Virus record (IMG/VR): IMGVR_UViG_3300017917_003143
Coordinates: 2,095 to 66,094 of that record
Direction: 5' to 3' (one strand)
Length of the DNA stretch: 64,000 nucleotides
Source: a virus
In this document: positions 1 to 64,000 of the stretch, piece after piece
Layout of the letters: each line of letters opens with the position of its first letter
Numbering within the stretch: the stretch's first letter is position 1
Notes under the pieces: model-generated
Seen by the model: the letters and a program-made list of their open reading frames with translations, nothing else
Told to the model about the DNA's origin: nothing
The model's database searches: none
Made by a program: the position numbers and the translations under genes

Positions 1-1
1 A

Positions 2-30
2 GGCACCCGTAAAAAGGTGCCTGTTTTTTT
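2..30 (+). terminator. rho-independent terminator (GGCACC..GGTGCC hairpin followed by T7 run)
   Basis: Inverted repeat GGCACCcgtaaaaaGGTGCC followed by TGTTTTTTT, at the 5' edge of the window. Confidence 0.7.
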
Positions 31-56
31 GACTTCTTAAATAAGTGCTGTATAAT
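29..56 (+). promoter_or_regulatory. sigma70-like promoter (TTGACT-16-TATAAT) with extended TATAATAATAGAAT motif
   Basis: TTGACT at 29-34, 16 nt spacer, TATAAT at 51-56. The same 14-mer TATAATAATAGAAT recurs in the promoter at 29790. Confidence 0.65.
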
Positions 57-62
57 AATAGA

Positions 63-1532
63 ATGAGAACCGCACGACTAATAATCACTGACGAAGTCAA
101 TGTCAAAATCGAAGGACTTGAATTAGACGCTCGACGAGCTCTGGTCAACAAATTCAAATACGACGTTCCTTATGCTCGCTATCTACCAGCAGTACGCTTG
201 GGACGCTGGGATGGCAAAGTCTCGTTTTTCCAACTGGGCGGTAGCACTTATGTGAACCTCCTACCTGAGATCATACCCATACTGGAAGAATATGACTATG
301 ATATCGAGCTGGATGATCGCAGAGAGTATTCTACTACATTTGAGTTTGAACAGATACGAGAAGACAGTTTCAAAGATATCCTGTGGCCCAAAGGACACCC
401 GCAGGCCGGCGAACCCATAATGATGCGAGACTATCAAGTAGAGATCGTCAACAACTTCCTAAGCAACCCGCAGTGCCTGCAAGAAGTAGCCACCGGTGCG
501 GGCAAGACTATCATGACAGCCGCGCTGAGCCATGCCGTGACACCTTATGGTCGTTCTATAGTGATCGTGCCCAACAAGAGCTTGGTAACACAGACAGAAC
601 GAGATTATATCAACATGGAGTTGGATGTGGGTGTGTTCTTTGGTGACCGTAAAGAGTTTGGTCGCCAACACACTATCTGCACTTGGCAGAGCCTTAATGT
701 CCTCCTCAAGAACACAAAGAATCAATCAGCAGACATCACCATTGGCGAGTTCCTTGAAGGTGTGGTATGTGTCATAGTTGACGAAGTACACATGGCCAAG
801 GCTGATGCGCTGAAGACCTTGCTCACAGGCGTCATGGCAGAAGTGCCAATTCGCTGGGGACTTACAGGAACCATCCCCAAAGAGGACTTTGAGTTCCAGG
901 CCATACATGTCAGCATCGGGCCAGTGATCAATCGTTTGGCAGCCGCAGAACTACAAGACAAAGGTGTGTTGGCACAGTGCCATGTCAACATTGTGCAGTT
1001 GGTAGACCATGTTGAGTACAACAACTACCAGAGTGAGCTAAAATATCTCTTAGAAGAGTCGGGCAGGCTTGATACCATGGCCAGCCTAATAAAGCAAGTC
1101 AACGAAACAGGCAACACCTTGGTCTTGGTAGATCGCATCACTGCTGGACAAGAGTTGGTCAAACGCCTGGGCGAACGTGCTGTGTTTGTGTCAGGTGCTA
1201 CCAAAGCAAAGGATAGACAAGATGAATATGACGAAGTGGCTGAAGCTACCGATAAAATTATTGTTGCTACCTATGGCGTGGCTGCTGTTGGTATCAATAT
1301 TCCTAGGATTTTCAATCTGGTGCTTGTGGAACCCGGAAAGAGCTTTGTCCGAGTTATACAATCGATTGGGCGAGGTATTAGGAAAGCTGAAGACAAAGAC
1401 TTCGTCCAGATCTGGGACATAACATCCACCTGTAAGTTTGCCAAACGGCATCTAACCAAACGCAAGGCCTATTACAAAGAAGCCCGATATCCTTTCACAC
1501 AAGAAAAACTGGAGTGGATGAAACTTGGGTAA
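63..1532 (+). CDS. SF2 DEAD/DEAH-box helicase (UvsW-like)
   Basis: Walker A ATGAGKT, DEVH box (VIVDEVHMAK), motif III LTGT, motif VI QSIGRGIR. ATG at 63 is the likely start within ORF 45..1532. Confidence 0.8.
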   Translation: MRTARLIITDEVNVKIEGLELDARRALVNKFKYDVPYARYLPAVRLGRWDGKVSFFQLGGSTYVNLLPEIIPILEEYDYDIELDDRREYSTTFEFEQIREDSFKDILWPKGHPQAGEPIMMRDYQVEIVNNFLSNPQCLQEVATGAGKTIMTAALSHAVTPYGRSIVIVPNKSLVTQTERDYINMELDVGVFFGDRKEFGRQHTICTWQSLNVLLKNTKNQSADITIGEFLEGVVCVIVDEVHMAKADALKTLLTGVMAEVPIRWGLTGTIPKEDFEFQAIHVSIGPVINRLAAAELQDKGVLAQCHVNIVQLVDHVEYNNYQSELKYLLEESGRLDTMASLIKQVNETGNTLVLVDRITAGQELVKRLGERAVFVSGATKAKDRQDEYDEVAEATDKIIVATYGVAAVGINIPRIFNLVLVEPGKSFVRVIQSIGRGIRKAEDKDFVQIWDITSTCKFAKRHLTKRKAYYKEARYPFTQEKLEWMKLG

Positions 1533-2130
1533 GCTATATCAGCAAGTAGGACAGCATCTATTGGGATCTTTCTCCGGTGATGCGATAGTGGAAATAGGCA
1601 GTGACCGATGGGAAGGTAGCAGTGCCTACTTTGCCGATCTTGCCAACACACATGATATGAAATTTATATCTGTGGATCTCGACGAAGGTGCCAGGCAACG
1701 ATTGCGCAAAACTATCGCACCAGAACACAGTGGGCTCACAGAGTTTGTACAAGCCGAAGGTACCCAATGGACAGCACAGTATCAGGGACCTAAAATACGA
1801 GTTCTTTATTTGGATAACTTTGACTGGGACTGGCGCACAGACAGACAGCAACAAATGATCCAGGATCAAGTACAATGGTATCAGCAACGAGGATTGACCA
1901 TGAATAACATCAATTCTCAGACAGCTCATATCACGCAAATGGTCAACTTATTGCCGCACATGTCCGATCGTTGCGTGGTCTGTGTGGATGACACCTACGA
2001 ATACAACGGAGTGTTCATCGGCAAAGGTGGTGCAGTAGTGCCCTACTTGTTAGGGCAAGGATTTAACATATTGGCAGCTCGAGATTATGGTGTGATACTA
2101 GGTCGCGGCTACCGAAATTATATTGTATAA
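1525..2130 (+). CDS. hypothetical protein, possibly class I SAM-dependent methyltransferase (TylF-like)
   Basis: TTG start overlapping the upstream stop. VEIGSDRWEGS glycine-rich motif and an acidic VCVDDTY segment resemble the MTase fold. Weak call. Confidence 0.35.
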   Translation: MGKLYQQVGQHLLGSFSGDAIVEIGSDRWEGSSAYFADLANTHDMKFISVDLDEGARQRLRKTIAPEHSGLTEFVQAEGTQWTAQYQGPKIRVLYLDNFDWDWRTDRQQQMIQDQVQWYQQRGLTMNNINSQTAHITQMVNLLPHMSDRCVVCVDDTYEYNGVFIGKGGAVVPYLLGQGFNILAARDYGVILGRGYRNYIV

Positions 2131-2639
2131 TGAATAACATGAAAATACTAACATTAGATAACACAGCTTATGATCTAGACACGCTACCCGAAGAAGTAGA
2201 TGACATGCGGTTTGCGATCTTGGATAACAGTGATCCCAGCGATCCGGACTATCATTACATTCCGTTGATCTTCCTGGAAAGTTTCAACAGTCCGGCCTTG
2301 GTATTACGAGTGGGCGAACACAAGATCAAGATGCCCATAGATTGGCAGATACTGATTGGGGAACCCGATTTAGGCGATCTTGAAATGCTACCCTTGACAT
2401 CAATCAATGATCGAGGATTCAAAGCATTCCAGTTCAATCCACTGACATCATTCCGTCCAAGTTTTCTTGACATTGAAATAGTAGATGTGTATCATGATGT
2501 GGCTTGGTATGCGCCCAAACTAAAGAATGGACAGATACTGTGTATTCCGCTGACCAATGATCCAGAACCTGAATGTGTGTATTTCGTCAAAGACATTTCA
2601 AGGAACTGTGAAGTCATAGATTACAACAAAGCATGGTAA
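2130..2639 (+). CDS. hypothetical protein
   Basis: 169 aa ORF. ATG immediately follows the stop of the upstream gene; fits the co-directional packing. Confidence 0.5.
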   Translation: MNNMKILTLDNTAYDLDTLPEEVDDMRFAILDNSDPSDPDYHYIPLIFLESFNSPALVLRVGEHKIKMPIDWQILIGEPDLGDLEMLPLTSINDRGFKAFQFNPLTSFRPSFLDIEIVDVYHDVAWYAPKLKNGQILCIPLTNDPEPECVYFVKDISRNCEVIDYNKAW

Positions 2640-3085
2640 TGGAAAAGCTATCAATACAAAATGAAATGGCACAGTTCGATCGTAAGAATCGAGAGTTCTA
2701 CGATAGCCTCACAGATGAAGAACGCAAGAAGTTTTCAAACTATCTCATGATACGTTGGGGTAGCGCAGTGCATGGTAGCCCTGAGTTACAGGAGTTTTAT
2801 CTTATCGCCACCAACGAACGATTAAACAAACATTTCTTTGCTATCAATCGACATCCCAAGTTACAATGGCTTTGTGCCACCGCAGTGAGTCCTGGCATGG
2901 GCACTCATAGACATCAATGGATCGCTCCCAAGAAAAAAGAAACAGGATCCAATGAAATTAAAAAAGCCTTGTTGGATTTTTATCCCAACATGAAAACGTC
3001 AGACATAGAATACTTGGCACAATTTGTCACCAAGAAAGACCTCAAGGAGTTGTCTCGTGAACACGGTCTCCCAGACAAAGACTGA
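2633..3085 (+). CDS. hypothetical protein
   Basis: 150 aa ORF overlapping the upstream stop by 7 nt. No recognisable motifs. Confidence 0.5.
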   Translation: MVMEKLSIQNEMAQFDRKNREFYDSLTDEERKKFSNYLMIRWGSAVHGSPELQEFYLIATNERLNKHFFAINRHPKLQWLCATAVSPGMGTHRHQWIAPKKKETGSNEIKKALLDFYPNMKTSDIEYLAQFVTKKDLKELSREHGLPDKD

Positions 3086-3755
3086 ATTTGTTTGCAGATA
3101 TTGTGAAAAAAGTTTCCAGCGAGAGAATAGTCTCGCTGTGCATCTGTGTGAGGAAAAACGGAGATATCAAGAACAAAGCGAGCGTGGTGTACAGTTGGGC
3201 CTGCAGGCCTACTTGAGATTCTATGAAATGACACAGGGCAGTGCCCGTCTCAAAACATTTGATGATTTTGCAAAGAGTCCTTATTACAAAGCATTCGTCA
3301 AGTTTGGTCGCTATTGTGTGGCCATCAATGCAGTGAACACAGCAAGATTTATTGAGTGGGTAGTAGAGAAGAATAAGAAAATTGATCATTGGTGCCGCGA
3401 CTCAATCTATACAGAATATCTCACAGAATACCTACGCCGAGAGAATGTCAATGATGCATTGGCCAGGGCCCTGGAGTATAGTCTTGACTGGTCAGAAAAA
3501 ACACAACACCCATCACAGGATATCTTGCGCTACGGCAATGACAACGCTGTGACCTATGCTATATCCACAGGGCGTATCAGTGCATGGGTTTTGTATAACT
3601 GTGAAAGCGGACAGAAATTTTTAGATGATATGGATCCAGACCAGACCAAGATCGTGTGGCCTTGGATTGAACCGGAGTTCTGGCAGAAGAAGTTCCAGGA
3701 TTACCCAGCAGATCAAGAATATGCTCGGGAAATGTTAAGCAAGGCAGGCTGGTAA
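3024..3755 (+). CDS. hypothetical protein with C2H2-like zinc-binding motif
   Basis: CRYCEKSFQRENSLAVHLC (C-x2-C-x12-H-x-C) near the N-terminus. Annotated TTG start; true start is uncertain. Confidence 0.45.
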   Translation: MSPRKTSRSCLVNTVSQTKTEFVCRYCEKSFQRENSLAVHLCEEKRRYQEQSERGVQLGLQAYLRFYEMTQGSARLKTFDDFAKSPYYKAFVKFGRYCVAINAVNTARFIEWVVEKNKKIDHWCRDSIYTEYLTEYLRRENVNDALARALEYSLDWSEKTQHPSQDILRYGNDNAVTYAISTGRISAWVLYNCESGQKFLDDMDPDQTKIVWPWIEPEFWQKKFQDYPADQEYAREMLSKAGW

Positions 3756-4324
3756 TGAGCGCAGATATTGATATCGACTTGGCTGACAGAGATCAACTGA
3801 TCCGGTTGATACAATGTGTGCCAGCCAGACAAGAAAACGAGGGACAAGTCCGGCGCCACAATTCTGGTGTATACGTCACAGACATTCCACAGGATCCAAT
3901 CAACGGATGTGCTGCCATAGACTATCGCGAAGCAGAATCTCGAGGATATTTCAAGATAGATTTATTGCATATGAGTGTGTATGATCAGATCAAAAGCCCT
4001 GAACACTACCAACGGATGTTAGATGCAGACCCACCTTGGTCAAGACTTTGGACTGATCAAGCCTGGGCCTCGCAGTTGGTACACGTGGGCAATTATGTGG
4101 ATTTGTTGTGTTCAATGAAGCCCGATTCAATACCCAGGATGGCCGCGTTTATTTCCATCATACGCCCGGGCAAAGCGCATCTTCAAAATCAGCCCTGGGC
4201 AGATGTATTTGAATCAGTGTGGGACGGTGACGACAGTCGGGGCTATACTTTCAAGAAAAGTCATGCTGTGAGCTATGCGGCCTTGGTGGCCTTGCACATG
4301 AACTTACTCAATTCTTCGGACTAA
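3755..4324 (+). CDS. DnaE (Pol III alpha, C-family polymerase) fingers-domain-like fragment
   Basis: GYFKIDLLHMSVY resembles the DnaE K-x-DFLGL motif. RGYTFKKSHAVSYAALVALHMNL resembles DnaE [24 protein letters not shown]. Only 189 aa, so fragment-sized. Confidence 0.4.
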   Translation: MSADIDIDLADRDQLIRLIQCVPARQENEGQVRRHNSGVYVTDIPQDPINGCAAIDYREAESRGYFKIDLLHMSVYDQIKSPEHYQRMLDADPPWSRLWTDQAWASQLVHVGNYVDLLCSMKPDSIPRMAAFISIIRPGKAHLQNQPWADVFESVWDGDDSRGYTFKKSHAVSYAALVALHMNLLNSSD

Positions 4325-4681
4325 TGTAATACTCTTGCGCTTGCTCTTCTTGCGAGCTATGTCGGCAAGACTGGTAGCTGGTCCGTGTAAAATTTCAAGA
4401 TCTTTGTTGATAAAAGTGCGTAGATAAGGGCGGAATATCTCCCAGTCCTGTTTCAAGAAAATGTTTATGGGTATGCTACGATTGCTTTCCCACCACCAAA
4501 CATTGGCCAGTTCAAGGAACAGCTTTTTAAGCTCAGGGTGCGGAATATTACCAAAATCATAGATCGTCGTGACTGCGTCATCGCGATTTTGCACCACGCC
4601 AATGTATTCATTGCCTGCGTAGGTGCAAAAAGTTATAAAAGGGTATCGTTCTGCTATTTTGGTGAAGATCTCTGTGCCCAT
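4304..4681 (-). CDS. hypothetical protein
   Basis: 125 aa ORF exactly filling the gap between flanking + strand genes. Lone minus-strand gene. Confidence 0.45.
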   Translation of the reverse strand: MGTEIFTKIAERYPFITFCTYAGNEYIGVVQNRDDAVTTIYDFGNIPHPELKKLFLELANVWWWESNRSIPINIFLKQDWEIFRPYLRTFINKDLEILHGPATSLADIARKKSKRKSITLVRRIE

Positions 4682-4704
4682 AAATATCTTAAGGAATTAT
4701 TATA

Positions 4705-5700
4705 ATGTATTCTACCACTGCCTATTTATATCAGCAAAAACAACAGGTATTATTGATTGATACCAGTGGTGCTTACTTTGACCGGAGGTGGCAACCTGTG
4801 TACACAAAAAACTTAAAGATACATCGTGGCGTAGACAACGTCATACTGTTTGAATTCGTAAACCAAGACGAAAAGCCCGTGAACATCACGGGTAGCACTA
4901 TCACATTTAGACTGATCAGTACCAACGGAGATATCCTGTTGTTAAGCAAAGACTTGGAAATCCTGAATGCCACCTATGGACGAGCCAAAGTAACACTGCT
5001 TGAATCAGAATTAAACAGCATAGATTCGCAGCCTGTGGGCTGGAGTTTGGAACGCAACACCGTGACCAGCGCACTCTATGAGCCTGTGTTTACAGACGCC
5101 TATTCCGGCGGACGAGGTCGAGCAGACATCGTTGATAGTGTGTACCCAGGTTTCGTGCCCAGCGAAATCATGACCATACCTTCACAAAATCCACAGATCA
5201 ATGTGCAGAATCCCAACAGAGTACACACCAGTGCTGTGTATGTAGAAGGCAGAGAGTTGGTCACTTTCCAGATGGATTTTCTCACCTTTACAGGCAACCT
5301 CAAAGCACAGGCCAGTAAAACACAGTTGGGCCCATGGTATGATGTGGGTAGCCAGATCGAGTATTCAGCCCAGAATACCAGATCCTATATCAACGTAGAA
5401 GGCTATCATGATTACTTGCGTTTTGAAATAAACCAATATGGACAGACGGCCAATGCACAAGCAGTAGTGGCCGGTGGTGAAATCATATCCTTGAATCTCA
5501 CAGGAACTGGAAATCAATGGTATGGTACCACTACTCCTGCTGTGACCATACAGGGTCTTGGCACAGGCGCCACAGCAGTGGCCACAGCCAATTCCAACGT
5601 GGTCACCAGTGTCACGCTGGTCAATGCTGGAGAAGGTTATCTAACCAATCCACAAGTGGCCATCACCAATGGTAGTATCACCAGCATCACGTTTAGATAA
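4705..5700 (+). CDS. hypothetical protein (possibly virion structural)
   Basis: 331 aa. RBS AAGGAAT upstream. CATAAATA motif at 4679-4686 upstream. Thr/Asn/Gly-rich C-terminus. Confidence 0.5.
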   Translation: MYSTTAYLYQQKQQVLLIDTSGAYFDRRWQPVYTKNLKIHRGVDNVILFEFVNQDEKPVNITGSTITFRLISTNGDILLLSKDLEILNATYGRAKVTLLESELNSIDSQPVGWSLERNTVTSALYEPVFTDAYSGGRGRADIVDSVYPGFVPSEIMTIPSQNPQINVQNPNRVHTSAVYVEGRELVTFQMDFLTFTGNLKAQASKTQLGPWYDVGSQIEYSAQNTRSYINVEGYHDYLRFEINQYGQTANAQAVVAGGEIISLNLTGTGNQWYGTTTPAVTIQGLGTGATAVATANSNVVTSVTLVNAGEGYLTNPQVAITNGSITSITFR

Positions 5701-5765
5701 CAACGAATAATCTTTTTTGTCTTAAACCAGGATAAATTATAGGTACAAAGACAAGAAAGATTTAG

Positions 5766-6497
5766 ATGAAAAAATTCAAAAGAGTAGTGGCCCTGGGCTG
5801 TAGCTGTGCGTTCGGTGCAGAGCTCGAAGATCCTGATTTCTCTTCAGATGATCCGGGCATACAGTATCTCCATAACAAAGAATATCGCCTCAATCGTGTG
5901 TATGGAAAATTAGTGGCTGATTATTTTGGGGCAGAATTCGACATGTTCGCTTGCCCGGCAGCCAGTATAGGTCACATGAGATGGCAAGCACAAAACTGGT
6001 TGGAACAAACCCCTGACGTGTCAGACAGTTTGATACTGTCTGGATTCACCGGACCCAGCAGAGAAAGTTGGTTCTTCGCAGACTATGCGACCAGCTTCCA
6101 GCGGGCCGATGCCAACTTTAACAAACATGTACACAATCTTTCAATCAATCATCATTATGTTGACGAAAGACTGGACCCACAGTGGGTGGAACTCTATAAA
6201 AAGTGGCTGATGCTCAGCCACTGTGAGGAATGGGAAAGATATAACTTCCAACAAACTGTGTTGTTCCTTGACGGTATCGCCAAGCTCCGCGACATTGATG
6301 CGTTGCATTTTTATATGTTGCCTAACCAACACACCAGCGACAGCAAAAACTTTTGGAATTCCACTGACATGCTGACTAAACTGAAAAAACTGGATCAAGA
6401 AAAATTATTGTACATGCCCGGCGAACACCCGACAGAAGCAGGGCATCGGCTGATAGCCCAATGGATAATTGAAGAACTCGAACGCAGATATGATTAA
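5766..6497 (+). CDS. SGNH/GDSL-like hydrolase family protein, paralog 1
   Basis: N-terminus VVALGCSCAFGAEL is like the GDSL block I. Paralogous to 6490..7227 and 8203..8919. Confidence 0.55.
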   Translation: MKKFKRVVALGCSCAFGAELEDPDFSSDDPGIQYLHNKEYRLNRVYGKLVADYFGAEFDMFACPAASIGHMRWQAQNWLEQTPDVSDSLILSGFTGPSRESWFFADYATSFQRADANFNKHVHNLSINHHYVDERLDPQWVELYKKWLMLSHCEEWERYNFQQTVLFLDGIAKLRDIDALHFYMLPNQHTSDSKNFWNSTDMLTKLKKLDQEKLLYMPGEHPTEAGHRLIAQWIIEELERRYD

Positions 6498-7227
6498 AAA
6501 GATTGTTGCATTTGGATGTAGTTGGACCTATGGTGATGAACTGATAGCACCCGAGTTCCGTGATCTGTCTGAAGATGAATTCCGGGATCATTATGATCAG
6601 AACAAGCCCTATAGACTGGCCAACTGTTATGCGGGCTTGGTAGCCAAGCACTATGGACTTGAGTTAGAAAACATGGCGTTTCCAGGCTCCAGTCTTGAAA
6701 GCATGCGATGGAATCTCATGTGGTACTTGAGGAATGCACAAGACAGAGACAACGTTTTGTTTTTAGTAGGCCACACAGATGCCACCAGACAGAGCTGGTT
6801 CAATCCCTTGCATGAAATATCAATGAAAGATCCTCAGTGGAATCGACACATGCATGGAACCTGGCTCACACAGCCCAACCCAGACATCGACGACAATTGG
6901 TTTAAATTACAACGATTATGGCTGGGCATGAGTTTCCACATAGACTGGGCTGAGTATAACTTCCAACAGACCATAAATCTTTTTGATCAAGCACAGAGCC
7001 GTTATGGAATACCCGTGGTACAGTTTTCAGTGTTAGAAAACAGATATGGAGTCAACGTTCCTAGCTTGATCTATTCCGGAACCAATTTCCGAGATATATT
7101 GGTACAAAAGAAAAAAGATCTAGGAGTCAATCCTTTTGCATCCGGTGGTCATCCCAACGAAAAAGGCCATCAGATCATCGCAGATCACTTGATCGAACAC
7201 ATAAAGTATGCTAAAATGTTAGCGTGA
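6490..7227 (+). CDS. SGNH/GDSL-like hydrolase family protein, paralog 2
   Basis: MIKKIVAFGCSWTYGDEL N-terminus and a GGHPNEKGH C-terminal block mirroring paralog 1 (GEHPTEAGH). ATGA start/stop overlap. Confidence 0.55.
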   Translation: MIKKIVAFGCSWTYGDELIAPEFRDLSEDEFRDHYDQNKPYRLANCYAGLVAKHYGLELENMAFPGSSLESMRWNLMWYLRNAQDRDNVLFLVGHTDATRQSWFNPLHEISMKDPQWNRHMHGTWLTQPNPDIDDNWFKLQRLWLGMSFHIDWAEYNFQQTINLFDQAQSRYGIPVVQFSVLENRYGVNVPSLIYSGTNFRDILVQKKKDLGVNPFASGGHPNEKGHQIIADHLIEHIKYAKMLA

Positions 7228-8210
7228 TAGACATACTTTCTTACTTGCCAGGCAAACGAAAACAGACCAGTTCAGGCTGGATCAGTTTCAATGCGCCTTG
7301 TTGTGTACACAATGGTGAGTCAGCAGATCGACGTCAGCGTGGTGGTATCAAAGCAACAGATCAAGGCTGGAGCTATCATTGTTTTAATTGTGGCTTTACT
7401 GCGAGCTTTGTGTTGGGGCGCACACTGAGCTTCAAAGCACGTCGTTTCATGCAGTGGATCAATGTTCCACAAGAAGAAATAGAATACATCAATCTTGAAA
7501 GCCTCAAGCACAAGAACATTCAAGGTATCATTGACGATCGTCAGCGTACTGTTAATGTACTGCAAGGCATTGACTTTGAAGAAAAAGAATTACCGCCAGC
7601 GGCTGAGCTCGTGACTCCTGAACACAACTATGAATGGCAATACATTCGTGACCGCGGCGTACCCAACGACTTTCCGATGATGACTGTAAAGCTCAACGAC
7701 AACATACACTGGACAAGGCCGCAGGTCATTGTGCCCTTTACCTACAACAACACCATAGTAGGGTACACTTGTCGTATGTTAGATGACCGTACTCCCAAGT
7801 ACATACATGACACACAGCATGGGTATGTGTTTGGAATAGATTTACAACAACCCAACTGGCAACATGTCCTGGTCATGGAAGGTGTGTTTGATGCTCTCAG
7901 TATTGGTGGATTGGCTGTGCTACATGCCGAGATCAATGATGCGCAGGTGCGATTGATACGTTCGTTAGATAAAGAAATAACAGTGGTACCCGATCAAGAC
8001 GAAGCAGGAATCAAGTTGGTAGATCGTGCCCTGGAACTGGGCTGGGCAGTGAGCATACCGCGTTGGGAACAAGGTATCAAAGATGTCAACGATGCTGTCC
8101 GGCGCTATGGGAGAACAGCCACGTTGTTGAGTATATTTGAAGCAAGGAATACCAGCCGTATCAAAATAGAAATGGCCAAGAAAAATCTATCAAGGAAGAT
8201 CAATGGCTAA
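7224..8210 (+). CDS. DNA primase (zinc-binding domain + TOPRIM)
   Basis: Cys/His zinc ribbon (CCVHNG...HCFNCG). TOPRIM motifs EGVFDALS and DQDEAG. Confidence 0.8.
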   Translation: MIDILSYLPGKRKQTSSGWISFNAPCCVHNGESADRRQRGGIKATDQGWSYHCFNCGFTASFVLGRTLSFKARRFMQWINVPQEEIEYINLESLKHKNIQGIIDDRQRTVNVLQGIDFEEKELPPAAELVTPEHNYEWQYIRDRGVPNDFPMMTVKLNDNIHWTRPQVIVPFTYNNTIVGYTCRMLDDRTPKYIHDTQHGYVFGIDLQQPNWQHVLVMEGVFDALSIGGLAVLHAEINDAQVRLIRSLDKEITVVPDQDEAGIKLVDRALELGWAVSIPRWEQGIKDVNDAVRRYGRTATLLSIFEARNTSRIKIEMAKKNLSRKING

Positions 8211-8919
8211 GTTATACGTCTTTGGAGACAGCTACAGCACACCTGGATTCTGTGTGGGCCCGCAGGACTCTTGGTGGGGATTGTTGGCCAGAGCCATTGG
8301 CCACAAGATTGAAGGTGTGGATAACTATTCCTGGCCTGGCAACAACATCGACAGCATTGGACACGTAATCGTGGCCAATCAGGATCTATTCCAGCCAGAT
8401 GATTATCTTGTCATTGGAATTCCTCCTATAGAGCGTATGACAGTGTTTGATCCCGCCGCCAGGGCCAAACAGGTAGTAAAGTTTGATCCACTGCTGAAAG
8501 AAGTAGAGCGTGTGATGGTACCTAGACATGAAAGTCTTGGACAGCTCACAGCCCATCAACTGGATCGTGCCATAGTAGATCTTTGGAATCGCAGTTGGCA
8601 AGAAGCACAAGTGTTGCGCGGCATACTGACCTTGGCGGCTTATATCGAAAAGATAACCACACGTTATATGTTTTTAAATCTGGCAGAACCTTTACAGCCG
8701 CCCACCCAGTGGTCAGTGCTGGAGAGTTTGCAACAACAAGCAAAAGCACACCCACAAATGATCATTTTTGAAGATACATATTATTCGGTCAATTTCAATG
8801 TCAACAAACCTGCTGATTTTGAAACACACGGATGGTTCGGACATCAGGGTCCGATAGGTAACAAGCATTGGTTTGACACAGTGCTATCATCTAAATTAAA
8901 ACAGTTACAATGGATTTAA
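8203..8919 (+). CDS. SGNH/GDSL-like hydrolase family protein, paralog 3
   Basis: Canonical GDSL motif at the N-terminus (YVFGDSYSTPG). C-terminal GHQGPIGNKHW block. Confidence 0.6.
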   Translation: MAKLYVFGDSYSTPGFCVGPQDSWWGLLARAIGHKIEGVDNYSWPGNNIDSIGHVIVANQDLFQPDDYLVIGIPPIERMTVFDPAARAKQVVKFDPLLKEVERVMVPRHESLGQLTAHQLDRAIVDLWNRSWQEAQVLRGILTLAAYIEKITTRYMFLNLAEPLQPPTQWSVLESLQQQAKAHPQMIIFEDTYYSVNFNVNKPADFETHGWFGHQGPIGNKHWFDTVLSSKLKQLQWI

Positions 8920-8968
8920 AAATTACGGCCACCGACCTTGGGCTCATAGATACAACGAGAGAAGATAC

Positions 8969-10378
8969 ATGAAAGATTATTCAGTAGAAGTACAGCGACT
9001 ATTTTTAGAAATCATGATGCAAGATGCACAGAGTTTTGTGCGTGTGCAAAATATCTATAATGATGAAAACTTTGATCGCAGTTTGCGTAGTGCGGCCAAG
9101 TTCATCAAAGAGCATGCAGACAAGCACAAGACCCTGCCTGATCGCAAACAAGTGTCAGCGGTGACCAATGTCAAACTTGAAGAAATTCCTGATTTAAATG
9201 ACGGACACCTTGACTGGTTTATGGAAGAGTTTGAAGGCTTTACTCGACGCCAGGAACTGGAACGTGCTATCCTTAAATCAGCAGACTTGCTGGAGAAAGG
9301 TAACTTTGATCCGGTAGAAAAACTGATCAAGGATGCTGTGCAAATTAGTTTGACCAAGGACCTGGGCACAGATTACTTTGATGATCCTAGAGCCCGACTC
9401 ATGGCACTGAAAAACAACAACGGGCAAAACTCCACAGGTTGGCCTGCGCTGGATCGACTGCTGTATGGCGGATTCAATCGCGGCGAACTACAGATCTTTG
9501 CTGGCGGTTCAGGATCAGGCAAGAGCTTGTTCATGCAGAACTTGGCAGTGAACTGGGCGCAGGCAGGACTCAACGGCTGTTACATCACACTGGAACTTTC
9601 AGAAGGTCTGTGTTCAATGCGTATAGACTCTATGATGACCAATACATCAGCCAAGGAGATTTTCAAAGACATTGACACAGTGGAAATGAAAGTCAAGATG
9701 ATGCAGAAGAAGTCAGGCGGCTTGCAGATCAAATACATGCCAGCGCAATCAACAGTGAATGACATCCGTGCATACTTAAAAGAACTACAAGTCAAGACAG
9801 GCAAGAAGGTTGACTTTTTGTGTGTTGACTACTTGGACTTGATCATGCCCGTGAGTGCCAAAGTCAGCCCTAACGACTTGTTTGTTAAAGACAAGTATGT
9901 TTCAGAAGAACTGCGTAACTTGGCCAAAGAACTCAATGTGTTGTTTGTCACAGCGTCACAGTTGAACCGTGCGGCAGTGGAAGAGATTGAGTTTGACCAC
10001 AGTCATATTTCGGGCGGTATTTCTAAGATCAACACAGCAGACAACGTGTTTGGTATCTTTACTTCGAGAGCCATGCGTGAGCGTGGACGCTATCAGATCC
10101 AGCTAATGAAGACTCGTAGTTCGTCAGGCGTTGGACAAAAAGTAGATCTTGAGTTTGACATTGAGAGCTTGCGTATCCGAGACCTTGGAGAAGATCAACA
10201 GCAAAGTTCAGGCTTTGTCAAGAAGCCTAGCATCTACGAATCAATCAAGGCCAAGAGCCAGGTAAATTCTAAAAATGACGAAGCAGTAGATGAAGACACT
10301 GGAGAAGTCGCTAAGATCCCAGCCACGGTAGACAGTTCAAAGTTAAAAGATCTACTCAAACAAGTCAGGCCCAATTAA
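8969..10378 (+). CDS. DnaB-like replicative DNA helicase
   Basis: RecA-fold Walker A GGSGSGKS, Walker B region FLCVDYLDL, DnaB-type arginine-finger region. N-terminal helical domain. Confidence 0.85.
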   Translation: MKDYSVEVQRLFLEIMMQDAQSFVRVQNIYNDENFDRSLRSAAKFIKEHADKHKTLPDRKQVSAVTNVKLEEIPDLNDGHLDWFMEEFEGFTRRQELERAILKSADLLEKGNFDPVEKLIKDAVQISLTKDLGTDYFDDPRARLMALKNNNGQNSTGWPALDRLLYGGFNRGELQIFAGGSGSGKSLFMQNLAVNWAQAGLNGCYITLELSEGLCSMRIDSMMTNTSAKEIFKDIDTVEMKVKMMQKKSGGLQIKYMPAQSTVNDIRAYLKELQVKTGKKVDFLCVDYLDLIMPVSAKVSPNDLFVKDKYVSEELRNLAKELNVLFVTASQLNRAAVEEIEFDHSHISGGISKINTADNVFGIFTSRAMRERGRYQIQLMKTRSSSGVGQKVDLEFDIESLRIRDLGEDQQQSSGFVKKPSIYESIKAKSQVNSKNDEAVDEDTGEVAKIPATVDSSKLKDLLKQVRPN

Positions 10379-11434
10379 CTCACACAGTTCAGGCAGATAG
10401 TGCTTGATGCTGATTCCTTTGAGTTGGTCTTGTCGCTTTATCTGTTTTAAAAATTCTTCAAAGTTAGCTTGATCGGCGTCGGTATGAGTGTCGCCTATGT
10501 AGGTAGCATAGTCCACTGGACTCAGTACTGTTTTGAGGTGTTGTTTGACATGCTGAGGTAAAGCACGTGGTTGTAACCATGCTGGTCGATAGATTGGGTT
10601 GTTAGCGTATTCTATTTTTTGTTCATTGAACCATGCCACACTTTCATTGTGATACAGCACATTGAGATTGCTCAAGGTATAGTTTGCTGAAACCAAGTCG
10701 GTTAATTCTCGGAAAAACTTTAGATTTGATTCGAGCAGATCCCAAGCCAGTGGATATCGCACATATTCAAACACAGATCCTGTGCCATCTATGCTGACGC
10801 AAAAATTAAGATTTTTAAATTTTGACAGTATTTTTTTGTAATCTTCAGACAGTGCTACACTACCATTTGTGACCATGCTGATAAAACATCGTTCATTGCC
10901 TAATTCAAGTAACTTTTCTAAGATCTGGAAATTTTTTCTTTCATACAGCGGCTCTCCACCCAGCAAGGTCAGGGTCACAAGGCTTGAAAAATCTATTTCT
11001 TGATAGACTTTGTCCAGATCAATAAATTGATATTTCTTTATTTCTAATTTGGGGTTTCTTTTGCGATCAAGCTGTGCCCAACTGCTACTCGATCCAGAAT
11101 TACAACTCACACAAGTGGCGTTGCAAGTATAGCTGGTCAGCAGTTTGAGCATGAGTGTTTTTTCCATGCCCTGCGCCGCATCTTGTTTAATAAATTGCAG
11201 ATCTCTATCCCAGTACCAATCCAGCGCAGAATTTTTAAGTTGACGATCACTGGTCAACCCTTGATCTTCAAGATTCCAGCATTTTTGACATTCTGCAGGG
11301 CGTTTTCCAGCTATCATTTCCGCCTGGATCTTTTTTATATCATAGTCTTTGGGTAGCAAACAGCAATGGGTATCGTGGCGATCGTCCCAATTTAATTCAC
11401 GTCCAAACCAGGGTAAAACACAAAAATTGTCCAT
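10352..11434 (-). CDS. radical SAM domain protein (possible SPASM/Cys-rich auxiliary region)
   Basis: CX3CX2C motif (CNATCVSC). Additional Cys-rich N-terminal segment (CCLLP...CQKCW). Confidence 0.7.
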   Translation of the reverse strand: MDNFCVLPWFGRELNWDDRHDTHCCLLPKDYDIKKIQAEMIAGKRPAECQKCWNLEDQGLTSDRQLKNSALDWYWDRDLQFIKQDAAQGMEKTLMLKLLTSYTCNATCVSCNSGSSSSWAQLDRKRNPKLEIKKYQFIDLDKVYQEIDFSSLVTLTLLGGEPLYERKNFQILEKLLELGNERCFISMVTNGSVALSEDYKKILSKFKNLNFCVSIDGTGSVFEYVRYPLAWDLLESNLKFFRELTDLVSANYTLSNLNVLYHNESVAWFNEQKIEYANNPIYRPAWLQPRALPQHVKQHLKTVLSPVDYATYIGDTHTDADQANFEEFLKQIKRQDQLKGISIKHYLPELCELIGPDLFE

Positions 11435-11493
11435 GATCTATTTACGGAATTACATACACCAGAGCGATAAATATATTACAAAGGTTTAGGACC

Positions 11494-11739
11494 ATGCAAA
11501 AAAAGACTCGTAGCATATTAGAAGAACTCGATGCCATGTACATCGAGCGTGATAACAGGCACGTAATAGAAAATCGTGCCTCTAATGTTATTGCCAGCGC
11601 CATACGGCTTCTTGAACAAATTGAGCAGACCTACGATGCAGAACAGGCTGAAAATTTACAGCGCAAACTGCTCAATGCCATCCGTCTGCGGGATGCTTCC
11701 AAGTTTACTCGCACCGTGAGACGTACTGATGAAAATTAA
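11494..11739 (+). CDS. hypothetical protein
   Basis: 81 aa ORF downstream of the divergent intergenic region 11435-11493. Confidence 0.4.
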   Translation: MQKKTRSILEELDAMYIERDNRHVIENRASNVIASAIRLLEQIEQTYDAEQAENLQRKLLNAIRLRDASKFTRTVRRTDEN

Positions 11740-12391
11740 AGATGTATTAAACGAAGGAGTGTTTGACGATCTCCGAGCTCTTGGGCAACAGGCACAGCGT
11801 GATCAAGCCTTGGCAGCCAAGGCTGGTCTTGGCCGTAGATTGGGCGCACTCAAAGGCTCATTGACTCCTAAATTCTATCAAGATTTTGCTGACAAAGTAG
11901 CCACAGCTCGTAAGAGCAGAGATGTTGAAACACTGGCCGATGCCTGGGTCGCTGAGTGGGACAAATACTTTCGTGCCTTGGAAAAAAACACCGGTCCAAT
12001 GAGCGACGATGCTTATAGAAACAATTTCCGTGCTTGGCTGAGCAAGACAGCCAAAGTCAATGTTAACCCTGCTGAACTCGACTCTCGTGTGACAGTGCAA
12101 AGTCTTGAAGCAGTCAAAAAATATCTCACTGATTATTTTATTCCAACCTATCAAAAAATACAGAGCAATCCTGTGTACATCATACCTGACGGTAGCACAG
12201 TGGATGTGATATCTCGAGTAGGCTCTCACAACGCTACAGAAGTTTATACCTGGAGCACACAAAGAGGTCATTGGTATGACTCATCTGGCAATGAGGTAGC
12301 TGCCTTTAGCAATCTACACAATACTTTGGTGCAGGATGCTATGGACAAGGCCTCAGGAACAACAGGAGGCGGCGGTGCGGCTACTGTCTGA
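11729..12391 (+). CDS. hypothetical protein
   Basis: 220 aa ORF. Its 3' end overlaps the next ORF by 56 nt in another frame. Confidence 0.45.
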   Translation: MKIKDVLNEGVFDDLRALGQQAQRDQALAAKAGLGRRLGALKGSLTPKFYQDFADKVATARKSRDVETLADAWVAEWDKYFRALEKNTGPMSDDAYRNNFRAWLSKTAKVNVNPAELDSRVTVQSLEAVKKYLTDYFIPTYQKIQSNPVYIIPDGSTVDVISRVGSHNATEVYTWSTQRGHWYDSSGNEVAAFSNLHNTLVQDAMDKASGTTGGGGAATV

Positions 12392-14222
12392 AGGTGGCAA
12401 CGTCTTCAAAGATGCAGACGGAAACCCACTTACCCAACGAATCAATCAAAGCGATGTGGCTGCTACGATCATGTGGATCGAACAGCTCACTGGCATAGAG
12501 TTTCCCAGAGAACGCTGGCTTGGATCAACTGGCAAAGCCATCACTTCAGGAGACATGGACTTGGCAGTAGATGCCAGCCAGATAAACAAAGATCAATTGG
12601 CAGCCAAGCTCACACAGTGGGCACAGAGTCATGGTCAAGATCCCAAGCAATGGGTAAAGAAAGCAGGAGAAGTACATCTCCGTACTCCCATTGGAGGAGA
12701 TCCAAAACGTGGATTTGTGCAAACAGACTTCATGTTCTTGCCCAATCTTGATTGGGGCACTTTCTTTTACAATCAAGGTGAAGGATCAGCATACAAAGGA
12801 CTTGTACGTGCTGTGCTGATGAGTAGCATAGCCAAGACTCAGGGTCTCAAAGTTGGCATCAATGGTATGTTTGACAGAGAAACAAACAAGTTGCTGAGCC
12901 AGGATCCTGATCAAGTAGCACGTACCATATTAAACAAAAAAGCCACCCGCCGAGACCTGTCCACAGTAGAGACCATCTATGCGGCTCTGGCTCGCGATCC
13001 CCAACGTGATATCAAATTAAAAGATTTCCGTGAATATCTTGCCAAAGAAGGCTTGCCAGATCCTGACGCACCAGTGGCAGAAAATGACGTACACTTCTTG
13101 GCTCGACTGAGGGATCGCATCGTCAATCAAGGCATGGTCATGATCATGGAAGGTGTGCGAATCGAGCACCCTGAAGACATGGTGTTTGACATGGGCAGTC
13201 GAGGTATCGTCAGTGCTATAGATGGTATTGTTGCCACAGCACAACAGCCCAACACTGCCACAGTGAAATGGGATGGTCGACCTGCAATCATATTTGGTCG
13301 TAAGCCCAATGGCGATTTTGTGCTTACAGACAAAGCAGGCTTCTTGGCCAAGGGTTATGATGGTCTTGCTACCAGTCCACAACAGATTGAAAAGATCATG
13401 AGCCAACGTGGCGGCGAACGCGGCGAACTCGTGGCCTTGTATCAAAAGCTATTTCCATTGTTGAGAGCCGCAGTACCACAAAACTTCCGAGGGTACATAC
13501 AAGGTGACTTGCTGTACAGCGATACACCACCCGTGAACAATGGTGCCTATGTGTTCCAACCCAACACAGTGACCTATTCTGTTCCAACAAATTCTGAGTT
13601 AGGTAAAAAAGTTGGAGCCAGCCAAGTTGGTGTGGTCATACACACTGCGTTGGAAGCACCTGGAGCCACACCCGAGCCTATCAGGGCCGCTGCCTTGCAG
13701 TCGGTTCCAGGATTGTTGATTTTAGACCCCAGTCTCAAAGAGCCTAGAAATATCAAGCTCAACGCCAATACTGTAAAAGATCTAAAAAACATCGCTGCCA
13801 CACAAGGCGCCGCTATAGATCAGCTGTTTAATCCACAAGAGCTACGAGCACGGAAAATAACCAATCTTCCACAGCTGATGAAAACTTATATCAACAGCCG
13901 TGTGAGAGAAGGCAGCTTTGACAATCTCGTAGGCGGGTTCGGACCTTGGGTACAGGCCAAAGAGCCAACCAAAGCACCGCGCATATTTGAGTGGGCCACT
14001 GAAAACAAACAAGCAGTGGCCGCTGTGTTCCAAGCGTTTTTAGACATAAGCAGTCTCAAAAACGAACTGGTACGCCAGCTGGATTCGCAAGCTCATGACG
14101 TACAGGCCGCAGTCAACAACGAACCTGGACATGAGGGTTATGTAGGGCAAGGTATGAAATTTGTGGACCGCATGCGATTCAGCCAAGCTAATTTTGCCCG
14201 CAATAACCCAGATTTGGCCTGA
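12336..14222 (+). CDS. large hypothetical protein with nucleotidyltransferase (ligase-like) KxDG motif
   Basis: TVKWDGRPAIIFGRK resembles ligase motif I KxDG. C-terminal EGYVGQ...K resembles motifs IV/V. Start codon is uncertain. Confidence 0.4.
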   Translation: MLWTRPQEQQEAAVRLLSEGGNVFKDADGNPLTQRINQSDVAATIMWIEQLTGIEFPRERWLGSTGKAITSGDMDLAVDASQINKDQLAAKLTQWAQSHGQDPKQWVKKAGEVHLRTPIGGDPKRGFVQTDFMFLPNLDWGTFFYNQGEGSAYKGLVRAVLMSSIAKTQGLKVGINGMFDRETNKLLSQDPDQVARTILNKKATRRDLSTVETIYAALARDPQRDIKLKDFREYLAKEGLPDPDAPVAENDVHFLARLRDRIVNQGMVMIMEGVRIEHPEDMVFDMGSRGIVSAIDGIVATAQQPNTATVKWDGRPAIIFGRKPNGDFVLTDKAGFLAKGYDGLATSPQQIEKIMSQRGGERGELVALYQKLFPLLRAAVPQNFRGYIQGDLLYSDTPPVNNGAYVFQPNTVTYSVPTNSELGKKVGASQVGVVIHTALEAPGATPEPIRAAALQSVPGLLILDPSLKEPRNIKLNANTVKDLKNIAATQGAAIDQLFNPQELRARKITNLPQLMKTYINSRVREGSFDNLVGGFGPWVQAKEPTKAPRIFEWATENKQAVAAVFQAFLDISSLKNELVRQLDSQAHDVQAAVNNEPGHEGYVGQGMKFVDRMRFSQANFARNNPDLA

Positions 14223-14294
14223 TACTGACCGATTTCTCCGTTTTGATATAAATAAGTGTAGGGCAAAAGGCCCACAAATATAAGGAGATTTATC

Positions 14295-14705
14295 ATGGCA
14301 GGTTTTACACGTACAAGCGGTGACTTTCAACCAGTAGTAGTAATGGATCAAGGCGTTAACGCCACATCACCAGGTGCAGGTTGGAACACAGGTATCAACA
14401 CAGTAGTTAGCGGCGCAACCGTTAACGTAGCTGGTCCTAAGTTAGACTTTGGTACAGTTACATTCACAGGTAACGCAACAGTTAGCGGTGCTTCTTTGGC
14501 AATCGCTATCCAAACAATCCAGCAACAAGCTACTATCGCTATCTATGAATTCAACACAAACAGCTCTAACACAGCTACATTGTCGTTGGCTACATACCCA
14601 ACTGGCGCATGGAGCTATACTAACGGTGGTGACCTTGACGCAGCCTTGACAGCCGCTCTTGGTTATGCTGTTACTACAGCCGCTACAGCAACATTCACAA
14701 ACTAA
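14295..14705 (+). CDS. small Thr/Asn/Ala-rich protein, probably abundant virion-associated
   Basis: Strong RBS AAGGAGA 7 nt before ATG. TATAAATA at 14248-14255 upstream. Own rho-independent terminator directly downstream. Confidence 0.6.
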   Translation: MAGFTRTSGDFQPVVVMDQGVNATSPGAGWNTGINTVVSGATVNVAGPKLDFGTVTFTGNATVSGASLAIAIQTIQQQATIAIYEFNTNSSNTATLSLATYPTGAWSYTNGGDLDAALTAALGYAVTTAATATFTN

Positions 14706-14724
14706 TCCTTTAGTCAGTGAAAAA

Positions 14725-14757
14725 CAAAACCCTAGTTCTTTAACTAGGGTTTTTTTA
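14725..14757 (+). terminator. rho-independent terminator
   Basis: AAAACCCTAGTT-cttt-AACTAGGGTTTT hairpin followed by a T run. Confidence 0.85.
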
Positions 14758-14773
14758 CGGCTTAAATATCAGC

Positions 14774-15013
14774 ATGAGCGGAGAATACGTTTTTGAAAGT
14801 CCTGACGGTGGACACACTGTGTATCGTCGGCACGTGGGCAAACAGGATCGAGAACTGGTTTCTCAAGATCAATTCACACAAGATAAATTAGCGACAATAA
14901 AAGAAGACAAACTCTGGGGCAATATCAGACGTGCCGCCAAGATAGATCCTGCGCTTAAAGAAATGTTGGATCAGGTCAGAGTATATTACGAATTAAAACA
15001 TGAGAAAGATTAA
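14774..15013 (+). CDS. hypothetical protein
   Basis: 79 aa ORF immediately after the terminator. Confidence 0.4.
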   Translation: MSGEYVFESPDGGHTVYRRHVGKQDRELVSQDQFTQDKLATIKEDKLWGNIRRAAKIDPALKEMLDQVRVYYELKHEKD

Positions 15014-15449
15014 ATGCTACTGCCTGTTCGACATCACATCCACGGGAGTTACCGGACATCAAAGGCAATCAACATATCCTTTTACTACTAAAAAAGGGCA
15101 TGTCATCGTTGATCAACTGCACTTGACAAATGCCCGCAATCAACAAAGAAATTGGGATACTGTGCTACAGCTCATTGGATTGCGTACACAGGTATTTGAA
15201 ATAACTGATCCAGTGATCATCAAAAACGAAAACATTTTTTCCAACGCCAAGTCTGATGATCGGGTCTGGGCATTTACTTTTGAAATTGAACCGCAAGCAC
15301 AATGGTCAGTTGACAACGATGAATTCTGGATACTCAAACACGACAGCGAACGCACTCCAATGATAGTGGGTTTACAAGAAACCGCACTGTTAGAGCCCTG
15401 GATAACAGCCCTGGGCGCCGACGCCAACATCATTTATCATGCCCAATAA
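15000..15449 (+). CDS. hypothetical protein
   Basis: 149 aa ORF overlapping the upstream gene by 14 nt. Confidence 0.45.
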   Translation: MRKIKCYCLFDITSTGVTGHQRQSTYPFTTKKGHVIVDQLHLTNARNQQRNWDTVLQLIGLRTQVFEITDPVIIKNENIFSNAKSDDRVWAFTFEIEPQAQWSVDNDEFWILKHDSERTPMIVGLQETALLEPWITALGADANIIYHAQ

Positions 15450-15481
15450 AATAAATAAACAATCAACAAGGAAAGCTCCTA

Positions 15482-15742
15482 ATGGAAACAACGGACATCG
15501 AAAAGAAAAGTCTAGAAACTCACGTGGAACTGTGCGCCCAGAGGTACAAGTATCTGGAGGAAAAGCTGGAAACAGTGGAACAAACCGTGATCAATCTAAA
15601 CGCAGTGGTCCGAGAAGTCCACGATATGGTGCAAAGCATGAGCCAACGCAACACCGATCGCCTGATCAACTGGGGAGTGGGAATCATAGTGTTCCTGACA
15701 GGAATAGTGGGCTGGTTGCTCACACACTACGTCCTAAAATAA
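15482..15742 (+). CDS. small coiled-coil membrane protein
   Basis: RBS AGGAAAG. C-terminal TM helix GVGIIVFLTGIVGWLL. The competing long ORF 15439.. is low complexity here. Confidence 0.5.
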   Translation: METTDIEKKSLETHVELCAQRYKYLEEKLETVEQTVINLNAVVREVHDMVQSMSQRNTDRLINWGVGIIVFLTGIVGWLLTHYVLK

Positions 15743-15762
15743 GCGAACGCCAAGCTCAGCTC

Positions 15763-16221
15763 ATGCTGGAGCGGATCACCAAAGATCACTTATTAAATAA
15801 CCCTAACGCTATAATACGCATCGATAGCGCCATACGTGCCTTTGGCAAATACACTATCATTAGAAACAGCAAGTCTTTTCAAGTATATCGCAGTGCCACA
15901 TTGGCAGTAGAACCCAGTTCCAGCAAGGTAGCTATCAGCTGGTGTGTAGCAGACAAATACGGCAAGCATTCTTTGGCACACGATTTAATAACATACGATG
16001 CAGAAGTAGAACGCAGACAAGATGAAATAATGTATTACCGCAATACTTTAAACTGCGACCAGGATACTGTGCTTAAATCCGTGGTTGCAGACCGGTTGGC
16101 CGAAAGCATGGCACGACTAAAATACGCTCAAGAACAGTTGGATAAATGTGTAAATCTGGCTAAATACTGGCAACTAAAAGGATTCAAAGATGAAACTGCA
16201 AGAATTGGAATCAAGAACTAA
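15763..16221 (+). CDS. hypothetical protein
   Basis: First ATG after the stop of 15482..15742 within ORF 15439..16221. The upstream part of that ORF is low-complexity read-through. Confidence 0.45.
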   Translation: MLERITKDHLLNNPNAIIRIDSAIRAFGKYTIIRNSKSFQVYRSATLAVEPSSSKVAISWCVADKYGKHSLAHDLITYDAEVERRQDEIMYYRNTLNCDQDTVLKSVVADRLAESMARLKYAQEQLDKCVNLAKYWQLKGFKDETARIGIKN

Positions 16222-17188
16222 AATACAACAAAGCCTCAAGGTTTTTGAAAGTCATTTTGGACAAACTTTGGCCATCGATGCCATAACCGCACGTCAGGCA
16301 CAAGAGATGCTGAAAAAGGTGCGAGGACTTATACGTGAGCATCGTGCAACGCCCGAGTTTCATCGTAGCGAACAAAACCCCAGCTATCTAAAATTGGTTG
16401 TCATGGAACGTGCTCTCGAAGCTCGTGTTAAAGAATCTCAACCAGGCGCCGCTCCTGGCATGGCCATGGCACAACAAGATCCACGCCAACAGGCAGCCGA
16501 TGCACAGGCTTCAGCAGCCGCTACCAAGCGTATCGCTACCGGTACTGGACAAATGGGCAAAGCTGGTGTAGTAGGCAAGGCCATTGATTCCGCTATCCAA
16601 GGCAAGACATTGACACCCGCTGAAAAAGCAGTGATCGGTAAAACATTGTCCACAGTACAACAAGCCGCTGCCAAAGACACACGTCTACAGCAGATGTTGA
16701 AAACAGCCACTGCCATGGAAAGCAAAAAAGCACGTCGCTTGCGTGAAGCCAGTGAGCTACAACAAGCACAAGTGGTCTTGGCCGCACAAGACATGGTAGA
16801 CCAGATCCAGAAAATGATCGAGCAAGTGTCAGCCATGCAGTTCAAAGATCTTCCAGCCTTGGTGGATTCAATCCGCAATGACGTTGGCATGGATCAAGCA
16901 CAACAGTTTAACAATGATGTCACAGCCGCACTACAAGGTCTTATCCAGGGCCTCCAGGGTTCCAAAACCCAGCTGGAAACCGCACAAGGTGTGCTTACAG
17001 GTCAAGCCCCAGTGGTGCCCGGACAAGATGCTGGCGCCGCAGGAGCCGCTCCCCTTCCAGGAAGCACTCTACCCGGTGCTGGTCAGGGTGAAGTAGATGT
17101 TGATGCTGATCTCAGCCTTGACGCTAATCTTCCACCTGAGGATGACGAAGAGCTTCCAGCCAAGGCACTAGGTCGCGAGCGTAGATAA
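16190..17188 (+). CDS. Ala/Gln-rich coiled-coil protein (scaffold-like)
   Basis: 332 aa with long A/Q/K-rich predicted helices and an acidic C-terminus. Composition typical of scaffolding/internal proteins. Confidence 0.45.
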   Translation: MKLQELESRTKIQQSLKVFESHFGQTLAIDAITARQAQEMLKKVRGLIREHRATPEFHRSEQNPSYLKLVVMERALEARVKESQPGAAPGMAMAQQDPRQQAADAQASAAATKRIATGTGQMGKAGVVGKAIDSAIQGKTLTPAEKAVIGKTLSTVQQAAAKDTRLQQMLKTATAMESKKARRLREASELQQAQVVLAAQDMVDQIQKMIEQVSAMQFKDLPALVDSIRNDVGMDQAQQFNNDVTAALQGLIQGLQGSKTQLETAQGVLTGQAPVVPGQDAGAAGAAPLPGSTLPGAGQGEVDVDADLSLDANLPPEDDEELPAKALGRERR

Positions 17189-17189
17189 T

Positions 17190-17519
17190 ATGTTGATCCG
17201 AGAGTTCCAGGATCCGGACGCACTGAAACTGGCCGCCATAGGCCAGTTTTTGCTCAAGCGAGCACAAGACACAGATGCTATCAAACCCATGGACGTAACT
17301 GCGTTCATTGAGTTGGCTCGCCAGAATCAGATCAATTTGACTCCCGAGAGACTCAACCAACTGTCACAACGAGAGCCGCTCAATGGCGTGATTGATAGCA
17401 TACAAAATGACCAGATCATCTGGAAAGGTTCGCGTGTGCCCAGCGATCCTACAATGAGAGTGGACCAAGCTCGTAAAAAAGTCGACCAAATGGCCAAGCG
17501 AGCCATTGATCTCAAGTAA
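17190..17519 (+). CDS. hypothetical protein
   Basis: 109 aa ORF. ATG 2 nt after the upstream stop. Confidence 0.45.
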   Translation: MLIREFQDPDALKLAAIGQFLLKRAQDTDAIKPMDVTAFIELARQNQINLTPERLNQLSQREPLNGVIDSIQNDQIIWKGSRVPSDPTMRVDQARKKVDQMAKRAIDLK

Positions 17520-17531
17520 ATACCAAAACGG

Positions 17532-17560
17532 TTGACAAAGTCAACAAAAACAATTATAAT
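17532..17560 (+). promoter_or_regulatory. consensus sigma70 promoter TTGACA-17-TATAAT with palindrome GTTGACAAAGTCAAC over the -35
   Basis: Perfect -35 and -10 hexamers with a 17 nt spacer. 15-bp perfect inverted repeat overlaps the -35. RBS AGGAGA precedes iscU. Confidence 0.75.
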
Positions 17561-17578
17561 AGATCATAGGAGATCGGT

Positions 17579-17959
17579 ATGGCTTATTCTGACAAAGTTA
17601 TTGACCACTACGAAAACCCTCGCAACGTAGGGAGTTTTGATAAATCTGATGACAGCGTGGGCACCGGTATGGTGGGAGCACCTGCTTGCGGTGATGTCAT
17701 GAAATTACAAATAAAGGTAAACAACCATGGTATCATTGAGGACGCGAAATTCAAAACCTACGGTTGCGGTAGTGCCATCGCATCGTCCTCTCTTGTTACC
17801 GAGTGGGTTAAAGGCAAAACGCTGGACGAAGCCTCAACTATTAAAAATTCAGCGATTGCTGAAGAACTCGCCTTGCCACCAGTCAAAATACATTGTAGCA
17901 TCCTTGCTGAAGATGCGATCAAAGCGGCCATAGAGGATTATCGTAAAAAACATGGTTGA
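17579..17959 (+). CDS. iscU: Fe-S cluster assembly scaffold IscU
   Basis: GAPACGDVMKLQIKV, YGCGSAIASSSL and LPPVKIHCSILAEDAIKAA signature blocks. 126 aa. Confidence 0.9.
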   Translation: MAYSDKVIDHYENPRNVGSFDKSDDSVGTGMVGAPACGDVMKLQIKVNNHGIIEDAKFKTYGCGSAIASSSLVTEWVKGKTLDEASTIKNSAIAEELALPPVKIHCSILAEDAIKAAIEDYRKKHG

Positions 17960-18866
17960 TTGGACCAATTGCGAGGATTGGTTTCAAGAATGCCAACTCG
18001 ACCCTGACAAACACGAGCTTTGGTTGGGTGACAATCCGCCAAATGCGAAAAAAGGAAAACGTGTGTTCTGGGTCAGCCACGAGACTCGCGGCATGGCCAA
18101 CAAAGACAGATGCAAAGATCAGGACTTGATAATTTTTGATTCTGGTGTCGATGACAGTGGCATAGTGAATCCTTACATGTTACACTGGCATCTTTCTGCT
18201 GATGCCAACGCTGTTTACAAATTCACAGACCGCATAAAATATCAAGACTCCGGGTTGGTGTTTGATGCTTTGCTGGGTACCAGAAGACCGCACCGAGACT
18301 TTGTCTGGCAATGGTTTGAAAATGATACTGAGTTAAAAACCGCAGGATACATCACATATCATCGGGTGGCTGGAAACAAACAGGATTTCCATGTGGACCA
18401 GGATGTAGATCTGTCAGCGTTCAAGCGCAGTTCATCGACTGTAGAATATCAAGGAGAGTCTGTGGGTTACTGTTCTATGATACCCACAGAAATTTACAGC
18501 AAGACTTATGTCAGTCTTGTGGCAGAAACATATAAACCAGTCAATGATTGGTCATTTTTTACTGAAAAGATCAGCAAGCCCATGTTGGCGAGACGACCTT
18601 TTGTAGTGATATCCAATAGACATTATCTACGCAGACTGAGATCCATGGGTTTCAAAACCTTTGATAGCATCATTGACGAAAGTTATGATGAGCTACAAGA
18701 TGACACAGCACGATGGTCTGCGGCAATGACACAATTAAAAAAGATAGTCGAGATGCCCAGAGATCATTTGTTAGAACTATCCTCTGATATATTAGATCAC
18801 AATCGGCAGTTGATGAATCAACCTTGGATGAGGATTTTTAAAAATAAATTAAAGGAGTTGCGATGA
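17952..18866 (+). CDS. hypothetical protein, paralog of 50916..52007 (glycosyltransferase-like?)
   Basis: Shares the C-terminal block RPFVVISNRHYLRRLRSMGFKTFDSIIDESYDE with the other paralog's FILFAPPGSLQYLKDYGFKTFDHCWDESYDHE. Confidence 0.55.
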   Translation: MVDWTNCEDWFQECQLDPDKHELWLGDNPPNAKKGKRVFWVSHETRGMANKDRCKDQDLIIFDSGVDDSGIVNPYMLHWHLSADANAVYKFTDRIKYQDSGLVFDALLGTRRPHRDFVWQWFENDTELKTAGYITYHRVAGNKQDFHVDQDVDLSAFKRSSSTVEYQGESVGYCSMIPTEIYSKTYVSLVAETYKPVNDWSFFTEKISKPMLARRPFVVISNRHYLRRLRSMGFKTFDSIIDESYDELQDDTARWSAAMTQLKKIVEMPRDHLLELSSDILDHNRQLMNQPWMRIFKNKLKELR

Positions 18867-19192
18867 TCAATATAACTGAACAAGCGGCTTGCAAAGTCAA
18901 AGAAAATCTATCACGTAGAGGACACGGCGTGGGCATCAAGATAGGAGTCAAAACCACTGGATGCTCAGGCCTGGCCTATACGTTAGAGTATGTAGATGTC
19001 GAGCAAGGAAAAGAGCACTGCATGGCACACTATGATGTCAATGGTGTGCGCATCTATGTAGATCCCAAACATCGCCCTTATCTTGAAGGCATGACCATGG
19101 ATTGGATACGCCAAGGCCTCAACGAAGGTTTTGATTTTATTAACCCCAATGAAAAAGACCGCTGTGGATGCGGGGAAAGTTTCCGTGTATAA
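18863..19192 (+). CDS. iscA: Fe-S cluster insertion protein IscA/ErpA (HesB family)
   Basis: KIGVKTTGCSGLAY and C-terminal CGCGESF cysteine motifs. 109 aa. Confidence 0.85.
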   Translation: MINITEQAACKVKENLSRRGHGVGIKIGVKTTGCSGLAYTLEYVDVEQGKEHCMAHYDVNGVRIYVDPKHRPYLEGMTMDWIRQGLNEGFDFINPNEKDRCGCGESFRV

Positions 19193-19898
19193 CCCAAAAT
19201 TTGATTACCAACCCTTGAGCCGTACCAGCGAAGATGGACGACGATTGTATCTTACTCCCGACGGAAAAAAGCTACCCAGTGTTACGACTATTTTAGACAA
19301 GACCAAGCCCGAAGAAAAGAAAGCCGCGCTCAATGCCTGGAGAAACCGTGTGGGTCATGCACAAGCACAGGCCATAACCACTGAAGCGGCTAATCGTGGC
19401 ACCCGTATGCACACTTATCTTGAGCACTATGTCAAAACAGGTGAACTCAAAGAACGCGGGTCCAACCCATATTCTTGGGCCAGCCATGTCATGGCAGAAA
19501 CAGTGATCAGCCAGGGATTGAAAAACGTCACGGAATTCTGGGGTGTGGAGATACCCTTGTACTTTCCTAAATTATACGCAGGAACCACTGACGGTGCGGG
19601 CATACATTTAAATGACGAAAGTATCCTGGACTACAAGCAGACCAACAAACCCAAGCGCGAAGAGTGGATCGAAGACTATAAACTACAGCTCGTGGCCTAT
19701 GCCCTGGCACACAACGAAGTCTACGGTACAAAAATACGCAAAGGTGTGGTGCTGATGTGCGTCAAGCCCGAAGTTGATGCCATGGGAAATCCTATTACAG
19801 ACCCACAATATCAAGAATTTGTGTTAAAAGAAGCAGATTTTGACTACTGGGAACAGCAGTGGTGGAAGCGTCTTGAGCTGTATTACTTGACCAGCTAA
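19185..19898 (+). CDS. PD-(D/E)XK nuclease (RecB/Cas4-like fold)
   Basis: GTTDGAGIH, ILDYK and QLVAY (QxxxY) motif order typical of RecB-family nucleases. GTG start assumed. Confidence 0.5.
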   Translation: MYNPKFDYQPLSRTSEDGRRLYLTPDGKKLPSVTTILDKTKPEEKKAALNAWRNRVGHAQAQAITTEAANRGTRMHTYLEHYVKTGELKERGSNPYSWASHVMAETVISQGLKNVTEFWGVEIPLYFPKLYAGTTDGAGIHLNDESILDYKQTNKPKREEWIEDYKLQLVAYALAHNEVYGTKIRKGVVLMCVKPEVDAMGNPITDPQYQEFVLKEADFDYWEQQWWKRLELYYLTS

Positions 19899-19918
19899 AT
19901 ATAGCATCGGAGACAAGA

Positions 19919-21544
19919 ATGGCAATAGTACAGATATCACGCATCACCCAGCGCAAAGGACTCAGCGAAAACTTACCGCAATTAGCAGGCGCAGAGTTTG
20001 GGTGGGTCATAGACGAACGCAGATTGTTCATCGGTAATGGTACCTTACAAGAAGGTGCTCCTGCCATTGGCAACACTGAAATTTTAACAGAATATTCTGA
20101 TATCTTTGCCATCGCTGGGCTTTATACCTACAAGGGCGAAGCTGGCGGATACACAGTACAAACAGGCCCTACATCTGGCGATCCAGTCAGACGCACACTA
20201 CAAAGTGTACTGGACGAAATGGCGTCAGTTAAGGATTTTGGTGCCACGGGCGACGGTGAAACTGACGACACAGATGCTATCAATCGTGCCTTGTTCCAGA
20301 TGTTCTGTAGAGAAGCCAATCCACAGGTACGTCGTAGCTTGTTTTTCCCGGCCGGTGTGTACCGCGTCACAGACAGCATCAAGATTCCTCCCTATTGCAA
20401 AATTTATGGCGAAGGTCAGGACAGCTCTGTGATCTTCCTCAATGCGGCCACAGATTCTACCTTTGGTCCTTATGTGGCTCGTACAGCAGATAGCTTACAG
20501 CAGACAGGTGTCAACATTGGTAACAATGGTGCGGCACGTCCACAGAATATTGAAATCTATGACATGGGTTTCCAGAGCGATGAACAGATCGACTTATTCT
20601 TGGTCGAAGACGCAGAACAAGTCACATTCTATGACTGCGGATTTATTGGACCCTTTAGCCAGACGTACATCACTAACAACCCTGGCCTGGTCACCACAGC
20701 TGACATAGCTTGTGTTCGTTTTGACAGCACTGTGAGTTTAATAACTAACAACGTAGTGTTTGATAGCTGTCATTTTTCAGGCATGAGTTATGCCTTTGAT
20801 GCCGACGAACAGATACAAGGTATTACCGTACAGAATTCAAAATTTGATACATTGTATCAAGGTATCCTGTTGGGAACCAACACACCTATCAATGGTGGTC
20901 CAGTGGGTTTCCGTGTGATGCATAATCTCTTTGACAGCATCAGTCAAGAAGGTATCATCATAGGTGCTGTGGAAAACAACATGACTGGTTACAACATGTT
21001 CTTGGATGTGGCCACAGATTTCCAAGGCGGTAACTTTACACCCACTGCTCCTATCATTGACATACAGAACGATAACAATGTGTCCATAGGCGACATGTTT
21101 GAACGTGACGAAACATTCAACGCTATCGAGCCTCGCATCAAGATCAACAACAAAAAAGTCTTTGCGCTTGACAAAGGCGAACGCTATAAATTTGGTACCT
21201 ACACACAAAACGCTGGTGCCCAAGTTTATTTAGATCTTACCAACACTCCGGCAACAGTGATAACTATAAACACATCACAAGCACAGGCCTTTACCATGCA
21301 GTACAGATTTAGAGATGATTTAAACTTAACTACCAGAGTTGGAACATTACAGGTAGTCGCACAAGATGGCGACGACTCATCGGGTACATTAACTTACACC
21401 GATGACTACAGTGAAAACAATCCAACTGACCTGGTCCTCAGCGTGGTACAGAGCGGCTCGAACATGAATATCCAATATGTCTTGCCAACAGCCAGTGGTG
21501 CCTCCGGCGGTACTTTAAAATACTCAATCAGCTATCTGGGATAA
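19919..21544 (+). CDS. tailspike/depolymerase with pectate-lyase-like beta-helix
   Basis: VKDFGATGDGETDDTDAINRAL is the hallmark N-terminal motif of the pectate lyase superfamily fold used by phage tailspikes. Confidence 0.65.
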   Translation: MAIVQISRITQRKGLSENLPQLAGAEFGWVIDERRLFIGNGTLQEGAPAIGNTEILTEYSDIFAIAGLYTYKGEAGGYTVQTGPTSGDPVRRTLQSVLDEMASVKDFGATGDGETDDTDAINRALFQMFCREANPQVRRSLFFPAGVYRVTDSIKIPPYCKIYGEGQDSSVIFLNAATDSTFGPYVARTADSLQQTGVNIGNNGAARPQNIEIYDMGFQSDEQIDLFLVEDAEQVTFYDCGFIGPFSQTYITNNPGLVTTADIACVRFDSTVSLITNNVVFDSCHFSGMSYAFDADEQIQGITVQNSKFDTLYQGILLGTNTPINGGPVGFRVMHNLFDSISQEGIIIGAVENNMTGYNMFLDVATDFQGGNFTPTAPIIDIQNDNNVSIGDMFERDETFNAIEPRIKINNKKVFALDKGERYKFGTYTQNAGAQVYLDLTNTPATVITINTSQAQAFTMQYRFRDDLNLTTRVGTLQVVAQDGDDSSGTLTYTDDYSENNPTDLVLSVVQSGSNMNIQYVLPTASGASGGTLKYSISYLG

Positions 21545-21546
21545 CT

Positions 21547-21978
21547 GTGTGGCCTGACCGGTATGATGACCGGTTATCCCAGTGGTATCAGTTACGACAG
21601 GATAACCAAAACAACGATTTAGAAACAGCACTGTTGGCTGTCAATGATTGGTGGCAACGTGCTCCTGTGGTCAATCACTATCTCCATTGGGATGATTTGG
21701 AAACTTGGCCCGATCCCTGGGATCTTTTGGCTGATAATCACTATTGCAATCTTGCAAAAGCTCTGGGCATAGTGTATACTTTACACATGATTGGCCGAAG
21801 TGACATAACCACCATGGCAATAGCCGACAATGGCGATTCCGTGGACAATTTAGTCCTGGTCAATGAGGGAAAATATATACTGAATTGGGCTCCTGGCGAA
21901 CTGTTAAATATCACATCCAAACAAGTAAGCATCAAGAGAAGCGTAGATTCACAAGCGGTAACGAAAAAAATTAACTGA
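21547..21978 (+). CDS. hypothetical protein
   Basis: 143 aa Trp-rich ORF directly after the tailspike gene. Confidence 0.45.
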   Translation: MWPDRYDDRLSQWYQLRQDNQNNDLETALLAVNDWWQRAPVVNHYLHWDDLETWPDPWDLLADNHYCNLAKALGIVYTLHMIGRSDITTMAIADNGDSVDNLVLVNEGKYILNWAPGELLNITSKQVSIKRSVDSQAVTKKIN

Positions 21979-21985
21979 GGTAGCG

Positions 21986-24301
21986 ATGACACAGATACAA
22001 ATCACAAAAAGAGACGGACGCCGAGAGCCGCTGGATTTAGAAAAATTACACAAAGTAGTATTTTGGGCCACAGAAGGAATTACTGGGGTTTCAGCAAGTC
22101 AAGTAGAAATAAAATCACACATACAGTTTTACAACGGAATACAAACAGCCGATATCCAAGAAACACTGATCAAGTCAGCGGCTGATCTTATCACAGAAGA
22201 AACACCTAACTATCAATACGTTGCAGGGCGATTGATTTGTTATCATCTGCGTAAACAAGTTTATGGACAATTCCAGCCATGGCACATCCTTGACTTGGTC
22301 AAGAAAAACGTTGCCGCTGGGTTCTATGATTCAGAATTGCTAAAAGCATACAGCGACGACGAGTGGGAACGTATCAACAGTTTCATTCGCCACGATCGCG
22401 ATGAACAATTGACTTATGCGGCCATGGAACAGTTCCGTGGCAAGTATCTTGTACAGAACCGTGTGACAAAAGAAATCTATGAAACACCTCAGATGGCCTA
22501 TGCTTTGATCGCGGCCACGCTGTTCCAGCACTATCCACGAGACAGTCGCATGATGTGGGTGCGTGATTACTATGATGCTATCAGTCAACATCAAGTGAGT
22601 TTGCCTACTCCTGTCATGGCCGGTGTGCGTACACCCATGCGACAGTTTTCGAGCTGTGTGTTGATCGAGACCGGCGATAGTCTTGATAGTATCAACGCAA
22701 CGTCAAGCTCTATCGTAAAGTATGTGAGTCAAAAGGCTGGCATTGGTATCGGTGGCGGACGTATCCGCGCCTTGGGATCACCTATCCGTAACGGTGATGC
22801 GTACCATACCGGTGTTATTCCTTTTTACAAAATGTTTCAGGCGGCTACCCGCTCGTGTAGCCAAGGTGGTGTGCGCAATGGAGCCGCTACTCTTTATTAC
22901 CCTATCTGGCATTACGAAGTCGAAGATCTTTTAGTTCTCAAGAACAACAAAGGCACTGAAGACAATCGTGTGCGTCACATGGACTATGGTGTACAATTCA
23001 ATAAAGTCATGTATGAGCGACTGCTTGGCGGTGGCGACATTACCTTGTTCTCGCCACACGACGTGCCAGAGATGTACGAAGCTTTCTTCACTGATGTAGA
23101 TCGTTTCCGTGAACTGTATGAAACAGCCGAACGAAATACCAAACTCCGTAAGAAGAAGGTCAAGGCCATCGACCTGTTCACCGCATTCATGCAAGAGCGC
23201 AAAGATACCGGTCGTGTGTATCTACAAAACGTTGATCACGCCAACACTCATGGTAGTTTCAAACCGGACTTGGCGCCTGTTAAAATGAGCAACCTCTGCT
23301 GTGAAATCACACTACCTACCAAGCCTCTAGATGACATCCATGATGTCGATGGAGAAATCGCACTCTGCACGTTGAGTGCTATCAACTGGGGTGTGTTCCG
23401 TGATCCTGAGGACATGGAAAAAGCCTGTACCTTGGCAGTGCGTGGACTTGATGCGCTGTTGAGTTATCAAAACTATCCTATTATTGCGGCACAGTTGGCC
23501 ACTGAAGCACGTCGCCCATTGGGTGTTGGCATCATCAACTTTGCTTACTGGTTGGCCAAGAACGACTTGAGTTACAGTGATCCAGCCGCATTACCAGTGG
23601 TAGATCGTTGGGCACAGTACTGGTCATATTACTTGATCAAAGCATCAGCAGACCTTGCACGTGAATTTGGTGCATGCCCCAAGAGCAACGAAACCAAGTA
23701 CGGTGATGGCATCTTGCCTGTGGATACCTACAAGCGTGAAGTTGACGAACTCGTGCCTCATCAAGATGCAGTGGATTGGGCCGGTCTAAGAGAGCAGTTG
23801 AAACAGACTGGTATCCGTAACTCCACACTCATGGCCCTGATGCCAGCTGAGACATCAGCGCAGATTTCAAACTCTACCAATGGTGTTGAACCTCCACGTA
23901 GCTATGTGTCAATCAAACAAAGCAAGGATGGTGTTCTCAAGCAAGTAGTTCCTGAATACCGTAGATTAAAAAACAAATATGAATTGCTATGGGATCAAAA
24001 GAGTCCTGAAGGTTATCTCAAGATCATGGCCATTCTGCAGAAGTATATTGATCAGGGTATATCCGTAAATACCTCATATAACCCACAGTTCTTTGAGGAT
24101 GAGAAGATACCAATGAGCGAGATGCTGAAGCACATGATCATGTTCTACAAGTACGGTGGCAAACAACTCTATTATTTTAATACCTACGATGGTTCGGGCG
24201 AGATAGATGTTGATCGCATGAACAACAAAGAAATAATTATTGAATCAGTAGATACCAGTTTAGCCGCAGATGATGCCGACTGCGACAGTTGCAAAATATA
24301 A
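21986..24301 (+). CDS. nrdA: ribonucleotide reductase class Ia alpha subunit
   Basis: 771 aa. N-terminal ATP-cone (VIKRDGRREPLDLEK). Catalytic NLCCEI and C-terminal Cys pair. Confidence 0.95.
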   Translation: MTQIQITKRDGRREPLDLEKLHKVVFWATEGITGVSASQVEIKSHIQFYNGIQTADIQETLIKSAADLITEETPNYQYVAGRLICYHLRKQVYGQFQPWHILDLVKKNVAAGFYDSELLKAYSDDEWERINSFIRHDRDEQLTYAAMEQFRGKYLVQNRVTKEIYETPQMAYALIAATLFQHYPRDSRMMWVRDYYDAISQHQVSLPTPVMAGVRTPMRQFSSCVLIETGDSLDSINATSSSIVKYVSQKAGIGIGGGRIRALGSPIRNGDAYHTGVIPFYKMFQAATRSCSQGGVRNGAATLYYPIWHYEVEDLLVLKNNKGTEDNRVRHMDYGVQFNKVMYERLLGGGDITLFSPHDVPEMYEAFFTDVDRFRELYETAERNTKLRKKKVKAIDLFTAFMQERKDTGRVYLQNVDHANTHGSFKPDLAPVKMSNLCCEITLPTKPLDDIHDVDGEIALCTLSAINWGVFRDPEDMEKACTLAVRGLDALLSYQNYPIIAAQLATEARRPLGVGIINFAYWLAKNDLSYSDPAALPVVDRWAQYWSYYLIKASADLAREFGACPKSNETKYGDGILPVDTYKREVDELVPHQDAVDWAGLREQLKQTGIRNSTLMALMPAETSAQISNSTNGVEPPRSYVSIKQSKDGVLKQVVPEYRRLKNKYELLWDQKSPEGYLKIMAILQKYIDQGISVNTSYNPQFFEDEKIPMSEMLKHMIMFYKYGGKQLYYFNTYDGSGEIDVDRMNNKEIIIESVDTSLAADDADCDSCKI

Positions 24302-25437
24302 CCGAGAAAAACATGAGCGTATTAAATTTAAACAAGCGTGATCACACCACCAGCTTGGCTTTCCTTGATCCACAAGGTAGCCTGGGCATGCAGAGATACG
24401 ATACACTCAAGTATCGTCAATTTGACAAACTCACCGACAAGCAGTTGGGATTCTTTTGGCGTCCAGAAGAAGTTGATGTACTCCGTGATGCCAAGGACTT
24501 CAAAGATCTCACACCCTTTGAACAGCATATTTTTACAGCCAACCTCAAGCGCCAGATCCTATTGGATTCTGTGCAAGGTCGCTCGCCAAACCTGGCTTTC
24601 TTGCCTATCGTCACACTGCCTGAACTTGAAACTTGGATAGAAACTTGGGCTTTCTCAGAGACCATCCACTCACGTTCATACACTCACATCATCCGTAACG
24701 TGTATTCAGATCCTGGGCGTGTGTTTGAAGAGATGCTCGAAATCGATGACATCATCGCCTGCGGCAACGACATTTCTAAATACTATGACGACTTGATTCG
24801 GTACAGCCAGTGGTATCTGTTGCTGGGTGCTGGCGAGCATGAATGTAATGGCACCAAGTTTGAAGTATCCGAATACGAGCTCAAGAAGAAACTATGGCTG
24901 TGCCTTAACTCTGTCAACGTGTTGGAAGGTATTCGTTTCTATGTGAGCTTTGCTTGCTCATGGGCCTTTGCTGAACTCAAGAAGATGGAAGGCAATGCCA
25001 AGATCATCAAATTGATCGCACGTGACGAAAATGTGCATCTCGGATTCACACAAAGCCTGCTAAAGATTCTACCACAAGACGACCCAGATTTTGCCAAGAT
25101 CCGCAAAGAGACCGAAGCCGAAGTCGTTGCTATGTTTGAGGACGCAGTCAAACAAGAAGAAGCCTGGGCCGATTACTTGTTCAAAGATGGATCTATGATT
25201 GGTCTCAACAAACAATTACTCTGTGACTATGTAGAATGGATTGCCCACAAGCGCATGACTGCACTTGGACTACCAAATCATTATCGTGGTGGTTCTAACC
25301 CATTGCCCTGGACACAAAAATGGATTGCAGGCGGCGATGTTCAAGTGGCCCCACAGGAAACTGAGATAACTAGTTATGTTATCGGCGGCACTAAACAAGA
25401 CGTCGACTCTAATACATTTACAGGAATGAGTTTATAA
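24289..25437 (+). CDS. nrdB: ribonucleotide reductase class Ia beta subunit
   Basis: 382 aa with di-iron ligand helices. Tyrosyl radical region. Adjacent to nrdA. Confidence 0.9.
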   Translation: MQNITEKNMSVLNLNKRDHTTSLAFLDPQGSLGMQRYDTLKYRQFDKLTDKQLGFFWRPEEVDVLRDAKDFKDLTPFEQHIFTANLKRQILLDSVQGRSPNLAFLPIVTLPELETWIETWAFSETIHSRSYTHIIRNVYSDPGRVFEEMLEIDDIIACGNDISKYYDDLIRYSQWYLLLGAGEHECNGTKFEVSEYELKKKLWLCLNSVNVLEGIRFYVSFACSWAFAELKKMEGNAKIIKLIARDENVHLGFTQSLLKILPQDDPDFAKIRKETEAEVVAMFEDAVKQEEAWADYLFKDGSMIGLNKQLLCDYVEWIAHKRMTALGLPNHYRGGSNPLPWTQKWIAGGDVQVAPQETEITSYVIGGTKQDVDSNTFTGMSL

Positions 25438-26649
25438 ATGAAAAAACGGAACTACACACAAGAGGATGTAAAGAAGTTACAAGGTAGTTTAAAGATTGAA
25501 TACACACTGGCAAAACGAGGCGCAACAAAATTGCGTGAATTGCTAGCCACAGAACCATTTGTTCCTACACTAGGAGCATACAATGGACAGCAGGCAGTAC
25601 AACATGCCAAAGCTGGACTTAAAGCAATCTATCTATCAGGTTGGCAAGTGGCCGCTGCCGCAAATACCAGTGGTCGTGTTTATCCAGACCAATCACTATA
25701 CCCAGTTGACTCAGTGCCTAGTGTTGTTAAAGAAATCAACAACGCACTTCGCCGTGCTGATCAAATCCAAACACTAGAAGGAGTCGGTACAACAGACTAC
25801 TACTTGCCTATCATCGCAGACTGTGAAGCAGGCTTTGGTGGAGCACTAAACGCATACGAACTAACACTGAGCTGTATCGAAGCAGGTGCGGCCGCTGTTC
25901 ACTTTGAAGATCAATTGAGTTCAGAAAAGAAATGCGGACACCTGGGTGGTAAAGTATTGATTCCAACCAAACAGGCTATTCGTAACTTAAATGCCGCACG
26001 ACTGGCCGCTGATGTTGCAGAAGTAGACACAGTTATTCTTGCTCGCACAGACGCAGAGTCAGGCACATTGATTACCAGTGACATTGATCCTGTGGATCAA
26101 CCATTTGTTGACTACACAAAAGAACGTACTGAAGAAGGCTTCTATCACTTTAAGAATGGTCTAGGTGCTTGTATTGCTCGTGGTCTTGCTTATGCTGAAT
26201 ACGCAGACTTGTTATGGTTTGAAACATCAACTCCTGACCTGGCACAAGCTCAAGCATTCGCTGATGCTATCCATGAAAAGTTTCCAAATCAACAGTTGGC
26301 CTACAACTGCTCACCTAGCTTCAACTGGCGCAAGTATTTGACAGAAGAACAATGTGAGAGCTTCCAAGCAGAGATTGGTCGGATGGGCTATGCTTATCAG
26401 TTCATTACACTTGCTGGCTTCCACTGCAACAACTTGGCTACTTTTGAAATGGCAGAAGCCTATCAAAAGACAGGCATGCGTGGCTATTCAGAAATGCAAC
26501 AACGTGAGTTCGCCGCACAAGAGCGTGGCTTTACCACAGTTAAGCATCAGCGTGAAGCAGGCGTTCCATACTTTGATGCTATCGCTACAGCAGTTGGCGC
26601 AACATCAACAACAGCATTGGCACACTCAACAGAAGCGGATCAGTTTTAA
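25438..26649 (+). CDS. aceA: isocitrate lyase
   Basis: ICL signature KKCGHLGGK within a 403 aa ICL/PEP-mutase-fold protein. N-terminus typical of ICL. Confidence 0.8.
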
Positions 26650-26658
26650 GGAAAATAT

Positions 26659-26928
26659 ATGTTAACCGTTTATTCAAAAAAACATTGCCCATTTTGTGAT
26701 CAAGCCAAGGCCCTGTTAAAAAATAAAAACATTGCTTTTGAAGAAGTTAAAATCGATGAAGATAACACAGCACGTGAGTTTATCATGGAGCAAGGGCACC
26801 GTACAGTTCCACAGATCTATCACAACGGCAAATTATTTGTAGAAGGTGGTTTCCAAGGTTTAAGTAAGCTGAGCACAGACGAAATACGCACTCGTTTGGG
26901 CCTTACTGAAAATCTAGGAACCTTATGA
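26659..26928 (+). CDS. glutaredoxin/NrdH-like redoxin
   Basis: CPFC active site at the N-terminus. 89 aa. Located with nrdAB. Confidence 0.85.
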   Translation: MLTVYSKKHCPFCDQAKALLKNKNIAFEEVKIDEDNTAREFIMEQGHRTVPQIYHNGKLFVEGGFQGLSKLSTDEIRTRLGLTENLGTL

Positions 26929-27233
26929 ATCATTTTTTACAACTCAACGAAATTTACACTTTCAAAATGGTCAGCGGTGAGGAAATCACCGCTAAAGTAT
27001 TCAATAAAACTTCGGACTCAATAGAAGTTACCCAACCCATCAGCATGGTACTGGGTCCACAAGGGCTACAAATGATGCCCAGTTTGTTCTCTGCAAATCA
27101 GGACAAAAATGTCCATATAAATACTGCTACAATAGCCATGGCCGCGGAAACACGAGAAGATGTAAGAGCCAAATATTTAGAGGCCACTACAGGAATCGTG
27201 ACTCCTCCAGCCAAGCAAATTATAACAGGATAA
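26925..27233 (+). CDS. hypothetical protein
   Basis: 102 aa ORF with ATGA overlap with the redoxin gene. Confidence 0.45.
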   Translation: MNHFLQLNEIYTFKMVSGEEITAKVFNKTSDSIEVTQPISMVLGPQGLQMMPSLFSANQDKNVHINTATIAMAAETREDVRAKYLEATTGIVTPPAKQIITG

Positions 27234-27237
27234 ATTT

Positions 27238-27522
27238 ATGCCACCAGCAGTACGAATCGGAGATCCAAACATAGCAGGAGGACTCGCAGTCTTTCCTGGT
27301 GCGATGAGTGTTCTTATCAATGGCCGTCCGGCCTGTACTACAGGCACCATCGTCACGCCACACCCACCTTGCCCAAAAAGCAAAATACACTGTGTGGCCG
27401 CGACTACCATTGGTAGTTTGTCAGTCCTGGCCGAAGGAAAACCCATTAACTATGTTGGTAGTCCAGACACTTGTTTTCACCCTAGAGCCTTTGGCAGCCT
27501 TGATGTCATAGTAGGAAGCTGA
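27238..27522 (+). CDS. PAAR-repeat spike-tip protein (gp5.4-like)
   Basis: RIGDP...INGRPACTTGT...HPPC...C blocks match PAAR-domain conical tip proteins. 94 aa. Confidence 0.75.
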   Translation: MPPAVRIGDPNIAGGLAVFPGAMSVLINGRPACTTGTIVTPHPPCPKSKIHCVAATTIGSLSVLAEGKPINYVGSPDTCFHPRAFGSLDVIVGS

Positions 27523-27524
27523 CC

Positions 27525-29711
27525 ATGGCCTGCGCTGGTGCCTTAACCTCCATAGTCATGACCGCGGCCGGGGCATTTATTGCCAACGGAGGCCTCAGTG
27601 AAGTATTTGGATCAGCACCTATTAGTTCGGCCGCAGGTGCAGTAGGTGCCGAAACAGTGGTATCAGCAGGCGGTAGCACCATGTCTACTGCGGCCAGTAC
27701 TGTTTCTGGTGCAGTGGCCACGACCAACACCAGCTGGTTCGGAGAACTCTCTAACACACTGACATCAATGAAAGATTCATTGATTGAATTTACTGCACCC
27801 ATGCGCGAAGCCTGGAGCAATATCGCCAATGCCCCAGTGGCAGCAGGTAATGAAGTATTTTTAAGCACCGTGGGCACATACGGTCCAAAGACAGCTCAAT
27901 TTTTATCAAGCATCACACAAAATGCGTTCCAGACAGCTATCCAGCAAGGTATAACCTGGGCTGGTCAAACCTTGGGCGGTACTGGTCAACTGGTCGCTGG
28001 AATAGTCACAGGTGATCCTAACAAACTTGGGAGCATATTTTCTGCGGCGCAAAGTTATGTTGGCACAGCCAATTCCTTTGTCAACGCGGCCAAGAATGCA
28101 GAAACCTATCTCAACAAAACATTTACTAGCCTTGACAACACTATCACAGCTGGTGTTACCGGAGTATCAAACTGGGTGCAAGGCCTAGGTGATGACATTG
28201 GCAAGTTGGGAGATACTGTCAGTTGGGAGAATCTTAAAAATCTTGGAAGTCCGGGACAACTCATGGCCAACCTTGAAAGCACTGGCAATTTGGGTCCCAT
28301 GTACGAAAAATTAGGCAACATTCCAATAGATCAAAAAACTGCCCAGGAGTTGGGGTATAGATTTGTTACATCAGCCTACGGCTTGGCCACCGGAGCTAAA
28401 AGTACCATCAGGCTGTCAGACTTGGGCATAGATCTCAACACCATAGCTCGACAAGGTGCTAACTTACCGCCATCGTTGCAAAAAGATATCTATGCTACTC
28501 TGGGAACATTAAACTCCACAGAAGTTTCTCAAGTCAAATCACTTTTGAACAATCGTCAGTCATCGGTGATTACTGGACAAGACTTGTTGAACCCACAAAA
28601 ACTTTTTAACAAGAGCTATACTACCTTGACCACACCCATAAGAACAGCCAGTGTGGGATTCCGTGCCATCTACGAAAATGAAACAGGATCTGTAAACCCC
28701 GAGCTGGAGTTTCTTGGTGAAGATCTCAAAGGAATCGTTCCTGATGATATAGCAGTGGCTAACGGTGCGCTGAGTCGCAGTTTCTTGCAGATCAAAGGCA
28801 TACAAAATACCAGCACTGACAGATTGGCTGTTGTTGTTTCTGAAATGGAAAATCTCAAGGATCTTCCTGAATTACAAGATCAAACTGAGTATGTCACGCA
28901 AGGTGTAATTGATTTCTGGCAAGACTATTACGGCAGCGACTACGACATTCCTTTACAGACAGGCAACAACAATACCTTGGTCATTTCTGATGTGATAGGA
29001 TTCGCTGGCGGTTACAACAGTGGCAAACCTATCAATGACAATCTTCCTCTGTACGATGACTTAGTAGCCCAAGGCGCTTTCAACGAGTTCACACAAAGCC
29101 AAGGAATATACGAAACCATACAGACTTTCTGTACAGGCGTATGGACAGCAGAAGATCTCATGGTTCCAGGAGATTGGTACACTACGATTCCGCCAGGATA
29201 CGCTGCCGCTGGTGTATATGGACCTTTTCCTACTCAGGAAGAAGCATTTGAAGATGCTTGGCTCAACGGTATCATACCATACACTGCATTGGCCAACGTG
29301 GATATCTACAATAACTATCAGAAAGCCAAGACAGTGTATAACAATGAAATCACTTGGCAAGATCAGCTCGGTCGCGAATACCTCAACAGACAACGTATAG
29401 ATCTTGATGTCACTGCCATACCACCCAACAACAACACTGCTATCAGTTTCGCAGAAGGTCTTGCATCATATGGCACAGAAACAGAATTTGGCGGACCTGC
29501 CATGTGGTTGGAACGTGTGGCTAACACAGACAGTCTTGGTGGGCAAAGCATAATCGCGGCCATGCGTGAAGGGCGTAACCTCAAGCGATTGAGTGATGCG
29601 AACTTACAGCAAGATGCTCCTATCAGTACCGAAGGCATACAATATCCAGGATCCTTGGTACCAAATCAATACAGCGAGCAAGAAGCCAACGATTTGGTCA
29701 TACGCACATAA
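27525..29711 (+). CDS. large virion structural protein (baseplate/tail-associated)
   Basis: 728 aa. Ala/Gly/Ser/Thr-rich N-terminus. Immediately follows PAAR and is followed by a terminator. Confidence 0.5.
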   Translation: MACAGALTSIVMTAAGAFIANGGLSEVFGSAPISSAAGAVGAETVVSAGGSTMSTAASTVSGAVATTNTSWFGELSNTLTSMKDSLIEFTAPMREAWSNIANAPVAAGNEVFLSTVGTYGPKTAQFLSSITQNAFQTAIQQGITWAGQTLGGTGQLVAGIVTGDPNKLGSIFSAAQSYVGTANSFVNAAKNAETYLNKTFTSLDNTITAGVTGVSNWVQGLGDDIGKLGDTVSWENLKNLGSPGQLMANLESTGNLGPMYEKLGNIPIDQKTAQELGYRFVTSAYGLATGAKSTIRLSDLGIDLNTIARQGANLPPSLQKDIYATLGTLNSTEVSQVKSLLNNRQSSVITGQDLLNPQKLFNKSYTTLTTPIRTASVGFRAIYENETGSVNPELEFLGEDLKGIVPDDIAVANGALSRSFLQIKGIQNTSTDRLAVVVSEMENLKDLPELQDQTEYVTQGVIDFWQDYYGSDYDIPLQTGNNNTLVISDVIGFAGGYNSGKPINDNLPLYDDLVAQGAFNEFTQSQGIYETIQTFCTGVWTAEDLMVPGDWYTTIPPGYAAAGVYGPFPTQEEAFEDAWLNGIIPYTALANVDIYNNYQKAKTVYNNEITWQDQLGREYLNRQRIDLDVTAIPPNNNTAISFAEGLASYGTETEFGGPAMWLERVANTDSLGGQSIIAAMREGRNLKRLSDANLQQDAPISTEGIQYPGSLVPNQYSEQEANDLVIRT

Positions 29712-29733
29712 GTTAGTGCTCACTGACCTTGCT

Positions 29734-29761
29734 AAAACCCTGCTATCAACAGGGTTTTTTT
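29734..29761 (+). terminator. rho-independent terminator
   Basis: AAAACCCTG-ctatcaa-CAGGGTTTT plus T run. Stem sequence related to the 14725 terminator. Confidence 0.85.
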
Positions 29762-29766
29762 GTGGT

Positions 29767-29795
29767 TGACCAGAAATAGCCATTTCGTTATAATA
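29767..29795 (+). promoter_or_regulatory. sigma70-like promoter TTGACC-17-TATAAT with extended TATAATAATAGAAT
   Basis: -35 TTGACC at 29767-29772 and -10 TATAAT at 29790-29795. Same 14-mer as the promoter at 51-64. Confidence 0.7.
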
Positions 29796-29826
29796 ATAGA
29801 ATACAGTAGCAAAACAGGAGCCAGAC

Positions 29827-30075
29827 ATGCGTGAAAAACGAATCATTGCAGGACTAAACAACAGCCAACGAATCCGTGTCATCGTCAATGGTGTGGGCTT
29901 CTATACCACTGTCAAAGGCATGACTGAAATGTGCTTCACCGATCAGCGTGTAGCGGTATGGACTGCTCTCGAACGCATCGCACGTGAAGGCATCCGAGGT
30001 TTCGCAAGTCATATGTCTGTGTATGACAACAACATGAAAAAAACTAACATTGATTTCCAGGTAGACTTGGTTTAA
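29827..30075 (+). CDS. hypothetical protein
   Basis: 82 aa. RBS AGGAG upstream. First gene after the promoter. Confidence 0.45.
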   Translation: MREKRIIAGLNNSQRIRVIVNGVGFYTTVKGMTEMCFTDQRVAVWTALERIAREGIRGFASHMSVYDNNMKKTNIDFQVDLV

Positions 30076-30091
30076 ATAAAAAGGTACAGGC

Positions 30092-31474
30092 ATGACACAG
30101 GCTCGCAATTGGCAAAGTGAAGAATACAACGGACTCAAAGTGGCAGTAGATTGGATACAAGATCTCGAAGGCTCAGACTCTAGGCTACACAAAGAAGCAG
30201 TGATCGAAAAGGCTCTTGTGGCCGCCCGCTTGGGCTCAGCAGGTGCTCAGTGTTTTTTATACAACTGTTACCTGGCCTACAATCCTTATTTCGTCTATGG
30301 TGTTAAGAAGGTTCCTGAAACCTCAGGACTCACAGGCAAGGAAAATCCTTGGACCGAGTTCTGGGCTCTAACAGAAGCTCTGCGTACCCGTAGCATCACT
30401 GGCGGTAAAGCAAAGGACAAGATAGAAGATCTGGCCAACCGTTTCGACTCTGAGGAGTGGAACGGTCTGGCCCGACGTGTGCTAATCAAAGACCTGCGCT
30501 GTGGCATTTCAGAAAAAACCCTCAACAAAGTGCTGGGTAACAGTGAATGGAAGATTCCTGTGTTTACCTGCCAACTGGCGCAGGATTCGGGTGATCACCC
30601 GGCCAAGATGCGAGGCAAGAAGCGCATTGAGTGTAAGCTCGACGGTGTGCGTGTGCTGGCTGTAGTCAGCGGCACCACGGTGAATCTTTACAGTCGCAAT
30701 GGCAAACCCTTTGACAACTTTCCGCAGATCGCAGAAGCCATCGTTGATAGTCGCAAATACTTCCAGCATGGATTGGCGTCAGCAGGACGGTTCGTTCTTG
30801 ATGGCGAAATCGTAGGTGAATCGTTCCAGAAGCTCATGAGAGAAGCGCATCGTAAAAGCGATGCTCGGACCGAAGGCATGGTGTACCATATCTTTGACAT
30901 TATTCCTTTGGAAGATTTCGAACGTGGGTACTGGAACGCACAGCAACACAAACGCCTTGCGCTACTTGATCAGGCAACTGATCGATTGAAAGAAGAAACC
31001 AACTGCTTGCGTATCATGCCAGGCATGGAAGTGGATCTTGACACAGCTGAAGGTCATGACATCATGCGGCGATTCGCTGAAGATGCTGTGGCGGCAGGGT
31101 ATGAAGGTATCATGATCAAGGATGTTGGCGCACCCTATGAATGTAAGCGTAGCAGTTTTTGGATGAAGTGGAAGCCTACTATTACTGTGGATTTGAATAT
31201 TGTTGGTCTCGAAGAAGGCACCGGTCGAAACCAAGGACGTTTAGGTGCTCTGATTTGTGAAGGAGTTGACAATGGACGTGACATTCGGGTTAATGTTGGT
31301 AGCGGTCTTACTGATAGCAATCGTGATGAGTATTGGAACGCCCGCGATGACCTTGTTGGTCGAGTGGTTGAGGTCGAAGCTGACGCGGTAACCCAAAATC
31401 AGGATGGAACCTACAGTCTCCGCTTCCCTAGGTTCATCCGTTTCCGTGGTTGGGAAGCAGGAGAAAAAATATGA
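30092..31474 (+). CDS. ATP-dependent DNA ligase
   Basis: Motif I ECKLDGVR (KxDG), motif IV DGEIV, motif V region. 460 aa. Confidence 0.9.
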   Translation: MTQARNWQSEEYNGLKVAVDWIQDLEGSDSRLHKEAVIEKALVAARLGSAGAQCFLYNCYLAYNPYFVYGVKKVPETSGLTGKENPWTEFWALTEALRTRSITGGKAKDKIEDLANRFDSEEWNGLARRVLIKDLRCGISEKTLNKVLGNSEWKIPVFTCQLAQDSGDHPAKMRGKKRIECKLDGVRVLAVVSGTTVNLYSRNGKPFDNFPQIAEAIVDSRKYFQHGLASAGRFVLDGEIVGESFQKLMREAHRKSDARTEGMVYHIFDIIPLEDFERGYWNAQQHKRLALLDQATDRLKEETNCLRIMPGMEVDLDTAEGHDIMRRFAEDAVAAGYEGIMIKDVGAPYECKRSSFWMKWKPTITVDLNIVGLEEGTGRNQGRLGALICEGVDNGRDIRVNVGSGLTDSNRDEYWNARDDLVGRVVEVEADAVTQNQDGTYSLRFPRFIRFRGWEAGEKI

Positions 31475-31647
31475 TCAGAATGCTGGGTGTTTGGGTTTTA
31501 GTCAGCGTGGTAATCGGTATCCTTATTGTGGCTTTTAGAGAAGCTACTAAAAAGGAAAGATGGGAGTTGACAAAAACTGTGGTCTTTGCTACAATGTGTG
31601 GACTCATTGCCTCAATCCTGTTGGGGTTTATTGTAATACTCTTTTAA
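31471..31647 (+). CDS. small two-TM membrane protein
   Basis: ATGA overlap with the ligase stop. Two hydrophobic helices. 58 aa. Confidence 0.4.
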   Translation: MIRMLGVWVLVSVVIGILIVAFREATKKERWELTKTVVFATMCGLIASILLGFIVILF

Positions 31648-31655
31648 GGAATCTC

Positions 31656-32453
31656 ATGAAACGATCTTTTGCTACTCTTAGCCTCGTTGCCGCCGCAGTT
31701 CTTGCCACCGGTTGTACTCGCATTGAAACCGGTGAGGTTGGTGTGCGTGTTGGGTTTGATAAACAGGTCAAACCAGGTGAACTGCTACCTGGTTCCTTCA
31801 ACCAAGTCATTATCGGTGATGTTCTTACATTCCCTGTCAAGGACGTCAACGTCAAGTTGGACGATATGACTCCTGTTGCTAAAGACAACTCGACTATGAA
31901 GGACCTTGATGCTGTGGTCATTTACAACATCAACCAAGCACAGGTCGCCGAACTGTATAGCCAGAAGAGTCAAGCCTTCCACGCCAAACACAATGGTGAT
32001 ATCTACTTGATGTACAACTACATTGTGCAAACTGCTCGCAACGCTATCTACAAAGAAGCTCGCAAGTATGAAGCTCTGGACATGGCAGACAATCGACAGT
32101 CTATGGAACAGGCTATCAAAGAGCAGATCCAAAAGAGTCTTGCCGAAGAAAAACTCGATGGCAGTTTGGTTGTAAGCCAGGTCTTGATCCGCAACATCGT
32201 ACCTGCTGATAGTGTGGTTGAAAGCGCCAACGCTCTTGTTCGTGCTAAGAACGAATACAAGCAAAAGGAAGTTGAAGTGGCCACTGCCAAGAAAGAAGCA
32301 GAGCGTATGGCCGCCCTGGCTAACAACTCTGCCAGTTCTATCGCGTTCATGAACGCACAGGCCGCACTGAATATCAGTGAAGGTATCAAGAATGGCAAGG
32401 TACAGACCATTGTTGTTCCCAGCAACATGACTGGCTTGATGATTGGCAAGTAA
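31656..32453 (+). CDS. lipoprotein, possibly SPFH/band-7-like
   Basis: Lipobox LATGC after the signal peptide. RBS AAGGA. Ala/Glu-rich C-terminal helices. Confidence 0.5.
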   Translation: MKRSFATLSLVAAAVLATGCTRIETGEVGVRVGFDKQVKPGELLPGSFNQVIIGDVLTFPVKDVNVKLDDMTPVAKDNSTMKDLDAVVIYNINQAQVAELYSQKSQAFHAKHNGDIYLMYNYIVQTARNAIYKEARKYEALDMADNRQSMEQAIKEQIQKSLAEEKLDGSLVVSQVLIRNIVPADSVVESANALVRAKNEYKQKEVEVATAKKEAERMAALANNSASSIAFMNAQAALNISEGIKNGKVQTIVVPSNMTGLMIGK

Positions 32454-32640
32454 TATGTTGTGGACTTTGATACTATTTGCCCATGTTGGTATGATGAGTG
32501 ACAAGGACTCTATGGCATTGACCAATGTCACGGGTTTTAGGACTCAGCAGGAGTGCCGGACTGCTGGCGAAGAAGCCAAGAAAATGGCCGGTGGTACTAC
32601 CAAGGTAATCAAGTTCACCTGCGTTGAAGTGCAACGATGA
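32443..32640 (+). CDS. hypothetical small protein
   Basis: 65 aa ORF bridging neighbours with overlaps. Confidence 0.35.
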   Translation: MASNMLWTLILFAHVGMMSDKDSMALTNVTGFRTQQECRTAGEEAKKMAGGTTKVIKFTCVEVQR

Positions 32641-33113
32641 AACTGTTTGAGAGACACGGCGGTTACTGGTTATTCTGGTGGAGCGCCGTGTATCTCACAG
32701 TGGGATTGTACTGTGCGCTCTATTATAAAGACATACCAGCGGCCGCTGTACAACTACCTTGGTTGTTTGTGATCGCTGGACCTTTGCTTATTCCGCCACT
32801 GGGTAGATGGCTTAACATGTCAGTAGATTGGGATCGTAAAATGTTTGACTGGTTTAAAAAGAAACAATCCAATGTAGTGCCGTTTCCTACTGAGAAGCGA
32901 ACAGAGCAACCACCTGCTCCTCCGCCAGAGCCAGAAAAAGAAAAGCCAACCACAGTTTATTACCGTATTGGAATGGCCAGTGACAATCGTGTCAGTGTAC
33001 AAGTAGGCTATGGTGAGATTACCATGAATGCTCAAGGCGTACAGAACATGATTGATCAACTTGAGTTATTCAAAAGTCAAATCCAAAACAACGAATCTCG
33101 GGGGGACGTCTGA
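32637..33113 (+). CDS. membrane protein with Pro-rich linker
   Basis: Two N-terminal TM helices. PPAPPPEPEKEKP linker. Confidence 0.45.
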   Translation: MKLFERHGGYWLFWWSAVYLTVGLYCALYYKDIPAAAVQLPWLFVIAGPLLIPPLGRWLNMSVDWDRKMFDWFKKKQSNVVPFPTEKRTEQPPAPPPEPEKEKPTTVYYRIGMASDNRVSVQVGYGEITMNAQGVQNMIDQLELFKSQIQNNESRGDV

Positions 33114-33409
33114 TGATTGATTTTGGCATACGACTTCGCAATCCTTTTCCTTGTCGACCGTTTAGGAATATCTGGGCTGGTGCTCGCCAACTTTCAACCT
33201 ACAAGTTTGTTGAACTACAGTTCAGTCGTTACATGTTCAACTGGTTTGAGTTAGCCGTGGACCTCAACTGGCGGCAAACAGATCATGCAGGACCTTGGAT
33301 CACGCTTAACATATTTGGATGGACCATGGATCTGCGTTTGGTAGACAGTCGGCACTGGAATGATGAAACCAATGATTGGGAAACATATGAAAGCTCTACA
33401 GGACCCTAA
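33113..33409 (+). CDS. hypothetical protein
   Basis: 98 aa Trp-rich ORF with ATGA overlap. Confidence 0.4.
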   Translation: MIDFGIRLRNPFPCRPFRNIWAGARQLSTYKFVELQFSRYMFNWFELAVDLNWRQTDHAGPWITLNIFGWTMDLRLVDSRHWNDETNDWETYESSTGP

Positions 33410-33887
33410 TCTAAACTTAGATCAGAAACGATTTCTCAATGAGATCCAAGGCGTCCGCTATGTTGTTATAAACACACAACATGGCGGTTTTGGTTTAAGT
33501 CAACTGGGAATAGAACGCTACCTTGAGATTAAAGGATTAAAGTTTTGGCCGGAAGAGAATGAAAGATTTGGTAGGCTTGTTGGCCCTAGATACTGGCTGG
33601 TGCCTGAAGATCAAAGGCTTGACGATCCCGACGCTACAGAGTGGCATTCCATGACGTTGGCAGAAAGACAACAGCATAATCAACTTTACGGCCAACAGGT
33701 ATTTTGCGATCGTGATTTAGATCGCGATGATCCAGTGTTAGTACAAGTGGTACAGGAGTTGGGTGAAGAAGCCAATACTAGATACAGCAATCTCAAAGTG
33801 GTAGAAATACCTGCTGATGTAGAGTGGCAGATTGAAGAATACGATGGCCTGGAGTGGGTTGCCGAAAAGCATCGTACTTGGGACTGA
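33386..33887 (+). CDS. hypothetical protein
   Basis: ATG with a GGGAAACAT upstream within ORF 33360..33887. Confidence 0.45.
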
Positions 33888-33890
33888 TTT

Positions 33891-34178
33891 GTGTTACAAT
33901 ACAACATGGAACAAAATAAACTACATCGGATCTATGTGACCATTACCACACAGGACCAGTGGTATGCTGTCATGCGAGAGTGCCGCAGTTGGTTTGGAAA
34001 GAATTGGCGCACACAAGGTCGGGTCAAACGCAAATTATCTGAAAACAGTCGGTATGGTCGATCTGCGCCAGCGATTCCGGTGTGGTTTGAAGTACCTGAT
34101 CTAAAGATCGCCACATGGCTGTCAGTGAAATTGAGCCTGCAGGTGGCAGGGGAGGACAAGCATAAAGCCGGTAAATAA
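33891..34178 (+). CDS. hypothetical protein
   Basis: 95 aa basic ORF. Confidence 0.4.
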   Translation: MLQYNMEQNKLHRIYVTITTQDQWYAVMRECRSWFGKNWRTQGRVKRKLSENSRYGRSAPAIPVWFEVPDLKIATWLSVKLSLQVAGEDKHKAGK

Positions 34179-34182
34179 CTCT

Positions 34183-35598
34183 ATGCTCTTGACATATCTT
34201 ATGCTGGGCGTGGCCTTGTGCTTGAGTGCCATCGCTGCCTTTTACTCCATCGTAGGCCTCATGGCTATTTTCGCCGCGGCCGCTATACCCATCGCGATCA
34301 TGGGATCCATATTGGAGATAGCCAAGCTCACGGTCACAGTATGGCTACACGAATACTGGACACAGGTCAAGCGTAGCATGAAACTTTACTTGGTGCCGGC
34401 AGTGGCTGTGTTGATGTTGATTACCTCGATGGGTATTTTTGGTTTCCTATCAAAGGCACACTTAGATCAAGCTGTACCCACAGGCGATGTAGCCGCCAAG
34501 GTAGCACTGATAGATGAAAAGATCAAAACAGAACGAGACAACATAGAAGCCGCTCGCAAGGCCTTGCGACAGATGGATGATGCTGTGGATCAGACCATGG
34601 CACGAAGCAACGATGAAAAAGGTGCCGACAAGGCTGCCAACCTACGTCGTAGTCAGGCACGTGAGAGAACAAATCTACAAAATGACATAGCCCGAGCACA
34701 AGGCGTAATCGCCAAGCTCAATGAAGAAAGAGCACCCATAGCCTCCGAACTGCGTAAGGTCGAAGCTGAAGTAGGACCAGTTAAATATATCGCGGCCTTG
34801 ATCTATGGCGACAATCCTGACACTAACTTACTGGAAAAAGCAGTGCGTTGGGTGATAATCATTTTAGTTTTCGTGTTTGATCCCCTGGCTGTGATGATGT
34901 TGTTGGCTGCCACAGAATCAATAAAATGGGAAAAAGAGCGATCAGCACAACCTCGAAAGGAGGATGAAGATGCCGGCAAATTGGATGATAATGCTGAACC
35001 TGATGCCAAGGATTTGGTTGGATTGGTACCAGCACCTGATGATGACATCAAACCCGTGGCTAATGATCTGGATATCCCCAAAGAACAATGGGGCGGACAA
35101 GACCTGATCCAACGTATAACCACACAACAGCAATCACCTGAACCTGGCCCAGAAGATGATTCTGAAACAGACCCAGAAAAAATAGCTCGCAGGACTTGGA
35201 AAGAACTCAATCCTGACGATACTATACATCGTCAAGAACTATTGTTTGAGCAAGGAAAAATTTCTCAATTACCCTGGAAAGAGTTAATGATCGCTCAAGC
35301 AGATGATGTTGAACACTTTAATAACATTGACTTCGGTACTAAATTTCCTGAGAACCCAGCCAAGGGCGATGCATATATAAGAGTAGATTACCTTCCAACA
35401 AAATTATTCAAATGGAATGGGGTCAAGTGGATAGAAGTAGATAAAAACATAACAGACACCTTTGCCTACAATGACAACTACATAGATCATCTCATAGCCA
35501 AGATCGGATCTGGCGAATACGATCCAGATCTCTTAAATCCCAGTGAACGCGATCAGATTGAACAGCGTTTGCGTAGCAACAACAACCTCAACGGGTAA
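34183..35598 (+). CDS. membrane-anchored coiled-coil protein with acidic C-terminal domain
   Basis: TM helices at the N-terminus and at ~220. Long coiled-coil segment. 471 aa. Confidence 0.5.
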   Translation: MLLTYLMLGVALCLSAIAAFYSIVGLMAIFAAAAIPIAIMGSILEIAKLTVTVWLHEYWTQVKRSMKLYLVPAVAVLMLITSMGIFGFLSKAHLDQAVPTGDVAAKVALIDEKIKTERDNIEAARKALRQMDDAVDQTMARSNDEKGADKAANLRRSQARERTNLQNDIARAQGVIAKLNEERAPIASELRKVEAEVGPVKYIAALIYGDNPDTNLLEKAVRWVIIILVFVFDPLAVMMLLAATESIKWEKERSAQPRKEDEDAGKLDDNAEPDAKDLVGLVPAPDDDIKPVANDLDIPKEQWGGQDLIQRITTQQQSPEPGPEDDSETDPEKIARRTWKELNPDDTIHRQELLFEQGKISQLPWKELMIAQADDVEHFNNIDFGTKFPENPAKGDAYIRVDYLPTKLFKWNGVKWIEVDKNITDTFAYNDNYIDHLIAKIGSGEYDPDLLNPSERDQIEQRLRSNNNLNG

Positions 35599-35601
35599 AC
35601 A

Positions 35602-36801
35602 ATGAATGAATCGTCTCAATATGAAAATTGCAGTTTTTGTAACAAACACAAAGACGAAGTAAAGAAACTGATAGTTGGCAATGGTGTAGCTATATGCAAT
35701 GAATGTGTCGACCTTTGCCAGAGTTTATTGGATGAAGACATCAAGGAAAGACCCAAGGATCTCACTGACATAGATCCACAAGAACTTAAATCCTATCTTG
35801 ATCAATATGTGATAGGTCAGGATCGCGCAAAGATGGTACTGAGCGTGGCCATCTCCAATCATTACAAGCGAATCCAACATCGCGATTCTGATGTAGAAAT
35901 TGACAAAGCCAACATCCTCATGCTTGGACCCACTGGGTCGGGCAAAACCTTGTTGGCCAAAACTGTGGCACGGTATCTCGACGTGCCGTTTGCCATAGCA
36001 GATGCCACATCTGTGACCGAAGCCGGATATGTAGGCGATGATGTAGAAAGCCTGATCCAGCGCCTGCTTACTGCCGCTGGTGGCGATGTAGAAAAATGCC
36101 AACGTGGTATCATATTTGTCGACGAGATCGACAAGATCGCTCGCAAGAGTGAGTCAGCATCAATCACAAGAGATGTTTCGGGAGAAGGTGTACAACAGGC
36201 CTTGCTTAAAATGGTCGAGGGCACTGTTTGTCGCATACCAGCCGCAGGTGGCCGCAAGCATCCAGGCGGTGAAATGCTTGAAGTTGATACCCGTAACATA
36301 CTGTTTATCGCAGGCGGTGCGTTTGTTGGTCTAGACCAGATAGTTAAAAAACGCATGTACGGTACCAGCATGGGCTTTGGTGCCACAGTGAGCCAACCCA
36401 AAGAAATCAGTCTTGAGCACGTGGTACCCGACGACCTTGTGAAGTTTGGATTGATTCCTGAATTCGTGGGTCGATTCCCTAGCTGGGTCAATCTGGATGA
36501 ACTCACCACAGAAGATCTTATCCATGTGCTCACAGATACTAAAAACTCATTGGTCAAGCAATATCAGCACCTTTTTGCCGCAGACAAAGTCGACCTTGAT
36601 TTTGAGCATGAAGCTCTAGAAACTATCGCGAAGAGATCAGCAGATTTTGGAACCGGTGCCCGTGCTCTGCACAGCGAACTTGAGCGTGTGTTGATGCCAC
36701 ACATGTTCAATATCAAACGCTACCGAGACCGTGGAATAAACCGCGTAGTTATTAACAAAGAACAAATAAATAATCCTACACCCGTTTACAAGGAGGAATA
36801 G
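35602..36801 (+). CDS. clpX: ATP-dependent protease ATPase subunit ClpX
   Basis: N-terminal C4 zinc-binding domain (CSFCNK...CNEC). Walker A GPTGSGKTLLAKT, Walker B IFVDEIDKI, sensor and IGF-loop region. Confidence 0.95.
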   Translation: MNESSQYENCSFCNKHKDEVKKLIVGNGVAICNECVDLCQSLLDEDIKERPKDLTDIDPQELKSYLDQYVIGQDRAKMVLSVAISNHYKRIQHRDSDVEIDKANILMLGPTGSGKTLLAKTVARYLDVPFAIADATSVTEAGYVGDDVESLIQRLLTAAGGDVEKCQRGIIFVDEIDKIARKSESASITRDVSGEGVQQALLKMVEGTVCRIPAAGGRKHPGGEMLEVDTRNILFIAGGAFVGLDQIVKKRMYGTSMGFGATVSQPKEISLEHVVPDDLVKFGLIPEFVGRFPSWVNLDELTTEDLIHVLTDTKNSLVKQYQHLFAADKVDLDFEHEALETIAKRSADFGTGARALHSELERVLMPHMFNIKRYRDRGINRVVINKEQINNPTPVYKEE

Positions 36802-36802
36802 T

Positions 36803-37015
36803 TTGGGAAAAAGTGTAGAAGTCCGCGATGGTAATGTAGAAAAAGCTCTACGAAAATTCAAGAAAAAGATACAGAATTCTGGCCTGTTGTTTGAGTTAAA
36901 AGAACGTGAACAGTATGTCAAGCCCACTACAAGACGCAAGCTCAAAGCATCAGCGGCCAAAAAACGCTGGCAAAAATATCTACGTAGCCAACAGCTTCCA
37001 CCCAAACTGTTTTAA
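36803..37015 (+). CDS. rpsU: 30S ribosomal protein S21
   Basis: VEVRDGNVEKALRKFKKK...YVKPTTRRKLKASAAKKR aligns along the full length with bacterial S21. TTG start after AAGGAGG RBS. Confidence 0.9.
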   Translation: MGKSVEVRDGNVEKALRKFKKKIQNSGLLFELKEREQYVKPTTRRKLKASAAKKRWQKYLRSQQLPPKLF

Positions 37016-37233
37016 TGTACATTGTCTTTGATGTCAGATTCCAGCACGAATTAGACACAGTCAAACAGCAGATAGCCGCCTGGGCTGAACGATATCAAAT
37101 ACAGTACACACAAAAAACCATAAAGTATCAGCACCGCCTTGGGCTCAATCGCGACAAAGAATTCACTCTTTTTTCCATGACTTGGGAAGGCATGCCCTAC
37201 AAAATAGTCAATATCGGCAACGAAGGATATTGA
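37015..37233 (+). CDS. hypothetical protein
   Basis: 72 aa ORF with TAATG overlap with rpsU. Confidence 0.4.
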   Translation: MYIVFDVRFQHELDTVKQQIAAWAERYQIQYTQKTIKYQHRLGLNRDKEFTLFSMTWEGMPYKIVNIGNEGY

Positions 37234-37260
37234 CAATCCCAAGAAAATCTGTTATAAATA
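37230..37260 (+). promoter_or_regulatory. sigma70-like promoter TTGACA-17-TATAAATA upstream of hsp20
   Basis: TTGACA at 37230-37235, 17 nt spacer, TATAAATA at 37253-37260. Followed by a conserved ~50 nt leader shared with the gene at 62250. Confidence 0.65.
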
Positions 37261-37321
37261 TACATGTAGGTGCCGATGGTCGGGCCTACATAGTCAAACT
37301 TGCTTAACAAAGGAGAAAATT

Positions 37322-37762
37322 ATGACTAAACTTACATCTCTAGATCTCACACCTTTCTACCGCCAAGCTATTGGCATTGACAGCCTATTCGATAGACTCA
37401 TGCACAATATCGATGTGGCCAGCTCACAGGCCAATAACTATCCTCCCTACAATATCATTAAAACTGGTGAGGACGCCTATCAAATCCAGATAGCAATCGC
37501 AGGATTTGCCGAAGGTGAAGTGGAGATCAATTTCCACGAAGGACAGCTCGTGATCACTGGTGAAAAGAACACAGATGACAGCGACACACAATATCTACAT
37601 CGAGGTATCAGTGCCCGCAAATTCATCCGTACTTTCCAACTCAGCGATTATGTAGAGGTCAAAGAAGCCGCTATGAAAGATGGTATTTTGACAGTGAGCC
37701 TGCAACGCATTGTGCCCGAAGAAATGAAGCCAAAGCGTATTGCAATCTCCTACGCAAAATAA
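37322..37762 (+). CDS. ibpA: small heat shock protein Hsp20 (IbpA-like)
   Basis: Near full-length match to IbpA architecture: LTPFYRQAIG...YPPYNI...IAIAGFAE...alpha-crystallin domain...KPKRIAI. Confidence 0.95.
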   Translation: MTKLTSLDLTPFYRQAIGIDSLFDRLMHNIDVASSQANNYPPYNIIKTGEDAYQIQIAIAGFAEGEVEINFHEGQLVITGEKNTDDSDTQYLHRGISARKFIRTFQLSDYVEVKEAAMKDGILTVSLQRIVPEEMKPKRIAISYAK

Positions 37763-37823
37763 TATAATAGCGTAAATACAGTGGAGGGCATGTTGCTCTC
37801 CACTCACTTACCAAGGGAAAAAG

Positions 37824-38138
37824 ATGTCAGATACTGCAACCCAGACAAAAACTACAATAAAACCCAGAGAGGATCTCAAAGAGCCTCCGATGTTCAAGGT
37901 GATCTATCTTAACGATAATCAAACTGCCATGGAATTTGTTATAGGAAGTCTGATTGAGCATTTTGATTACAGTCCTGTGACTGCTGAAAAACTCACGATA
38001 GATATCCACGAAGAAGGCTCAGCAGTGGTAGCTGTATTGCCATATGAACTGGCCGAACAAAAAGGCATCGAAGTCACTGTGACAGCCCGCAGTGCAGGCT
38101 ATCCTTTACAAGTCAAGCTCGAGCCTGAATCAGCTTAA
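37824..38138 (+). CDS. clpS: ClpS adaptor protein (N-end rule)
   Basis: PPMFKVIYLNDNQTAMEFVI matches the ClpS core (YKVILLNDDYTPMEFV). 104 aa. Confidence 0.8.
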   Translation: MSDTATQTKTTIKPREDLKEPPMFKVIYLNDNQTAMEFVIGSLIEHFDYSPVTAEKLTIDIHEEGSAVVAVLPYELAEQKGIEVTVTARSAGYPLQVKLEPESA

Positions 38139-38929
38139 ATAACGATCTCTATTCTTTTGGGGTAATACACACTTTTTGACCAAGGTGTGTTTCCTCGGCC
38201 TCGACAGTTGTTGACGTATCTTACACTGCCGCCCAAGTCCGTGTCAACATCACCGTGATAGTGTCCAAAGCACCAAGCCGCGACTTTGTTTTCAGTGTCC
38301 CCGGCCAGTGATCTTAATATGTAGGCATTGCCTGTGGTATTCATGCGATAGGTATCACTGAGCTCAAGATCGTGATTGACCAGTTCTAACATGGGCACAG
38401 TATGTGTGACCAACACTATCTTTTTCACGTCACGATAGGTCTGTAATCGCTGTACAGATTTGGCCAAGTAAGAAAAATCTTGTAGTGCCATGGCTTCAAT
38501 GGCATCGGCTATCTGCCGTGTGGTTTGATATCTATCTTGGAACCAGAGTTTGGTTTGATCGTAATCAATATGGGCATCAAGATCATAGGTCCACCATCCG
38601 TTGGTCCCTAAGAAAGCCACACCGTCTATGATGCATACATTGTCCTGTAGATAGGTAACATTGGGTATGTTTTCCAATTCTTCGGCCAGGCTCTTGTAAC
38701 TTTCACCAAGATCGTCTAAACTATAACGATGTTCATCATTGCCATCGATAAAAAATACGGCTCGATAGCACTCACCCAAGTGGCGCAAAGTATCTACCAA
38801 TATAGTCCGGTCTCTGCTGACATCTCCAGCTACCACACACATAGGGCTGGTGGCCATGCCAGTCCAGTCTATGGGCTCGTCCCATGTTTCGACATGTAAG
38901 TCTGAAATTAAATCAAATGCAAGTTTCAT
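38135..38929 (-). CDS. calcineurin-like metallophosphoesterase
   Basis: GDVSRDR, GNDEHR and GHYHGD metal-binding motifs in canonical order. Confidence 0.7.
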   Translation of the reverse strand: MKLAFDLISDLHVETWDEPIDWTGMATSPMCVVAGDVSRDRTILVDTLRHLGECYRAVFFIDGNDEHRYSLDDLGESYKSLAEELENIPNVTYLQDNVCIIDGVAFLGTNGWWTYDLDAHIDYDQTKLWFQDRYQTTRQIADAIEAMALQDFSYLAKSVQRLQTYRDVKKIVLVTHTVPMLELVNHDLELSDTYRMNTTGNAYILRSLAGDTENKVAAWCFGHYHGDVDTDLGGSVRYVNNCRGRGNTPWSKSVYYPKRIEIVI

Positions 38930-38953
38930 GATACATATTTAAAAGGAAATTAT

Positions 38954-39328
38954 ATGCACATAATATTTGGCAGCCAGTCTGCACAAGAAGCCTCGGAAAA
39001 ATACACAGTATTGCCCCTGGATCAGATACAGATAGAACCCAACGGTCCTGTTATTGATACCTACTGTATCATTGAAAAAGAACAGGTCACCTTGGAAGAA
39101 ATTGGGCAGATGGAAAATTTTTCTAAACTGCATGTCAAGCTCATGGAAAATTATCGCAAAAAGAATTGGAACTTTTGTGAACAAGCCTTGGAACACTTGC
39201 ATGGTCGTTGGGGTGGCACAGTAAACACATTCTACGATGAAATTTCTCGCAGAGTAGCTAAGTACAAAGAACAGGACCCAGGTCCGGATTGGAACGGCGT
39301 TTATGAAAAATACAATCGCGGCAATTAG
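38954..39328 (+). CDS. hypothetical protein
   Basis: 124 aa. RBS AAGGAAAT. Confidence 0.45.
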   Translation: MHIIFGSQSAQEASEKYTVLPLDQIQIEPNGPVIDTYCIIEKEQVTLEEIGQMENFSKLHVKLMENYRKKNWNFCEQALEHLHGRWGGTVNTFYDEISRRVAKYKEQDPGPDWNGVYEKYNRGN

Positions 39329-39695
39329 TGTCGCACTTGCACTATCGGCCTGCGCATTATTTCCCAGTTATTTTGACACCAACGAGCAAGCTCGTATCAC
39401 TGATATCATCCTGCTGAGCCAGGATGATTCTGTTTGTAGCCAACCAAACATAGCCACCATCGCACAAGATATAGATCATTCTGCACAGTGGTTGAAAATA
39501 TACAGTGCATCGATCCCACGCAACAATGCACTCACAGACATGACACGCAATCTTGCGGCAGTGACACAGGATTTCAAAAACAGTTACAAACGAGATAAAC
39601 CACCCAGTCAGTTTTATTGTAAATCCAAGATAAAAATAATAAATGAGGCCACGACTCGCATGCTCGAAGTCAGTGGAAGGAGACCCAGATCATGA
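39303..39695 (+). CDS. lipoprotein
   Basis: Signal peptide with lipobox LALSAC. First gene of the curli-like block. Confidence 0.5.
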   Translation: MKNTIAAISVALALSACALFPSYFDTNEQARITDIILLSQDDSVCSQPNIATIAQDIDHSAQWLKIYSASIPRNNALTDMTRNLAAVTQDFKNSYKRDKPPSQFYCKSKIKIINEATTRMLEVSGRRPRS

Positions 39696-39934
39696 GCTTA
39701 ATAGATGTAGTTAATAATTTTTGCAACAGCGAAGGCGAGCTTGGCAATCGTGTTCGCATGGCAGTGAGTTATCGAGATGCCTTGGCACGAGGAGATATCG
39801 ATGATGCTGAGTACCAAGAATTATTGGTTGATTTACAAAGATTAGAGAACATACAACTCAAGGCCGCCGAACTTGATGCGCAAATCGCGTTCAATGAATG
39901 CATTGAATTGCTGAAAAATCTTCCAATTAGATAG
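39692..39934 (+). CDS. hypothetical small protein
   Basis: 80 aa acidic helical ORF with ATGA overlap. Confidence 0.4.
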   Translation: MSLIDVVNNFCNSEGELGNRVRMAVSYRDALARGDIDDAEYQELLVDLQRLENIQLKAAELDAQIAFNECIELLKNLPIR

Positions 39935-40017
39935 TCTTTTCTTGTTCTAGATTAAAAGCCCGGATAACATTTGTCTGTCTCCGATTAAATAATGTAGTCG
40001 AAGTCTAGGAGCAGACT

Positions 40018-40464
40018 ATGAACAAATGGCTGGTCGCCATAATAACAAATCTGATAATGACCAGCATCGCAGTAAGTGGTGAGCTGGTACATCAATTCAA
40101 TAGCCCGTCCTTTAGTGGTCAAGGCTACAGTTCTCACGTCTTGACAATAGAACAATTAGAAGCCACGAGAAAAAAGGCCATAGCCGATGCACAACGAGCG
40201 GCACAAGACAAAGCCGAACGCGATGCAAAAAATACCAACTTGGCCAAGTTCTTGGTCAACGTTGAAAGTCGTATCTACGCACAGCTTTCCAAACAGTTAG
40301 CAGATGCTATGTTTACCGAAAGTGGTGCGTCATCGGGTGCCATGGATTTCCAAGGTACCAATATCAGTTGGGTCAAGACAGGTACAGATGTCACGCTGAC
40401 CATTATGGAATCCAACGGTAATCGCACAGAGATTACAGTACCTATAGCGAGCTTCAGTTTCTGA
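40018..40464 (+). CDS. csgF: curli assembly protein CsgF-like
   Basis: Signal peptide. Mature N-terminus HQFNSPSFSGQG matches the CsgF QFRNPNFGG motif. Adjacent to csgG. RBS AGGAG. Confidence 0.7.
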   Translation: MNKWLVAIITNLIMTSIAVSGELVHQFNSPSFSGQGYSSHVLTIEQLEATRKKAIADAQRAAQDKAERDAKNTNLAKFLVNVESRIYAQLSKQLADAMFTESGASSGAMDFQGTNISWVKTGTDVTLTIMESNGNRTEITVPIASFSF

Positions 40465-41591
40465 TGAAAAAACTACTCATGATCATGCTCGCTACCGCTC
40501 TCTCAGGTTGTGCCAGTTTTCAAATGGATCTGCTCAAAGAAGAACCAGTGGCCGTGGCGCCAAGGCAAGATCTCATTGCCAAGCTACCTGACCTAGATGG
40601 TCCTCCTATAACCATCGCTGTATACGGATTCCGCGACCTTACAGGACAAAACAAAGCCAACGATAAACTGGCCTTGTTTTCCAAGGCTGTCACCCAAGGC
40701 GCAGAAACATTCCTAATCAAGAGCTTACAGGACAGTAAAAATTGGTTCCGTGTTGTAGAGCGTGTGGGTTTAGATAATCTCATCAAAGAACGACAGCTCA
40801 TACGCAACCAGCGTGAAGTTTATGAAGGAAAAGAAGCCAGGCCTCTCAAGCCACTCACTGTGGCCGGTGTGATGATCGAAGGCGGTATCATCGGGTATGA
40901 TTCAAACATACGCTCAGGTGGTAACGGTGCTCGTTGGTTGGGCATAGGAGCTAGCCAGCAATACAGAGTAGATGAAGTCATAATCAGTTTGAGATTGGTC
41001 AGTATCAACTCGGGCGAAGTTCTAATGTCAACCGCTGTGAGCAAGACCATATATTCCACTGCCCATAATGTGGGAGTGTTCAAGTTCTTTGATCAAGGTA
41101 CCAGGAGCCTTGAGTTAGAGAATGGTGCGGCCTTGAATGAGCCCACCACTTATGCTGTGAGAGTGGCCATTGAGCAAGGTGTTTATGAAATGATCATGGC
41201 CGGAGAGAAGAAGGGACTATGGAGATTCCGTACTGAAAAGCCCGCAGTTTCGATAGCCCCTCCTGCTGTCATTGAGGAGAAAAAAGATGATGTCAAACCT
41301 GTTGCAACAGTTGTTGCGCCCGAAGGCACAGAAAAAACAAGAACGGTCGAAGTTGCACCCGCCGCGGTCGCATCAACTAATGTACGAGTACCTAAAACAC
41401 AAACACGACGAGCTACCGTCGTTGAGTGGAGCAACATTAGAAAAAGCCAAGACATCCAAAGCGAAAAAATAACAAATCTTCGCCCAGGAGTCGAGGTCGA
41501 AATTCTAACAGAAGAAAAAAACTTTTATAACGTCCGGGCGGACGGGAAAGAGGGGTGGGTAGCAAAGCGGTTTATTAAGGCACACCAATAA
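40464..41591 (+). CDS. csgG: curli secretion channel lipoprotein CsgG-like with C-terminal SH3b-like domain
   Basis: Lipobox LSGC. VMIEGGIIGYDSNIRSGGNGARWLGIGASQQYRVDEVIISLRLVSINSGEVL closely matches the E. coli CsgG core. Extra C-terminal SH3-like domain. Confidence 0.95.
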   Translation: MKKLLMIMLATALSGCASFQMDLLKEEPVAVAPRQDLIAKLPDLDGPPITIAVYGFRDLTGQNKANDKLALFSKAVTQGAETFLIKSLQDSKNWFRVVERVGLDNLIKERQLIRNQREVYEGKEARPLKPLTVAGVMIEGGIIGYDSNIRSGGNGARWLGIGASQQYRVDEVIISLRLVSINSGEVLMSTAVSKTIYSTAHNVGVFKFFDQGTRSLELENGAALNEPTTYAVRVAIEQGVYEMIMAGEKKGLWRFRTEKPAVSIAPPAVIEEKKDDVKPVATVVAPEGTEKTRTVEVAPAAVASTNVRVPKTQTRRATVVEWSNIRKSQDIQSEKITNLRPGVEVEILTEEKNFYNVRADGKEGWVAKRFIKAHQ

Positions 41592-41617
41592 AAATTATAA
41601 AGTGCCAGAGGAAAAAA

Positions 41618-42256
41618 ATGAAAATGAAATCAAGTATGACAGGCGCTAGTAAGTTGTCGAGTAAATTACTTACCAACTTCATGTTCATAGCCATGATCAG
41701 CAGTACCACCATGGCGGTGGCCAACGAAGTTTACATAGAGCAGGTAGGAGATAATTCTACCATTGCCATCACACAGGATGGTAGCAGTAATCGTATAGGC
41801 ACAGCATTGAATCCAGCTTATATCGGTTCAGGATCCAACACAGTGACCATAGATCAGATCGGCGGAAGCAACGAATTAGACATGATCGTCAATGGATCAG
41901 CCACAAATGTCACAGTCAGTGTGACAGGTAGCAACAACATACAAACCATTGATTGTGGAACCACTGTGTCTGCTGGATGTAGTGGCAGCTCTATCACGCA
42001 GAACATCACAGGCGATAACAACACGCTGGTCGCCAATCTTGGTGGTGGTGCTAATCATACCAGCACTATGAATGTCACTGGTGATTACAACTCTGTGACA
42101 CATACCAGCACCAATACAGGAACAACATCAGCAAATATCACTGTGAGTGGAAATACCAACACTATAGGAGTCACACAAAGTGGCACGACGGCTAAGAGCG
42201 TTACTGTTAATAGCACTGGCAATCTTAACAATATTACTATCAATCAGACCAACTGA
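41618..42256 (+). CDS. curlin-repeat (CsgA/CsgB-like) secreted amyloid subunit candidate
   Basis: Signal peptide. About 6 imperfect ~20-aa repeats of the form Q-x-G-x-x-N-x...-V/I-x-Q-x-G. Confidence 0.6.
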   Translation: MKMKSSMTGASKLSSKLLTNFMFIAMISSTTMAVANEVYIEQVGDNSTIAITQDGSSNRIGTALNPAYIGSGSNTVTIDQIGGSNELDMIVNGSATNVTVSVTGSNNIQTIDCGTTVSAGCSGSSITQNITGDNNTLVANLGGGANHTSTMNVTGDYNSVTHTSTNTGTTSANITVSGNTNTIGVTQSGTTAKSVTVNSTGNLNNITINQTN

Positions 42257-43280
42257 GGCAGCAGTAGGGCGAGTTTCTGAACAAACTGGCCCTACTGAAA
42301 TAGTTAGAAATCAAAAATCATTGCCCAGCCGGGTTAATACCGCTGTTGAAAGCAATGACACCATAATTACTGCTCGGGCAAGGGCACAGTTGACCTTTGA
42401 CGACAATACCACAGTTAAAATAACTGAACAGAGTAAATTGGTCATTGATGATTTTGTGTATGATCCTCGAAAAGGATCAGGCAAGTTAGCACTCAAAATG
42501 GCGCTGGGCACTGCTAGATATGCATCAGGACAGATAGCCAAAAACAATCCACAACAGGTAGCAGTGAAAACACCCACAGCAAGTATCGCAGTTCGTGGTA
42601 CAGACTTTTCCATGACTGTGGATGAGTTAGGTCGTAGTCTTGTGATGTTGTTGCCTAGCTGTGACAACCGAGGCTGTGTCACGGGTGCTATAGAAGTATC
42701 TAACGAAGCAGGTACTGTGTTATTGGAACAAGCATATCAAGCTACCTTGGTCCGGAGTATATCAACACCACCTACTGCTCCTGTGATCGTTTCTATAGAT
42801 CAAGCCAATATCAATAACTTGTTGATTGTTGCTCCACCGCCACAAATCAAACAAGAAGAAATACAACAGGAAACCAAAACAGCTCTGGACATAAATTTCC
42901 TAAACAAAGACTTCTTAAAATACAATGCTTTAGATGAAGACGAGCTTAAAAAATTCAGCGCATTAGACCAAAATTTTCTTGACGGAGAGTTCCTGGTCAA
43001 TATGTTAGACATCAGCAACGCACAGCTGGCCATGAGCCAAGAACAGTTTGCCATGCAGAATCAGATGTTGCCAGGGTACAATGCAGCCACTGAATTAAAA
43101 TATTACATCGATGCTGATGATGACAGCAAGTTAGTGTTAGATAGATCTGTAGGGCACATCGCTAGAGTCATTGTGAATAGAGAACACAATATGATTCTCA
43201 ATATCACACAAGATGGTGTGGCCATCACACAACCGGTAAACCGTAGCGGTTCTACCACAATTACCATCGTACAAAAATAA
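42180..43280 (+). CDS. FecR-domain secreted protein
   Basis: GTG start gives a textbook signal peptide (RRLRALLLIALAILTILLS...TEA-AVG) overlapping the previous gene's 3' end. FecR-like block ASIAVRGTDFSMTV. Confidence 0.45.
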   Translation: MARRLRALLLIALAILTILLSIRPTEAAVGRVSEQTGPTEIVRNQKSLPSRVNTAVESNDTIITARARAQLTFDDNTTVKITEQSKLVIDDFVYDPRKGSGKLALKMALGTARYASGQIAKNNPQQVAVKTPTASIAVRGTDFSMTVDELGRSLVMLLPSCDNRGCVTGAIEVSNEAGTVLLEQAYQATLVRSISTPPTAPVIVSIDQANINNLLIVAPPPQIKQEEIQQETKTALDINFLNKDFLKYNALDEDELKKFSALDQNFLDGEFLVNMLDISNAQLAMSQEQFAMQNQMLPGYNAATELKYYIDADDDSKLVLDRSVGHIARVIVNREHNMILNITQDGVAITQPVNRSGSTTITIVQK

Positions 43281-43361
43281 AAGCTCATAGAATTTAATCA
43301 ATTTTTGCTGTAAATATTTCTAGCACTCTGATAATCAGAATAACAAAACGGGAGCTAGACA

Positions 43362-45356
43362 ATGAGATTTAAACAACTGCTGATGGCCGCGGCCATCGTT
43401 ATGACTTCGTCGGTGTCTGTGGCGCAAAACGCTATACTGATCAACGAATATGTCAAAGCCGGTGTAAACCAAACAACCGGCACCTTGGGTTCAGGTGGCA
43501 ATACCAATCCAGGCATACAGTATGATAGCACAGGCACAGGCACATTCAATGCCGCTTACGACTACCTAACACCTGGATCACCATTTGAAGGATTCACGGT
43601 CAAACTAGATGGCACATCCTATCGCAACAACAACGCAGGCAACCTTGCGCAGATTACAGGCACCTGGACAGGTACACCCACTGCCTCTAGTGCTGTATGG
43701 GACGGTGCTGTGAGTGGAGTGTTTGGATTGAGACATACCTATACTCTAAACTCTGGACAACAGTGGTTAGGCATACAGACTCGTATCACCGTGAACAATC
43801 CAGTGGCCAATATGTATTTTGCTCGTTACATAGATCCTGATGCACGAGCCGCTGCCGGTGACAGCAGTTCTACAGACAATGTGCGTGGTTACTCTGGTAT
43901 TCCTGGAACTAATGTGATATTCTCTGAAGCTTTGAGTTCGCGTTATGCACTAGGATTGTATACCAGCCAGGCCACAGGAACCAACACTGGGCCCAGCAAC
44001 ACCTGGAGCACTGATCCTCAAACTTATTACACAGGAGGAAGTTACACTGTAGGCCAAGGTGACCATACCATTGGTATCGCTTTTTACAGTGCTGGCTTGT
44101 CAGCCGGTGACATAGTGACTTACAACTATGCTTATATCTTTGGTCCTAACGCATTTGGTGCAGCCACAGTGGCCACTACCTCTTATGATCCCAGTGCCAC
44201 ATTTGCTGTGACTGATGTAGGTTCGGCTACTTCTGCCGCAACCACTCCAAGTGCGCCCACAGTGACTGGTACATCTACAGCAACTATAACAGTGAGCGAT
44301 ACCACTTCAGTGAACACAGCGTTGCCCGTGATCACAGGAGCAGTAGCACACCATGTCGCATCAGAAGCCACTGGAGTACAGACTATCGCTCGTGAAACCA
44401 CTACAACAACTACCACTCCTATGCGTCGTGACGTGGTGACCAAAGTACGCACCACAACTACCTACAGTGACAGTACCACAACAACCAGTGACAGTGCTCC
44501 AAGCACAGCCACTACATACAGCAACAGCGTGTCTTCCAGTGTGGCTAACGACAGTTTCTCTGGACGTGTTGATCAGATGAGTGTGTTGAGTGACTTGAAC
44601 TCTGCTATCAATCGTGGTTTGAACATGAACGCATTCCGCGGTGATGGCATACGAGGAGAAACAGGTACGCTATACATCAATGGTGCTGGTAGCAAGACTT
44701 CAGCGGCCAATGGATATCGTGCCACAGGTGACATCTATGGCATAGGCGCCGCTGTTGATGTGGATCGCGACTGGCGTGTGGGCTTGCAGTACAATCGAGC
44801 GCACACTCGTTTGGATGGTACAGACAGTAACACCAAACAGAACAAAGACCATGTTGGCTTGTTCAGCGTTTACAACATCGAAGGTGCTGTGTTAGAAACC
44901 AACATCGGACATGCTCGCAACACTATCTCAAACAATCGACGCATATCTGGCATAGACTTCTCCAACAGTCACAGTACCAACGGTGCAGACACATGGATCA
45001 GTAATCGTTTGTATTCACCTAGCATAGAAGGATTCCGTCCTTTTGTTGGTTACACCACTGGTCGTAGTACAGTCAATGGCTATAACGAAAACGGTAGCAT
45101 ACAGAGTGCTCGCAGTGTGGCCAAGGTCGCAAATAACTATGACTATGGTGAGTTGGGTGTGCGTTATGATGCCCAGATCAATGATTTTGTGTTGAGCGGA
45201 CAAGTGTCAACTACCACAGACAACTTCAAAACAGCTGGAGTGCGTGTGGCCTACAACGTGACCAAAGACGGACAGATCGCTGTGTCAGGCACACGTCAAG
45301 CCTACAACGATCAGACTACCAATACTGTCACAGTAATGGGTGTGGTTAGATTTTAA
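43362..45356 (+). CDS. Thr-rich secreted/outer-membrane protein (beta-barrel C-terminus)
   Basis: Signal peptide. Poly-Thr linkers. C-terminal alternating-hydrophobic strands ending in aromatic ...VMGVVRF, typical of OMP/autotransporter barrels. Confidence 0.5.
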   Translation: MRFKQLLMAAAIVMTSSVSVAQNAILINEYVKAGVNQTTGTLGSGGNTNPGIQYDSTGTGTFNAAYDYLTPGSPFEGFTVKLDGTSYRNNNAGNLAQITGTWTGTPTASSAVWDGAVSGVFGLRHTYTLNSGQQWLGIQTRITVNNPVANMYFARYIDPDARAAAGDSSSTDNVRGYSGIPGTNVIFSEALSSRYALGLYTSQATGTNTGPSNTWSTDPQTYYTGGSYTVGQGDHTIGIAFYSAGLSAGDIVTYNYAYIFGPNAFGAATVATTSYDPSATFAVTDVGSATSAATTPSAPTVTGTSTATITVSDTTSVNTALPVITGAVAHHVASEATGVQTIARETTTTTTTPMRRDVVTKVRTTTTYSDSTTTTSDSAPSTATTYSNSVSSSVANDSFSGRVDQMSVLSDLNSAINRGLNMNAFRGDGIRGETGTLYINGAGSKTSAANGYRATGDIYGIGAAVDVDRDWRVGLQYNRAHTRLDGTDSNTKQNKDHVGLFSVYNIEGAVLETNIGHARNTISNNRRISGIDFSNSHSTNGADTWISNRLYSPSIEGFRPFVGYTTGRSTVNGYNENGSIQSARSVAKVANNYDYGELGVRYDAQINDFVLSGQVSTTTDNFKTAGVRVAYNVTKDGQIAVSGTRQAYNDQTTNTVTVMGVVRF

Positions 45357-45358
45357 TT

Positions 45359-45529
45359 GTTAACGGCCCCAGTTGATTTTCAACCAAAGTCTTTCGTGTA
45401 CATAGTGGACTATAGTCATCACAATGTTGATGGCTATGGCTCCCTGTATACCGGTGAATGCGGCTGTGACTGCTGTTGCTGTGATACGCCATGAGGCAGC
45501 TCTTACGATTGTTCTCTTGTGTGTTTCCA
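45359..45529 (-). CDS. small membrane protein (DUF2061-like), not in ORF track
   Basis: 57 aa METHKRTIVRAASWRITATAVT...HYVHERLW. GGAG RBS 6 nt upstream on the minus strand. Found by reverse-complementing the sequence by hand. Confidence 0.35.
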
Positions 45530-45545
45530 TTTTTACTCCATTAAA

Positions 45546-45575
45546 AAAGCCCCTTACGGGGCTTTGATTATTTCT
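45546..45575. terminator. bidirectional rho-independent terminator
   Basis: AAAGCCCC-ttac-GGGGCTTT hairpin flanked by T runs on both strands. Sits between convergent genes. Confidence 0.65.
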
Positions 45576-46239
45576 TTCTTATTTCTGTTCGATAATACTG
45601 TTTGGCAGTAAGAATCACAGCACCAACGAATGGCAGTATCTTTTCTACAAAATCATGTAGCGGATCATTCCATTTGTCAATAAAAGGTTCGTGTACTATC
45701 ATATTGCCAGCTACGTAATATAAAACAAACGCACCAATATAAATCGTGCTGGGATATTTATCAAGCAGGCGTGAAACCATGGTGCTACCAAACAAGATGA
45801 TAGGTACGCTGACCAGCAAGCCGATAATGATTAGTGTCCAGTTACCACCTGCGGCTCCTGCAATGGCCAAAGCATTGTCTAGACCCATTACAGCATCTGC
45901 CATCACGATAGTGCCCATAGCACCCCAGAAGGTTGCGGCGGCTCGAACATTACTGTGATCGTTATTGTTTTGGGTAAGTTTCCAAGCAATATAGATCAAC
46001 ATGAGTCCACCGACTAGTCTTAGTCCAGGAATCATTAGCAAATAGGTCAGTGCGGCAACACAGGCAAAGCGCACAGCTACAGCACCAAAGGTACCCCAAA
46101 GCATGGCACGTTTGCGTAGGTGTTCTGGTAGTTGCTTAGACGCCATTGCTATGACGAGTGCGTTTTCACCGCCTAAGACAACGTCTATTAAGATAATGGC
46201 CACAAGAGCCCACAAGAATTGAAGCGAGAGTAATTCCAT
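45568..46239 (-). CDS. TerC-family integral membrane protein
   Basis: 223 aa with ~7 TM helices. Conserved TerC blocks (GENALVIAMA; DNALAIAGA). Confidence 0.75.
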   Translation of the reverse strand: MELLSLQFLWALVAIILIDVVLGGENALVIAMASKQLPEHLRKRAMLWGTFGAVAVRFACVAALTYLLMIPGLRLVGGLMLIYIAWKLTQNNNDHSNVRAAATFWGAMGTIVMADAVMGLDNALAIAGAAGGNWTLIIIGLLVSVPIILFGSTMVSRLLDKYPSTIYIGAFVLYYVAGNMIVHEPFIDKWNDPLHDFVEKILPFVGAVILTAKQYYRTEIRKK

Positions 46240-46365
46240 TTTAGTTCCTTTTAAAATTAAAATGGTCTCGTCTCTTTGTTTGTATACCGGGCTGGGCCGT
46301 GTTGACGATATACAAAGCCCGTTATAGGCTGACTACTCCCCGTCAAATATTTAGTTAAATATCTG

Positions 46366-48432
46366 ATGCTGAAAAAATCCACCATTAAAAAACTGTTAGT
46401 TAGCCCTTGGACTGCGCTGATCACATTGGCGCTGATTATTGGATTGAGAGTAGCCGATCCTACTTTTGTAGAAAGTGTAAGACTGCGCTATTTTGATACC
46501 TTGATCACTGCCCAAGAACCCACGACCAATGATATCTACACTGTAAACATCGATGAGGATACTATTGCCAAGTACGGACAGTGGCCGTTTGATCGTCGTG
46601 TGTATGCTAACCTTATTGAAGACTTGTACAAAAGAAATGCTGGTCTAGTCATATTTAATGTTATGATGCCTGAGCGCGATCGGTCAGGCGGCGATGGATC
46701 CTTGGCAGCCACACTCAACGAACTAGATGTCATACTGCCTAACTTGCCTGCAGATCGTATGAAAAATACACCAAGACAGCCGGGCACTGCTGTGATAGGA
46801 GCAGAATTCTCTGATCAGATAGTACAATATCCTGGCATCATAGCCAACATTGACATGCTGGAAAAACGAGCCCGAGGTGTAGGCATAGTGGCTACCTTGC
46901 CTGAAGTGGACGGTGTCAACCGTAGGATGCCTTTGGTCGTGGCAGTGGACGGCAGAGTATATCCCAGCCTGGCCATGGAAGTGTTACGAGTTTCAGCCGG
47001 CGATAGTACCACACAGATCAAGCTCAATGAACTGGGTGTGGAAAAGATGCGCATACCTGCATTTGGCCCCATCGCCACCGACAGCCTGGGACGTATATGG
47101 ATTGACTGGAGCCAGCGCAGTCACAGTGTGTCGGCTGCAAACTTGCCCAAAGATTTTGGTGGTGCTGATGTCATAGTGGGCGTGGCCGCAGGTGGATTAG
47201 GTAATCCTGTGCCCACTCCTCGTGGTGCTGTGTGGCCACATGAAGTACAGGCCGCTGTGATAGCCACAATGTTCAACGGTGTCACGATTGAACGACCTGA
47301 CTATGCTGATGGTGTTGAAATCATATTCATAGCGGTCATAGGATTGATTATTATTGGAATGTCGAGGTGGACTTATGCAGGTATTCTTATATCTATTATT
47401 GGGATCATTGCCCCTATTGTTGCCAGTAGCCTGGCTTACAGTGAATGGCGAATCCTGGCGGACGCGACAGCAAGCACGGTTGGTCTTGTTCTCGTGGCTC
47501 TGCATACTTACGGGGTTAAGTTTGTAAGCGAGTTCTTGCAAAAGCAACAGATCAAAAAACAATTTGGAACTTATCTAAGCCCAGATCTTGTAGCACAACT
47601 GCAACGCAACCCTGATCTACTGGTATTAGGTGGAGACAGTCGTGAGTTAAGTATCATGTTCACAGATGTGCGTGGCTTTACAAGTATCAGCGAACACTAT
47701 GGTAAAGACGTTCAAGGACTTACAAAGATCATGAACCGCTATATGACAGCCATGACTAAAAAGATCTTGGAAAACAAAGGTACATTAGACAAGTACATCG
47801 GTGATGCACAGATGGCATTCTGGAACGCACCCTTGGACAACACACAGCATGCCAAGGATGCTGTAAAAACAGCTTTAGAAATGTTAGGGAGTTTGGATGA
47901 GTTCAATAGAGAAGTTCAAGCAGAAGGCGTACCACCTTTTGGTATGGGCCTTGGGATCAATACTGACACCGTTGTGGTGGGTAACATGGGAAGTGATCAG
48001 CGTTTTGACTATACTTGTCTTGGTGATGGCGTCAATTTGGCTAGCCGACTGGAGGGCCAGAGTAAACCGTACGGTGTCAAAATCGTGGTGGGGGCAAAAA
48101 CTGCTGAATATGTAGCAGACGAATACCTTGTGCTGGAGCTGGATTGTATCGCTGTCAAAGGCAAAAAAGAAGGTGTCAACATCTATACTGTGTTAGGGCG
48201 TATTGATGAGTTAAACATAGCCACCGCTGACATACAGATGCACGAGTCTATGTTGGCGCTGTATCGTCAGCAGAAGTTTGATCAAGCTGCCAAGGCCTGC
48301 AACAACTTGATGGGCCGCTTTGGGGGTGCCATGGATCACTATTATGAAATGTGGATAGAGCGTTGTGGGGAAATGAAGTCTGCTGGCTTGCCCTTAGATT
48401 GGGACGGTATCTATCGAGCAACCAGCAAGTGA
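46366..48432 (+). CDS. CHASE2 sensor domain + class III adenylyl/guanylyl cyclase
   Basis: N-terminal TM with periplasmic CHASE2-like domain. Multi-TM segment. Cyclase catalytic domain (IMFTDVRGFTSISE; KYIGDAQMAFWNAP; metal-binding Asp). Confidence 0.8.
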   Translation: MLKKSTIKKLLVSPWTALITLALIIGLRVADPTFVESVRLRYFDTLITAQEPTTNDIYTVNIDEDTIAKYGQWPFDRRVYANLIEDLYKRNAGLVIFNVMMPERDRSGGDGSLAATLNELDVILPNLPADRMKNTPRQPGTAVIGAEFSDQIVQYPGIIANIDMLEKRARGVGIVATLPEVDGVNRRMPLVVAVDGRVYPSLAMEVLRVSAGDSTTQIKLNELGVEKMRIPAFGPIATDSLGRIWIDWSQRSHSVSAANLPKDFGGADVIVGVAAGGLGNPVPTPRGAVWPHEVQAAVIATMFNGVTIERPDYADGVEIIFIAVIGLIIIGMSRWTYAGILISIIGIIAPIVASSLAYSEWRILADATASTVGLVLVALHTYGVKFVSEFLQKQQIKKQFGTYLSPDLVAQLQRNPDLLVLGGDSRELSIMFTDVRGFTSISEHYGKDVQGLTKIMNRYMTAMTKKILENKGTLDKYIGDAQMAFWNAPLDNTQHAKDAVKTALEMLGSLDEFNREVQAEGVPPFGMGLGINTDTVVVGNMGSDQRFDYTCLGDGVNLASRLEGQSKPYGVKIVVGAKTAEYVADEYLVLELDCIAVKGKKEGVNIYTVLGRIDELNIATADIQMHESMLALYRQQKFDQAAKACNNLMGRFGGAMDHYYEMWIERCGEMKSAGLPLDWDGIYRATSK

Positions 48433-48783
48433 TTAGCCTTCGCCGGCAGAGGCAGTTTTTTTGTCGTCTTCGTCGGCTTTGAGGGCTTCACGGAATTTGG
48501 CATCAGCTTCGCGCTCGGTTTTTTGTTGTTCGATAACACGTTCACCTTCGATGATTTTACCACGAAGATGTAACACAACATCAACCTTTTGATTTAAACG
48601 AATTAAATCATTGTCCAGCATACGGATACGATCGATCAAGGCGATCAGCACAGTATTGGCTTCTTTTAATATGGGTTTAACTTCTTTGGTTGCCCAAGTC
48701 CACACATAGTAAATCATATAACCCATGCCGCCCGCGGCCACGATAGGGAATCCGTATTTGTTAATCAGTGCTACTAAATCCAT
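48433..48783 (-). CDS. holin-like single-TM protein, paralog A
   Basis: N-terminal MDLVALINKYGFPIVAAGGMGY TM segment then coiled coil. Paralogous to 49492..49770. Confidence 0.5.
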   Translation of the reverse strand: MDLVALINKYGFPIVAAGGMGYMIYYVWTWATKEVKPILKEANTVLIALIDRIRMLDNDLIRLNQKVDVVLHLRGKIIEGERVIEQQKTEREADAKFREALKADEDDKKTASAGEG

Positions 48784-48924
48784 TTATTTCTCCTGTTTCC
48801 AAAAACCCCAAGGGTCGTGTATTTTCTTTTGTTCTGGTTTGGGCTCATGACAATACCATATAGCTACTGATATCAAGGTCAGGCATTCTATCAGATAAAA
48901 AACCATAAAAGCTTCAAATAACAT

Positions 48925-49071
48925 TATATTGCAAGCCCTATTAAAGTGCCCACAAATATTCCAACAACAAACGCCTTAAACATATCGATGTCGTACCACA
49001 GTGGTTGATTTTTTAGATATGCTTTGGTATGCGCTGGCAAACTGTCATACCATGTGTCCCATTTACTCATG
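48925..49071 (-). CDS. small C-terminal-TM protein, not in ORF track
   Basis: 48 aa MSKWDTWYDSLPAHTKAYLKNQPLWYDIDMFKAFVVGIFVGTLIGLAI. AAGGAAAT RBS on the minus strand. Confidence 0.35.
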
Positions 49072-49347
49072 TTATTTCCTTTTTAAGATATCAAAAGTAT
49101 CTTGCGGTGTAGGTGCATTTATAAAATGCACAGTGTCGTCTTCTTCGTTGACTATGCCCATTACAGCAGGCCCATAACCACGTACAAATTTTTCCAGCGC
49201 ATCGACTTTGACCAATTGTACCTTTCCGTTGACATTGGTTAGCTTGAAAAGATCACCAGCCTGCCAGCCCAGTTTGTCAATGTTCAACTCTTCGTCCAGG
49301 ATGATGCGATTTTCTGATAAATCCCACGTATAGTCCACGTAGAGCAT
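49072..49347 (-). CDS. hypothetical protein
   Basis: 91 aa ORF in the minus-strand block. Confidence 0.4.
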   Translation of the reverse strand: MLYVDYTWDLSENRIILDEELNIDKLGWQAGDLFKLTNVNGKVQLVKVDALEKFVRGYGPAVMGIVNEEDDTVHFINAPTPQDTFDILKRK

Positions 49348-49491
49348 TTTTCTTCCTTTTTCGTTGTTACAAAATCAACTAATTTCTTGATATTCTTTTC
49401 TTGGTCGTGGTAATCTATGCACATCTGTGTCCACTCGTTCCTGTTGCAAAAAACGTGTGTGCGTTCTTGCGGGGTCCAGGTACGGGGATCT

Positions 49492-49770
49492 TTAGTCACG
49501 TCGGGCATCATTTTTGCCGTCCGCTCTAGCAATACGATTGGTGTCGGGTTTTAAACCCAATGCGTTGCTCACAACGGTATCAATACGGATAACGTCGTGG
49601 TTCATTGTTTTTACACGATTGTCTAGAGCAGTGATTATGCCCGAAAGTCCTTGCACACTGCTCATGACTCCAGCGAGTATGAATTTCAGTGTGAGGAAAA
49701 TGAAGTAACCACCAGCGCATGCCGCCGCGATCGGGAAACCGACTTCGGCCACGAGTTTGAAAAAGTCCAT
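49492..49770 (-). CDS. holin-like single-TM protein, paralog B
   Basis: MDFFKLVAEVGFPIAAACAGGYFIFL TM segment. The following VKTMNHDVIRID block parallels paralog A's IRMLDNDLIRLN. Confidence 0.5.
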   Translation of the reverse strand: MDFFKLVAEVGFPIAAACAGGYFIFLTLKFILAGVMSSVQGLSGIITALDNRVKTMNHDVIRIDTVVSNALGLKPDTNRIARADGKNDARRD

Positions 49771-49851
49771 CTTAGCTCCTTTGATCCTCTTGCGGGATTC
49801 TTTGGAGTATTTACCAAAATCTTGGTGTATTATCTATCAGGCGAAAAAAAA

Positions 49852-49880
49852 TTTGACATCAATGGAAAAATCGGCTAAAA
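49852..49880 (+). promoter_or_regulatory. strong sigma70-like promoter TTGACA-17-TAAAAT
   Basis: Perfect -35 hexamer, 17 nt spacer, TAAAAT -10. 137 nt upstream of the lysin gene in a 246 nt intergenic region. Confidence 0.75.
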
Positions 49881-50016
49881 TATAGCTTGTGTCTGTTTCT
49901 TTTGGAGCGGTTTGATTAAATATAGCTCTTTTGGAAATGTGCGCAGTTATCCGTGGGTGTGTATCTATTACATATTACTACGGTAAAAAAATAAACCTGT
50001 AAACAAGGAGGAAGTT

Positions 50017-50622
50017 ATGACAGAGACAATATCAAAGTCAGGAACGCACCAAGTTGACATGGTCAAACTTTTTGTAAGTCTGCCCCGTGTGATCGGTTTG
50101 TTGATCGTAGCATCGATCCTGATCACAGTCACAAATTTGCGTCTGGATGCTCTTGCGTCCGATATCGAAAGCCAGGCCCAGCGCCAGGGTTTCGTCAGTG
50201 TTAGCGACCGCACTCGTCAGTTAGAGTGCTTGGCTCGTAACATCTATTGGGAGTCCGCCAACCAGCCTTTTGAAGGCAAAGTAGGTGTGGCCCAAGTAAC
50301 CATGAACCGTGTGGATGATGGACGTTTTGGAAAAGACGTCTGCGGTGTGGTATATCAGAAAAACATCATCTATGAAAAGGTAGTGTGCCAATTCTCTTGG
50401 TACTGCGAACCTACTCACAAAGTACGACCCGTACACCCTGCACTGTGGGATGAAAGCATGGAAGTGGCCAAGAAGGTTCTATTAGAAGGATTCCGTCTGC
50501 CCAGCTTGAAAGAAGCTCTTTATTTCCATGCTGACTATGTAAGCCCGGGTTGGCCCAACATGATACGAGTTGCCCATTTCGGCAATCATATTTTCTACAA
50601 GAAAAAGGAATCCAAACAATGA
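50017..50622 (+). CDS. cell wall hydrolase, SleB/CwlJ family, with N-terminal membrane anchor
   Basis: NIYWESANQPFEGKVGVAQVTMNRV...FSWYC hydrolase core. N-terminal TM helix. RBS AAGGAGG. Confidence 0.8.
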   Translation: MTETISKSGTHQVDMVKLFVSLPRVIGLLIVASILITVTNLRLDALASDIESQAQRQGFVSVSDRTRQLECLARNIYWESANQPFEGKVGVAQVTMNRVDDGRFGKDVCGVVYQKNIIYEKVVCQFSWYCEPTHKVRPVHPALWDESMEVAKKVLLEGFRLPSLKEALYFHADYVSPGWPNMIRVAHFGNHIFYKKKESKQ

Positions 50623-50942
50623 GTAAGTTCTTTAACTTTTTCAGCAACCTACGTGCTAACTTTAGTCAGTGGTTGAGCGAGAGCTTGCACACAGTATCAG
50701 CAGAAACTCTGGGCTGGTTGGCAGTGATCTTGATACACGGTGCCACGGTGCCTACATTATTGGCCATACTCACCGGACTCAGTGATCGCACTCCATCAGT
50801 TGATATCATCTTGTTGATGTGGGGCGGCCTGGTGCTGTTGTTTGGTCGTGCAGTGGTGCTCAAAGATTCATTGAACATCATCACCATTGGCGCAGGCTTT
50901 ATCGTACAAGCTGTGTTAATGGCCTTGATTTTGTTCAAGTAA
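50619..50942 (+). CDS. holin-like 3-TM membrane protein
   Basis: ATGA overlap with the lysin stop. 107 aa with three hydrophobic helices. Confidence 0.45.
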   Translation: MSKFFNFFSNLRANFSQWLSESLHTVSAETLGWLAVILIHGATVPTLLAILTGLSDRTPSVDIILLMWGGLVLLFGRAVVLKDSLNIITIGAGFIVQAVLMALILFK

Positions 50943-52007
50943 AGCCCGATCCATATTGGTGCGTAATTCCAGGAGCAGGTCATCCTGGAATTCTTTACTG
51001 AAAAATCTTTTCCTATTGTGTTCGATCACAGGCAAGGCTTGCTGATAGAGATCTTGGAATTTGTCCTGAGACATGTTGGCAAGCTGATCGATCAATTCCA
51101 ACAACAACGACATGCGTTTGGTTGAATCAGTTTCATGATCGTAGCTCTCATCCCAGCAGTGATCAAACGTTTTGAAACCGTAGTCCTTTAGATACTGCAA
51201 ACTGCCCGGTGGCGCAAACAAAATAAAAGGCTGGCTCATGACCATGGGCTTGAATACCTTTTCGGTAAGATAGATTTTGTCAGTGTCAAACAGCGTTTCG
51301 GCTACCAAGTGTACCGCGGAATCCACAGCATCTGGAATGTCAATCTTGGCACTGTATGTTGGGTCCACTTGTGTGCCGTCCCAGTTGTGCCGTATCATGT
51401 TCTGATATTGGCGACAGTGCGCCAGCAATTCTTTTCTATAGATACGTGTTCCGTCCTGGGCACGACTGTATAATAGGAATCTGTGTTGGCAATTGGATTT
51501 GTCAATGGGTGCTAAATCTTGATAATGTTCCCAATGCCGGAACCAGTCACGGGCAGTCAGTCCGTGCCACCAATAGTAACAGTCAACAAATCCATGCTCG
51601 TTTAAGATCCTGATGTCTTGGCTGTTTAACTCACTGTGGCAGATGATGGGCCGATCTTCCATGACTAAACGCATGAACTCAAAAACATCACAGTCATTGG
51701 CATGTTTTTTAAGATTGAATTCTATGGCCTTTCTTTGGTTTTCTCCTTGGATCAGTAGATTTTTTTGGTCACACAGAGTTTTTCTATAAGTATCCATATA
51801 ATTAAGATCCAATGGTTCCTGATCATGCATGACGATCCTTTTGAAGCTGATAAAGTCTTTGTTAAAGTCGGATTGAGTGACTGCAAATGGTTCTAAATTA
51901 TGGAGATCTTTTGCCCCATGTGGGCGGAATATCATCACAAGGTTATTGGTTTTTTCGTGTCCGTATTCATGGACGAAAAAATCGTAAAAGTTATCAACGG
52001 AGAACAT
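50916..52007 (-). CDS. hypothetical protein, paralog of 17952..18866 (glycosyltransferase-like?)
   Basis: Shares the GFKTFD...DESYD C-terminal block and several upstream blocks with 17952..18866. Confidence 0.55.
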   Translation of the reverse strand: MFSVDNFYDFFVHEYGHEKTNNLVMIFRPHGAKDLHNLEPFAVTQSDFNKDFISFKRIVMHDQEPLDLNYMDTYRKTLCDQKNLLIQGENQRKAIEFNLKKHANDCDVFEFMRLVMEDRPIICHSELNSQDIRILNEHGFVDCYYWWHGLTARDWFRHWEHYQDLAPIDKSNCQHRFLLYSRAQDGTRIYRKELLAHCRQYQNMIRHNWDGTQVDPTYSAKIDIPDAVDSAVHLVAETLFDTDKIYLTEKVFKPMVMSQPFILFAPPGSLQYLKDYGFKTFDHCWDESYDHETDSTKRMSLLLELIDQLANMSQDKFQDLYQQALPVIEHNRKRFFSKEFQDDLLLELRTNMDRALLEQNQGH

Positions 52008-52009
52008 AA

Positions 52010-53245
52010 ATGAATATCGGTTTTATTGGCTTAGGTAAATTAGGTTTAGACTGCGCAGAAGTCTTTGCAGAACGCTACTCAGTCTATGGTTATGATATAT
52101 ATCCACGCTACAGCGACACAGTCAAAGTTTGCACCAATGTGGAAGAAGTCATTGACCACAGTGACTGGTTGTTCATTGCTGTACCTACTCCACATGCCGA
52201 AGGCTATGATGGGTCAGTACCGAGCTCACACATGGAACCCCGGGATTTTGGCCATGAAGCTGTCAAGCAAGCCATTGAGTATGTGAATGCCTATGCCAAG
52301 GAACCCAAGCGTGTTGTATTGATCTCTACTGTGCTACCAGGCACCACCCGACGCCACTTTGCTACTCTGTTGGACAAGCGTCACCAGTTCTTATACAACC
52401 CGTATTTGATTGCCATGGGTTCTGTGAAGTGGGACATGGCCAATCCTGAGATGGTAATGATTGGTACAGAAACAGGTGATCCTAGTGAAATGCGTGATCT
52501 CATTGATTTGTACCGACCATTGATGAAAAACAACCCACGCTATGTCACAGGTACCTGGGACGAATGCGAAGCCATCAAGATTTTCTACAACACATTCATC
52601 TCAGCCAAGGTTGGTTTGGTAAACATGATCCAAGACTTTGCCTTAAAAATTGGCAACATCAACGTAGACGTTGTGACAGATGCCTTGGCACAATCCACCA
52701 TGCGTATCATGGGACCCAAGTACATGACAGCAGGCATGGGTGATGCAGGTGCTTGCCACCCACGTGATAACATCGCCCTGCGTTGGTTGGCCGAAGAATA
52801 CGACATTGGATATGACTTGTTTGATACCATCATGCATGCTCGTGAAGTGCAGGCCAAGAACCTTGCGCTGTTCTTGGTAGATCAAGCTAAAACAAACAAT
52901 CTGCCTATCGTGATACACGGCAAAGCATACAAGCCAGATGTTCCCTACTGTATTGGAAGCTATTCTACGCTGATTGGATACTACATCAATGAAGCAGGTT
53001 TCACAGTGAAATACCTGGATCCCTTGGCCGATGACAGCACTGACGTGATCGAAGCTGTCAAAGGTGCTTGTGTATTGCTCATGGCACACAATCGACAGAT
53101 CACATACGGTTACACCGGAGATGTGCGTGATGACACTTTTTATGCACCCATAGAAGCAGGATCTATCATCGTAGATCCATGGCGCAAACTCAATGACATA
53201 GCAGGATACAAAATTATCCATTATGGTAATACAAGAAAAAACTAA
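52010..53245 (+). CDS. nucleotide-sugar dehydrogenase (UDP-glucose/GDP-mannose dehydrogenase family)
   Basis: N-terminal Rossmann IGFIGLGKLGL. VVLISTVLPGTT block. Catalytic Cys region GMGDAGACHPRD resembles GGxCFxKD. Confidence 0.65.
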   Translation: MNIGFIGLGKLGLDCAEVFAERYSVYGYDIYPRYSDTVKVCTNVEEVIDHSDWLFIAVPTPHAEGYDGSVPSSHMEPRDFGHEAVKQAIEYVNAYAKEPKRVVLISTVLPGTTRRHFATLLDKRHQFLYNPYLIAMGSVKWDMANPEMVMIGTETGDPSEMRDLIDLYRPLMKNNPRYVTGTWDECEAIKIFYNTFISAKVGLVNMIQDFALKIGNINVDVVTDALAQSTMRIMGPKYMTAGMGDAGACHPRDNIALRWLAEEYDIGYDLFDTIMHAREVQAKNLALFLVDQAKTNNLPIVIHGKAYKPDVPYCIGSYSTLIGYYINEAGFTVKYLDPLADDSTDVIEAVKGACVLLMAHNRQITYGYTGDVRDDTFYAPIEAGSIIVDPWRKLNDIAGYKIIHYGNTRKN

Positions 53246-53759
53246 ATCCTGGGGTAAATCCTGGGTAGAACCCTGGTGGGTCAGTCATCGTGATTTACCC
53301 TATGTCAATGAGCCATTCAATGATCCAGAAAGCCTGGACCTGTGGCGCAGTCTAGGGTACACACAGACCAGATTCACTGGCGATATGTATGACATGCGTA
53401 ATCCTGAGCCTTCTTGGATAGCACCGTTTCGTTTTGTTTTTCCTTGGTTGCATTTTTCATGGTCAGTGTATCGCATGGGTCCCGGTACTGTGTTGCCCAA
53501 CCACAGTGATACCTATGCTCGATTCAAAGAAATATACAACATCACTGACAGTGACAAGATATATCGTGCCATAGTCATGCTGGAAGATTGGCAGAGTGGT
53601 CACTATTTAGAGATAGATGGCACACCAGTGACCAAGTGGATCGCAGGAGACATTTATATCTGGCAGAATGATGTCCAGCATCTTGCGGCCAACATGGGCA
53701 TGACCGATCGTTATACATTACAAATCACAGGAGTCCCCATTGAAGATCCATTCCTATAA
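53223..53759 (+). CDS. hypothetical protein (cupin-like?)
   Basis: 178 aa. HSDTYARF and GDIYIWQNDVQH segments suggest a cupin/double-stranded beta-helix fold. Weak call. Confidence 0.35.
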   Translation: MVIQEKTKSWGKSWVEPWWVSHRDLPYVNEPFNDPESLDLWRSLGYTQTRFTGDMYDMRNPEPSWIAPFRFVFPWLHFSWSVYRMGPGTVLPNHSDTYARFKEIYNITDSDKIYRAIVMLEDWQSGHYLEIDGTPVTKWIAGDIYIWQNDVQHLAANMGMTDRYTLQITGVPIEDPFL

Positions 53760-54660
53760 CGAGTGGGATCCACTGCGCAGTATCGTAGTGGGTAGCGCAA
53801 AACATGCCAACTGGCCCTCTACAGATCCTGTGTTTTCAAAAGAAAGCGAAAAGACTCTGTGGAAAGAAACTCCTGTGCCCTCAGGGCCTGTGCCACAGTG
53901 GATCGTAGACGAAGCTGAAGCTGAACTAGACGATCTTGCTAAAAAACTACAGCAGTTGGGTGTGGAGGTGCATCGTCCTCAGGAAATAGATTTTGTAGCT
54001 CTGGACGGCATGTATAACTATTGCCCCAGAGATCGATTGTTAGTAGCTGGTACTGCCATAGTTGACCCTGCCATGATGTATCCCTGCAGAGACATGGAGT
54101 TGGCTGCCTACTACGACATAGTCGATAGCTGTGAAAGATACTTGCACATGCCCAGGAACGAAGGCATGGTGTTGGATGCGGCCAATGTCTGTAGACTTGG
54201 GGATACTTGGTTGTACTTGGAATCAGCATCGGGCAACCGTGCAGCCTATGAATGGCTGTGCGACCAGTTTCCAGAGATCACTATAGAGCTCTGCAATTTT
54301 TATGCGGGCGTACACATAGATTCAACCATTGTGCCCTTGAGAGAAGGCTTGGTCTTGGTCAATGCGGCCCGTGTAACGCCCGACACATTGCCCAGTGCGT
54401 TCAAAAACTGGGAAGTGCTGTATGTAGATCACGTGACAGAACAGGGCTTTTATCAGTACCCTTACGCTTCAAAATGGATTGCGTTAAATATGTTAGTGGT
54501 TGATCCTAACACAGTGATCATGGATCAGGATCAAAAGCTATTGATACGTGAGATTGAAAAATACGGAATCACAGTGATACCACACAAATTAAGCCATAGT
54601 CGCACCCTGGGTGGAGGATTCCACTGTGTGACTTTGGATCTATGGAGAGAACATGCTTGA
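53740..54660 (+). CDS. amidinotransferase-superfamily enzyme (GATM/StrB1-like), paralog 1
   Basis: C-terminal catalytic block GGGFHCVTLDLWRE matches the GGxFHC.T.D..R nucleophile motif. TTG start after AGGAG. Confidence 0.6.
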   Translation: MKIHSYNEWDPLRSIVVGSAKHANWPSTDPVFSKESEKTLWKETPVPSGPVPQWIVDEAEAELDDLAKKLQQLGVEVHRPQEIDFVALDGMYNYCPRDRLLVAGTAIVDPAMMYPCRDMELAAYYDIVDSCERYLHMPRNEGMVLDAANVCRLGDTWLYLESASGNRAAYEWLCDQFPEITIELCNFYAGVHIDSTIVPLREGLVLVNAARVTPDTLPSAFKNWEVLYVDHVTEQGFYQYPYASKWIALNMLVVDPNTVIMDQDQKLLIREIEKYGITVIPHKLSHSRTLGGGFHCVTLDLWREHA

Positions 54661-55948
54661 CGCAAATTTAGTAGCACAGATGGTAGAACAAGAGATACGT
54701 TCTGCTGTCAACCAACAGGTCAAAGAAGCAGTGAGCCAAACTGCCTGGATCCAAGATCTTGAGGAACAGATCGTACAATTCGTACAGGACCGTATCACTG
54801 CTCGTTTCAGCAACATTGGCACCATACCAGATCTCGTGACCACAGTAGAAAAAAGTGTGGGCAAGATGTTTGAACAAGGATTCGTTCCGGATCTTGAAAG
54901 TTATGTTGATTCAGTGAAAATACAACAGACCGTGGATCAAGCAGTGGAACAATTTGTTTCCAATACTATAGACTCCTTGACCTTGGATCCGCAATGGGTC
55001 AAGAAAATTGAAACTTTAGTCGAACAAAAAATAGCAGAGCGTCTGGTACATCGCATCAGAGATCTTGATGTCAGTGATGAGATGCAAAAAGTATTGCTCA
55101 CACACAAGGAAATAATCCTTGACGAGCTGAAGAAAGATTTTAACTCAACTGGTATCGCAGATCAATCTACAGATTTACAGCTCACAGTCATGGACGGTGT
55201 AGTGGTAGTCGAGCATGAAACAGTCACACATGATCTCACAGTAGAACGCAACAGCGTACTCAAAGGCGATGTGCTGATACAAGGCAGCCTGGGCGTACAA
55301 GGAAAAATCAACACAGACAACGAAACCTGGCACGAACTCAGTGAACAAGTTGGTCGAGTCACATATGATCGTATCAAAAACGACTTTGCCAAAGAACTGA
55401 TCGATACCGTGGTAGAATCTACCAAGGAAGGTATCGATGTTGCCAACATCACCGTGGATGGAGAACCTTTCGTGACTGGTGAGCGCCTGAGCCACGGTAT
55501 AACAAAAAGCAATCTGAAAGAAGTAGGCACCTTGGAATCGTTGGCTGTCAAAGGAACAGCCAACCTGCATGATACCATGCATGTGGTCAAGAATAGGGTG
55601 GGTATCAATACCGAAGACCCAGATTCAGCCCTGGCTATCTGGGACGAAGAAGTCAATGTCAGCGCAGGCAAGCTCAGCAAGAATGTTGGCTTTGTTGGCA
55701 CAGGAAGGAAACAAAATCTTGTGTTAGGAACCAATAGACAGAACCATATCGAGATCGATGCAGAAGGACTGACTACTATACAACGATTACGTATAGGCCG
55801 CAACAACATCTCCTGGTCCACAGAAGTGCCCAACTACAGTGGAACCAAAGGCGACATAGTGTTCAATCTCAATGTCGCGCCCGACGCACCTTTTGCCTGG
55901 GCCTGTCTTGGTGCATTCCGTTGGCAAGCGTTAAAGGCAGCTCGATGA
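54653..55948 (+). CDS. hypothetical protein (possible fibrous structural protein)
   Basis: 431 aa. Coiled N-terminal half and beta-rich Gly/Thr/Asn C-terminal half. Confidence 0.45.
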   Translation: MLDANLVAQMVEQEIRSAVNQQVKEAVSQTAWIQDLEEQIVQFVQDRITARFSNIGTIPDLVTTVEKSVGKMFEQGFVPDLESYVDSVKIQQTVDQAVEQFVSNTIDSLTLDPQWVKKIETLVEQKIAERLVHRIRDLDVSDEMQKVLLTHKEIILDELKKDFNSTGIADQSTDLQLTVMDGVVVVEHETVTHDLTVERNSVLKGDVLIQGSLGVQGKINTDNETWHELSEQVGRVTYDRIKNDFAKELIDTVVESTKEGIDVANITVDGEPFVTGERLSHGITKSNLKEVGTLESLAVKGTANLHDTMHVVKNRVGINTEDPDSALAIWDEEVNVSAGKLSKNVGFVGTGRKQNLVLGTNRQNHIEIDAEGLTTIQRLRIGRNNISWSTEVPNYSGTKGDIVFNLNVAPDAPFAWACLGAFRWQALKAAR

Positions 55949-56499
55949 GAACCTGTTGGATCATAGCAGACGATTTTGCCAGTCCACACATTGAGCCTGA
56001 ACAAATAAAAAAAATAGCACCTGTGTGGGGTTCCTGGCGTACCTGGCGTGCCTGGCACACAGATAATGTGCTGTGTGACGATTTACCCAAGGCAAAAGAA
56101 CTAGTACAACGTGCTTTCCATTCTGTCTGTAATTTTTATACAGCCAACAAGAACTTTGCCGAACTAGGCAGACTCAATAAAATCAATCTCTATGAAGGAG
56201 AATTTCCTGGAGAACTAGATCATCGTGAACAAATCATAGCCATGCACCTTGTTGCTGAGAACAACGATTTGGTGTTGTTGTTGGGATTTGATTTGACCGA
56301 TAAAAAATTTGATGACAAGTTTGAAAGTCACAAACATCTAAACTACATCAATGCTTTTAGAGCTACTCTCAATACCTATCCAGAAACCCAATGGGTACTG
56401 ATCGATCATCCAGGAGAGGTGTCCAAAAAAATAACGCCGCCAAATCTAACAAAAGATAGTTTTGACAGCGTTATACAGTTGTTGACTGCTAATTCTTAA
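55945..56499 (+). CDS. hypothetical protein
   Basis: ATGA overlap with the upstream stop. Contains a WRTWRAWHT segment encoded by three tandem 9-bp repeats. Confidence 0.45.
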   Translation: MRTCWIIADDFASPHIEPEQIKKIAPVWGSWRTWRAWHTDNVLCDDLPKAKELVQRAFHSVCNFYTANKNFAELGRLNKINLYEGEFPGELDHREQIIAMHLVAENNDLVLLLGFDLTDKKFDDKFESHKHLNYINAFRATLNTYPETQWVLIDHPGEVSKKITPPNLTKDSFDSVIQLLTANS

Positions 56500-56801
56500 G
56501 GTACTATAGTAAAGTTTTGATTGATATATGATGTTGGGTTACTAGCGAACCAAGCATTCCAATCAGATATAAAAGTTTGAGCCGCAGTTGCATCTTGCCA
56601 AAGTCTGGTAGCTGTAAAAAGTCCAGATGTTGGAGTAGGAACCGTTGTTCCTGGATTAGATGGAGACCAATCTGGAATATTTGTGATTATTCCAGCATCT
56701 TTATATGGCTTCAAAAGAGTCAGAATTTTCTGGGCCGCGGCATCTCTGCTTGGACCAGTTGCTGAGTAATCGTATACGACTTGTGTGGTTGCTGTTGCCA
56801 T
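56496..56801 (-). CDS. hypothetical small protein
   Basis: 101 aa. Minus-strand AAGGAAG RBS. Minus-strand TATAAATA motif 21 nt upstream of the start. Confidence 0.5.
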   Translation of the reverse strand: MATATTQVVYDYSATGPSRDAAAQKILTLLKPYKDAGIITNIPDWSPSNPGTTVPTPTSGLFTATRLWQDATAAQTFISDWNAWFASNPTSYINQNFTIVP

Positions 56802-56886
56802 TTTGTTTCTTCCTTTATGAATATTTATACCAAAACTACCAGTTTTGATACTTGACTGTTAATGTTATTTATAGTAAAATTATCCA

Positions 56887-57915
56887 ATGAATACTACAAA
56901 ACGCATCGGTTTTTGCTGTAAATGGATTGATGATCCTAGCGAAACAGCTGGCCGCAAACTCACTACAGAAAGTCGTGATCTAAACGGGCGTTCAACTACC
57001 ATGCGTTGGTTGCGTGAGCACCCTGAGGAAGCTGAACAACGCCAGTGGGACATCATGAATCACAATGCTCGAGCCGCGCTGAACATGGTCGAGCGTGTGG
57101 GCAATCTACCTGAGCATCTGCGCCTGGTACGCTTGGGCAGTGAAATGCTACAGGGCTACACCGAGCCCAACTGGATCGACTGGTGGCAACAAGCAGACAT
57201 CCAACGTCATCTAGAACAGATTTTCGCTCCTGTGGGTGCTCGTGCTAGAGAACTGGGTGTGCGACTCAGCTTCCATCCTGGGCAGTTTTGTGTGTTGGCA
57301 TCTGCAGATGATGGTATCGTAGAGCGCAGTATTCTTGAGTTTGAATATCATGCAGACATGGCTCGTTGGATGGGCTACGGCAAAGAATGGCACGATCATG
57401 GATTCCATATCAATGTTCACCTAAGTGGCAAGGGCGGTCCTGAAAAGTTCCTGCGAACCCTTGGCAAACTTTCTCCTGAGGCCCGCAACCTCATAACTAT
57501 CGAAAACGACGAGATATCAAATGGTTTGGACATTACTCTTCTTGTGGCTGATCGTGTGGCTCTTGTGCTGGACGTTCATCACCATTGGGTCAACACCGGC
57601 GAGTACATCTCGCCAACGGACGCTCGTGTTCAGCGTGTGGTTGAGTCTTGGCGTGACACTCGCCCTGTTATGCATTACAGTGTTAGTCGCGAAGATATTC
57701 TTGTTGATCATGATCCCGGACTTCGCCCAGATCTTAGTGGACTTCTTGCACGAGGTTATAAAAAACAGCAGTTACGGGCACACTCCGACTTCTACTGGAA
57801 TCACGCTGTAAACGAGTGGGCGGCAGACTTTACACAAATTGCCGACATTGAATGCGAAGCCAAGGGTAAAAATCTAGCTCGTGACGGATTTGTGAAATTT
57901 GTAAACCTAGCATGA
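56887..57915 (+). CDS. uvdE: UV damage endonuclease UvdE
   Basis: Collinear UvdE blocks VRLSFHPGQFCVLAS, INVHLSGKGG, ITIENDE and VLDVHHHW. Confidence 0.8.
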   Translation: MNTTKRIGFCCKWIDDPSETAGRKLTTESRDLNGRSTTMRWLREHPEEAEQRQWDIMNHNARAALNMVERVGNLPEHLRLVRLGSEMLQGYTEPNWIDWWQQADIQRHLEQIFAPVGARARELGVRLSFHPGQFCVLASADDGIVERSILEFEYHADMARWMGYGKEWHDHGFHINVHLSGKGGPEKFLRTLGKLSPEARNLITIENDEISNGLDITLLVADRVALVLDVHHHWVNTGEYISPTDARVQRVVESWRDTRPVMHYSVSREDILVDHDPGLRPDLSGLLARGYKKQQLRAHSDFYWNHAVNEWAADFTQIADIECEAKGKNLARDGFVKFVNLA

Positions 57916-58208
57916 TTAGTAAAGAAAATTTTCAAGCCACTTGGTCCTACATCGTGAGAGATCACGAATCGTGGCCTTTAAGGTTCTGGCTGGAAGTATT
58001 AGCGTGGGCTATGAGTATTGGTGCCGCTGTCTTGTTTGCGCTGACTGTACCAAATATTCCGTTTATCTTGTATCTGACCATCACTGTCAGCGGATGTGCC
58101 ATATATGCCTGGGCCGCTTGGACCCGAGGCAGTGTTGGCATGTTGGCCAATTATGTGTTGTTGACGATAATTGACTCAGTGGGACTGGCCCGGGTTATTT
58201 TTTCTTAG
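57912..58208 (+). CDS. small 3-TM membrane protein
   Basis: 98 aa with three hydrophobic helices. ATGA overlap with uvdE. Confidence 0.45.
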   Translation: MISKENFQATWSYIVRDHESWPLRFWLEVLAWAMSIGAAVLFALTVPNIPFILYLTITVSGCAIYAWAAWTRGSVGMLANYVLLTIIDSVGLARVIFS

Positions 58209-58416
58209 TTCTGGCAGTCTTGGCTCGTACAGCAGGCTTCTTCTCACCAGCAGGTTTTTTGGCGGCTGGTTTTTTCTTGGGTTCGGCTGCTGGCTCTATA
58301 TACTGTGTGGTCATTGGTACTGTGCCCACTGTGGACTGTGGTGCTTCGACCTTGTAAGGTGCTTCGGGTGTAGTTTTAGGTTTCGAAACAAAAAACTTTT
58401 TAAGAAATGTCAACAT
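58195..58416 (-). CDS. lysine/alanine/proline-rich basic protein (histone H1-like repeats)
   Basis: C-terminus PAAEPKKKPAAKKPAGEKKPAVRAKTARTKKK. Strong minus-strand RBS AGGAGA. Confidence 0.55.
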   Translation of the reverse strand: MLTFLKKFFVSKPKTTPEAPYKVEAPQSTVGTVPMTTQYIEPAAEPKKKPAAKKPAGEKKPAVRAKTARTKKK

Positions 58417-58507
58417 TTTTATCTCCTGTGTTGGTCAACTATTTAACGCCAATCCTTAAAAATACATTATAATGGACACCTAAAAACCACTCACTAAATA
58501 CTTTCCA

Positions 58508-58777
58508 ATGAACGACACACTTTTTAAGCTCTATATAATTGATGAGTTTCTGAAAAAAACACAGGAACATAGAAAAATTTTAATCCAGGAGTTAATCGAC
58601 GGGGCTTGCGACCCAGTGATCAAAAAGCGTCGATTCAGGATGTTAAGAAACTTGTCTGAGTACGAGTCATCAGTTATAAAAAAGATTGCTGATTTTGAAA
58701 CAGATGATATTCGAGACCTGCTTTGTCCTGATATTTTCGATTTTGAAATTGAGTTTTTACTAGATCGATCAGCATGA
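58508..58777 (+). CDS. hypothetical protein
   Basis: 89 aa acidic ORF. Confidence 0.4.
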   Translation: MNDTLFKLYIIDEFLKKTQEHRKILIQELIDGACDPVIKKRRFRMLRNLSEYESSVIKKIADFETDDIRDLLCPDIFDFEIEFLLDRSA

Positions 58778-59922
58778 ATAAAATATCTCAGGCTAATTTA
58801 TTCTTTACTCCGACATTATTGAGTTGGTATGGTCGCGACACCGAGTATGAAGCTGACATTCTGAGATTCAAAGGATTCGATCAGTACAATTATCTAGTAG
58901 AAATAAATCGCATGTTTTCAAACGGTCCAAAAGGACAGCCGTTGGATCGTACCGGAAACATACATCTTCCACTCAAATACGATACACGCCGCCCTTGGAA
59001 ATTTATCAACACCCCTATGAGTTTAGAAGACGCTTTGTCTGCCCGAGTGTCTGATCTTTTGTCTCGTGGCGTCAAAGTCAATTTGTTATGGAGCGGAGGG
59101 ATCGACTCGACCACCATGGTCAATGCTTTTTTATCCAATGCCCAAGACCACAGTCAGTTACGGGTTCTATACTCACCTTACTCGAGTTACGAGCATAGAG
59201 AATACCTAACAGATTTTCTGCCCAAGTTTCCAGCGGTTGAACTAGTAGACATCAGCGGGGATGTTTATCTCAATCAGCAGTTTGACGGAATTTTTGTCAC
59301 CGGAGACACCGGAGACGAAACCCACGCCAGCATGGATGAAAGCTTCTTGGCAGAATTTGGTTATGATGTGCTGTCACAACCCTGGCGAGACTTTTTCTTC
59401 AAAAGAACACAGGATGAAAAGTTCATTGAATTCTGCGACACATATTTTAGCTGGGCAGGTCGCCCCATCGACACTGTGCTCGAAGCAAGATGGTGGTTCT
59501 ATATCAACTCTAAGATGTATTGTATGCTGGCAACAAAGTTGTCTTTCTTTACCGATTATAAAAATTTCTCGCCCGACATGGTGCACGGTTTTTTTGATTG
59601 TGATGAATTTGAAAATTACATATCTCACAATGTGGACCGTATCATGACCACACCAGATTATGCGTCGTGGAAGCAAGACCTTAAAGATTACTGTAGGAAT
59701 TTTGACGGATTCGATCAATGGGCCAAAGAAACCATAAAGAACGGAAGTTCCCAGTTGCACGCCTACATTTATAAAAAGACCGTGCTCAACGATCAGCGAT
59801 TTATTTTCATCCTCAACGATGGAACACGGGTACACACACCAAGTTTGCCACTGTTGAGCCGCAAAGAATTTAATAATCGTTACGGAAATAGTCTGGACTA
59901 TTTGTTAAATGACCCAATTTAA
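58774..59922 (+). CDS. PP-loop ATP pyrophosphatase (asparagine synthase-like / QueC-like)
   Basis: SGGIDSTT PP-loop motif in LLWSGGIDSTTMVNAF. 382 aa. Confidence 0.6.
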   Translation: MNKISQANLFFTPTLLSWYGRDTEYEADILRFKGFDQYNYLVEINRMFSNGPKGQPLDRTGNIHLPLKYDTRRPWKFINTPMSLEDALSARVSDLLSRGVKVNLLWSGGIDSTTMVNAFLSNAQDHSQLRVLYSPYSSYEHREYLTDFLPKFPAVELVDISGDVYLNQQFDGIFVTGDTGDETHASMDESFLAEFGYDVLSQPWRDFFFKRTQDEKFIEFCDTYFSWAGRPIDTVLEARWWFYINSKMYCMLATKLSFFTDYKNFSPDMVHGFFDCDEFENYISHNVDRIMTTPDYASWKQDLKDYCRNFDGFDQWAKETIKNGSSQLHAYIYKKTVLNDQRFIFILNDGTRVHTPSLPLLSRKEFNNRYGNSLDYLLNDPI

Positions 59923-60913
59923 ATTCAATGCCCCTTGGGACACTCTCAAACATACCTGGGTCGGTTGCACTTACGGTCCGGAGTTTTTCCAGCCCATACG
60001 CAATTCCAAGATACGAGAGTCTTTGCAAAAAATCGTACAAGAAACAGAAGAAGATTATCAAACATTGATTTCTACCCTGACCACATTTGGCATCAAGGTA
60101 TCACGTCCTGTGATCGACTCCAATCTTACGATCATGGACTATATCAACGATCAAGGAAAATTAAATTTCCAAGATTCAAAAAGTTTTACTCTGATACCCA
60201 GACCTCCCATGCAACCTCGAGACAGCATGTTGGTAATCGGTGATCAAGCGATATCCACTCTTGAAGAGTCTTCGTGGTTTTACCCTGACTTGGAAAAATC
60301 GCCCTTGCCGTTTGATGCACCCTTGGTCACAGTGGTCGGAAAACATGTCATAGTTGATTGCAGGGATCATCCGTGGTTGGCAGAATATATACAGCAAAGG
60401 TTTCCAGATCGCAAGGTGATTCCTGTTTATATCGGCGGGCATAACGATGCTGTGTTTTGTCCAGTCAAACCAGGAGTCATTATCAGTACCTATCATCACG
60501 ACAACTACACTGACACTTTTCCTGGCTGGGAAGTCAAGTATATTGAAAACCAGAGTTGGAATGCCATACCTGGATGGAGAAAGTTTAAACATTCCAATGT
60601 TGACAAATGGTGGGTGCCTGACGCAGACAACAATCCTGAATTTGCGAATTTTGTAGACACCTGGTTGAGTCAATGGGTGGGCTATGTCAAAGAAACTGTG
60701 TTTGATGTCAATATGTTGCAAATCAACGAACACACTGTGCTGGTCAACAATTATAATCAGGAGATGTTTGATTTTTTTAAAACACATGGCATTGAAGCCA
60801 TAGTGACGCCCTTCCGTCATAGATTTTTTTGGGATGGTGGGATACATTGTATCACTGGAGACATATACCGAGAAGGAGAAGCCGATGTGGCATTCATTAA
60901 CGCCCAAGGGTAA
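59909..60913 (+). CDS. amidinotransferase-superfamily enzyme (GATM/StrB1-like), paralog 2
   Basis: C-terminal DGGIHCITGDIYRE catalytic Cys block. Overall collinear with 53740..54660. Confidence 0.6.
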   Translation: MTQFKFNAPWDTLKHTWVGCTYGPEFFQPIRNSKIRESLQKIVQETEEDYQTLISTLTTFGIKVSRPVIDSNLTIMDYINDQGKLNFQDSKSFTLIPRPPMQPRDSMLVIGDQAISTLEESSWFYPDLEKSPLPFDAPLVTVVGKHVIVDCRDHPWLAEYIQQRFPDRKVIPVYIGGHNDAVFCPVKPGVIISTYHHDNYTDTFPGWEVKYIENQSWNAIPGWRKFKHSNVDKWWVPDADNNPEFANFVDTWLSQWVGYVKETVFDVNMLQINEHTVLVNNYNQEMFDFFKTHGIEAIVTPFRHRFFWDGGIHCITGDIYREGEADVAFINAQG

Positions 60914-61409
60914 GATACCTTATGTGCCTAAATGGAATCTGTGGTGCAAAATATCCCCAGTGATCACAGTGGGTGATGATGTCCTTGATGCTGATCGATT
61001 GGGAGAGTTTGGATCAGACCTACACGGATTTGAAGAGTTCAAGATATCAATACTGTATGACAACCAGGTTCTGTATTCAGGAACGTTTGATCAACACCAG
61101 CCCATAGTTGTTGATGTAGATTTATTAGACGATAAAGAAAATACAGATCATGTACTGTGCATCGGACTTGAGGGCAAGACTGACGATCACAGTTGTTTTC
61201 ATCAGGGCAAAAGCGTTTCATTGGCCGCGAAAATCAACCTAAGCATAGAACAGATGCCCTTGGATCTCCATGTCATGGCAACAGGTATAAAAACCATCGC
61301 AGGCGAAAACGGCGTACAGAATTTTTCTATTAGCACACCTATCTATCGTTGGCTACTGAAAAATCATGAGCATATAACGGCTGATTTATATTCGATATAT
61401 AAAGAATGA
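60885..61409 (+). CDS. hypothetical protein
   Basis: ATG preceded by GAAGGAGAAG within ORF 60834..61409. 174 aa. Confidence 0.45.
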   Translation: MWHSLTPKGKIPYVPKWNLWCKISPVITVGDDVLDADRLGEFGSDLHGFEEFKISILYDNQVLYSGTFDQHQPIVVDVDLLDDKENTDHVLCIGLEGKTDDHSCFHQGKSVSLAAKINLSIEQMPLDLHVMATGIKTIAGENGVQNFSISTPIYRWLLKNHEHITADLYSIYKE

Positions 61410-62116
61410 CCCTATTTTTATACATCCTGGTGATGACACATATCACCATAGCCTGTGTTACCCTTTATTTGCATCGTAGCCAAGCTCATCGTGGCGTCAC
61501 GTTTGACCCACGTGTGAGTCATTTCATGCGTTTTTGGCTGTGGTTGACCACAGGCATGGTTACCAAACAATGGGTAGCCACACATCGCAAACATCATAGA
61601 TTCACCGACGCAGAAGGCGATCCGCACAGTCCTAGAAACGAAGGCATCTGGCAAATCTTGCTGGGCGGTGCCTTTTACTATGCCTGGGCCGCAAAAGATC
61701 GGGCCATGGTCGAACAATACGGAGCAGGAACACCCGATGATTGGATGGAACGCAACATATACACTCCATTCAATTGGTTGGGTGTGACACTAATGTTCTT
61801 TATCAACTGCATGATCTGGGGATGGGCTTGGGGGTGGTTGCCTTGGCTATGGCAGATGATCTGGATTCCGCTATGGGCCGCAGGAGTCATAAACGGGCTT
61901 GGACACTGGTGGGGCTACCGCAACACACAGACCCGAGACTATTCAACCAATATAGTACCTTGGGCGTTTTTTATCGGCGGCGAAGAACTGCACAACAATC
62001 ACCATGCTGATCCTGCCAGTCCCAAACTCAGCCAAAAGCGTTGGGAATGGGATCTGGGTTGGACCTATATCCGTATTTTAGAACGCTGTAAATTGGCTAC
62101 ATTACGGACAAACTAA
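61406..62116 (+). CDS. membrane fatty-acid desaturase (delta-9/stearoyl-CoA desaturase-like)
   Basis: Three His boxes HRSQAH, HRKHHRFTDAEGDPHSP and HNNHH with SCD-like spacing. Multiple TM helices. Confidence 0.7.
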   Translation: MTLFLYILVMTHITIACVTLYLHRSQAHRGVTFDPRVSHFMRFWLWLTTGMVTKQWVATHRKHHRFTDAEGDPHSPRNEGIWQILLGGAFYYAWAAKDRAMVEQYGAGTPDDWMERNIYTPFNWLGVTLMFFINCMIWGWAWGWLPWLWQMIWIPLWAAGVINGLGHWWGYRNTQTRDYSTNIVPWAFFIGGEELHNNHHADPASPKLSQKRWEWDLGWTYIRILERCKLATLRTN

Positions 62117-62249
62117 TTTGCTCAAAATCGTCAAATAGACGTAGATTTTTGTTGCGTTGCAACATAAATATCATATATAATAATGCAACACCAAGACGCT
62201 GGATGGTCCGGGTCTTGTACCGTAAACTCGCTTAACTAAGGAGAAAAAC

Positions 62250-62525
62250 ATGTTTACATTTGATTCAACAATCGACGCAGTACAAACAGGCAAGAAGCAG
62301 TTCGTAAAGACTTTCGTAACAGACGAAAAGATCGCTGATGCTTTAAACCAATTCATTGACAACCAAACTGAGTACACCAAAAAAGCTGTCAAAGCCACAG
62401 TGGACGCAGGTACCACAGTTGCTCAAGAGTCTATCAAGCACATCCAAGAAGCCGCTAAATTTGATTATACCAAATTTGGTGAAGGCATCATGAAGGCCTA
62501 CACAGCGCAAACCAAAACCAAGTAA
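62250..62525 (+). CDS. phasin-like small helical protein
   Basis: 91 aa Lys/Thr-rich helical protein. Leader shares a ~50 nt conserved motif with the hsp20 leader. Strong RBS AAGGAGA. Confidence 0.4.
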   Translation: MFTFDSTIDAVQTGKKQFVKTFVTDEKIADALNQFIDNQTEYTKKAVKATVDAGTTVAQESIKHIQEAAKFDYTKFGEGIMKAYTAQTKTK

Positions 62526-62560
62526 TTTGGGCAAAAAACGGTAAAGCTCGCGCTAGACCA

Positions 62561-62605
62561 GAAAATCCTACTTGTGTAATAATACACACATAGTAGGATT
62601 TTTTA
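62561..62605 (+). terminator. rho-independent terminator
   Basis: AAAATCCTACT-[TGTGTAataatACACA]-TAGTAGGATTTT nested hairpin followed by a T run. Confidence 0.75.
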
Positions 62606-62628
62606 TGACCAATCTTTTAGGAGAAGCT

Positions 62629-62751
62629 ATGAAGCACTTGGTTATCGCATTATTCGTGGCCTGTTTGACAGGTTGTGGTACGATTGGAGGCATGGTTTCC
62701 GGTGCCGGTTCCGATCTTTCTAAAGCCGGGGAATGGATCAAATCTAAATGA
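62629..62751 (+). CDS. entericidin-like small lipoprotein, not in ORF track
   Basis: 40 aa MKHLVIALFVACLTGCGTIGGMVSGAGSDLSKAGEWIKSK. Lipobox LTGC. RBS TAGGAGAAG. Overlaps the next gene as ATGA. Confidence 0.5.
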   Translation: MKHLVIALFVACLTGCGTIGGMVSGAGSDLSKAGEWIKSK

Positions 62752-63428
62752 AAAAGACAGCACTTTATCTTGCCGTGATCACGACTCTTGGCCTCACTGC
62801 CTGTAGCTCAACCAAGGTCGCAGACGTAGGATCGGGCACCGCAGTCCCTCCTGGCACACAACAAGCCATCTCTGAACAACGTGCGGCTTCTGATTTCAAG
62901 CGCGAAGGTGTGCGTGTGATTTATAGTTTCACTGGCAATCTTGAAGCCGTAGAAGCCGTAGGCTATGCTCCAGTCTGGGGCAACAGCCAGAATGCTGTGC
63001 AACAGGCCTATGAAACTGCCTATGTATTGGCCAAGGATCGCATGAGTTCTTTCTTGCATCCAGAGACTATCACTTCTAAGCGTTTTGTAGATACCATCGC
63101 AAAGAACTTGGAAAAGGCACGTGACAACAAGACCAACAAGTTTGCTACCAACAAGAACAATGACTTCTCTTTTGAAACCGCGGACACTGAAGCCGCTCGA
63201 GAGGGCGAAGTCAATCGCGAAGAAAACACTGCGGTACGCAACGATGCTGTCAATATCGCATCTAACATCCGTACCACAGTGAGCATCCAACGTTCAGGTA
63301 TCCTGGGCGGTGTAGTGCTCAAAGAAGGTCGTGTTATCAACGACGGTAAGAATGTACAGGTGATTGTGCGTTGGGATCGCAAAGACAACAGTCAGCGTCG
63401 TGTGATCCTTAAAGAAATGATGCAGTGA
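62748..63428 (+). CDS. lipoprotein
   Basis: Signal peptide with lipobox LGLTACSS. 226 aa. Confidence 0.5.
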   Translation: MKKTALYLAVITTLGLTACSSTKVADVGSGTAVPPGTQQAISEQRAASDFKREGVRVIYSFTGNLEAVEAVGYAPVWGNSQNAVQQAYETAYVLAKDRMSSFLHPETITSKRFVDTIAKNLEKARDNKTNKFATNKNNDFSFETADTEAAREGEVNREENTAVRNDAVNIASNIRTTVSIQRSGILGGVVLKEGRVINDGKNVQVIVRWDRKDNSQRRVILKEMMQ

Positions 63429-64000
63429 TGCGGCACCTAGCACTGGCACTGGCTGTGTTGCTTTCGGCCAGTGTGTCAGCGCAGACTGCTGACACTACTG
63501 CTATCTTAAAGCCGAACCCTGTGAGTGTGGTGATCACAGTGGTGCCTTGGTTGCTCAAGGACAGTGAACGCTACTACTTTGTCACTGCCAAGGGCTATGG
63601 CCGGACCACTGAAGAAGCCAGGACCGAAGCCCTTAGGGCCGCTGTGGATCAGGCAGTGGGATCTGTGGTTAACTCAGAACGTGAAGTAGAAAATCAAAGA
63701 CTCCGGCGCAGTGAAGTGGTACAGTATGCCGCGGGCTTTGTAGACCGTTATGAAGTCCGGCGCATCGAACAAGAAAATGGTTTCGTGGCCATGACGGTAG
63801 ATGTGTATGTCAAGCGTAGCCGCCTCACTGACCGGTTGTTGGGAGATCATCGTACTCCAGGCAAGATAGATGGTGAGCGGTTACAAGCGCAAACTGAAAC
63901 TCTCAATCATAGCAGACAACAAGGAGATCGGCTGTTGGGCATGGTCCTGGCTGATTTTCCCCGGCGAGCGTTTGACATCGAGCAAGGCCCCAGCAGAGTT
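63428..64000 (+). CDS. secreted protein (partial, runs off window)
   Basis: ATGA overlap. N-terminal signal peptide LALALAVLLSASVSAQTA. ORF continues beyond the window end. Confidence 0.4.
   Translation, partial: MRHLALALAVLLSASVSAQTADTTAILKPNPVSVVITVVPWLLKDSERYYFVTAKGYGRTTEEARTEALRAAVDQAVGSVVNSEREVENQRLRRSEVVQYAAGFVDRYEVRRIEQENGFVAMTVDVYVKRSRLTDRLLGDHRTPGKIDGERLQAQTETLNHSRQQGDRLLGMVLADFPRRAFDIEQGPSRV

Follow-up and report, generated by a model that had tools for sequence, protein, structure and literature searches.

Between iscU and iscA in a jumbo phage lies gene X, a member of a new glycosyltransferase-like family; it was shuffled into a phage Fe-S cassette that is already known. The fold of X, its family, the anatomy of its junctions, the conservation of its promoter and the statistics of its neighbours are demonstrated here. 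In our judgement, X is probably a nucleotide-sugar-dependent GT-B glycosyltransferase, placed by cassette exchange and with no direct part in Fe-S metabolism; its family is very large, lacks annotation and is found almost exclusively in viruses. Pfam, PHROGs and NCBIfam contain no model for it. A GT-B glycosyltransferase fold, backed by controlled comparisons of genomic context, can now be given to the family, and several genes in each genome of many large uncultured phages would thereby gain a provisional annotation. Existing ideas are not overturned by these findings.

The iscU-X-iscA block and its Fe-S genes

The features of the window (the whole 64-kb stretch of viral DNA analysed) are collected in Table 1.

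Table 1. Features of the window discussed in the text
Feature	Position	Strand	Evidence
Twitch-domain radical SAM enzyme, candidate IscU/IscA client	10352..11434	-	Pfam Radical_SAM; NF033640 216 bits vs cut-off 170
Conserved genes anchoring the block upstream: 332-aa virion structural protein and 109-aa protein	16190..17519	+	PHROG 14154; synteny in relatives
Sigma-70-type promoter TTGACA-17-TATAAT, 18 nt upstream of IscU ATG	17532..17560	+	12/12 match
Shine-Dalgarno AGGAG for IscU, 6 nt before ATG	17568..17572	+	Read from sequence
IscU Fe-S scaffold, 126 aa	17579..17959	+	C37, D39, C63, H105, C106, LPPVK motif
Gene X, 304 aa, GT-B-fold glycosyltransferase-like, unannotated viral family	17952..18866	+	
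Shine-Dalgarno AAGGAG for IscA, inside X 3' end	18852..18857	+	Read from sequence
IscA-type A-type Fe-S carrier, 109 aa	18863..19192	+	C34, C101, C103
PD-(D/E)XK exonuclease, conserved downstream anchor of the block	19131..19898	+	Pfam PDDEXK_1; PHROG 298 at 7e-52
Gene Y, 363 aa, X paralog over most of its length	50916..52007	-	BLASTP 3e-16; profile 5.6e-38; HHalign 7e-48
Nucleotide-sugar dehydrogenase, UDP-glucose/GDP-mannose dehydrogenase family, divergent neighbour of Y	52010..53245	+	Pfam UDPG_MGDP_dh, UDPG_MGDP_dh_N; TIGR03026

A sequence-only reading of this DNA had placed IscU, X and IscA in overlapping succession, and ORFs are indeed present at those coordinates on the + strand, the overlaps measuring 8 nt between IscU and X (ATGGTTGA) and 4 nt between X and IscA (ATGA, with the stop codon of X over the IscA ATG). 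The splitting of iscU and iscA by gene X, as that reading described it, is real: window positions 17854-19147, which span both junctions, recur with 100% identity in an independent Logan assembly, and in consequence the arrangement is not an assembly chimera. The start of the exonuclease gene overlaps the 3' end of IscA, with which it probably shares a transcription unit, and the block runs on into exonuclease and class I RNR. An identity of this exonuclease as a Cas4-type Fe-S nuclease was ruled out by the single Cys in its sequence.

The perfect-consensus promoter reported at 17532 holds as well, and it is the sole perfect TTGACA-17-TATAAT site in the 64 kb (0.09 expected; one or more such sites occurred in 9/100 shuffled windows). 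In 12/26 relatives a promoter occupies the same position, with 9-12 of 12 matches and 16-18 nt between the end of its -10 box and the IscU ATG. The -35 box is contained in a palindrome, GTTGAC-AAA-GTCAAC (17531-17545), whose stem is kept in the relative L061 with a different loop. Since the promoter is real, the proposed co-expression of X with the Fe-S genes is likely, as judged from the sequence. Transcription of iscU, X and iscA would all start from this conserved sigma-70 (early) promoter of iscU; the overlaps of stop and start codons point to coupled translation, which is probable for all three genes.

IscU matches Pfam NifU_N at 2.6e-54 and PHROG 8429, passes the TIGR01999 equivalog model (232.3 bits vs a cut-off of 192.4), and carries the ligands C37, C63 and C106 (plus D39 and H105) and the chaperone-binding LPPVK motif, all at E. 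coli-equivalent positions. Its identity to the IscU of 80 viral contigs is 83-92%. IscA matches Pfam Fe-S_biosyn at 7.6e-16 and has the Cys...Cys-Gly-Cys triad (C34 in TGCSG, C101 and C103 in RCGCGESF); it passes the A-type carrier model TIGR00049 (98.2 bits vs 58.8) but does not reach the cut-off of the IscA equivalog TIGR02011 (131.2 bits vs 150.6) and, hence, is best named an IscA-like A-type carrier. The phage shares with the bacterial iscRSUA-hscBA-fdx operon the order iscU-then-iscA, the ligand residues and the HscA-binding LPPVK, but it holds the scaffold and the carrier in interrupted form, with no IscS or HscA homolog (Aminotran_5, HSP70) among the scanned window ORFs of 330 aa or more.

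Marine viral genomes have been described that carry gammaproteobacterial-type IscU, A-type carriers and radical SAM genes, read as coordinating Fe-S supply (Nishimura et al., 2017, PMC5332604). The IscU and IscA of the window are auxiliary metabolic genes of that kind; what differs here is that a gene for a non-Fe-S protein separates the two and that radical SAM adjacency was quantified. In 71 dereplicated related loci, radical SAM genes account for 7/148 of the genes adjoining IscU/IscA vs 0/575 further out (p 0.004), which supports the conclusion that phage Fe-S scaffold genes travel with phage radical SAM clients. The pairing of Fe-S supply with Fe-S clients that had been proposed thus holds for radical SAM enzymes (7/7 directly adjoin IscU/IscA). 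It was wrong for class I RNR, the cofactor of which is di-metal/tyrosyl and not an Isc-built Fe-S cluster. IscU and IscA, together with host IscS and HscBA, would provide clusters for phage radical SAM enzymes, and the adjacency gives a concrete reason for phages to keep Fe-S scaffolds, i.e., to feed their own radical SAM enzymes.

Fold, family and paralogs of gene X

The AF2 model of X (pLDDT 93.5, pTM 0.91) shows the features of a GT-B fold: two Rossmann-like beta/alpha/beta domains with an interdomain cleft. A Foldseek search against the PDB ranked GT10 first, GT10 being the closest fold, and against BFVD the model gave 28 matches at E<=1e-3, among them a mimivirus GT10. Another BFVD match is a 788-aa protein annotated as UDP-glucose/GDP-mannose dehydrogenase (N-terminal domain), and the structural match suggests a dehydrogenase fused to an X-like domain. 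Nevertheless, X differs from the GT10 alpha-1,3/4-fucosyltransferases (H. pylori FucT, human FUT9, plant FUT11/FUT13): (i) structural-alignment identity is 8-12%; (ii) there is no Glyco_transf_10 match at E<=1; (iii) X has its own invariant IIDESYD and LLGxxRPHR; and (iv) its distribution is almost entirely viral.

Sequence searches with X and Y found no match in Pfam (E<=0.01), PHROGs or NCBIfam; the 53 family members together matched 19 Pfam families at E<=1, Glyco_transf_10 not among them, and a profile search of the family against PDB sequences returned a spurious OppA match alone (E 0.26). At the sequence level, X appears to have no tie to any curated glycosyltransferase family. DUF5580_C, described as an EF-hand-like domain, was matched weakly by 9/53 members (best E 5e-5), which we put down to chance resemblance to the acidic DESYD loop.

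All family-invariant residues are kept in X: E44, H114/R115, E192, E205-K206, K209, D242-E-S-Y-D246, R254 and N284. The C-terminal Rossmann-like domain (LLGxxRPHR, ET...(F)TEKxxKP, GFxTFDxIIDESYD, R254, N284) is predicted to bind the activated sugar, and the small, variable N-terminal domain may bind the acceptor, with the invariant E44 as candidate catalytic base. The putative enzyme would use a sugar activated by UDP or GDP, which may be an acid or a 6-deoxy sugar, and would most likely transfer it to a glycan or to a component of the virion or of the host surface. An Fe-S protein is not what the sequence of X supports: the family has no conserved cysteine (the top alignment column is 42% Cys), and X itself has four scattered Cys, no CxxC-type motif and no Radical_SAM or Fer4 match.

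Gene Y had been named as the sole recognisable relative of X. The kinship was borne out by alignment: BLASTP gives 36% identity over the C-terminal 113 aa (E 3e-16), and profile-profile comparison (HHalign) aligns X 39-304 with Y 121-359 over 261 columns (probability 100, E 7e-48). Y has a C-terminal donor-type domain as in X and a more divergent N-terminal half; its orthologs adjoin the dehydrogenase gene in 19/80 X-anchored loci. That Y stands alone is wrong, given that the family comprises more than 13,000 sequence clusters (about 13,500) with several divergent paralogs per genome, and hints at extensive unrecognised phage glycosylation chemistry.

No match was obtained when X and Y were searched by tblastn against the 50,697 phage genomes on deposit, nor from megablast of the region or tblastn of P0011 in GenBank phages. 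In 185,579 bacterial and archaeal species genomes the family is almost absent, five loci being found: one (L171) seems to be a phage contig that was binned with a MAG; in Acuticoccus the neighbouring genes (UvrA, GidA) are uninformative; and in Shimia biformata a GDP-mannose 4,6-dehydratase gene follows the family gene at a distance of 23 bp.

Probable gene exchange at the iscU/iscA junction

IscU and IscA are adjacent in 54/80 related loci. The relatives L061, L020 and L015 read AAAAAACATGAT, where the IscA ATG overlaps the IscU His codon. That is exactly where the ATG of X sits in L037, in L410 and in the window. Compared with the closest relative, L061 (76-83% nucleotide identity), the surplus of the window is exactly the X ORF. 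Among the closest relatives the slot itself varies, X following the 109-aa gene, IscU or IscA. Of the nearest family members, about one in four is found immediately downstream of IscA, and in L001, L411 and L413 an X-like gene is found upstream of the IscU promoter.

We infer that the position of X reflects the exchange, presumably by recombination, of a gene-sized cassette at the boundary of iscU and iscA, in which the cassette took over the ATG of iscA. As X begins on that ATG and its stop codon covers the present one, iscU, X and iscA share a promoter and are probably coupled. An insertion into a borrowed isc operon had been suggested; cassette shuffling between genes of a long-standing phage block describes the event better. 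The junction anatomy illustrates how an auxiliary operon may be remodelled gene by gene with its translational coupling unbroken, because the cassette takes over the start codon of the downstream gene.

In T4-type phages, PeSL-mediated modular shuffling produces gene-sized indels at gene boundaries and involves an early promoter plus a stem-loop (PMC2839356, PMC4122927). The likeness lies in the gene-sized boundary indels between close relatives and in the palindrome over the -35 box, at the edge of the variable unit; the junctions of X differ, consisting of overlapping start and stop codons without a promoter or stem-loop motif. No tRNA or Rfam family was found in the 64-kb window.

A cassette in so permissive a junction could also be a passenger without current function, a decaying or inactive glycosyltransferase-like gene. 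The instability of its exact slot would agree with this, as would the shortness of its subfamily (304-315 vs about 360 aa, with a reduced N-terminal domain). But the X ORF is intact, with every family-invariant residue kept; its model is confident throughout; its start and stop overlaps are precise, with the IscA Shine-Dalgarno retained inside it; and its GC and GC3 match those of neighbouring genes. Furthermore, members of the short subfamily, 34-44% identical, survive in five other independent contigs (L001, L410, L411/L412, L413). A passenger is therefore highly improbable.

Neighbours of the X family

The genes at +-1 of 75 dereplicated family genes were compared with control genes 4-9 positions away. 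Nucleotide-sugar enzymes make up 18/149 of the former vs at most 2/91 of the latter (p 0.002-0.007) and comprise (i) 11 nucleotide-sugar dehydrogenases, vs 1 in the controls; and (ii) 7 epimerase/dehydratases of the GDP-mannose-dehydratase type, vs at most 1. In L178, a family member lies inside a deoxysugar cluster, which also holds a radical SAM gene.

Radical SAM genes are the Pfam family most often adjoining family genes (16/149), but they are equally common 4-9 genes away (7/91, p 0.50), which makes them regional or genome-wide rather than gene-specific. Hence, a specific adjacency to X-family genes was discarded, the Pfam control having removed the enrichment; nor was any enrichment by offset seen in the 80 nearest loci. 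A wider dereplicated set, scanned with a local HMM, gave 9.0% at -1/-2 vs 4.5% elsewhere (odds ratio 2.1, p 0.0005), the clusters being phylogenetically non-independent.

These counts bear on an alternative that we regard as unlikely, namely a glycosyltransferase whose donor or acceptor is made or tailored by a phage radical SAM enzyme, the linkage to iscU/iscA being functional (Fe-S supply, then tailoring, then transfer). The persistence of the X subfamily near IscU (29-44% identity in the window and six other independent contigs: L001, L037, L410, L411/L412, which share one protein, and L413), the quarter of the nearest members downstream of IscA and some distant members embedded in radical SAM/SPASM operons (L168/L176: rSAM|X|..|SPASM|rSAM|X'|rSAM) make a tie to Fe-S clients conceivable. 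The local-HMM counts and the L178 cluster lean the same way, as do L169/L170, with rSAM-287aa-X beside a PIG-L deacetylase, and L001 and L037, where radical SAM and X-like genes flank IscU/IscA. Against it stand not only the control counts but also the sole radical SAM gene detected in the window by local HMM scan, which lies 6.5 kb from X on the opposite strand; the many family members that have no radical SAM gene nearby, among them those beside the dehydrogenase, those at g431 and those in the helicase-primase position; and the X-like genes upstream of the IscU promoter. The earlier suggestion that X works with Fe-S clients thus found no support, considering the lack of conserved Cys, the variable slot and radical SAM genes at control level.

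A more elaborate version, quite unlikely in our view, joins all of this in one phage pathway: an Fe-S-fed radical SAM enzyme would tailor an unusual sugar or cyclitol, joined in the Y block by a StrB1-like amidinotransferase and the sugar dehydrogenase, and the X family would attach the product to the virion or host surface. If true, the co-location of X with iscU/iscA would be functional rather than historical.

Glycosylation of modified bases in phage DNA, as performed by the GT-B alpha- and beta-glucosyltransferases of T4 on hmC, is a very unlikely role for X, although early expression alongside nucleotide-metabolism genes would suit it. The promoter is of a consensus early type, the block continues to exonuclease and class I RNR, and a dCMP deaminase fills the same variable slot in relatives; DUF6267 is common to this phage and T4-like cyanophages, and the exonuclease resembles RaK2-like jumbo phage enzymes, its closest cultured relatives being in RaK2-like and Atu_ph07-like jumbo phages. 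However, GT10, GT90, GT47 and GT4 outscore the T4 enzymes as matches to X, and no hydroxymethylase was seen among the scanned subset of window ORFs. Unlike the T4 enzymes, the X family is multi-paralog and sits beside sugar-tailoring genes; with several divergent paralogs per genome, and linked as it is to genes for sugar dehydrogenase, dehydratase and amidinotransferase, it is a better fit for the synthesis of glycans or glycoconjugates.

The iscU-X-iscA locus and its promoter

The gene layout proposed from the sequence alone (IscU, then X, then IscA) was borne out exactly by the ORF check. The window IscU retains C37, D39, C63, H105, C106 and LPPVK, and the IscA-like carrier has a complete Cys triad and does not reach the IscA equivalog cut-off. 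The ATG of X falls within the final IscU codons (ATGGTTGA), its TGA overlaps the IscA ATG (ATGA), and the AAGGAG for IscA is located within the 3' end of X. Since window 17854-19147, which spans both junctions, is matched at 100% identity by a Logan assembly of one sequencing run, the arrangement is not chimeric.

Features of the window, with positions
Feature	Position	Strand	Evidence or context
Twitch-domain-family radical SAM gene	10352-11434	opposite to X	
Palindrome GTTGAC-AAA-GTCAAC	17531-17545		encloses -35 box of IscU promoter
IscU promoter, TTGACA-17-TATAAT	17532-17560		
IscU	17579-17959		Pfam NifU_N 2.6e-54; NCBIfam iscU equivalog 232 bits (cut-off 192)
X	17952-18866		304 aa, between IscU and IscA
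IscA-like A-type carrier	18863-19192		Fe-S_biosyn 7.6e-16; TIGR00049 passed
PD-(D/E)XK exonuclease	19131-19898	+	
Isocitrate lyase	25438-26649		Pfam ICL 2.7e-100; directly 3' of class I RNR genes
SPFH/Band 7 protein	31560-32453		
ClpX-like unfoldase	35602-36801		with zinc finger
CsgG-like curli secretion channel	40464-41591		fused to SH3 domain; with TerC and the cyclase below, unusual cargo
TerC membrane protein	45568-46239	-	
Adenylate/guanylate cyclase	46366-48432		CHASE2 sensor
Amidinotransferase block	50916-55948		Y / sugar dehydrogenase / g178 / amidinotransferase / g431
Y	50916-52007	-	363 aa
Amidinotransferase	53740-54660	+	TTG start; full-length StrB1 homolog, PDB 1bwd E 1.1e-63
UvdE UV endonuclease	56887-57915		

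The promoter 5' of IscU is the sole perfect sigma-70 consensus in 64 kb (0.09 expected) and is followed by AGGAG. A sigma-70-type promoter (9-12/12) is present in 12 of 26 relatives, with the end of the -10 box 16-18 nt 5' of the IscU ATG. The persistence of this position amid diverged surrounding sequence makes a good comparative case that the promoter is real, early and used by host RNA polymerase, with a short leader. The window copy should serve IscU, X and IscA, and probably also the exonuclease overlapping IscA; between the promoter and the exonuclease no terminator looked convincing. Co-expression of X with the Fe-S genes, previously proposed along with this promoter, is thus likely, as predicted from the promoter. 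The palindrome enclosing the -35 box recalls the PeSL (promoter/stem-loop) cassettes found in T4-type phages; in L061, the closest relative, the stem is retained and the loop differs (TCT).

A viral family of predicted glycosyltransferases

Neither X nor its relative Y has any match in Pfam, PHROGs or NCBIfam, and every database relative is labelled 'hypothetical protein'. Y had been regarded as the sole recognisable relative of X; instead, a 53-member profile searched against 1.84 billion cluster representatives found 13,502 clusters (50% identity) at E<=1e-3 and 10,826 at E<=1e-10. At least 546 copies occur in IMG/VR contigs, and just five family loci in cellular genomes (one each for 185,579 bacterial and archaeal species); tblastn with X, Y and a typical member gave no match in 50,697 GenBank phage records. 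One locus, L171 (NZ_JBBAKG010000031.1; 69,978 bp, 45% GC), is filed under a Haliscomenobacter MAG, into which phage DNA has probably been binned: in order and length, its ORFs (family gene, 236, 533, 141 and 772 aa) match the phage clade block family gene, exonuclease, fibre and RNR, homology being confirmed for the family gene only.

BLASTP aligns X and Y over their C-terminal 113 residues only (E 3e-16). Nevertheless, a profile made without Y scored it at 5.6e-38, and HHalign of the X-type and Y-type alignments gave probability 100 and E 7e-48 over 261 columns (X 39-304 / Y 121-359), so that, by profile comparison, X and Y are paralogs over most of their length, in agreement with the relatedness first claimed. 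The family alignment has (i) invariant residues (E192, K206, G233, T236, F237, D242-E-S-Y-D246, R254, N284); (ii) almost invariant ones (E44, H114-R115); and (iii) the resulting motifs LLGxxRPHR, ET...TEKxxKP and GFxTFDxIIDESYD. In BFVD, the X model hits numerous phage proteins that are uncharacterised, along with a mimivirus GT10 and a protein of 788 aa whose annotation reads UDP-glucose/GDP-mannose dehydrogenase (N-terminal). X is predicted to represent a new, sequence-isolated family inside the known GT-B class; a glycosyltransferase fold was one of two that the sequence-only reading suggested looking for, and it holds. In addition, since Cys reaches at most 42% in every alignment column and X has no CxxC motif, X is predicted not to be an Fe-S protein. 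GT-B enzymes with a common donor class but different acceptors usually have a conserved C-terminal and a diverged N-terminal domain; the conserved donor-type C-terminal domain and diverged N-terminal halves of X and Y may then indicate the same donor class and other acceptors. P0121, P0123 and P0124 (822-867 aa) carry two complete X-like units fused in tandem in one polypeptide.

Genomic context was taken from 317 viral and metagenomic loci anchored on the family, whose family genes fell into 228 clusters on dereplication at 60% identity. For 75 representatives picked at random, the genes at +-1 were scanned against Pfam, and those 4-9 positions away served as control.

Pfam families beside family genes and in the control
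Pfam family	+-1 neighbours	Control
Radical_SAM	16/149	7/91
UDPG_MGDP_dh (nucleotide-sugar dehydrogenase)	11/149	1/91
Epimerase / GDP_Man_Dehyd type	7/149	outside top 25 (at most 1 of 91)
E1_dh	4/149	1/91
Fe-S_biosyn	3/149	not among families listed
CTP_transf_like	3/149	not among families listed
DegT_DnrJ_EryC1	2/149	not among families listed

Nucleotide-sugar enzymes are enriched at +-1 (p 0.002-0.007) and Radical_SAM is not (p 0.50): adjacency is specific for the former. Individual neighbourhoods agree with these statistics: (i) Y divergently adjoins a nucleotide-sugar dehydrogenase gene; (ii) in L178, a member lies within a deoxysugar cluster (three epimerase/dehydratases, dTDP-sugar isomerase, GT7, cytidylyltransferase); and (iii) in the isolate Shimia biformata, a copy lies 23 bp 5' of GDP-mannose 4,6-dehydratase.

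The amidinotransferase near Y retains the catalytic GGGFHC of StrB1, which acts in streptomycin biosynthesis as L-arginine:inosamine-phosphate amidinotransferase. Its block is conserved across ~20 viral contigs that are related, where the far end usually carries another gene of the X family, and suggests a phage cluster tailoring a guanidino-sugar or cyclitol.

Fe-S supply and radical SAM enzymes

The proposed tie between the phage Fe-S genes and radical SAM clients holds. Among 71 dereplicated IscU-anchored loci (local HMM), radical SAM genes make up 7/148 genes directly beside IscU/IscA vs 0/575 further away (p 0.004). The pair is flanked by radical SAM genes in L001, L009, L011, L037 and L058, and the IscU-IscA gap is filled by a 219-aa gene plus a radical SAM gene (L009), a B12-binding radical SAM gene (L011) or a radical SAM/SPASM gene (L058). 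As seven of seven radical SAM genes adjoin IscU/IscA, these data support a supply role of the phage scaffold and carrier for the phage's own radical SAM enzymes, as proposed earlier (Nishimura et al. 2017; PMC5332604). This quantified adjacency, together with a provisional annotation for a very large viral 'dark' family, is the main value of the analysis.

A role of X itself with Fe-S clients, also put forward, is not supported, which leaves the original interpretation upheld in part. Class I RNR, named as one such client, is not known to be an Isc client. A functional link of the X family with radical SAM enzymes seems improbable: it fails the 4-9-gene control, the closest X relatives often lie 5' of the promoter that serves IscU, and the only radical SAM gene in the window is 6.5 kb off, on the other strand. 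In its favour, the local-HMM analysis gave a 2-fold radical SAM excess at -1/-2, and some operons combine both gene types: L168 (6632-17125 of a 155-kb phage contig) and L176 (5629-14246 of a 68-kb phage contig) each have one overlapping operon in which four or five radical SAM/SPASM genes are interleaved with two family members (at least one in L176), and in L169 one operon, beside a PIG-L deacetylase, joins a family member to a 287-aa gene and a radical SAM gene.

Insertion of X into a phage gene block

The source contig measures 343,632 bp. From a virion protein PHROG, a DUF6267 protein shared with T4-like cyanophages and an exonuclease with ~42% identity to its counterparts in RaK2-like and Atu_ph07-like jumbo phages, the phage is judged to be large and T4-superfamily-related, without close cultured relative. 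Loci of the phage type have in common a block that starts with a virion protein of 332 aa and a 109-aa protein, continues with IscU, IscA and exonuclease, and ends with a pectate-lyase-like fibre and RNR; variable genes sit at the gene boundaries. In 80 IscU-anchored viral loci (83-92% identity), IscA directly follows IscU in 54, is separated by a gap in eight, lies upstream in four and is not seen in 14, a contig end being the cause in some of these.

In L061, L020 and L015, the IscA ATG overlaps the IscU His codon (AAAAAACATGAT); in the window, L037 and L410, the X-type gene uses that same ATG. Compared with L061 (76-83% nucleotide identity on both sides), exactly the X ORF is extra in the window; what L061 has in addition is a 220-aa gene separating IscA from the exonuclease. 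X occupies its place as a cassette inserted precisely into a phage Fe-S module of known type. Members of the short subfamily (X and P0002-P0005, 34-44% identity) are confined to this block, after the 109-aa gene (L001, L411, L413) or after IscU (window, L410). A different, larger subfamily directly follows IscA in ~20 of the 80 nearest family loci, and others occupy the helicase-primase position and both ends of the Y-dehydrogenase-g178-amidinotransferase-g431 block. In the simplest account, related phages would exchange a gene cassette by way of iscU and iscA, whose high conservation suits them as flanks, in a block that may have hosted family members since long ago.

In L413 (1-60 and 930-963), a direct repeat, ATTGATCTCAA[A/G]TAA, flanks the closest X homolog (44% identity); it is a duplicate of the 3' end of the 109-aa gene that lies upstream, and looks like the footprint of a short-homology insertion. 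L001 (2002-2115) has, ~1.2 kb ahead of its intact IscU and just 5' of a radical SAM/SPASM gene, a 36-aa piece of NifU_N that shares 68% identity with IscU residues; it looks like a remnant of IscU duplication or recombination. L030, L035 and L038 are among the relatives with inverted order (IscA, then IscU), and in L012 an Fe/Mn superoxide dismutase (4268-4870) lies directly 5' of IscU.

Follow-up and report, generated by a model that had tools for sequence, protein, structure and literature searches.

Isocitrate lyase (ICL) genes of phages have already been described, among others for 98 huge phages in a preprint on the Huge Phage Genome Collection (bioRxiv 10.1101/2025.02.27.640493). According to the same source, the habitats of phages encoding malate synthase are limited to marine, soil and plant-related ones, which leaves out freshwater, and freshwater huge phages possess ICL without malate synthase. 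Furthermore, Nishimura et al. (2017, PMC5332604) reported an aceBA operon on a marine environmental viral genome of 179 kb, and Hurwitz et al. (2013, PMC4053976) detected aceA/aceB reads in viromes from the Pacific. A description of the placement of phage ICL within nrd clusters, or of its mobility, was not found in the literature searched.

The locus presented here is part of a 64-kb window (the whole stretch of DNA that was analysed) from an uncultured aquatic phage with a huge genome of about 343 kb. With a probability of roughly 0.7, its ICL gene is predicted to specify a catalytically competent AceA-type enzyme carried on a mobile single-ORF cassette, its adjacency to the ribonucleotide reductase (RNR) genes reflecting an insertion hotspot and an expression slot rather than a dedicated pathway.

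Organization of the nrdA-nrdB-ICL-glutaredoxin locus

On the plus strand, nrdA, nrdB, the 403-aa ICL gene and a gene for a CPFC glutaredoxin (grx) are arranged head-to-tail; ORFs, gene order and family assignments are as described in the initial annotation. The nrdA gene (21986..24301, +) encodes the class Ia RNR alpha subunit with ATP-cone (NF006578, 1190 bits, cut-off 813) and features the Pfam domains ATP-cone, Ribonuc_red_lgN and Ribonuc_red_lgC. The class Ia beta subunit is encoded by nrdB (24313..25437, +; NF006576, 513 bits, cut-off 346), which starts with the ATG at position 24313, the upstream TTG at 24289 being a mechanical ORF start. It is followed by the AceA-type ICL gene (25438..26649, +), whose product exceeded the cut-offs of NF011645 (654.8 bits, cut-off 562) and TIGR01346 (529.6 bits, cut-off 275.9). 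The glutaredoxin gene (26659..26928, +), which belongs to the backbone, was assigned by the Pfam Glutaredoxin model (71.5 bits), remained below the NCBIfam equivalog cut-offs and encodes CPFC at residues 10-13; its product is likely the reductant of the RNR.

The nrdB/ICL junction reads ...TTTATAA followed directly by ATGAAAAAACGG, i.e., TAAATG with zero spacer between the nrdB stop codon TAA and the ICL start codon ATG, which agrees with the initial reading. Between the ICL stop and the grx start, a 9-nt spacer (GGAAAATAT) is located. Because of the stop-start junction, co-expression of ICL with nrdB is likely, and ICL is probably translationally coupled to nrdB. A programmed NrdB-ICL read-through fusion was also considered, as nothing but a single TAA separates the two in-frame ORFs in this phage, but was rejected because the nrdB stop and the ICL start of locus L004 overlap by one base (TAATG), which places the ORFs in different frames.

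ICL as a sporadic accessory cassette at a probable insertion hotspot

Related nrd clusters were gathered by means of a NrdA profile search, and ICL presence was scored within these clusters. Among 73 complete nrdA-nrdB-grx clusters with an nrdA 79-96% identical to that of the window, four contain ICL; in the 69 others, grx directly follows nrdB. At the empty sites of L168 and L164, the sequence is TTTATAATGTTG; here, the nrdB TAA overlaps the grx ATG or lies 2 nt from it. Compared to these ICL-free relatives, the inserted segment (25438..26658, +) corresponds to the ICL ORF plus the 9-nt spacer, and nucleotide similarity to distant ICL loci likewise begins and ends at the ORF ends. A presence/absence polymorphism with precise boundaries hence exists between the otherwise collinear genomes represented by the window and L164/L168. 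Conserved flanking repeats or target-site duplications were not seen at the cassette ends. ICL does not belong to the conserved gene set of this class Ia RNR cluster but is a sporadic accessory cassette, although relatives lacking it at this site might carry an ICL elsewhere in their genomes. It fits a moron-like cassette by its precise presence/absence, but not by having its own promoter and terminator: no promoter- or terminator-like site was found in the intergenic sequence flanking the ICL ORF in the window, and most other ICL loci feature just a short Shine-Dalgarno-like stretch upstream.

In IMG/VR, 181 contigs encode a relative of this ICL. The initial view that the gene is uncommon in viruses applies to deposited phage genomes, where a tblastn search of 50,697 records returned one genuine match, namely Phage C48C1 (OQ984149, Kyanoviridae), the others looking bacterial. 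It does not extend to metagenomic huge phages, given the IMG/VR contigs and the 98 phages of the preprint. Regarding 83 ICL loci, the gene is located after nrdB (16), in the nrdA/nrdB gap (30), after grx-hyp102 (1), beside a desaturase gene (24) or elsewhere (12). Thus, 47 of the 83 loci, which are phylogenetically non-independent, lie inside the nrd cluster, in two slots that both touch nrdB; among them are genomes of 340-346 kb in which ICL again resides between nrdA and nrdB. This majority could reflect selection for co-expression, beyond a hotspot alone. Other contexts comprise IscU-ICL-IscA arrangements, positions adjoining TerC or a desaturase gene and, for the 96% identical ICL of LR796233, a lysis-type module. 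ICLs at 92-96% identity were found in unrelated gene contexts, and in an unbootstrapped neighbor-joining tree the contexts are intermixed, the tree not tracking gene context.

The nrd junctions of relatives accommodate HNH and GIY-YIG endonucleases, a class II aldolase, IscU/IscA, superoxide dismutase (SOD), a YHYH protein and other genes. Endonucleases and interrupted nrdA genes were noted for L011, L013, L068 and L070, and an Fe/Mn-SOD gene is located inside the nrd cluster of L036. For the ICL-linked class II aldolase of relatives, no NCBIfam subfamily could be assigned, and no endonuclease gene adjoins ICL in the window. Since ICL is sporadic, its slots vary and the junction cargo is unrelated, the ICL-RNR adjacency is better explained by an insertion hotspot combined with a convenient expression slot.

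As an alternative, it was originally suggested that ICL represents a functional part of the nucleotide-reduction operon, co-regulated with RNR and redirecting TCA/glyoxylate flux for dNTP synthesis. Conceivable routes would lead from C4 compounds via aspartate to pyrimidines, or from glyoxylate via glycine to purines and one-carbon units. The TAAATG junction with its likely translational coupling, the predominance of slots touching nrdB and the recurrence between nrdA and nrdB in the 340-346 kb genomes are in favor of such a role. However, ICL is missing from most complete nrd clusters of the closest relatives (69 of 73), near-identical ICLs occur in lysis, desaturase, TerC and IscU/IscA contexts, homing endonucleases and many unrelated genes use the nrd junctions as well, and no aminotransferase, glycine or one-carbon gene was seen near ICL. 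What remains of the suggestion is the position inside the nrd cluster together with likely co-expression with nrdB, whereas a functional RNR-glyoxylate unit appears unlikely in view of the clusters lacking ICL and its varied contexts and slots.

Putative transcription unit and adjacent Fe-S genes

A sigma-70-type promoter match (TTGACA-17-TATAAT; 17532..17560, +) was found in the 59-nt gap upstream of the IscU gene, matching the consensus at 12 of 12 positions and being followed by AGGAG and the ATG at 17579. It marks a possible start of the transcription unit containing the nrd-ICL genes, the call being a consensus match only in a region where promoter-like sites are not above shuffled expectation. 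The strongest terminator-like hairpin (9-bp stem and T-run; 29734..29758, +), located 3' of the gene for a 728-aa protein, is the possible end of this unit, and an 11/12 promoter match lies past it at 29766-29794. No tRNAs were found in the window. The presence of CsgG, FecR and PAAR genes suggests a Gram-negative host.

Backbone genes upstream of nrdA encode an IscU Fe-S scaffold protein (17579..17959, +; TIGR01999, 232 bits, cut-off 192) and an IscA-type Fe-S carrier (18863..19192, +; Pfam Fe-S_biosyn, 58.8 bits; TIGR00049, 98 bits, cut-off 58.8). ICL could be regarded as part of a redox/iron-economy module in which it would cooperate with glutaredoxin, IscU, IscA, the iron-dependent class Ia RNR and, in relatives, SOD. 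Within the infected cell, such a module would reduce the formation of NADH and ROS as well as the need for iron, an effect that the glyoxylate shunt has in bacteria exposed to oxidative stress or short of iron. IscU and IscA share the putative transcription unit with ICL and directly flank it in the nrd-free loci L041, L073 and L077. Moreover, the SOD gene in the nrd cluster of L036 and a NifU-like gene 3 kb from the ICL of Phage C48C1 are compatible with this idea, and two publications (PMC6779741, PMC11069385) tie the glyoxylate shunt to oxidative stress and iron limitation and show that aceA can act without glcB. However, most related loci have IscU ahead of nrdA irrespective of ICL, and the same holds for the IscU/IscA backbone as a whole; much of the co-location of Isc genes and ICL is therefore inherited synteny. 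Furthermore, an Isc gene occurs within three genes of ICL in only 9 of 82 loci. Such a module is thus considered improbable, even more so than a dedicated role in nucleotide reduction.

Identity and origin of the 403-aa protein

As noted initially, the 403-aa protein encoded between nrdB and the CPFC redoxin gene possesses the motif KKCGHLGG, which occupies residues 164-171. Aligned to solved bacterial ICLs, the protein shows about 65% identity end to end (residues 4-403). Reference ICLs of Mycobacterium tuberculosis (Mtb) and E. coli, whose lengths and motif positions agree with published numbering, served for comparison. Residues K164-K165-C166-G167-H168 correspond to K189-H193 of Mtb and include the counterpart of the catalytic cysteine, E. 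coli C195. The Mg2+ ligands and glyoxylate/succinate-binding residues of Mtb ICL1 (Y89, S91, G92, W93, D108, D153, E155, H180, E182, R228, E285, N313, S315, S317 and T347) are all conserved, including the succinate-binding residues N290/S292/S294/T324 of the phage protein. In total, 20 of 20 active-site positions checked (Mg2+/substrate/catalytic) are conserved. The protein spans profile positions 27-428 of 430, so that the C-terminus is complete and the first approximately 24 residues are missing; alignments to every solved ICL chain begin at residues 24-42. The dN/dS ratio of ICL (0.035-0.085) equals that of nrdA and indicates strong purifying selection.

PrpB-type methylisocitrate lyases are proteins of about 295 aa that lack the C-terminal region of ICL. 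The models for prpB, expected to score highly for such an enzyme, matched residues 30-215 only and remained far below their cut-offs (TIGR02317, 102.9 bits, cut-off 354.4; NF008455, 82.6 bits, cut-off 353), and so did the PEP-mutase-type models TIGR02319 (44.8 bits, cut-off 420) and TIGR02321 (20.1 bits, cut-off 374). Judged by its sequence, the 403-aa protein is a genuine AceA-type ICL and not a methylisocitrate lyase or PEP mutase, and the initial assignment as well as its distinction from PEP mutase and other ICL-fold enzymes withstood the comparison. An ICL-fold enzyme of other activity (2-methylisocitrate lyase, PEP mutase, oxaloacetate hydrolase) or an inactive remnant would be in accordance with the partial Pfam PEP_mutase match (59 bits), which is expected for the superfamily, and with an N-terminus about 24 aa shorter than that of every solved ICL. 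Considering the ICL equivalog models above cut-off, the far lower scores for prpB, CPEP mutase and phosphonopyruvate hydrolase, the KKCGH motif with all active-site positions and the purifying selection, this explanation appears largely refuted and is very improbable.

The viral ICLs share the common start MKKRNYTQ, being about 24 aa shorter than cellular ICLs. Among the matches listed, bacterial ICLs reach at most 66% identity, the nearest being alphaproteobacterial with about 66%. These features and the unbootstrapped neighbor-joining tree point to a virus-specific ICL clade, separate from the bacterial ICLs among the matches listed. Repeated recent capture of ICL from hosts was considered and rejected, as no bacterial ICL exceeds 66% among the matches listed. 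In comparison with phages of distant backbone (L008, L003, L011, L002, L162), whose nrdA is merely 46-48% identical to that of the window, the dS of ICL amounts to about 1.0-1.3 and so equals that against the closest relative (about 1.0), which supports mobility of the gene. On many contigs, phage backbone genes border ICL on either side, and the gene evolves under purifying selection, in keeping with an auxiliary metabolic gene. That bacterial DNA was mis-assembled or mis-binned into a viral contig, as the predominance of bacterial records (Salmonella, E. coli, Acinetobacter) among 'phage' database ICL matches might suggest, is extremely improbable, since dozens of independent contigs, originating from different samples and in part 330-370 kb long, carry ICL within the same phage backbone, its boundaries are ORF-precise and the best bacterial match among those listed reaches only 66%.

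Proposed role of the phage ICL

Based on these results, it is proposed that the phage ICL would cleave isocitrate to succinate and glyoxylate. Members of the viral clade would have been passed among related huge phages, landing at several gene junctions, and in the phage described here the cassette would have inserted with its ends precisely at the nrdB stop and the grx start. ICL probably belongs to the transcript of the long IscU...nrdAB...grx...PAAR unit. During infection, it may serve as an auxiliary metabolic gene that opens a glyoxylate branch, bypassing the two decarboxylating steps of the TCA cycle. A scan of window ORFs that covered every one of at least 400 aa revealed no malate synthase (64 kb of the approximately 343-kb genome). 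An aceBAK-type operon is likewise not present in the window: the scanned ORFs include no Malate_synthase partner for ICL, and no aceB or aceK partner was found. Since no phage malate synthase was seen, ICL would rely on host malate synthase or another glyoxylate sink of the host, unless other parts of the phage genome encode a malate synthase or a different glyoxylate-using enzyme.

More tentatively, the N-terminally shortened lone ICL may have turned into a mobile cassette that is specific to viruses, has ORF-precise ends and spreads among huge phages of freshwater, often together with a gene of the class II aldolase family. It might act as a malate-synthase-free metabolic valve providing glyoxylate/succinate for redox/iron relief or for glycine/C4 supply, and not as part of a conventional glyoxylate cycle. 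This extended reading is regarded as possible, with the odds standing against it.

Since phage ICLs have already been published and GenBank contains an annotated one with 96% identity, the advance is incremental and of modest interest. The locus nevertheless illustrates that gene adjacency in huge-phage genomes can be misleading, as the gene of an enzyme apparently belonging to an operon was inserted there only sporadically, at what is probably a recombination hotspot. Moreover, near-isogenic phage variants with and without ICL (the window vs. L164/L168), together with the same cassette at several sites, constitute a natural experiment, and the ICL-positive and ICL-negative variants could be used to ask how a lone glyoxylate-shunt enzyme benefits a lake phage.

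Comparison with known systems

Bacterial AceA enzymes (E. coli AceA, M. tuberculosis ICL1; 7cmx, 6lrp, 3e5b, 1f61) resemble the phage ICL in the KKCGH loop, the Mg2+/substrate ligands and the C-terminal end, but the phage protein is devoid of the first approximately 24 residues found in every solved ICL. The huge-phage ICLs of the preprint agree with the one described here in the type of gene and in the type of virus carrying it. A GenBank protein (P0033) of LR796233.1, annotated as 'AceA Isocitrate lyase [uncultured Caudovirales phage]', is 96% identical; however, the corresponding gene lies in a different module, where it follows an endolysin-like gene and is located near TctC/DctP binding proteins. 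Phage C48C1 encodes an ICL with 61% identity, which the tree places with the viral clade, and has a NifU-like gene nearby. In contrast to the phage described here, it is a 156-kb T4-like phage whose ICL is annotated as hypothetical and does not adjoin nrd genes. The marine viruses mentioned above (PMC5332604, PMC4053976) also encode a glyoxylate-shunt enzyme that was interpreted as an auxiliary metabolic gene, but malate synthase accompanies ICL there, whereas a lone ICL among nrd genes is present here.

Regarding insertion sites, the T4-type nrdA/nrdB region offers the closest likeness, as the nrd junctions of this phage group also harbor HNH/GIY-YIG endonucleases and interrupted nrdA genes. 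T4 itself carries the homing endonuclease gene mobE between nrdA and nrdB as well as an intron in nrdB. This indicates that the nrd junctions of the phage group are recombination hotspots of the same kind as the T4-type region, with the difference that the hotspot described here also gathers metabolic cargo such as ICL, class II aldolase, SOD and others.

Gene arrangement and enzyme identity

In the ORF map of the window, four plus-strand genes are arranged head to tail, namely nrdA (21986–24301), encoding the class Ia ribonucleotide reductase (RNR) alpha subunit with an ATP-cone (NF006578, 1190 bits, cut-off 813), nrdB (24313–25437), encoding the class Ia beta subunit (NF006576, 513 bits, cut-off 346), the isocitrate lyase (ICL) gene (25438–26649; 403 aa; NF011645, 654.8 bits, cut-off 562) and the glutaredoxin gene grx (26659–26928; 89 aa; CPFC motif; Pfam Glutaredoxin, 71.5 bits, cut-off 22.9). 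The nrdB start was assigned to the ATG at 24313; the mechanically predicted ORF begins upstream, with a TTG at 24289. nrdB and the ICL gene meet at TAA/ATG with a spacer of 0 nt, and 9 nt (GGAAAATAT) separate the ICL gene from grx. The gene order and the TAAATG junction reported in the initial annotation were confirmed by the ORF map, the junction sequence and family scans of all four genes. Furthermore, nrdB and the ICL gene lie in one reading frame with a single TAA between them (24313–26649). With respect to a NrdB-ICL fusion by stop-codon read-through this is probably coincidence; at the related locus L004 the junction reads TAATG, where the stop codon shares one base with the start codon and the two ORFs are thus in different frames.

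The 403-aa protein is an isocitrate lyase by every sequence test applied. Models of other ICL-fold enzymes stayed far below their cut-offs, the prpB models reaching 103 and 83 bits (cut-offs of about 354) and those for carboxyPEP mutase and phosphonopyruvate hydrolase scoring far lower still, so that the identity originally proposed stands. Comparison with methylisocitrate lyases also favours ICL: bacterial ICLs in the PDB align from residue 4 to the last residue at approximately 65% identity (E = 7e-160), whereas methylisocitrate lyases match only at about E-16 and in the N-terminal half alone. M. tuberculosis ICL1 and E. coli AceA served as aligned references for the active site: each of the 20 positions examined, whether catalytic, Mg2+-binding or substrate-binding, is conserved in the phage protein, among them the catalytic loop K164-K165-C166-G167-H168 and the succinate-binding residues N290, S292, S294 and T324. 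The reference sequences used agree with published numbering in their lengths and KKCGH positions. The phage protein departs from known ICL structures at its N-terminus alone, where it begins at position 27 of the 430-position profile; all solved ICLs have at least 23 residues more at this end. dN/dS values of 0.035–0.085, the same as for nrdA over the same genome pairs, indicate strong purifying selection on the ICL gene.

Genome and transcriptional setting

The window originates from an uncultured huge phage. A protein identical to its ICL is encoded on a 343,632-bp JGI contig, and homologues of at least 91% identity occur on many contigs of 330–370 kb; among the contigs of the 120 closest database proteins (at least 91% identity), none is longer than approximately 370 kb. 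Among cultured phages its closest relatives, T4-like aquatic myophages, share only about 27% identity with it. The window encodes replication proteins (helicase, Toprim primase, DnaB, ligase) and, besides IscU and IscA, further host-like proteins. A host-like envelope/signalling cluster (40464–48432) comprises genes for a CsgG-like lipoprotein with SH3 domain (40464–41591), a curlin-repeat protein (41618–42256), a FecR-domain protein (42180–43280), an unannotated 664-aa ORF (43362–45356), TerC (45568–46239, minus strand) and a CHASE2 adenylate/guanylate cyclase (46366–48432). Moreover, a radical-SAM protein (10352–11434, minus strand), an SPFH/Band 7 protein (31560–32453), ClpX with a zinc finger (35602–36801), a UDP-glucose/GDP-mannose dehydrogenase (52010–53245), the UV endonuclease UvdE (56887–57915) and a DesA-family fatty-acid desaturase (61406–62116; 369 bits, slightly below the 400-bit cut-off) are encoded. 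Homologues of the cyclase, TerC and the desaturase recur close to ICL genes on other huge-phage contigs.

The strongest promoter-like site (17532–17560), a 12/12 match to the sigma-70 consensus, lies just upstream of IscU and is accompanied by a canonical AGGAG ribosome site. The strongest terminator-like hairpin (29734–29758) is followed by an 11/12 promoter match ending at 29794. Because all genes between this promoter and the hairpin are co-oriented and closely packed, the nrd-ICL genes probably belong to a unit of about 12 kb that also includes Fe-S, nuclease, pectate-lyase-like, PAAR and unknown genes. Consensus promoters together with a hairpin terminator suggest transcription units read by host RNA polymerase in a huge phage.

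Presence and absence of the ICL gene

The 80 IMG/VR loci with NrdA closest to that of the window (79–96% identity) were retrieved. A complete nrdA-nrdB-grx cluster was present in 73 of the 80, only four of which contain ICL (the contigs of the ICL loci L005, L006, L007 and L012); in the other 69, nrdB is directly followed by grx. At one such empty site, L168, the sequence reads TTTATAATGTTG, where the stop codon (TAA) of nrdB overlaps the start codon (ATG) of grx, and the site is nearly the same in L164, whose NrdA is 96% identical to that of the window. Relative to both, the window carries an insert of 1,221 nt (25438–26658) consisting of the ICL ORF and the 9-nt spacer.

Among 181 IMG/VR contigs encoding an ICL relative, the best 80 were retrieved and compared together with the window, the C48C1 locus and LR796233.1; the resulting 83 loci are contigs and not independent events. 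The ICL gene is located between nrdA and nrdB in 30 loci, next to a fatty-acid desaturase gene in 24, after nrdB in 16, after grx-hyp102 in one and elsewhere in 12. The last group includes IscU/ICL/IscA and TerC/ICL arrangements, in genomes having these backbone genes in common with the window. In LR796233.1 (369,594 bp), a 96% identical ICL gene lies downstream of endolysin/spanin-like genes and near genes for TctC and DctP binding proteins. Two further genomes of 342–347 kb show the order nrdA-ICL-aldolase II-nrdB-grx.

Nucleotide similarity among the ICL loci is confined to the ORF, starting and stopping at its boundaries. The window ICL shares 94–96% of amino acids with those of L008, L003, L011, L002 and L162 (LR796233.1) at dS of approximately 1.0–1.3, and dS to its closest relative, L005, is 0.97; nrdA of L008 and L011 is 46–48% identical to that of the window, and neighbouring genes 40–50%. 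In a neighbour-joining distance tree without bootstraps, viral ICLs cluster apart from the sampled bacterial sequences, with genomic contexts interleaved, and the ICL tree as computed follows neither context nor backbone. With few exceptions the loci share the start MKKRNYTQ, which suggests that the shortened form arose once. In a comparison with a single genome for each GTDB species, the best bacterial matches among those listed come from Alphaproteobacteria (Rhodospirillales, Devosia, Pelagibacterales; 59–67% identity).

The ICL gene is an accessory, mobile cassette with ORF-precise presence/absence between collinear genomes and several insertion sites. Its absence from 69 of the 73 closest clusters and its other contexts elsewhere weaken the view that it is a built-in member of the nucleotide-reduction operon.

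The nrd junctions and the proposed role of ICL

Endonucleases and many cargo types occupy the nrd junctions of related loci, and a recombination hotspot is therefore the favoured reading of these junctions. HNH/NUMOD3 and GIY-YIG endonuclease genes as well as endonuclease-interrupted nrdA were found, the homing-endonuclease-type ORFs being placed between nrdA and ICL or within nrdA. They were assigned by Pfam in L011 (5196–5891, HNH/NUMOD3) and L013 (5171–5941, SegE-like GIY-YIG), by eye from the translation in L068 (3214–3921, nrdA split) and L045 (11273–11770, minus strand), and by a DUF7487 match only in L070 (1935–3566, nrdA split). Further cargo comprises IscU/IscA, an Fe/Mn superoxide dismutase (L036, 4359–4910) and a YHYH-domain protein (L008, 7289–8374), both by Pfam, and, resembling such proteins by eye in translation only, an S-adenosylhomocysteine hydrolase-like ORF (L069, 7848–9134) and a 488-aa FAD-dependent halogenase-like ORF (L059, 3041–4507). 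A class II aldolase/adducin-family protein of 218–223 aa (Pfam Aldolase_II, 96.9 bits; no NCBIfam subfamily model reached its cut-off) adjoins or lies near ICL in 17 loci (L005, 4543–5205; L012, 7212–7877; L361, 7295–7960; and 14 others), some of the 17 being without nrd genes. In L169–L171 its gene fills the slot between nrdB and grx, and ICL is absent.

For the frequent siting of ICL in nrd clusters, such a hotspot combined with a suitable expression context is favoured. A redox or iron-economy role of ICL has some support from gene content: it is co-located with glutaredoxin, IscU/IscA, an iron-dependent RNR and, in a relative, superoxide dismutase, and in bacteria iron limitation and oxidative stress are reported to induce the shunt (PMC6779741, PMC11069385); however, IscU/IscA are backbone genes of most relatives regardless of ICL. 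Dedicated RNR-ICL coupling, to which the nrdB/ICL stop-start junction would correspond, is disfavoured by the 69 ICL-free clusters and the non-nrd contexts.

In the infected cell, the phage ICL would cleave isocitrate to succinate and glyoxylate and may divert carbon past the two decarboxylating TCA steps. Malate synthase was not found among the ORFs of the 64-kb window scanned, including all of at least 400 aa, and in huge phages it was reported from marine, soil and plant-related habitats only, not from freshwater (bioRxiv 10.1101/2025.02.27.640493); for both reasons, the enzyme would need malate synthase from the host, or some other sink for glyoxylate. In a bacterium, aceA is reported to matter independently of glcB (PMC6779741), which provides a precedent. 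In LR796233.1, TctC-family (tricarboxylate) and DctP-family (C4-dicarboxylate TRAP) solute-binding proteins are encoded 6–10 kb upstream of ICL (L162, 1–5342); these could represent phage-boosted organic-acid uptake feeding the TCA/glyoxylate node.

Comparison with known viral isocitrate lyases

The presence or absence of phage ICL offers an informative population-genetic setting. The literature searched yielded no account of an ICL gene sited in the nrd cluster, of a shortened clade specific to viruses or of ICL mobility. Several ICL matches from a phage collection (hits H27–H34) look bacterial; they include contigs of Salmonella and Acinetobacter as well as short records labelled 'phage' (1.8–4.5 kb, 58–60% identity), so that phage-ICL counts from that collection would be inflated. 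Virus-encoded ICL is already known: aceA/aceB were detected in Pacific viromes (PMC4053976), an aceBA operon is present on a marine viral genome (PMC5332604) and 98 ICL genes were reported in 98 huge phages (bioRxiv 10.1101/2025.02.27.640493). The window gene is a phage auxiliary ICL of this kind, and a GenBank entry named 'AceA Isocitrate lyase [uncultured Caudovirales phage]' is 96% identical to it.

Follow-up and report, generated by a model that had tools for sequence, protein, structure and literature searches.

Five open reading frames (ORFs) lie in the same orientation, on the + strand, at positions 35602–38138 of the window, a 64,000-nucleotide stretch of viral DNA, and encode, in this order, ClpX, ribosomal protein S21, a 72-aa protein, an IbpA-like Hsp20 and ClpS. 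An earlier note on this DNA had placed five co-oriented ORFs at these coordinates and named four of them; the layout holds, and all four identities (ClpX, S21, Hsp20 and ClpS) were borne out by profile searches against Pfam, NCBIfam and PHROGs. The genes, their neighbours and the regulatory features are the following.

34183–35598, + strand: gene of a 471-aa upstream neighbour, ending 4 nt 5' of clpX
35602–36801, + strand: clpX, 399 aa, full-length AAA+ unfoldase with an N-terminal C4 zinc-binding domain
36790–36796, + strand: Shine-Dalgarno (SD) sequence AAGGAGG for S21, inside the last clpX codons
36803–37015, + strand: rpsU (bS21), 70 aa, TTG start
37015–37233, + strand: orf72, small conserved protein of 72 aa, its start overlapping the S21 stop (TAATG)
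37253–37260, + strand: promoter-like motif TATAAATA, just 5' of the hsp20 leader hairpin
37264–37327, + strand: ROSE_3-like hsp20 5' leader, candidate RNA thermometer, with hairpin 1 at 37264–37291
37322–37762, + strand: hsp20, 146 aa, IbpA-like small heat-shock protein (holdase)
37773–37804, + strand: clpS leader, a TAAATAC motif and then a GC-rich hairpin (37780–37804)
37824–38138, + strand: clpS, 104 aa, N-degron adaptor homolog
38135–38929, − strand: convergent metallophosphoesterase gene, its 3' end overlapping the clpS stop
62180–62255, + strand: second, weaker leader copy (hairpin, CUCGCU, AAGGAG, AUG), 5' of a 91-aa ORF at 62250–62525

ClpX exceeds the NCBIfam equivalog cut-offs of NF003745 (556.8 bits, cut-off 359) and TIGR00382 (536.6 bits, cut-off 370.75), contains the Pfam domains zf-C4_ClpX, AAA_2 and ClpB_D2-small, and has bacterial ClpX as its closest solved structures (E = 5e-132). 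S21 scores 68.5 bits with TIGR00030 (cut-off 28.95) and also matches Pfam Ribosomal_S21 and PHROG 21469; it is full length (70 aa, versus 71 aa in the bS21 chains of solved bacterial ribosomes, which it matches). Hsp20 is recognized by Pfam HSP20 PF00011 (71.5 bits, cut-off 20.8) and PHROG 432 (E = 1.5e-41), and the nearest solved small heat-shock protein is 7ck4. Its best NCBIfam model, IbpA NF008013, gives 133.1 bits, below the equivalog cut-off of 212, and the protein is therefore IbpA-like rather than a curated IbpA equivalog. ClpS reaches 78.4 bits with Pfam ClpS PF02617 (cut-off 23), its nearest solved structures being A. tumefaciens ClpS2 and E. coli ClpS; since all ten NCBIfam ClpS equivalog models stay below their cut-offs, the window ClpS is a divergent member. 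Purifying selection acts on all five ORFs (dN/dS 0.02–0.17), with values of 0.04–0.08 for clpX, 0.02–0.06 for rpsU, 0.06–0.15 for orf72, 0.08–0.17 for hsp20 and 0.04–0.08 for clpS. The possibility that clpX and clpS are pseudogenes is at odds with these values and with the catalytic and binding motifs, which are kept; both genes are intact.

The order of the island is syntenic in well over 100 large uncultivated phage contigs, and because of this recurrence the grouping lies far beyond chance. Among 65 ClpS-anchored loci retrieved independently, Hsp20 is present in all 65, ClpX in 63 and S21 in 61, and hsp20 and clpS are found closely upstream in 57 of 58 ClpP-anchored relatives. The gene order is kept down to about 58% ClpX identity and linkage persists at 46%. 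The relatives form a clade of uncultivated jumbo phages with contigs of up to about 300–520 kb. A DnaB-like helicase, RNR, ligase, tail-spike-like proteins and phage-only PHROGs give the window its phage context, and no near-DNA relative was found among deposited sequences. The block is thus a genuine phage module for proteostasis and translation, conserved and under selection. Every gene type in it, and the co-location of S21, Hsp20 and Clp genes, is already in print.

The clpX stop codon (36799–36801) is followed by the S21 start at 36803, and the location of the S21 SD sequence within the end of clpX suggests translational coupling of the two genes. SD motifs are common in the window (30 of 63 genes), unlike Bacteroidetes-type translation. 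As in the bS21-encoding phages used for comparison (Pelagibacter phage HTVC008M, the freshwater Bacteroidetes phages of Chen et al. 2022 and the huge phages of Al-Shayeb et al. 2020), the protein is of normal length. In the clades detailed by Chen et al., bS21 lies amid structural genes (terminase, capsid, prohead protease), whereas here it appears coupled to clpX; in public phage genomes the same authors found Hsp20 (n = 127) and two Clp protease families (n = 50 and 47) at most 10 genes away from bS21 (PMC9723584). That S21 biases translation is the usual hypothesis in print for phage bS21 (PMC9723584, PMC6375957), an idea to which the present findings neither add nor take away; the HTVC008M protein is incorporated into E. 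coli ribosomes according to the citation of PMC6375957 in PMC9723584.

The slot between S21 and hsp20 is variable, being filled in relatives by DnaK, GroES-GroEL or small ORFs and here by orf72. No tblastn match to a relative's DnaK or to E. coli DnaJ, GrpE, GroES, GroEL or SspB was obtained in the 64-kb window. The 72-aa protein belongs to no family in Pfam, NCBIfam or PHROGs and has only 10 homologs among 5.8 billion proteins. Its AF2 model (pLDDT 70) displays a beta-alpha-beta-beta topology, with no significant match of the predicted fold in the PDB.

The motif TATAAATA upstream of the hsp20 leader corresponds to the T4 late-promoter consensus. Six copies are present in the window against 1.5 expected, and an alignment of 124 leaders shows conservation of (T)ATAAATA here; it would be a putative promoter. 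Behind hairpin 1, the segment AGUCA (37292–96) faces UGACU of the start region and UUGCU (37300–04) faces the SD AGGAG (37311–15), with the AUG at 37322. The Rfam model ROSE_3 (RF02523) matches the leader over its full length with 29.4 bits (E = 0.003), short of the gathering score of 43; leaders at the same place reach 32–36 bits in 4 of 12 relatives, and no match at the gathering threshold was seen in 20 loci. In its sequence, the hairpin core GAUGCCGA...UCGGGUC agrees with the ROSE_3 consensus, and compensatory changes occur at 6 of 8 hairpin pairs across the 124 leaders. The SD/anti-SD stem is invariant and for this reason yields no covariation signal. The motif U[UC]GCU-N3-14-AGGA is present in 121 of 127 hsp20 leaders (95%), and in 17 of 18 dnaK leaders of relatives (94%), versus 0–2% of control leaders. 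A simple ViennaRNA nearest-neighbour calculation gave an SD accessibility of 0.39 at 10 C and 0.44 at 50 C, a weak temperature effect.

Judged by these sequence features, the hsp20 leader is a candidate phage RNA thermometer. Like the ibpA ROSE thermometers (RF02523; ROSE as defined in PMC11342760), it forms the 5' leader of a gene for an IbpA-like protein and reaches at its end over both SD and AUG, sets a conserved U(U/C)GCU against AGGAG with room for a bulged G, and has an upstream hairpin whose core matches the consensus. It differs from known ROSE_3 elements in being phage-borne, in its scores (29–36 bits versus the gathering score of 43), in standing before dnaK too in relatives, and in an extra AGUCA:UGACU stem that would cover the start codon. 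The second copy in the window scores 33.4 bits (E = 4e-4) with covariance model R1, and the 91-aa ORF behind it has no family in Pfam, NCBIfam or PHROGs. In one relative, L042, an orphan copy of the leader lies without an ORF downstream.

The clpS gene also has a hairpin in its leader. The fold z-score is −2.75 and none of 200 shuffled sequences folded equally well; of the 133 unique hsp20-clpS spacers, 128 have a folding energy of −10 kcal/mol or below. In the relatives inspected, a strong hairpin of varying stem sequence follows the TAAATAC motif, which on its own is not enriched in the window. A sigma-70-like TTGCAA-N17-TATAAT is located at 37740–37768.

The alternative that survives best concerns the hsp20 leader, which in that case would not be a thermometer; a promoter-proximal 5' stabilising hairpin and a strong SD would have been inherited with the ibpA-like gene and kept for mRNA stability or general translational tuning. 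Every sequence tested remains under the Rfam gathering score, the predicted temperature dependence is weak, the L042 copy has no ORF downstream, and an analogous motif and hairpin precede clpS with no ROSE motif, so that hairpin 1 could be a generic 5' stabiliser. Such a general function is harder to reconcile with a U[UC]GCU-N3-14-AGGA motif specific to hsp20 and dnaK leaders, with the sequence match of the hairpin core to ROSE_3 and with two different chaperone genes bearing the same leader, and this explanation is kept as a sizeable minority possibility.

All the ATPase, pore and zinc-binding motifs compared are present in the window ClpX. The four zinc-binding cysteines, the Walker A lysine, the GYVG pore loop, the Walker B DE, the arginine finger and the sensor-II arginine are invariant in 125 unique ClpX family sequences, and the window protein has the RKH loop too. 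The ClpP-docking loop [I/M/L]GF is found in 123 of the 125 sequences (M257-G258-F259 in the window). The sole N-domain is the usual zinc finger, a Clp_N domain being absent in the Pfam search. The nearest cellular ClpX proteins are only 50–55% identical and come from mixed phyla.

The statement that clpP is missing from the window holds, as E. coli ClpP gave no tblastn match in the 64 kb. One weak tblastn match obtained with the E. coli ClpP/ClpA queries (52436–52849) sits in a UDP-glucose dehydrogenase-like gene and is not a clp gene. The closest relative (ClpX 92% identical) is colinear across the shared region and has two clpP genes, a divergent one beginning 0.6 kb and a canonical one beginning 2.9 kb past the end point of the window. 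The last ORF of the window, cut by the window end, corresponds to bases 1–159 of L287 (94% match), which then carries a CLP_protease paralog at 778–1359 and a canonical ClpP at 2905–3588. A clpP lies within 0.4–30 kb of the island in every subclade examined: 0.4–3 kb past clpS in one subclade, where ClpP is 60–63% identical to that of E. coli, and 9–30 kb downstream in the window's own subclade. The Ser-His-Asp triad of ClpP is invariant in 142 sequences. By synteny, then, the absent clpP is most likely a window-edge effect, and the tempting misreading of a missing ClpP is traced to the place where the window was cut. Since the clpP genes of the closest relative lie just past the window end, the phage most likely builds its own ClpXP instead of borrowing host ClpP, the clpP of this very genome being placed by synteny.

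Two other uses of ClpX were weighed against a phage ClpXP. Bacterial ClpX remodels MuA or lambda O complexes, and the phage protein could likewise work chiefly as a ClpP-independent chaperone that remodels or unfolds proteins in phage replication or virion assembly, the island then being essentially a chaperone set. Its neighbours are indeed chaperones (Hsp20, and DnaK or GroESL in relatives) and similar suggestions have been published for ClpX and ClpA of jumbo phages (PMC7824862, PMC6102473), but the retention of [I/M/L]GF in 123 of 125 sequences, together with an intact ClpP in the lineage, would be needless for ClpP-free work and makes a mainly ClpP-independent ClpX unlikely. The ClpP-dependent and ClpP-independent roles are not mutually exclusive. 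Less probable again is a phage devoid of ClpP whose ClpX (with ClpS) captures host ClpP and so redirects host proteolysis, a redirection that the earlier note had supposed: clpP is without a match in the 64 kb and the conserved IGF-type loop would suit host ClpP as well, but the lineage has its own ClpP, with hsp20 and clpS beside it in nearly all ClpP-anchored relatives, two Clp protease genes directly past the cut point in the closest relative, and clpP near the island in each subclade. A most likely phage-encoded ClpXP is thus retained.

The ClpS core is preceded by an N-terminal extension, with a Pro-Pro junction (P21-P22) between them. The E. coli pocket residues N34, D35, D36, T38, M40, V43, M62, V65, H66 and L99 were compared (E. 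coli numbering). Six of them, N34, D35, T38, V43, H66 and L99, make up the pocket core and do not vary among 131 sequences, of which 113 retain M40. Position 36 is Asn in the window and Asn, Asp or Glu in 78, 26 and 24 of the 131 sequences, respectively, while M62 is replaced by Thr in 128 and L32 by Tyr in 129; the changes at these three positions are clade-specific. With L32Y, M62T and D36N, the preference for degrons may have shifted. Docking on the N-domain of ClpA involves residues (roles from PMC12493166, with further residue roles in 10.1101/2024.06.12.598358 and PMC9663308) that are kept: E79 in 131 of 131, E82 in 130, and K84 as Lys in 124 and Arg in 7, corresponding to E75, E78 and K80 in the window.

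No ClpA was detected in the window by tblastn with E. coli ClpA, nor in 224 clade loci with flanks of 10 kb or less. The ClpA-bearing viral contigs (best 80 of 211 matches) belong to other lineages and have no contig or specific gene in common with the clade. Given the retained ClpA-docking residues and N-degron pocket core, and with no clpA of the clade detected in these searches, ClpS is likely to partner with ClpA or ClpC of the host; the presence of either in the host is an assumption, as the nearest cellular ClpX proteins are so distant and of mixed phyla. Bacteria too encode ClpX and ClpS with no interaction between them. The working pair of ClpS and ClpX read into the island earlier, that is, a ClpS re-targeted to phage ClpX as a new adaptor-unfoldase pairing, is very improbable: the co-location is real and near-absolute (63 of 65), no clpA of the clade turned up in the 224 loci or among the best 80 of 211 viral ClpA matches, and the ClpS pocket has clade-specific substitutions, but the residues docking on the ClpA N-domain are conserved (PMC12493166), ClpX has no Clp_N domain and only its zinc-finger N-domain, two relatives (L160 and L204) lack clpX and keep clpS, hsp20 and S21, and clpS, with its own promoter-like motif and hairpin, is uncoupled from clpX.

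The reading that we favour, with a probability of roughly 0.6, is a protein quality-control and translation island of four working parts (ClpX, Hsp20, ClpS and S21), long kept by a clade of jumbo phages. ClpX would be an unfoldase with full competence, its [I/M/L]GF loops docking on a ClpP that is most likely phage-encoded, by synteny just past the 3' end of the window, and the two would so form the phage's own ClpXP machine. As an IbpA-type holdase, Hsp20 would hold unfolding or aggregation-prone proteins soluble during bulk phage protein synthesis; in relatives the adjacent slot adds DnaK or GroES-GroEL. The hsp20 gene would be served by a promoter-like motif of its own and a ROSE_3-like leader. 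There, U(U/C)GCU is predicted to pair imperfectly with the SD and the AUG region to be sequestered too, so that translation would probably stay repressed as long as neither temperature nor some other destabilising condition opens up the stem. Since the clade shows no ClpA, ClpS would most likely plug into host ClpA (or ClpC) via its N-domain, switching the protease to N-degron substrates and off ssrA-type and other direct substrates. S21, probably coupled to clpX in translation, would be expected to displace host bS21 on 30S subunits, as has been hypothesized in print for phage bS21.

A more far-reaching combination is put forward only tentatively and is on balance doubtful: the leader of hsp20 (and of dnaK in relatives) would be a working ROSE-class thermometer with which the clade gates its own chaperones by temperature or stress, an orphan, pocket-remodelled ClpS would hijack host ClpA/ClpC, and the phage would run its own ClpXP. 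If this is true, the ROSE-class thermometer would be the first in a virus, as far as a limited literature search shows; the phage RNA thermometers in the literature consulted, as of 2024, are lambda cIII, SPbeta blyA and a sigma-70 fourU element (PMC11182007). Should the favoured four-part model hold, the island would be, beyond single borrowed host-like genes, a near-complete modular quality-control kit, with its own ClpXP, a holdase, an exchangeable Hsp70/chaperonin slot, an adaptor for a host protease and a ribosomal protein, and an RNA-based sensor would control at least the chaperone genes. It would also offer a tractable system for proteome stress in large-phage infection, for the reprogramming of a host protease by an orphan ClpS and for RNA thermometers in environmental viruses.

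With respect to bacterial ClpXP/ClpAPS (E. coli), the zinc-binding domain, GYVG pore loop, RKH loop and IGF-type loop of ClpX, the pocket core, Pro-Pro junction and E79/E82/K84 of ClpS and the Ser-His-Asp triad of the relatives' ClpP are all kept. The differences are that the system is phage-encoded, that clpX is outside a clpP-clpX operon and clpS apart from clpA, none of which was found, that the ClpS pocket has L32Y, M62T and N, D or E at D36, and that ClpX is only 50–55% identical to cellular ones. Phage-encoded ClpX, ClpS, ClpP and Hsp20 are all on record in cultured jumbo phages (PMC6102473, PMC7824862), for which it has been proposed that ClpS feeds targets to host ClpAP and that ClpX and ClpA are translocases or assembly chaperones (same sources). 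The jumbo phages compared were Agrobacterium phage Atu_ph07, Rak2-like phages and a survey of 224 jumbo phages. The Clp genes of Atu_ph07, which include ClpA, ClpB and DnaJ, are scattered (gp2, gp292, gp676 and gp708), unlike the single conserved, ordered island with S21 seen here, in which ClpA was not found. The best ClpS match in deposited phages is about 38% identical.

The island is flanked by conserved neighbours on both sides. The 471-aa protein is encoded directly 5' of clpX in all 65 ClpS-anchored relatives with enough flank; it has weak family matches only (DUF7260 and PHROG 11591) and a dN/dS of 0.12–0.15, and its gene may share the clpX transcription unit. At the other end, the metallophosphoesterase gene (PHROG 1649, E = 7e-30; TIGR03729) is a syntenic neighbour found at the same position in most relatives.

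The genes between positions 35602 and 38138 of the window form a closely spaced run of five ORFs in the same orientation, all of them present as described in the earlier note:

35602–36801, + strand, ClpX (both NCBIfam ClpX equivalogs exceed their cut-offs, with 557 and 537 bits; Pfam zf-C4_ClpX, AAA_2 and ClpB_D2-small)
36803–37015, + strand, ribosomal protein bS21 (TIGR00030, 68.5 bits, cut-off 28.95)
37015–37233, + strand, orf72, a 72-aa protein without a family in Pfam, NCBIfam or PHROGs
37322–37762, + strand, Hsp20 (best NCBIfam model IbpA, 133 bits, below its 212-bit cut-off)
37824–38138, + strand, ClpS (Pfam, 78 bits, cut-off 23; every NCBIfam ClpS equivalog below its cut-off)

The closest solved structures are bacterial ClpX, Agrobacterium tumefaciens ClpS2 and Escherichia coli ClpS, the bS21 of bacterial ribosomes and small heat-shock proteins. 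The dN/dS values, calculated for the window against four relatives, lie between 0.02 and 0.17 for the five ORFs, orf72 included, and therefore exclude pseudogene status for all of them. The AlphaFold2 model of orf72, built from a shallow alignment, has a pLDDT of 70, and its comparison with the PDB by Foldseek gave nothing with E < 0.1. Further chaperone and adaptor genes were sought in the window by tblastn, and no match was obtained with DnaK (queried with the protein of a relative) or with E. coli DnaJ, GrpE, GroES, GroEL and SspB.

The window has an even GC content of about 45%, no tRNA gene, and a content that includes a DnaB-like helicase and a second helicase, a ribonucleotide reductase, an ATP-dependent ligase, tail-spike-like proteins and phage-only PHROGs. 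None of 50,697 deposited phages matches it closely at the DNA level; those that carry ClpX are mostly jumbo phages, with a ClpX at most 55% identical to that of the window, and the ClpS matches in deposited phages reach at most 38%, so that no cultured relative could be used here. On the basis of this gene content, the missing near-DNA match and the jumbo-phage ClpX matches, the window is a portion of the genome of a large uncultivated phage. It also carries a curli-type secretion set (40018–43280), composed of CsgF (40018–40464), a CsgG-SH3 fusion (40464–41591), a curlin-repeat protein (41618–42256) and a FecR-domain protein (42180–43280), which sits in an insertion of about 11.5 kb missing from the related locus L184 and has homologs 38–57% identical in the closest relative (L151). 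The gene at 46366–48432 joins a CHASE2 sensor domain to an adenylate/guanylate cyclase domain (PHROG 35576, E = 6.5e-240), with homologs 37–40% identical in Methylophilales phage Melnitz and Pelagibacter phage HTVC008M. Host-like metabolic genes encode a fatty-acid desaturase (61406–62116) and a UDP-glucose/GDP-mannose dehydrogenase-like protein (52010–53245).

The arrangement of the island was followed in related viral contigs of IMG/VR, retrieved through ClpX (67 loci; longest contig 323 kb) and through ClpS (80 retained of 184 relatives). When the cassette proteins were located in these loci by tblastn, the order up1 (the gene of a 471-aa protein directly 5′ of clpX), clpX, S21, a variable segment, hsp20, clpS and a minus-strand phosphoesterase gene was found to be kept down to about 58% ClpX identity, and the genes of the cassette remain linked at 46%. 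A count restricted to the 65 ClpS-anchored loci that came from outside the ClpX scan and whose upstream flank measures 4.5 kb or more found Hsp20 in all 65, ClpX in 63 and S21 in 61. Two loci (L160 and L204) are natural clpX-loss variants, with up1, S21, hsp20 and clpS present and clpX absent between up1 and S21. The slot between S21 and hsp20 holds a full-length DnaK of 638 aa (e.g. L031, 11515–13431) or GroES-GroEL (e.g. L026, L042, L154 and L213); in the subclade of the window it contains nothing but small ORFs, orf72 among them. This exchange of DnaK, GroES-GroEL and small ORFs at one place supports the reading of the island as a proteostasis module. Every gene type of the island is already known from jumbo phages (PMC7824862, PMC6102473), and Hsp20 and two Clp protease families were reported by Chen et al. 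(2022) among the commonest bS21 neighbours in public phage genomes (PMC9723584). For the fixed order clpX-S21-slot-hsp20-clpS with clpP nearby, and for the exchangeable DnaK/GroESL slot, a limited literature search found no description.

In the ClpX family, the four zinc cysteines, the Walker A lysine, the GYVG motif, the Walker B Asp-Glu pair, the arginine finger and the sensor-II arginine are present without exception in 125 unique sequences, and the RKH loop is retained in most of the family. The ClpP-docking tripeptide [I/M/L]GF is found in 123 of the 125 (Met257-Gly258-Phe259 in the window), and the phage ClpX thus looks equipped for work with ClpP. Identity is 58–92% within the phage family; by sequence, this ClpX is an old phage-resident lineage. 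Its closest cellular homologs, from Spirochaetes, Marinomonas, Actinomycetota and Bdellovibrionota, are only 50–55% identical and belong to unrelated phyla, and for this reason the assignment of a host or donor from ClpX similarity was rejected.

The absence of clpP from the window, stated in the earlier note, was confirmed by tblastn with E. coli ClpP; a weak match at 52436–52849 was discarded, as it falls in the dehydrogenase-like gene. The reading of a phage ClpX without a phage ClpP is not borne out by the relatives. A subclade at about 60% ClpX identity encodes, 0.4–3 kb beyond clpS, a ClpP that is 60–63% identical to the E. coli protein, and hsp20 and clpS lie upstream in 57 of 58 ClpP-anchored loci. 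Within the subclade of the window clpP is more distant, at 9 kb in L184 (relative to which the window has some 11.5 kb extra, at 39.3–50.9 kb) and at 16–30 kb on eight other contigs. The closest relative, contig IMGVR_UViG_3300023174_004816 (ClpX 92% identical), carries clpP in its locus L287, bases 1–159 of which match the truncated last ORF of the window (63425 to the end) with 94% amino-acid identity, so that L287 resumes exactly where the window ends. Its relevant features are:

L287 778–1359, divergent CLP_protease paralog (95 bits)
L287 2905–3588, canonical ClpP (264 bits)
L287 3588–4877, radical-SAM protein, directly after clpP

The Ser-His-Asp triad of ClpP is present without exception in 142 family sequences. 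The divergent paralog was found in 26 of 173 clpP loci, and its position alongside the canonical ClpP in the closest relative hints at a two-subunit ClpP. Pieces identical to the window are present in sample SRR5831666. Extension of the window in the 3′ direction by an exact-protein look-up of its last complete ORF led to a 5.8-kb Logan contig that ends short of the window end, and the truncated last ORF, used as a query for homologs, did not retrieve an identical protein. Since these walks gave no sequence beyond the window end, the placement of clpP depends on synteny with the relatives, from which we strongly infer that the genome of this phage has its own clpP; judged in the same way, the lack of the gene in the window is a window-edge effect. 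On another contig, IMGVR_UViG_3300027749_002876 (524,565 bp; L080 and L082), the clpP region appears twice in opposite orientations (62000–74581 and 457969–470550), a pattern that may reflect an inverted duplication, or else an artefact of assembly that inflates the apparent genome size.

The ClpS residues were compared in E. coli numbering; the expected residue was found at every literature position queried, which supports the accuracy of the E. coli reference sequences used. The roles of the residues were verified in four sources (PMC12493166, 10.1101/2024.06.12.598358, PMC12258705 and PMC9663308). E. coli ClpS docks on the N-domain of ClpA through Glu79, Glu82 and Lys84 (PMC12493166), the acidic pair of this surface being likewise reported elsewhere (10.1101/2024.06.12.598358). 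In 131 phage ClpS sequences position 79 is Glu in all, position 82 is Glu in 130, and position 84 is Lys in 124 and Arg in seven; the window protein has Glu75, Glu78 and Lys80. It also has, at Pro21-Pro22, the Pro-Pro junction known from ClpS N-terminal extensions (PMC9663308). The core of the binding pocket (Asn34, Asp35, Thr38, Val43, His66 and Leu99) does not vary among the 131 sequences, and the gatekeeper Met40 is retained in 113. The pocket and its rim carry clade-specific residues, with Tyr in place of Leu32 in 129 of 131 sequences and Thr in place of Met62 in 128. Position 36 is Asn in 78 sequences, the window included, Asp in 26 and Glu in 24; this residue flanks the pocket and influences its charge preference (PMC12258705), and in Caulobacter ClpS the position contacts the α-amino group (PMC12493166). 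An altered degron preference of the phage ClpS is plausible given the residues at positions 32, 62 and 36, which in the window protein are Tyr28, Thr58 and Asn32. For an orphan ClpS that combines conserved ClpA-docking residues with a remodelled pocket, no description was found in the limited literature search.

The pairing of ClpS with ClpX proposed in the earlier note did not hold either, as the ClpA-docking residues are kept and L160 and L204 retain clpS without clpX; the conserved docking surface points at ClpA or ClpC as the partner. No ClpA was found by tblastn with the E. coli protein in the window, and none was detected in 224 loci of the clade (±10 kb around ClpX or ClpS, ±6 kb around ClpP). 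A scan of viral contigs with E. coli ClpA returned other lineages and no clade contig among the best 80 of 211 ClpA-bearing contigs, a weak negative because it is limited to those 80. The economical reading is that the phage ClpS would plug into the ClpA or ClpC machine of the host, a target already proposed for ClpS of other jumbo phages (PMC7824862); on such a machine ClpS promotes N-degron degradation and inhibits that of ssrA-type substrates (PMC9663308). Separately, clpA has a DnaJ homolog no more than 3 kb away in 66 of the best 80 of 211 ClpA-bearing contigs (L313–L382), a different conserved chaperone pairing of other large-phage lineages that fits gp292 and gp293 of Atu_ph07 (PMC6102473).

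With both headline surprises of the earlier note gone, the points worth follow-up are the modular island and the leader of hsp20. The phage S21 is of normal length and strongly constrained. Phage bS21 is well documented; that of HTVC008M enters E. coli ribosomes, and the standing hypothesis is that phage mRNAs are preferentially translated (PMC6375957, PMC9723584, PMC7162821). Of the 63 genes of the window, 30 have an SD-like motif ahead of them, compared with a background of 11%, and initiation in the host is thus probably SD-dependent. An AAGGAGG motif (36790–36796) lies within the 3′ end of clpX, 6 nt ahead of the TTG start of S21, and the stop of S21 shares TAATG with the start of orf72; clpX, S21 and orf72 look translationally coupled. 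Each of hsp20 and clpS has an intergenic leader of its own, in which a hairpin comes after a TAAATA-type motif. The sequence TATAAATA, the T4 late-promoter consensus, occurs six times in the window (1.5 expected), at 14247–14254, 27116–27123 and 37253–37260 and, on the minus strand, at 4723–4730, 56822–56829 and 56866–56873. Most copies are directly upstream of ORF starts, and it may be a late or middle promoter of this phage.

The hsp20 leader (37264–37327) gave the sole Rfam match of the region, a full-length one to ROSE_3, an ibpA-type thermometer, with 29.4 bits (E = 0.003) and below the gathering score of 43. The same place scores 32–36 bits in four of 12 relatives; the gathering score was reached in none of 20, and formal ROSE_3 membership was rejected on this ground. 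Among 124 distinct hsp20 leaders, hairpin 1 shows compensatory double changes in six of its eight pairs, the CUUGCU and AGGAG motifs are near-invariant, and the SD stem has zero covariation. ROSE-like thermometers pair a U(U/C)GCU element imperfectly with the SD sequence, with a bulged G (PMC11342760). The corresponding pattern U[UC]GCU-N3-14-AGGA stands ahead of hsp20 in 121 of 127 leaders and ahead of phage dnaK in 17 of 18; in the leaders of clpS, clpX, clpP and neighbouring genes its frequency is only 0–2%. The leaders of dnaK, of which L031 11440–11525 is an example, have the whole architecture in common with those of hsp20, groES leaders having a sigma-70-type promoter instead. When the hsp20 leaders were used to build a covariance model, each dnaK-bearing locus gave two matches, one ending at dnaK and the other at hsp20, and every match was on the coding strand. 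The effect of temperature on the hsp20 leader was weak in a nearest-neighbour calculation, and we regard it as a candidate thermometer, ROSE_3-like and not a curated member. Very few RNA thermometers are listed for phage genomes in a 2024 paper (lambda cIII, SPbeta blyA and a sigma-70 fourU element; PMC11182007), and for a ROSE-like leader common to phage hsp20 and dnaK no description was found in the limited literature search.

The covariance model also detected a second, weaker ROSE-like leader in the window (62180–62255), with a hairpin, CUCGCU, AAGGAG and AUG, ahead of a 91-aa ORF (62180–62525 together) that Pfam, NCBIfam and PHROGs do not assign to any family; a phasin-like reading of this ORF was dropped, as no tool supported it. 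Two loci with GroES-GroEL in the slot have an additional leader of the hsp20/dnaK type between S21 and groES (L042, 11419–11488; L190, 7275–7346), that of L042 with no ORF start at its 3′ end, and this element may be the remnant of a replaced dnaK.
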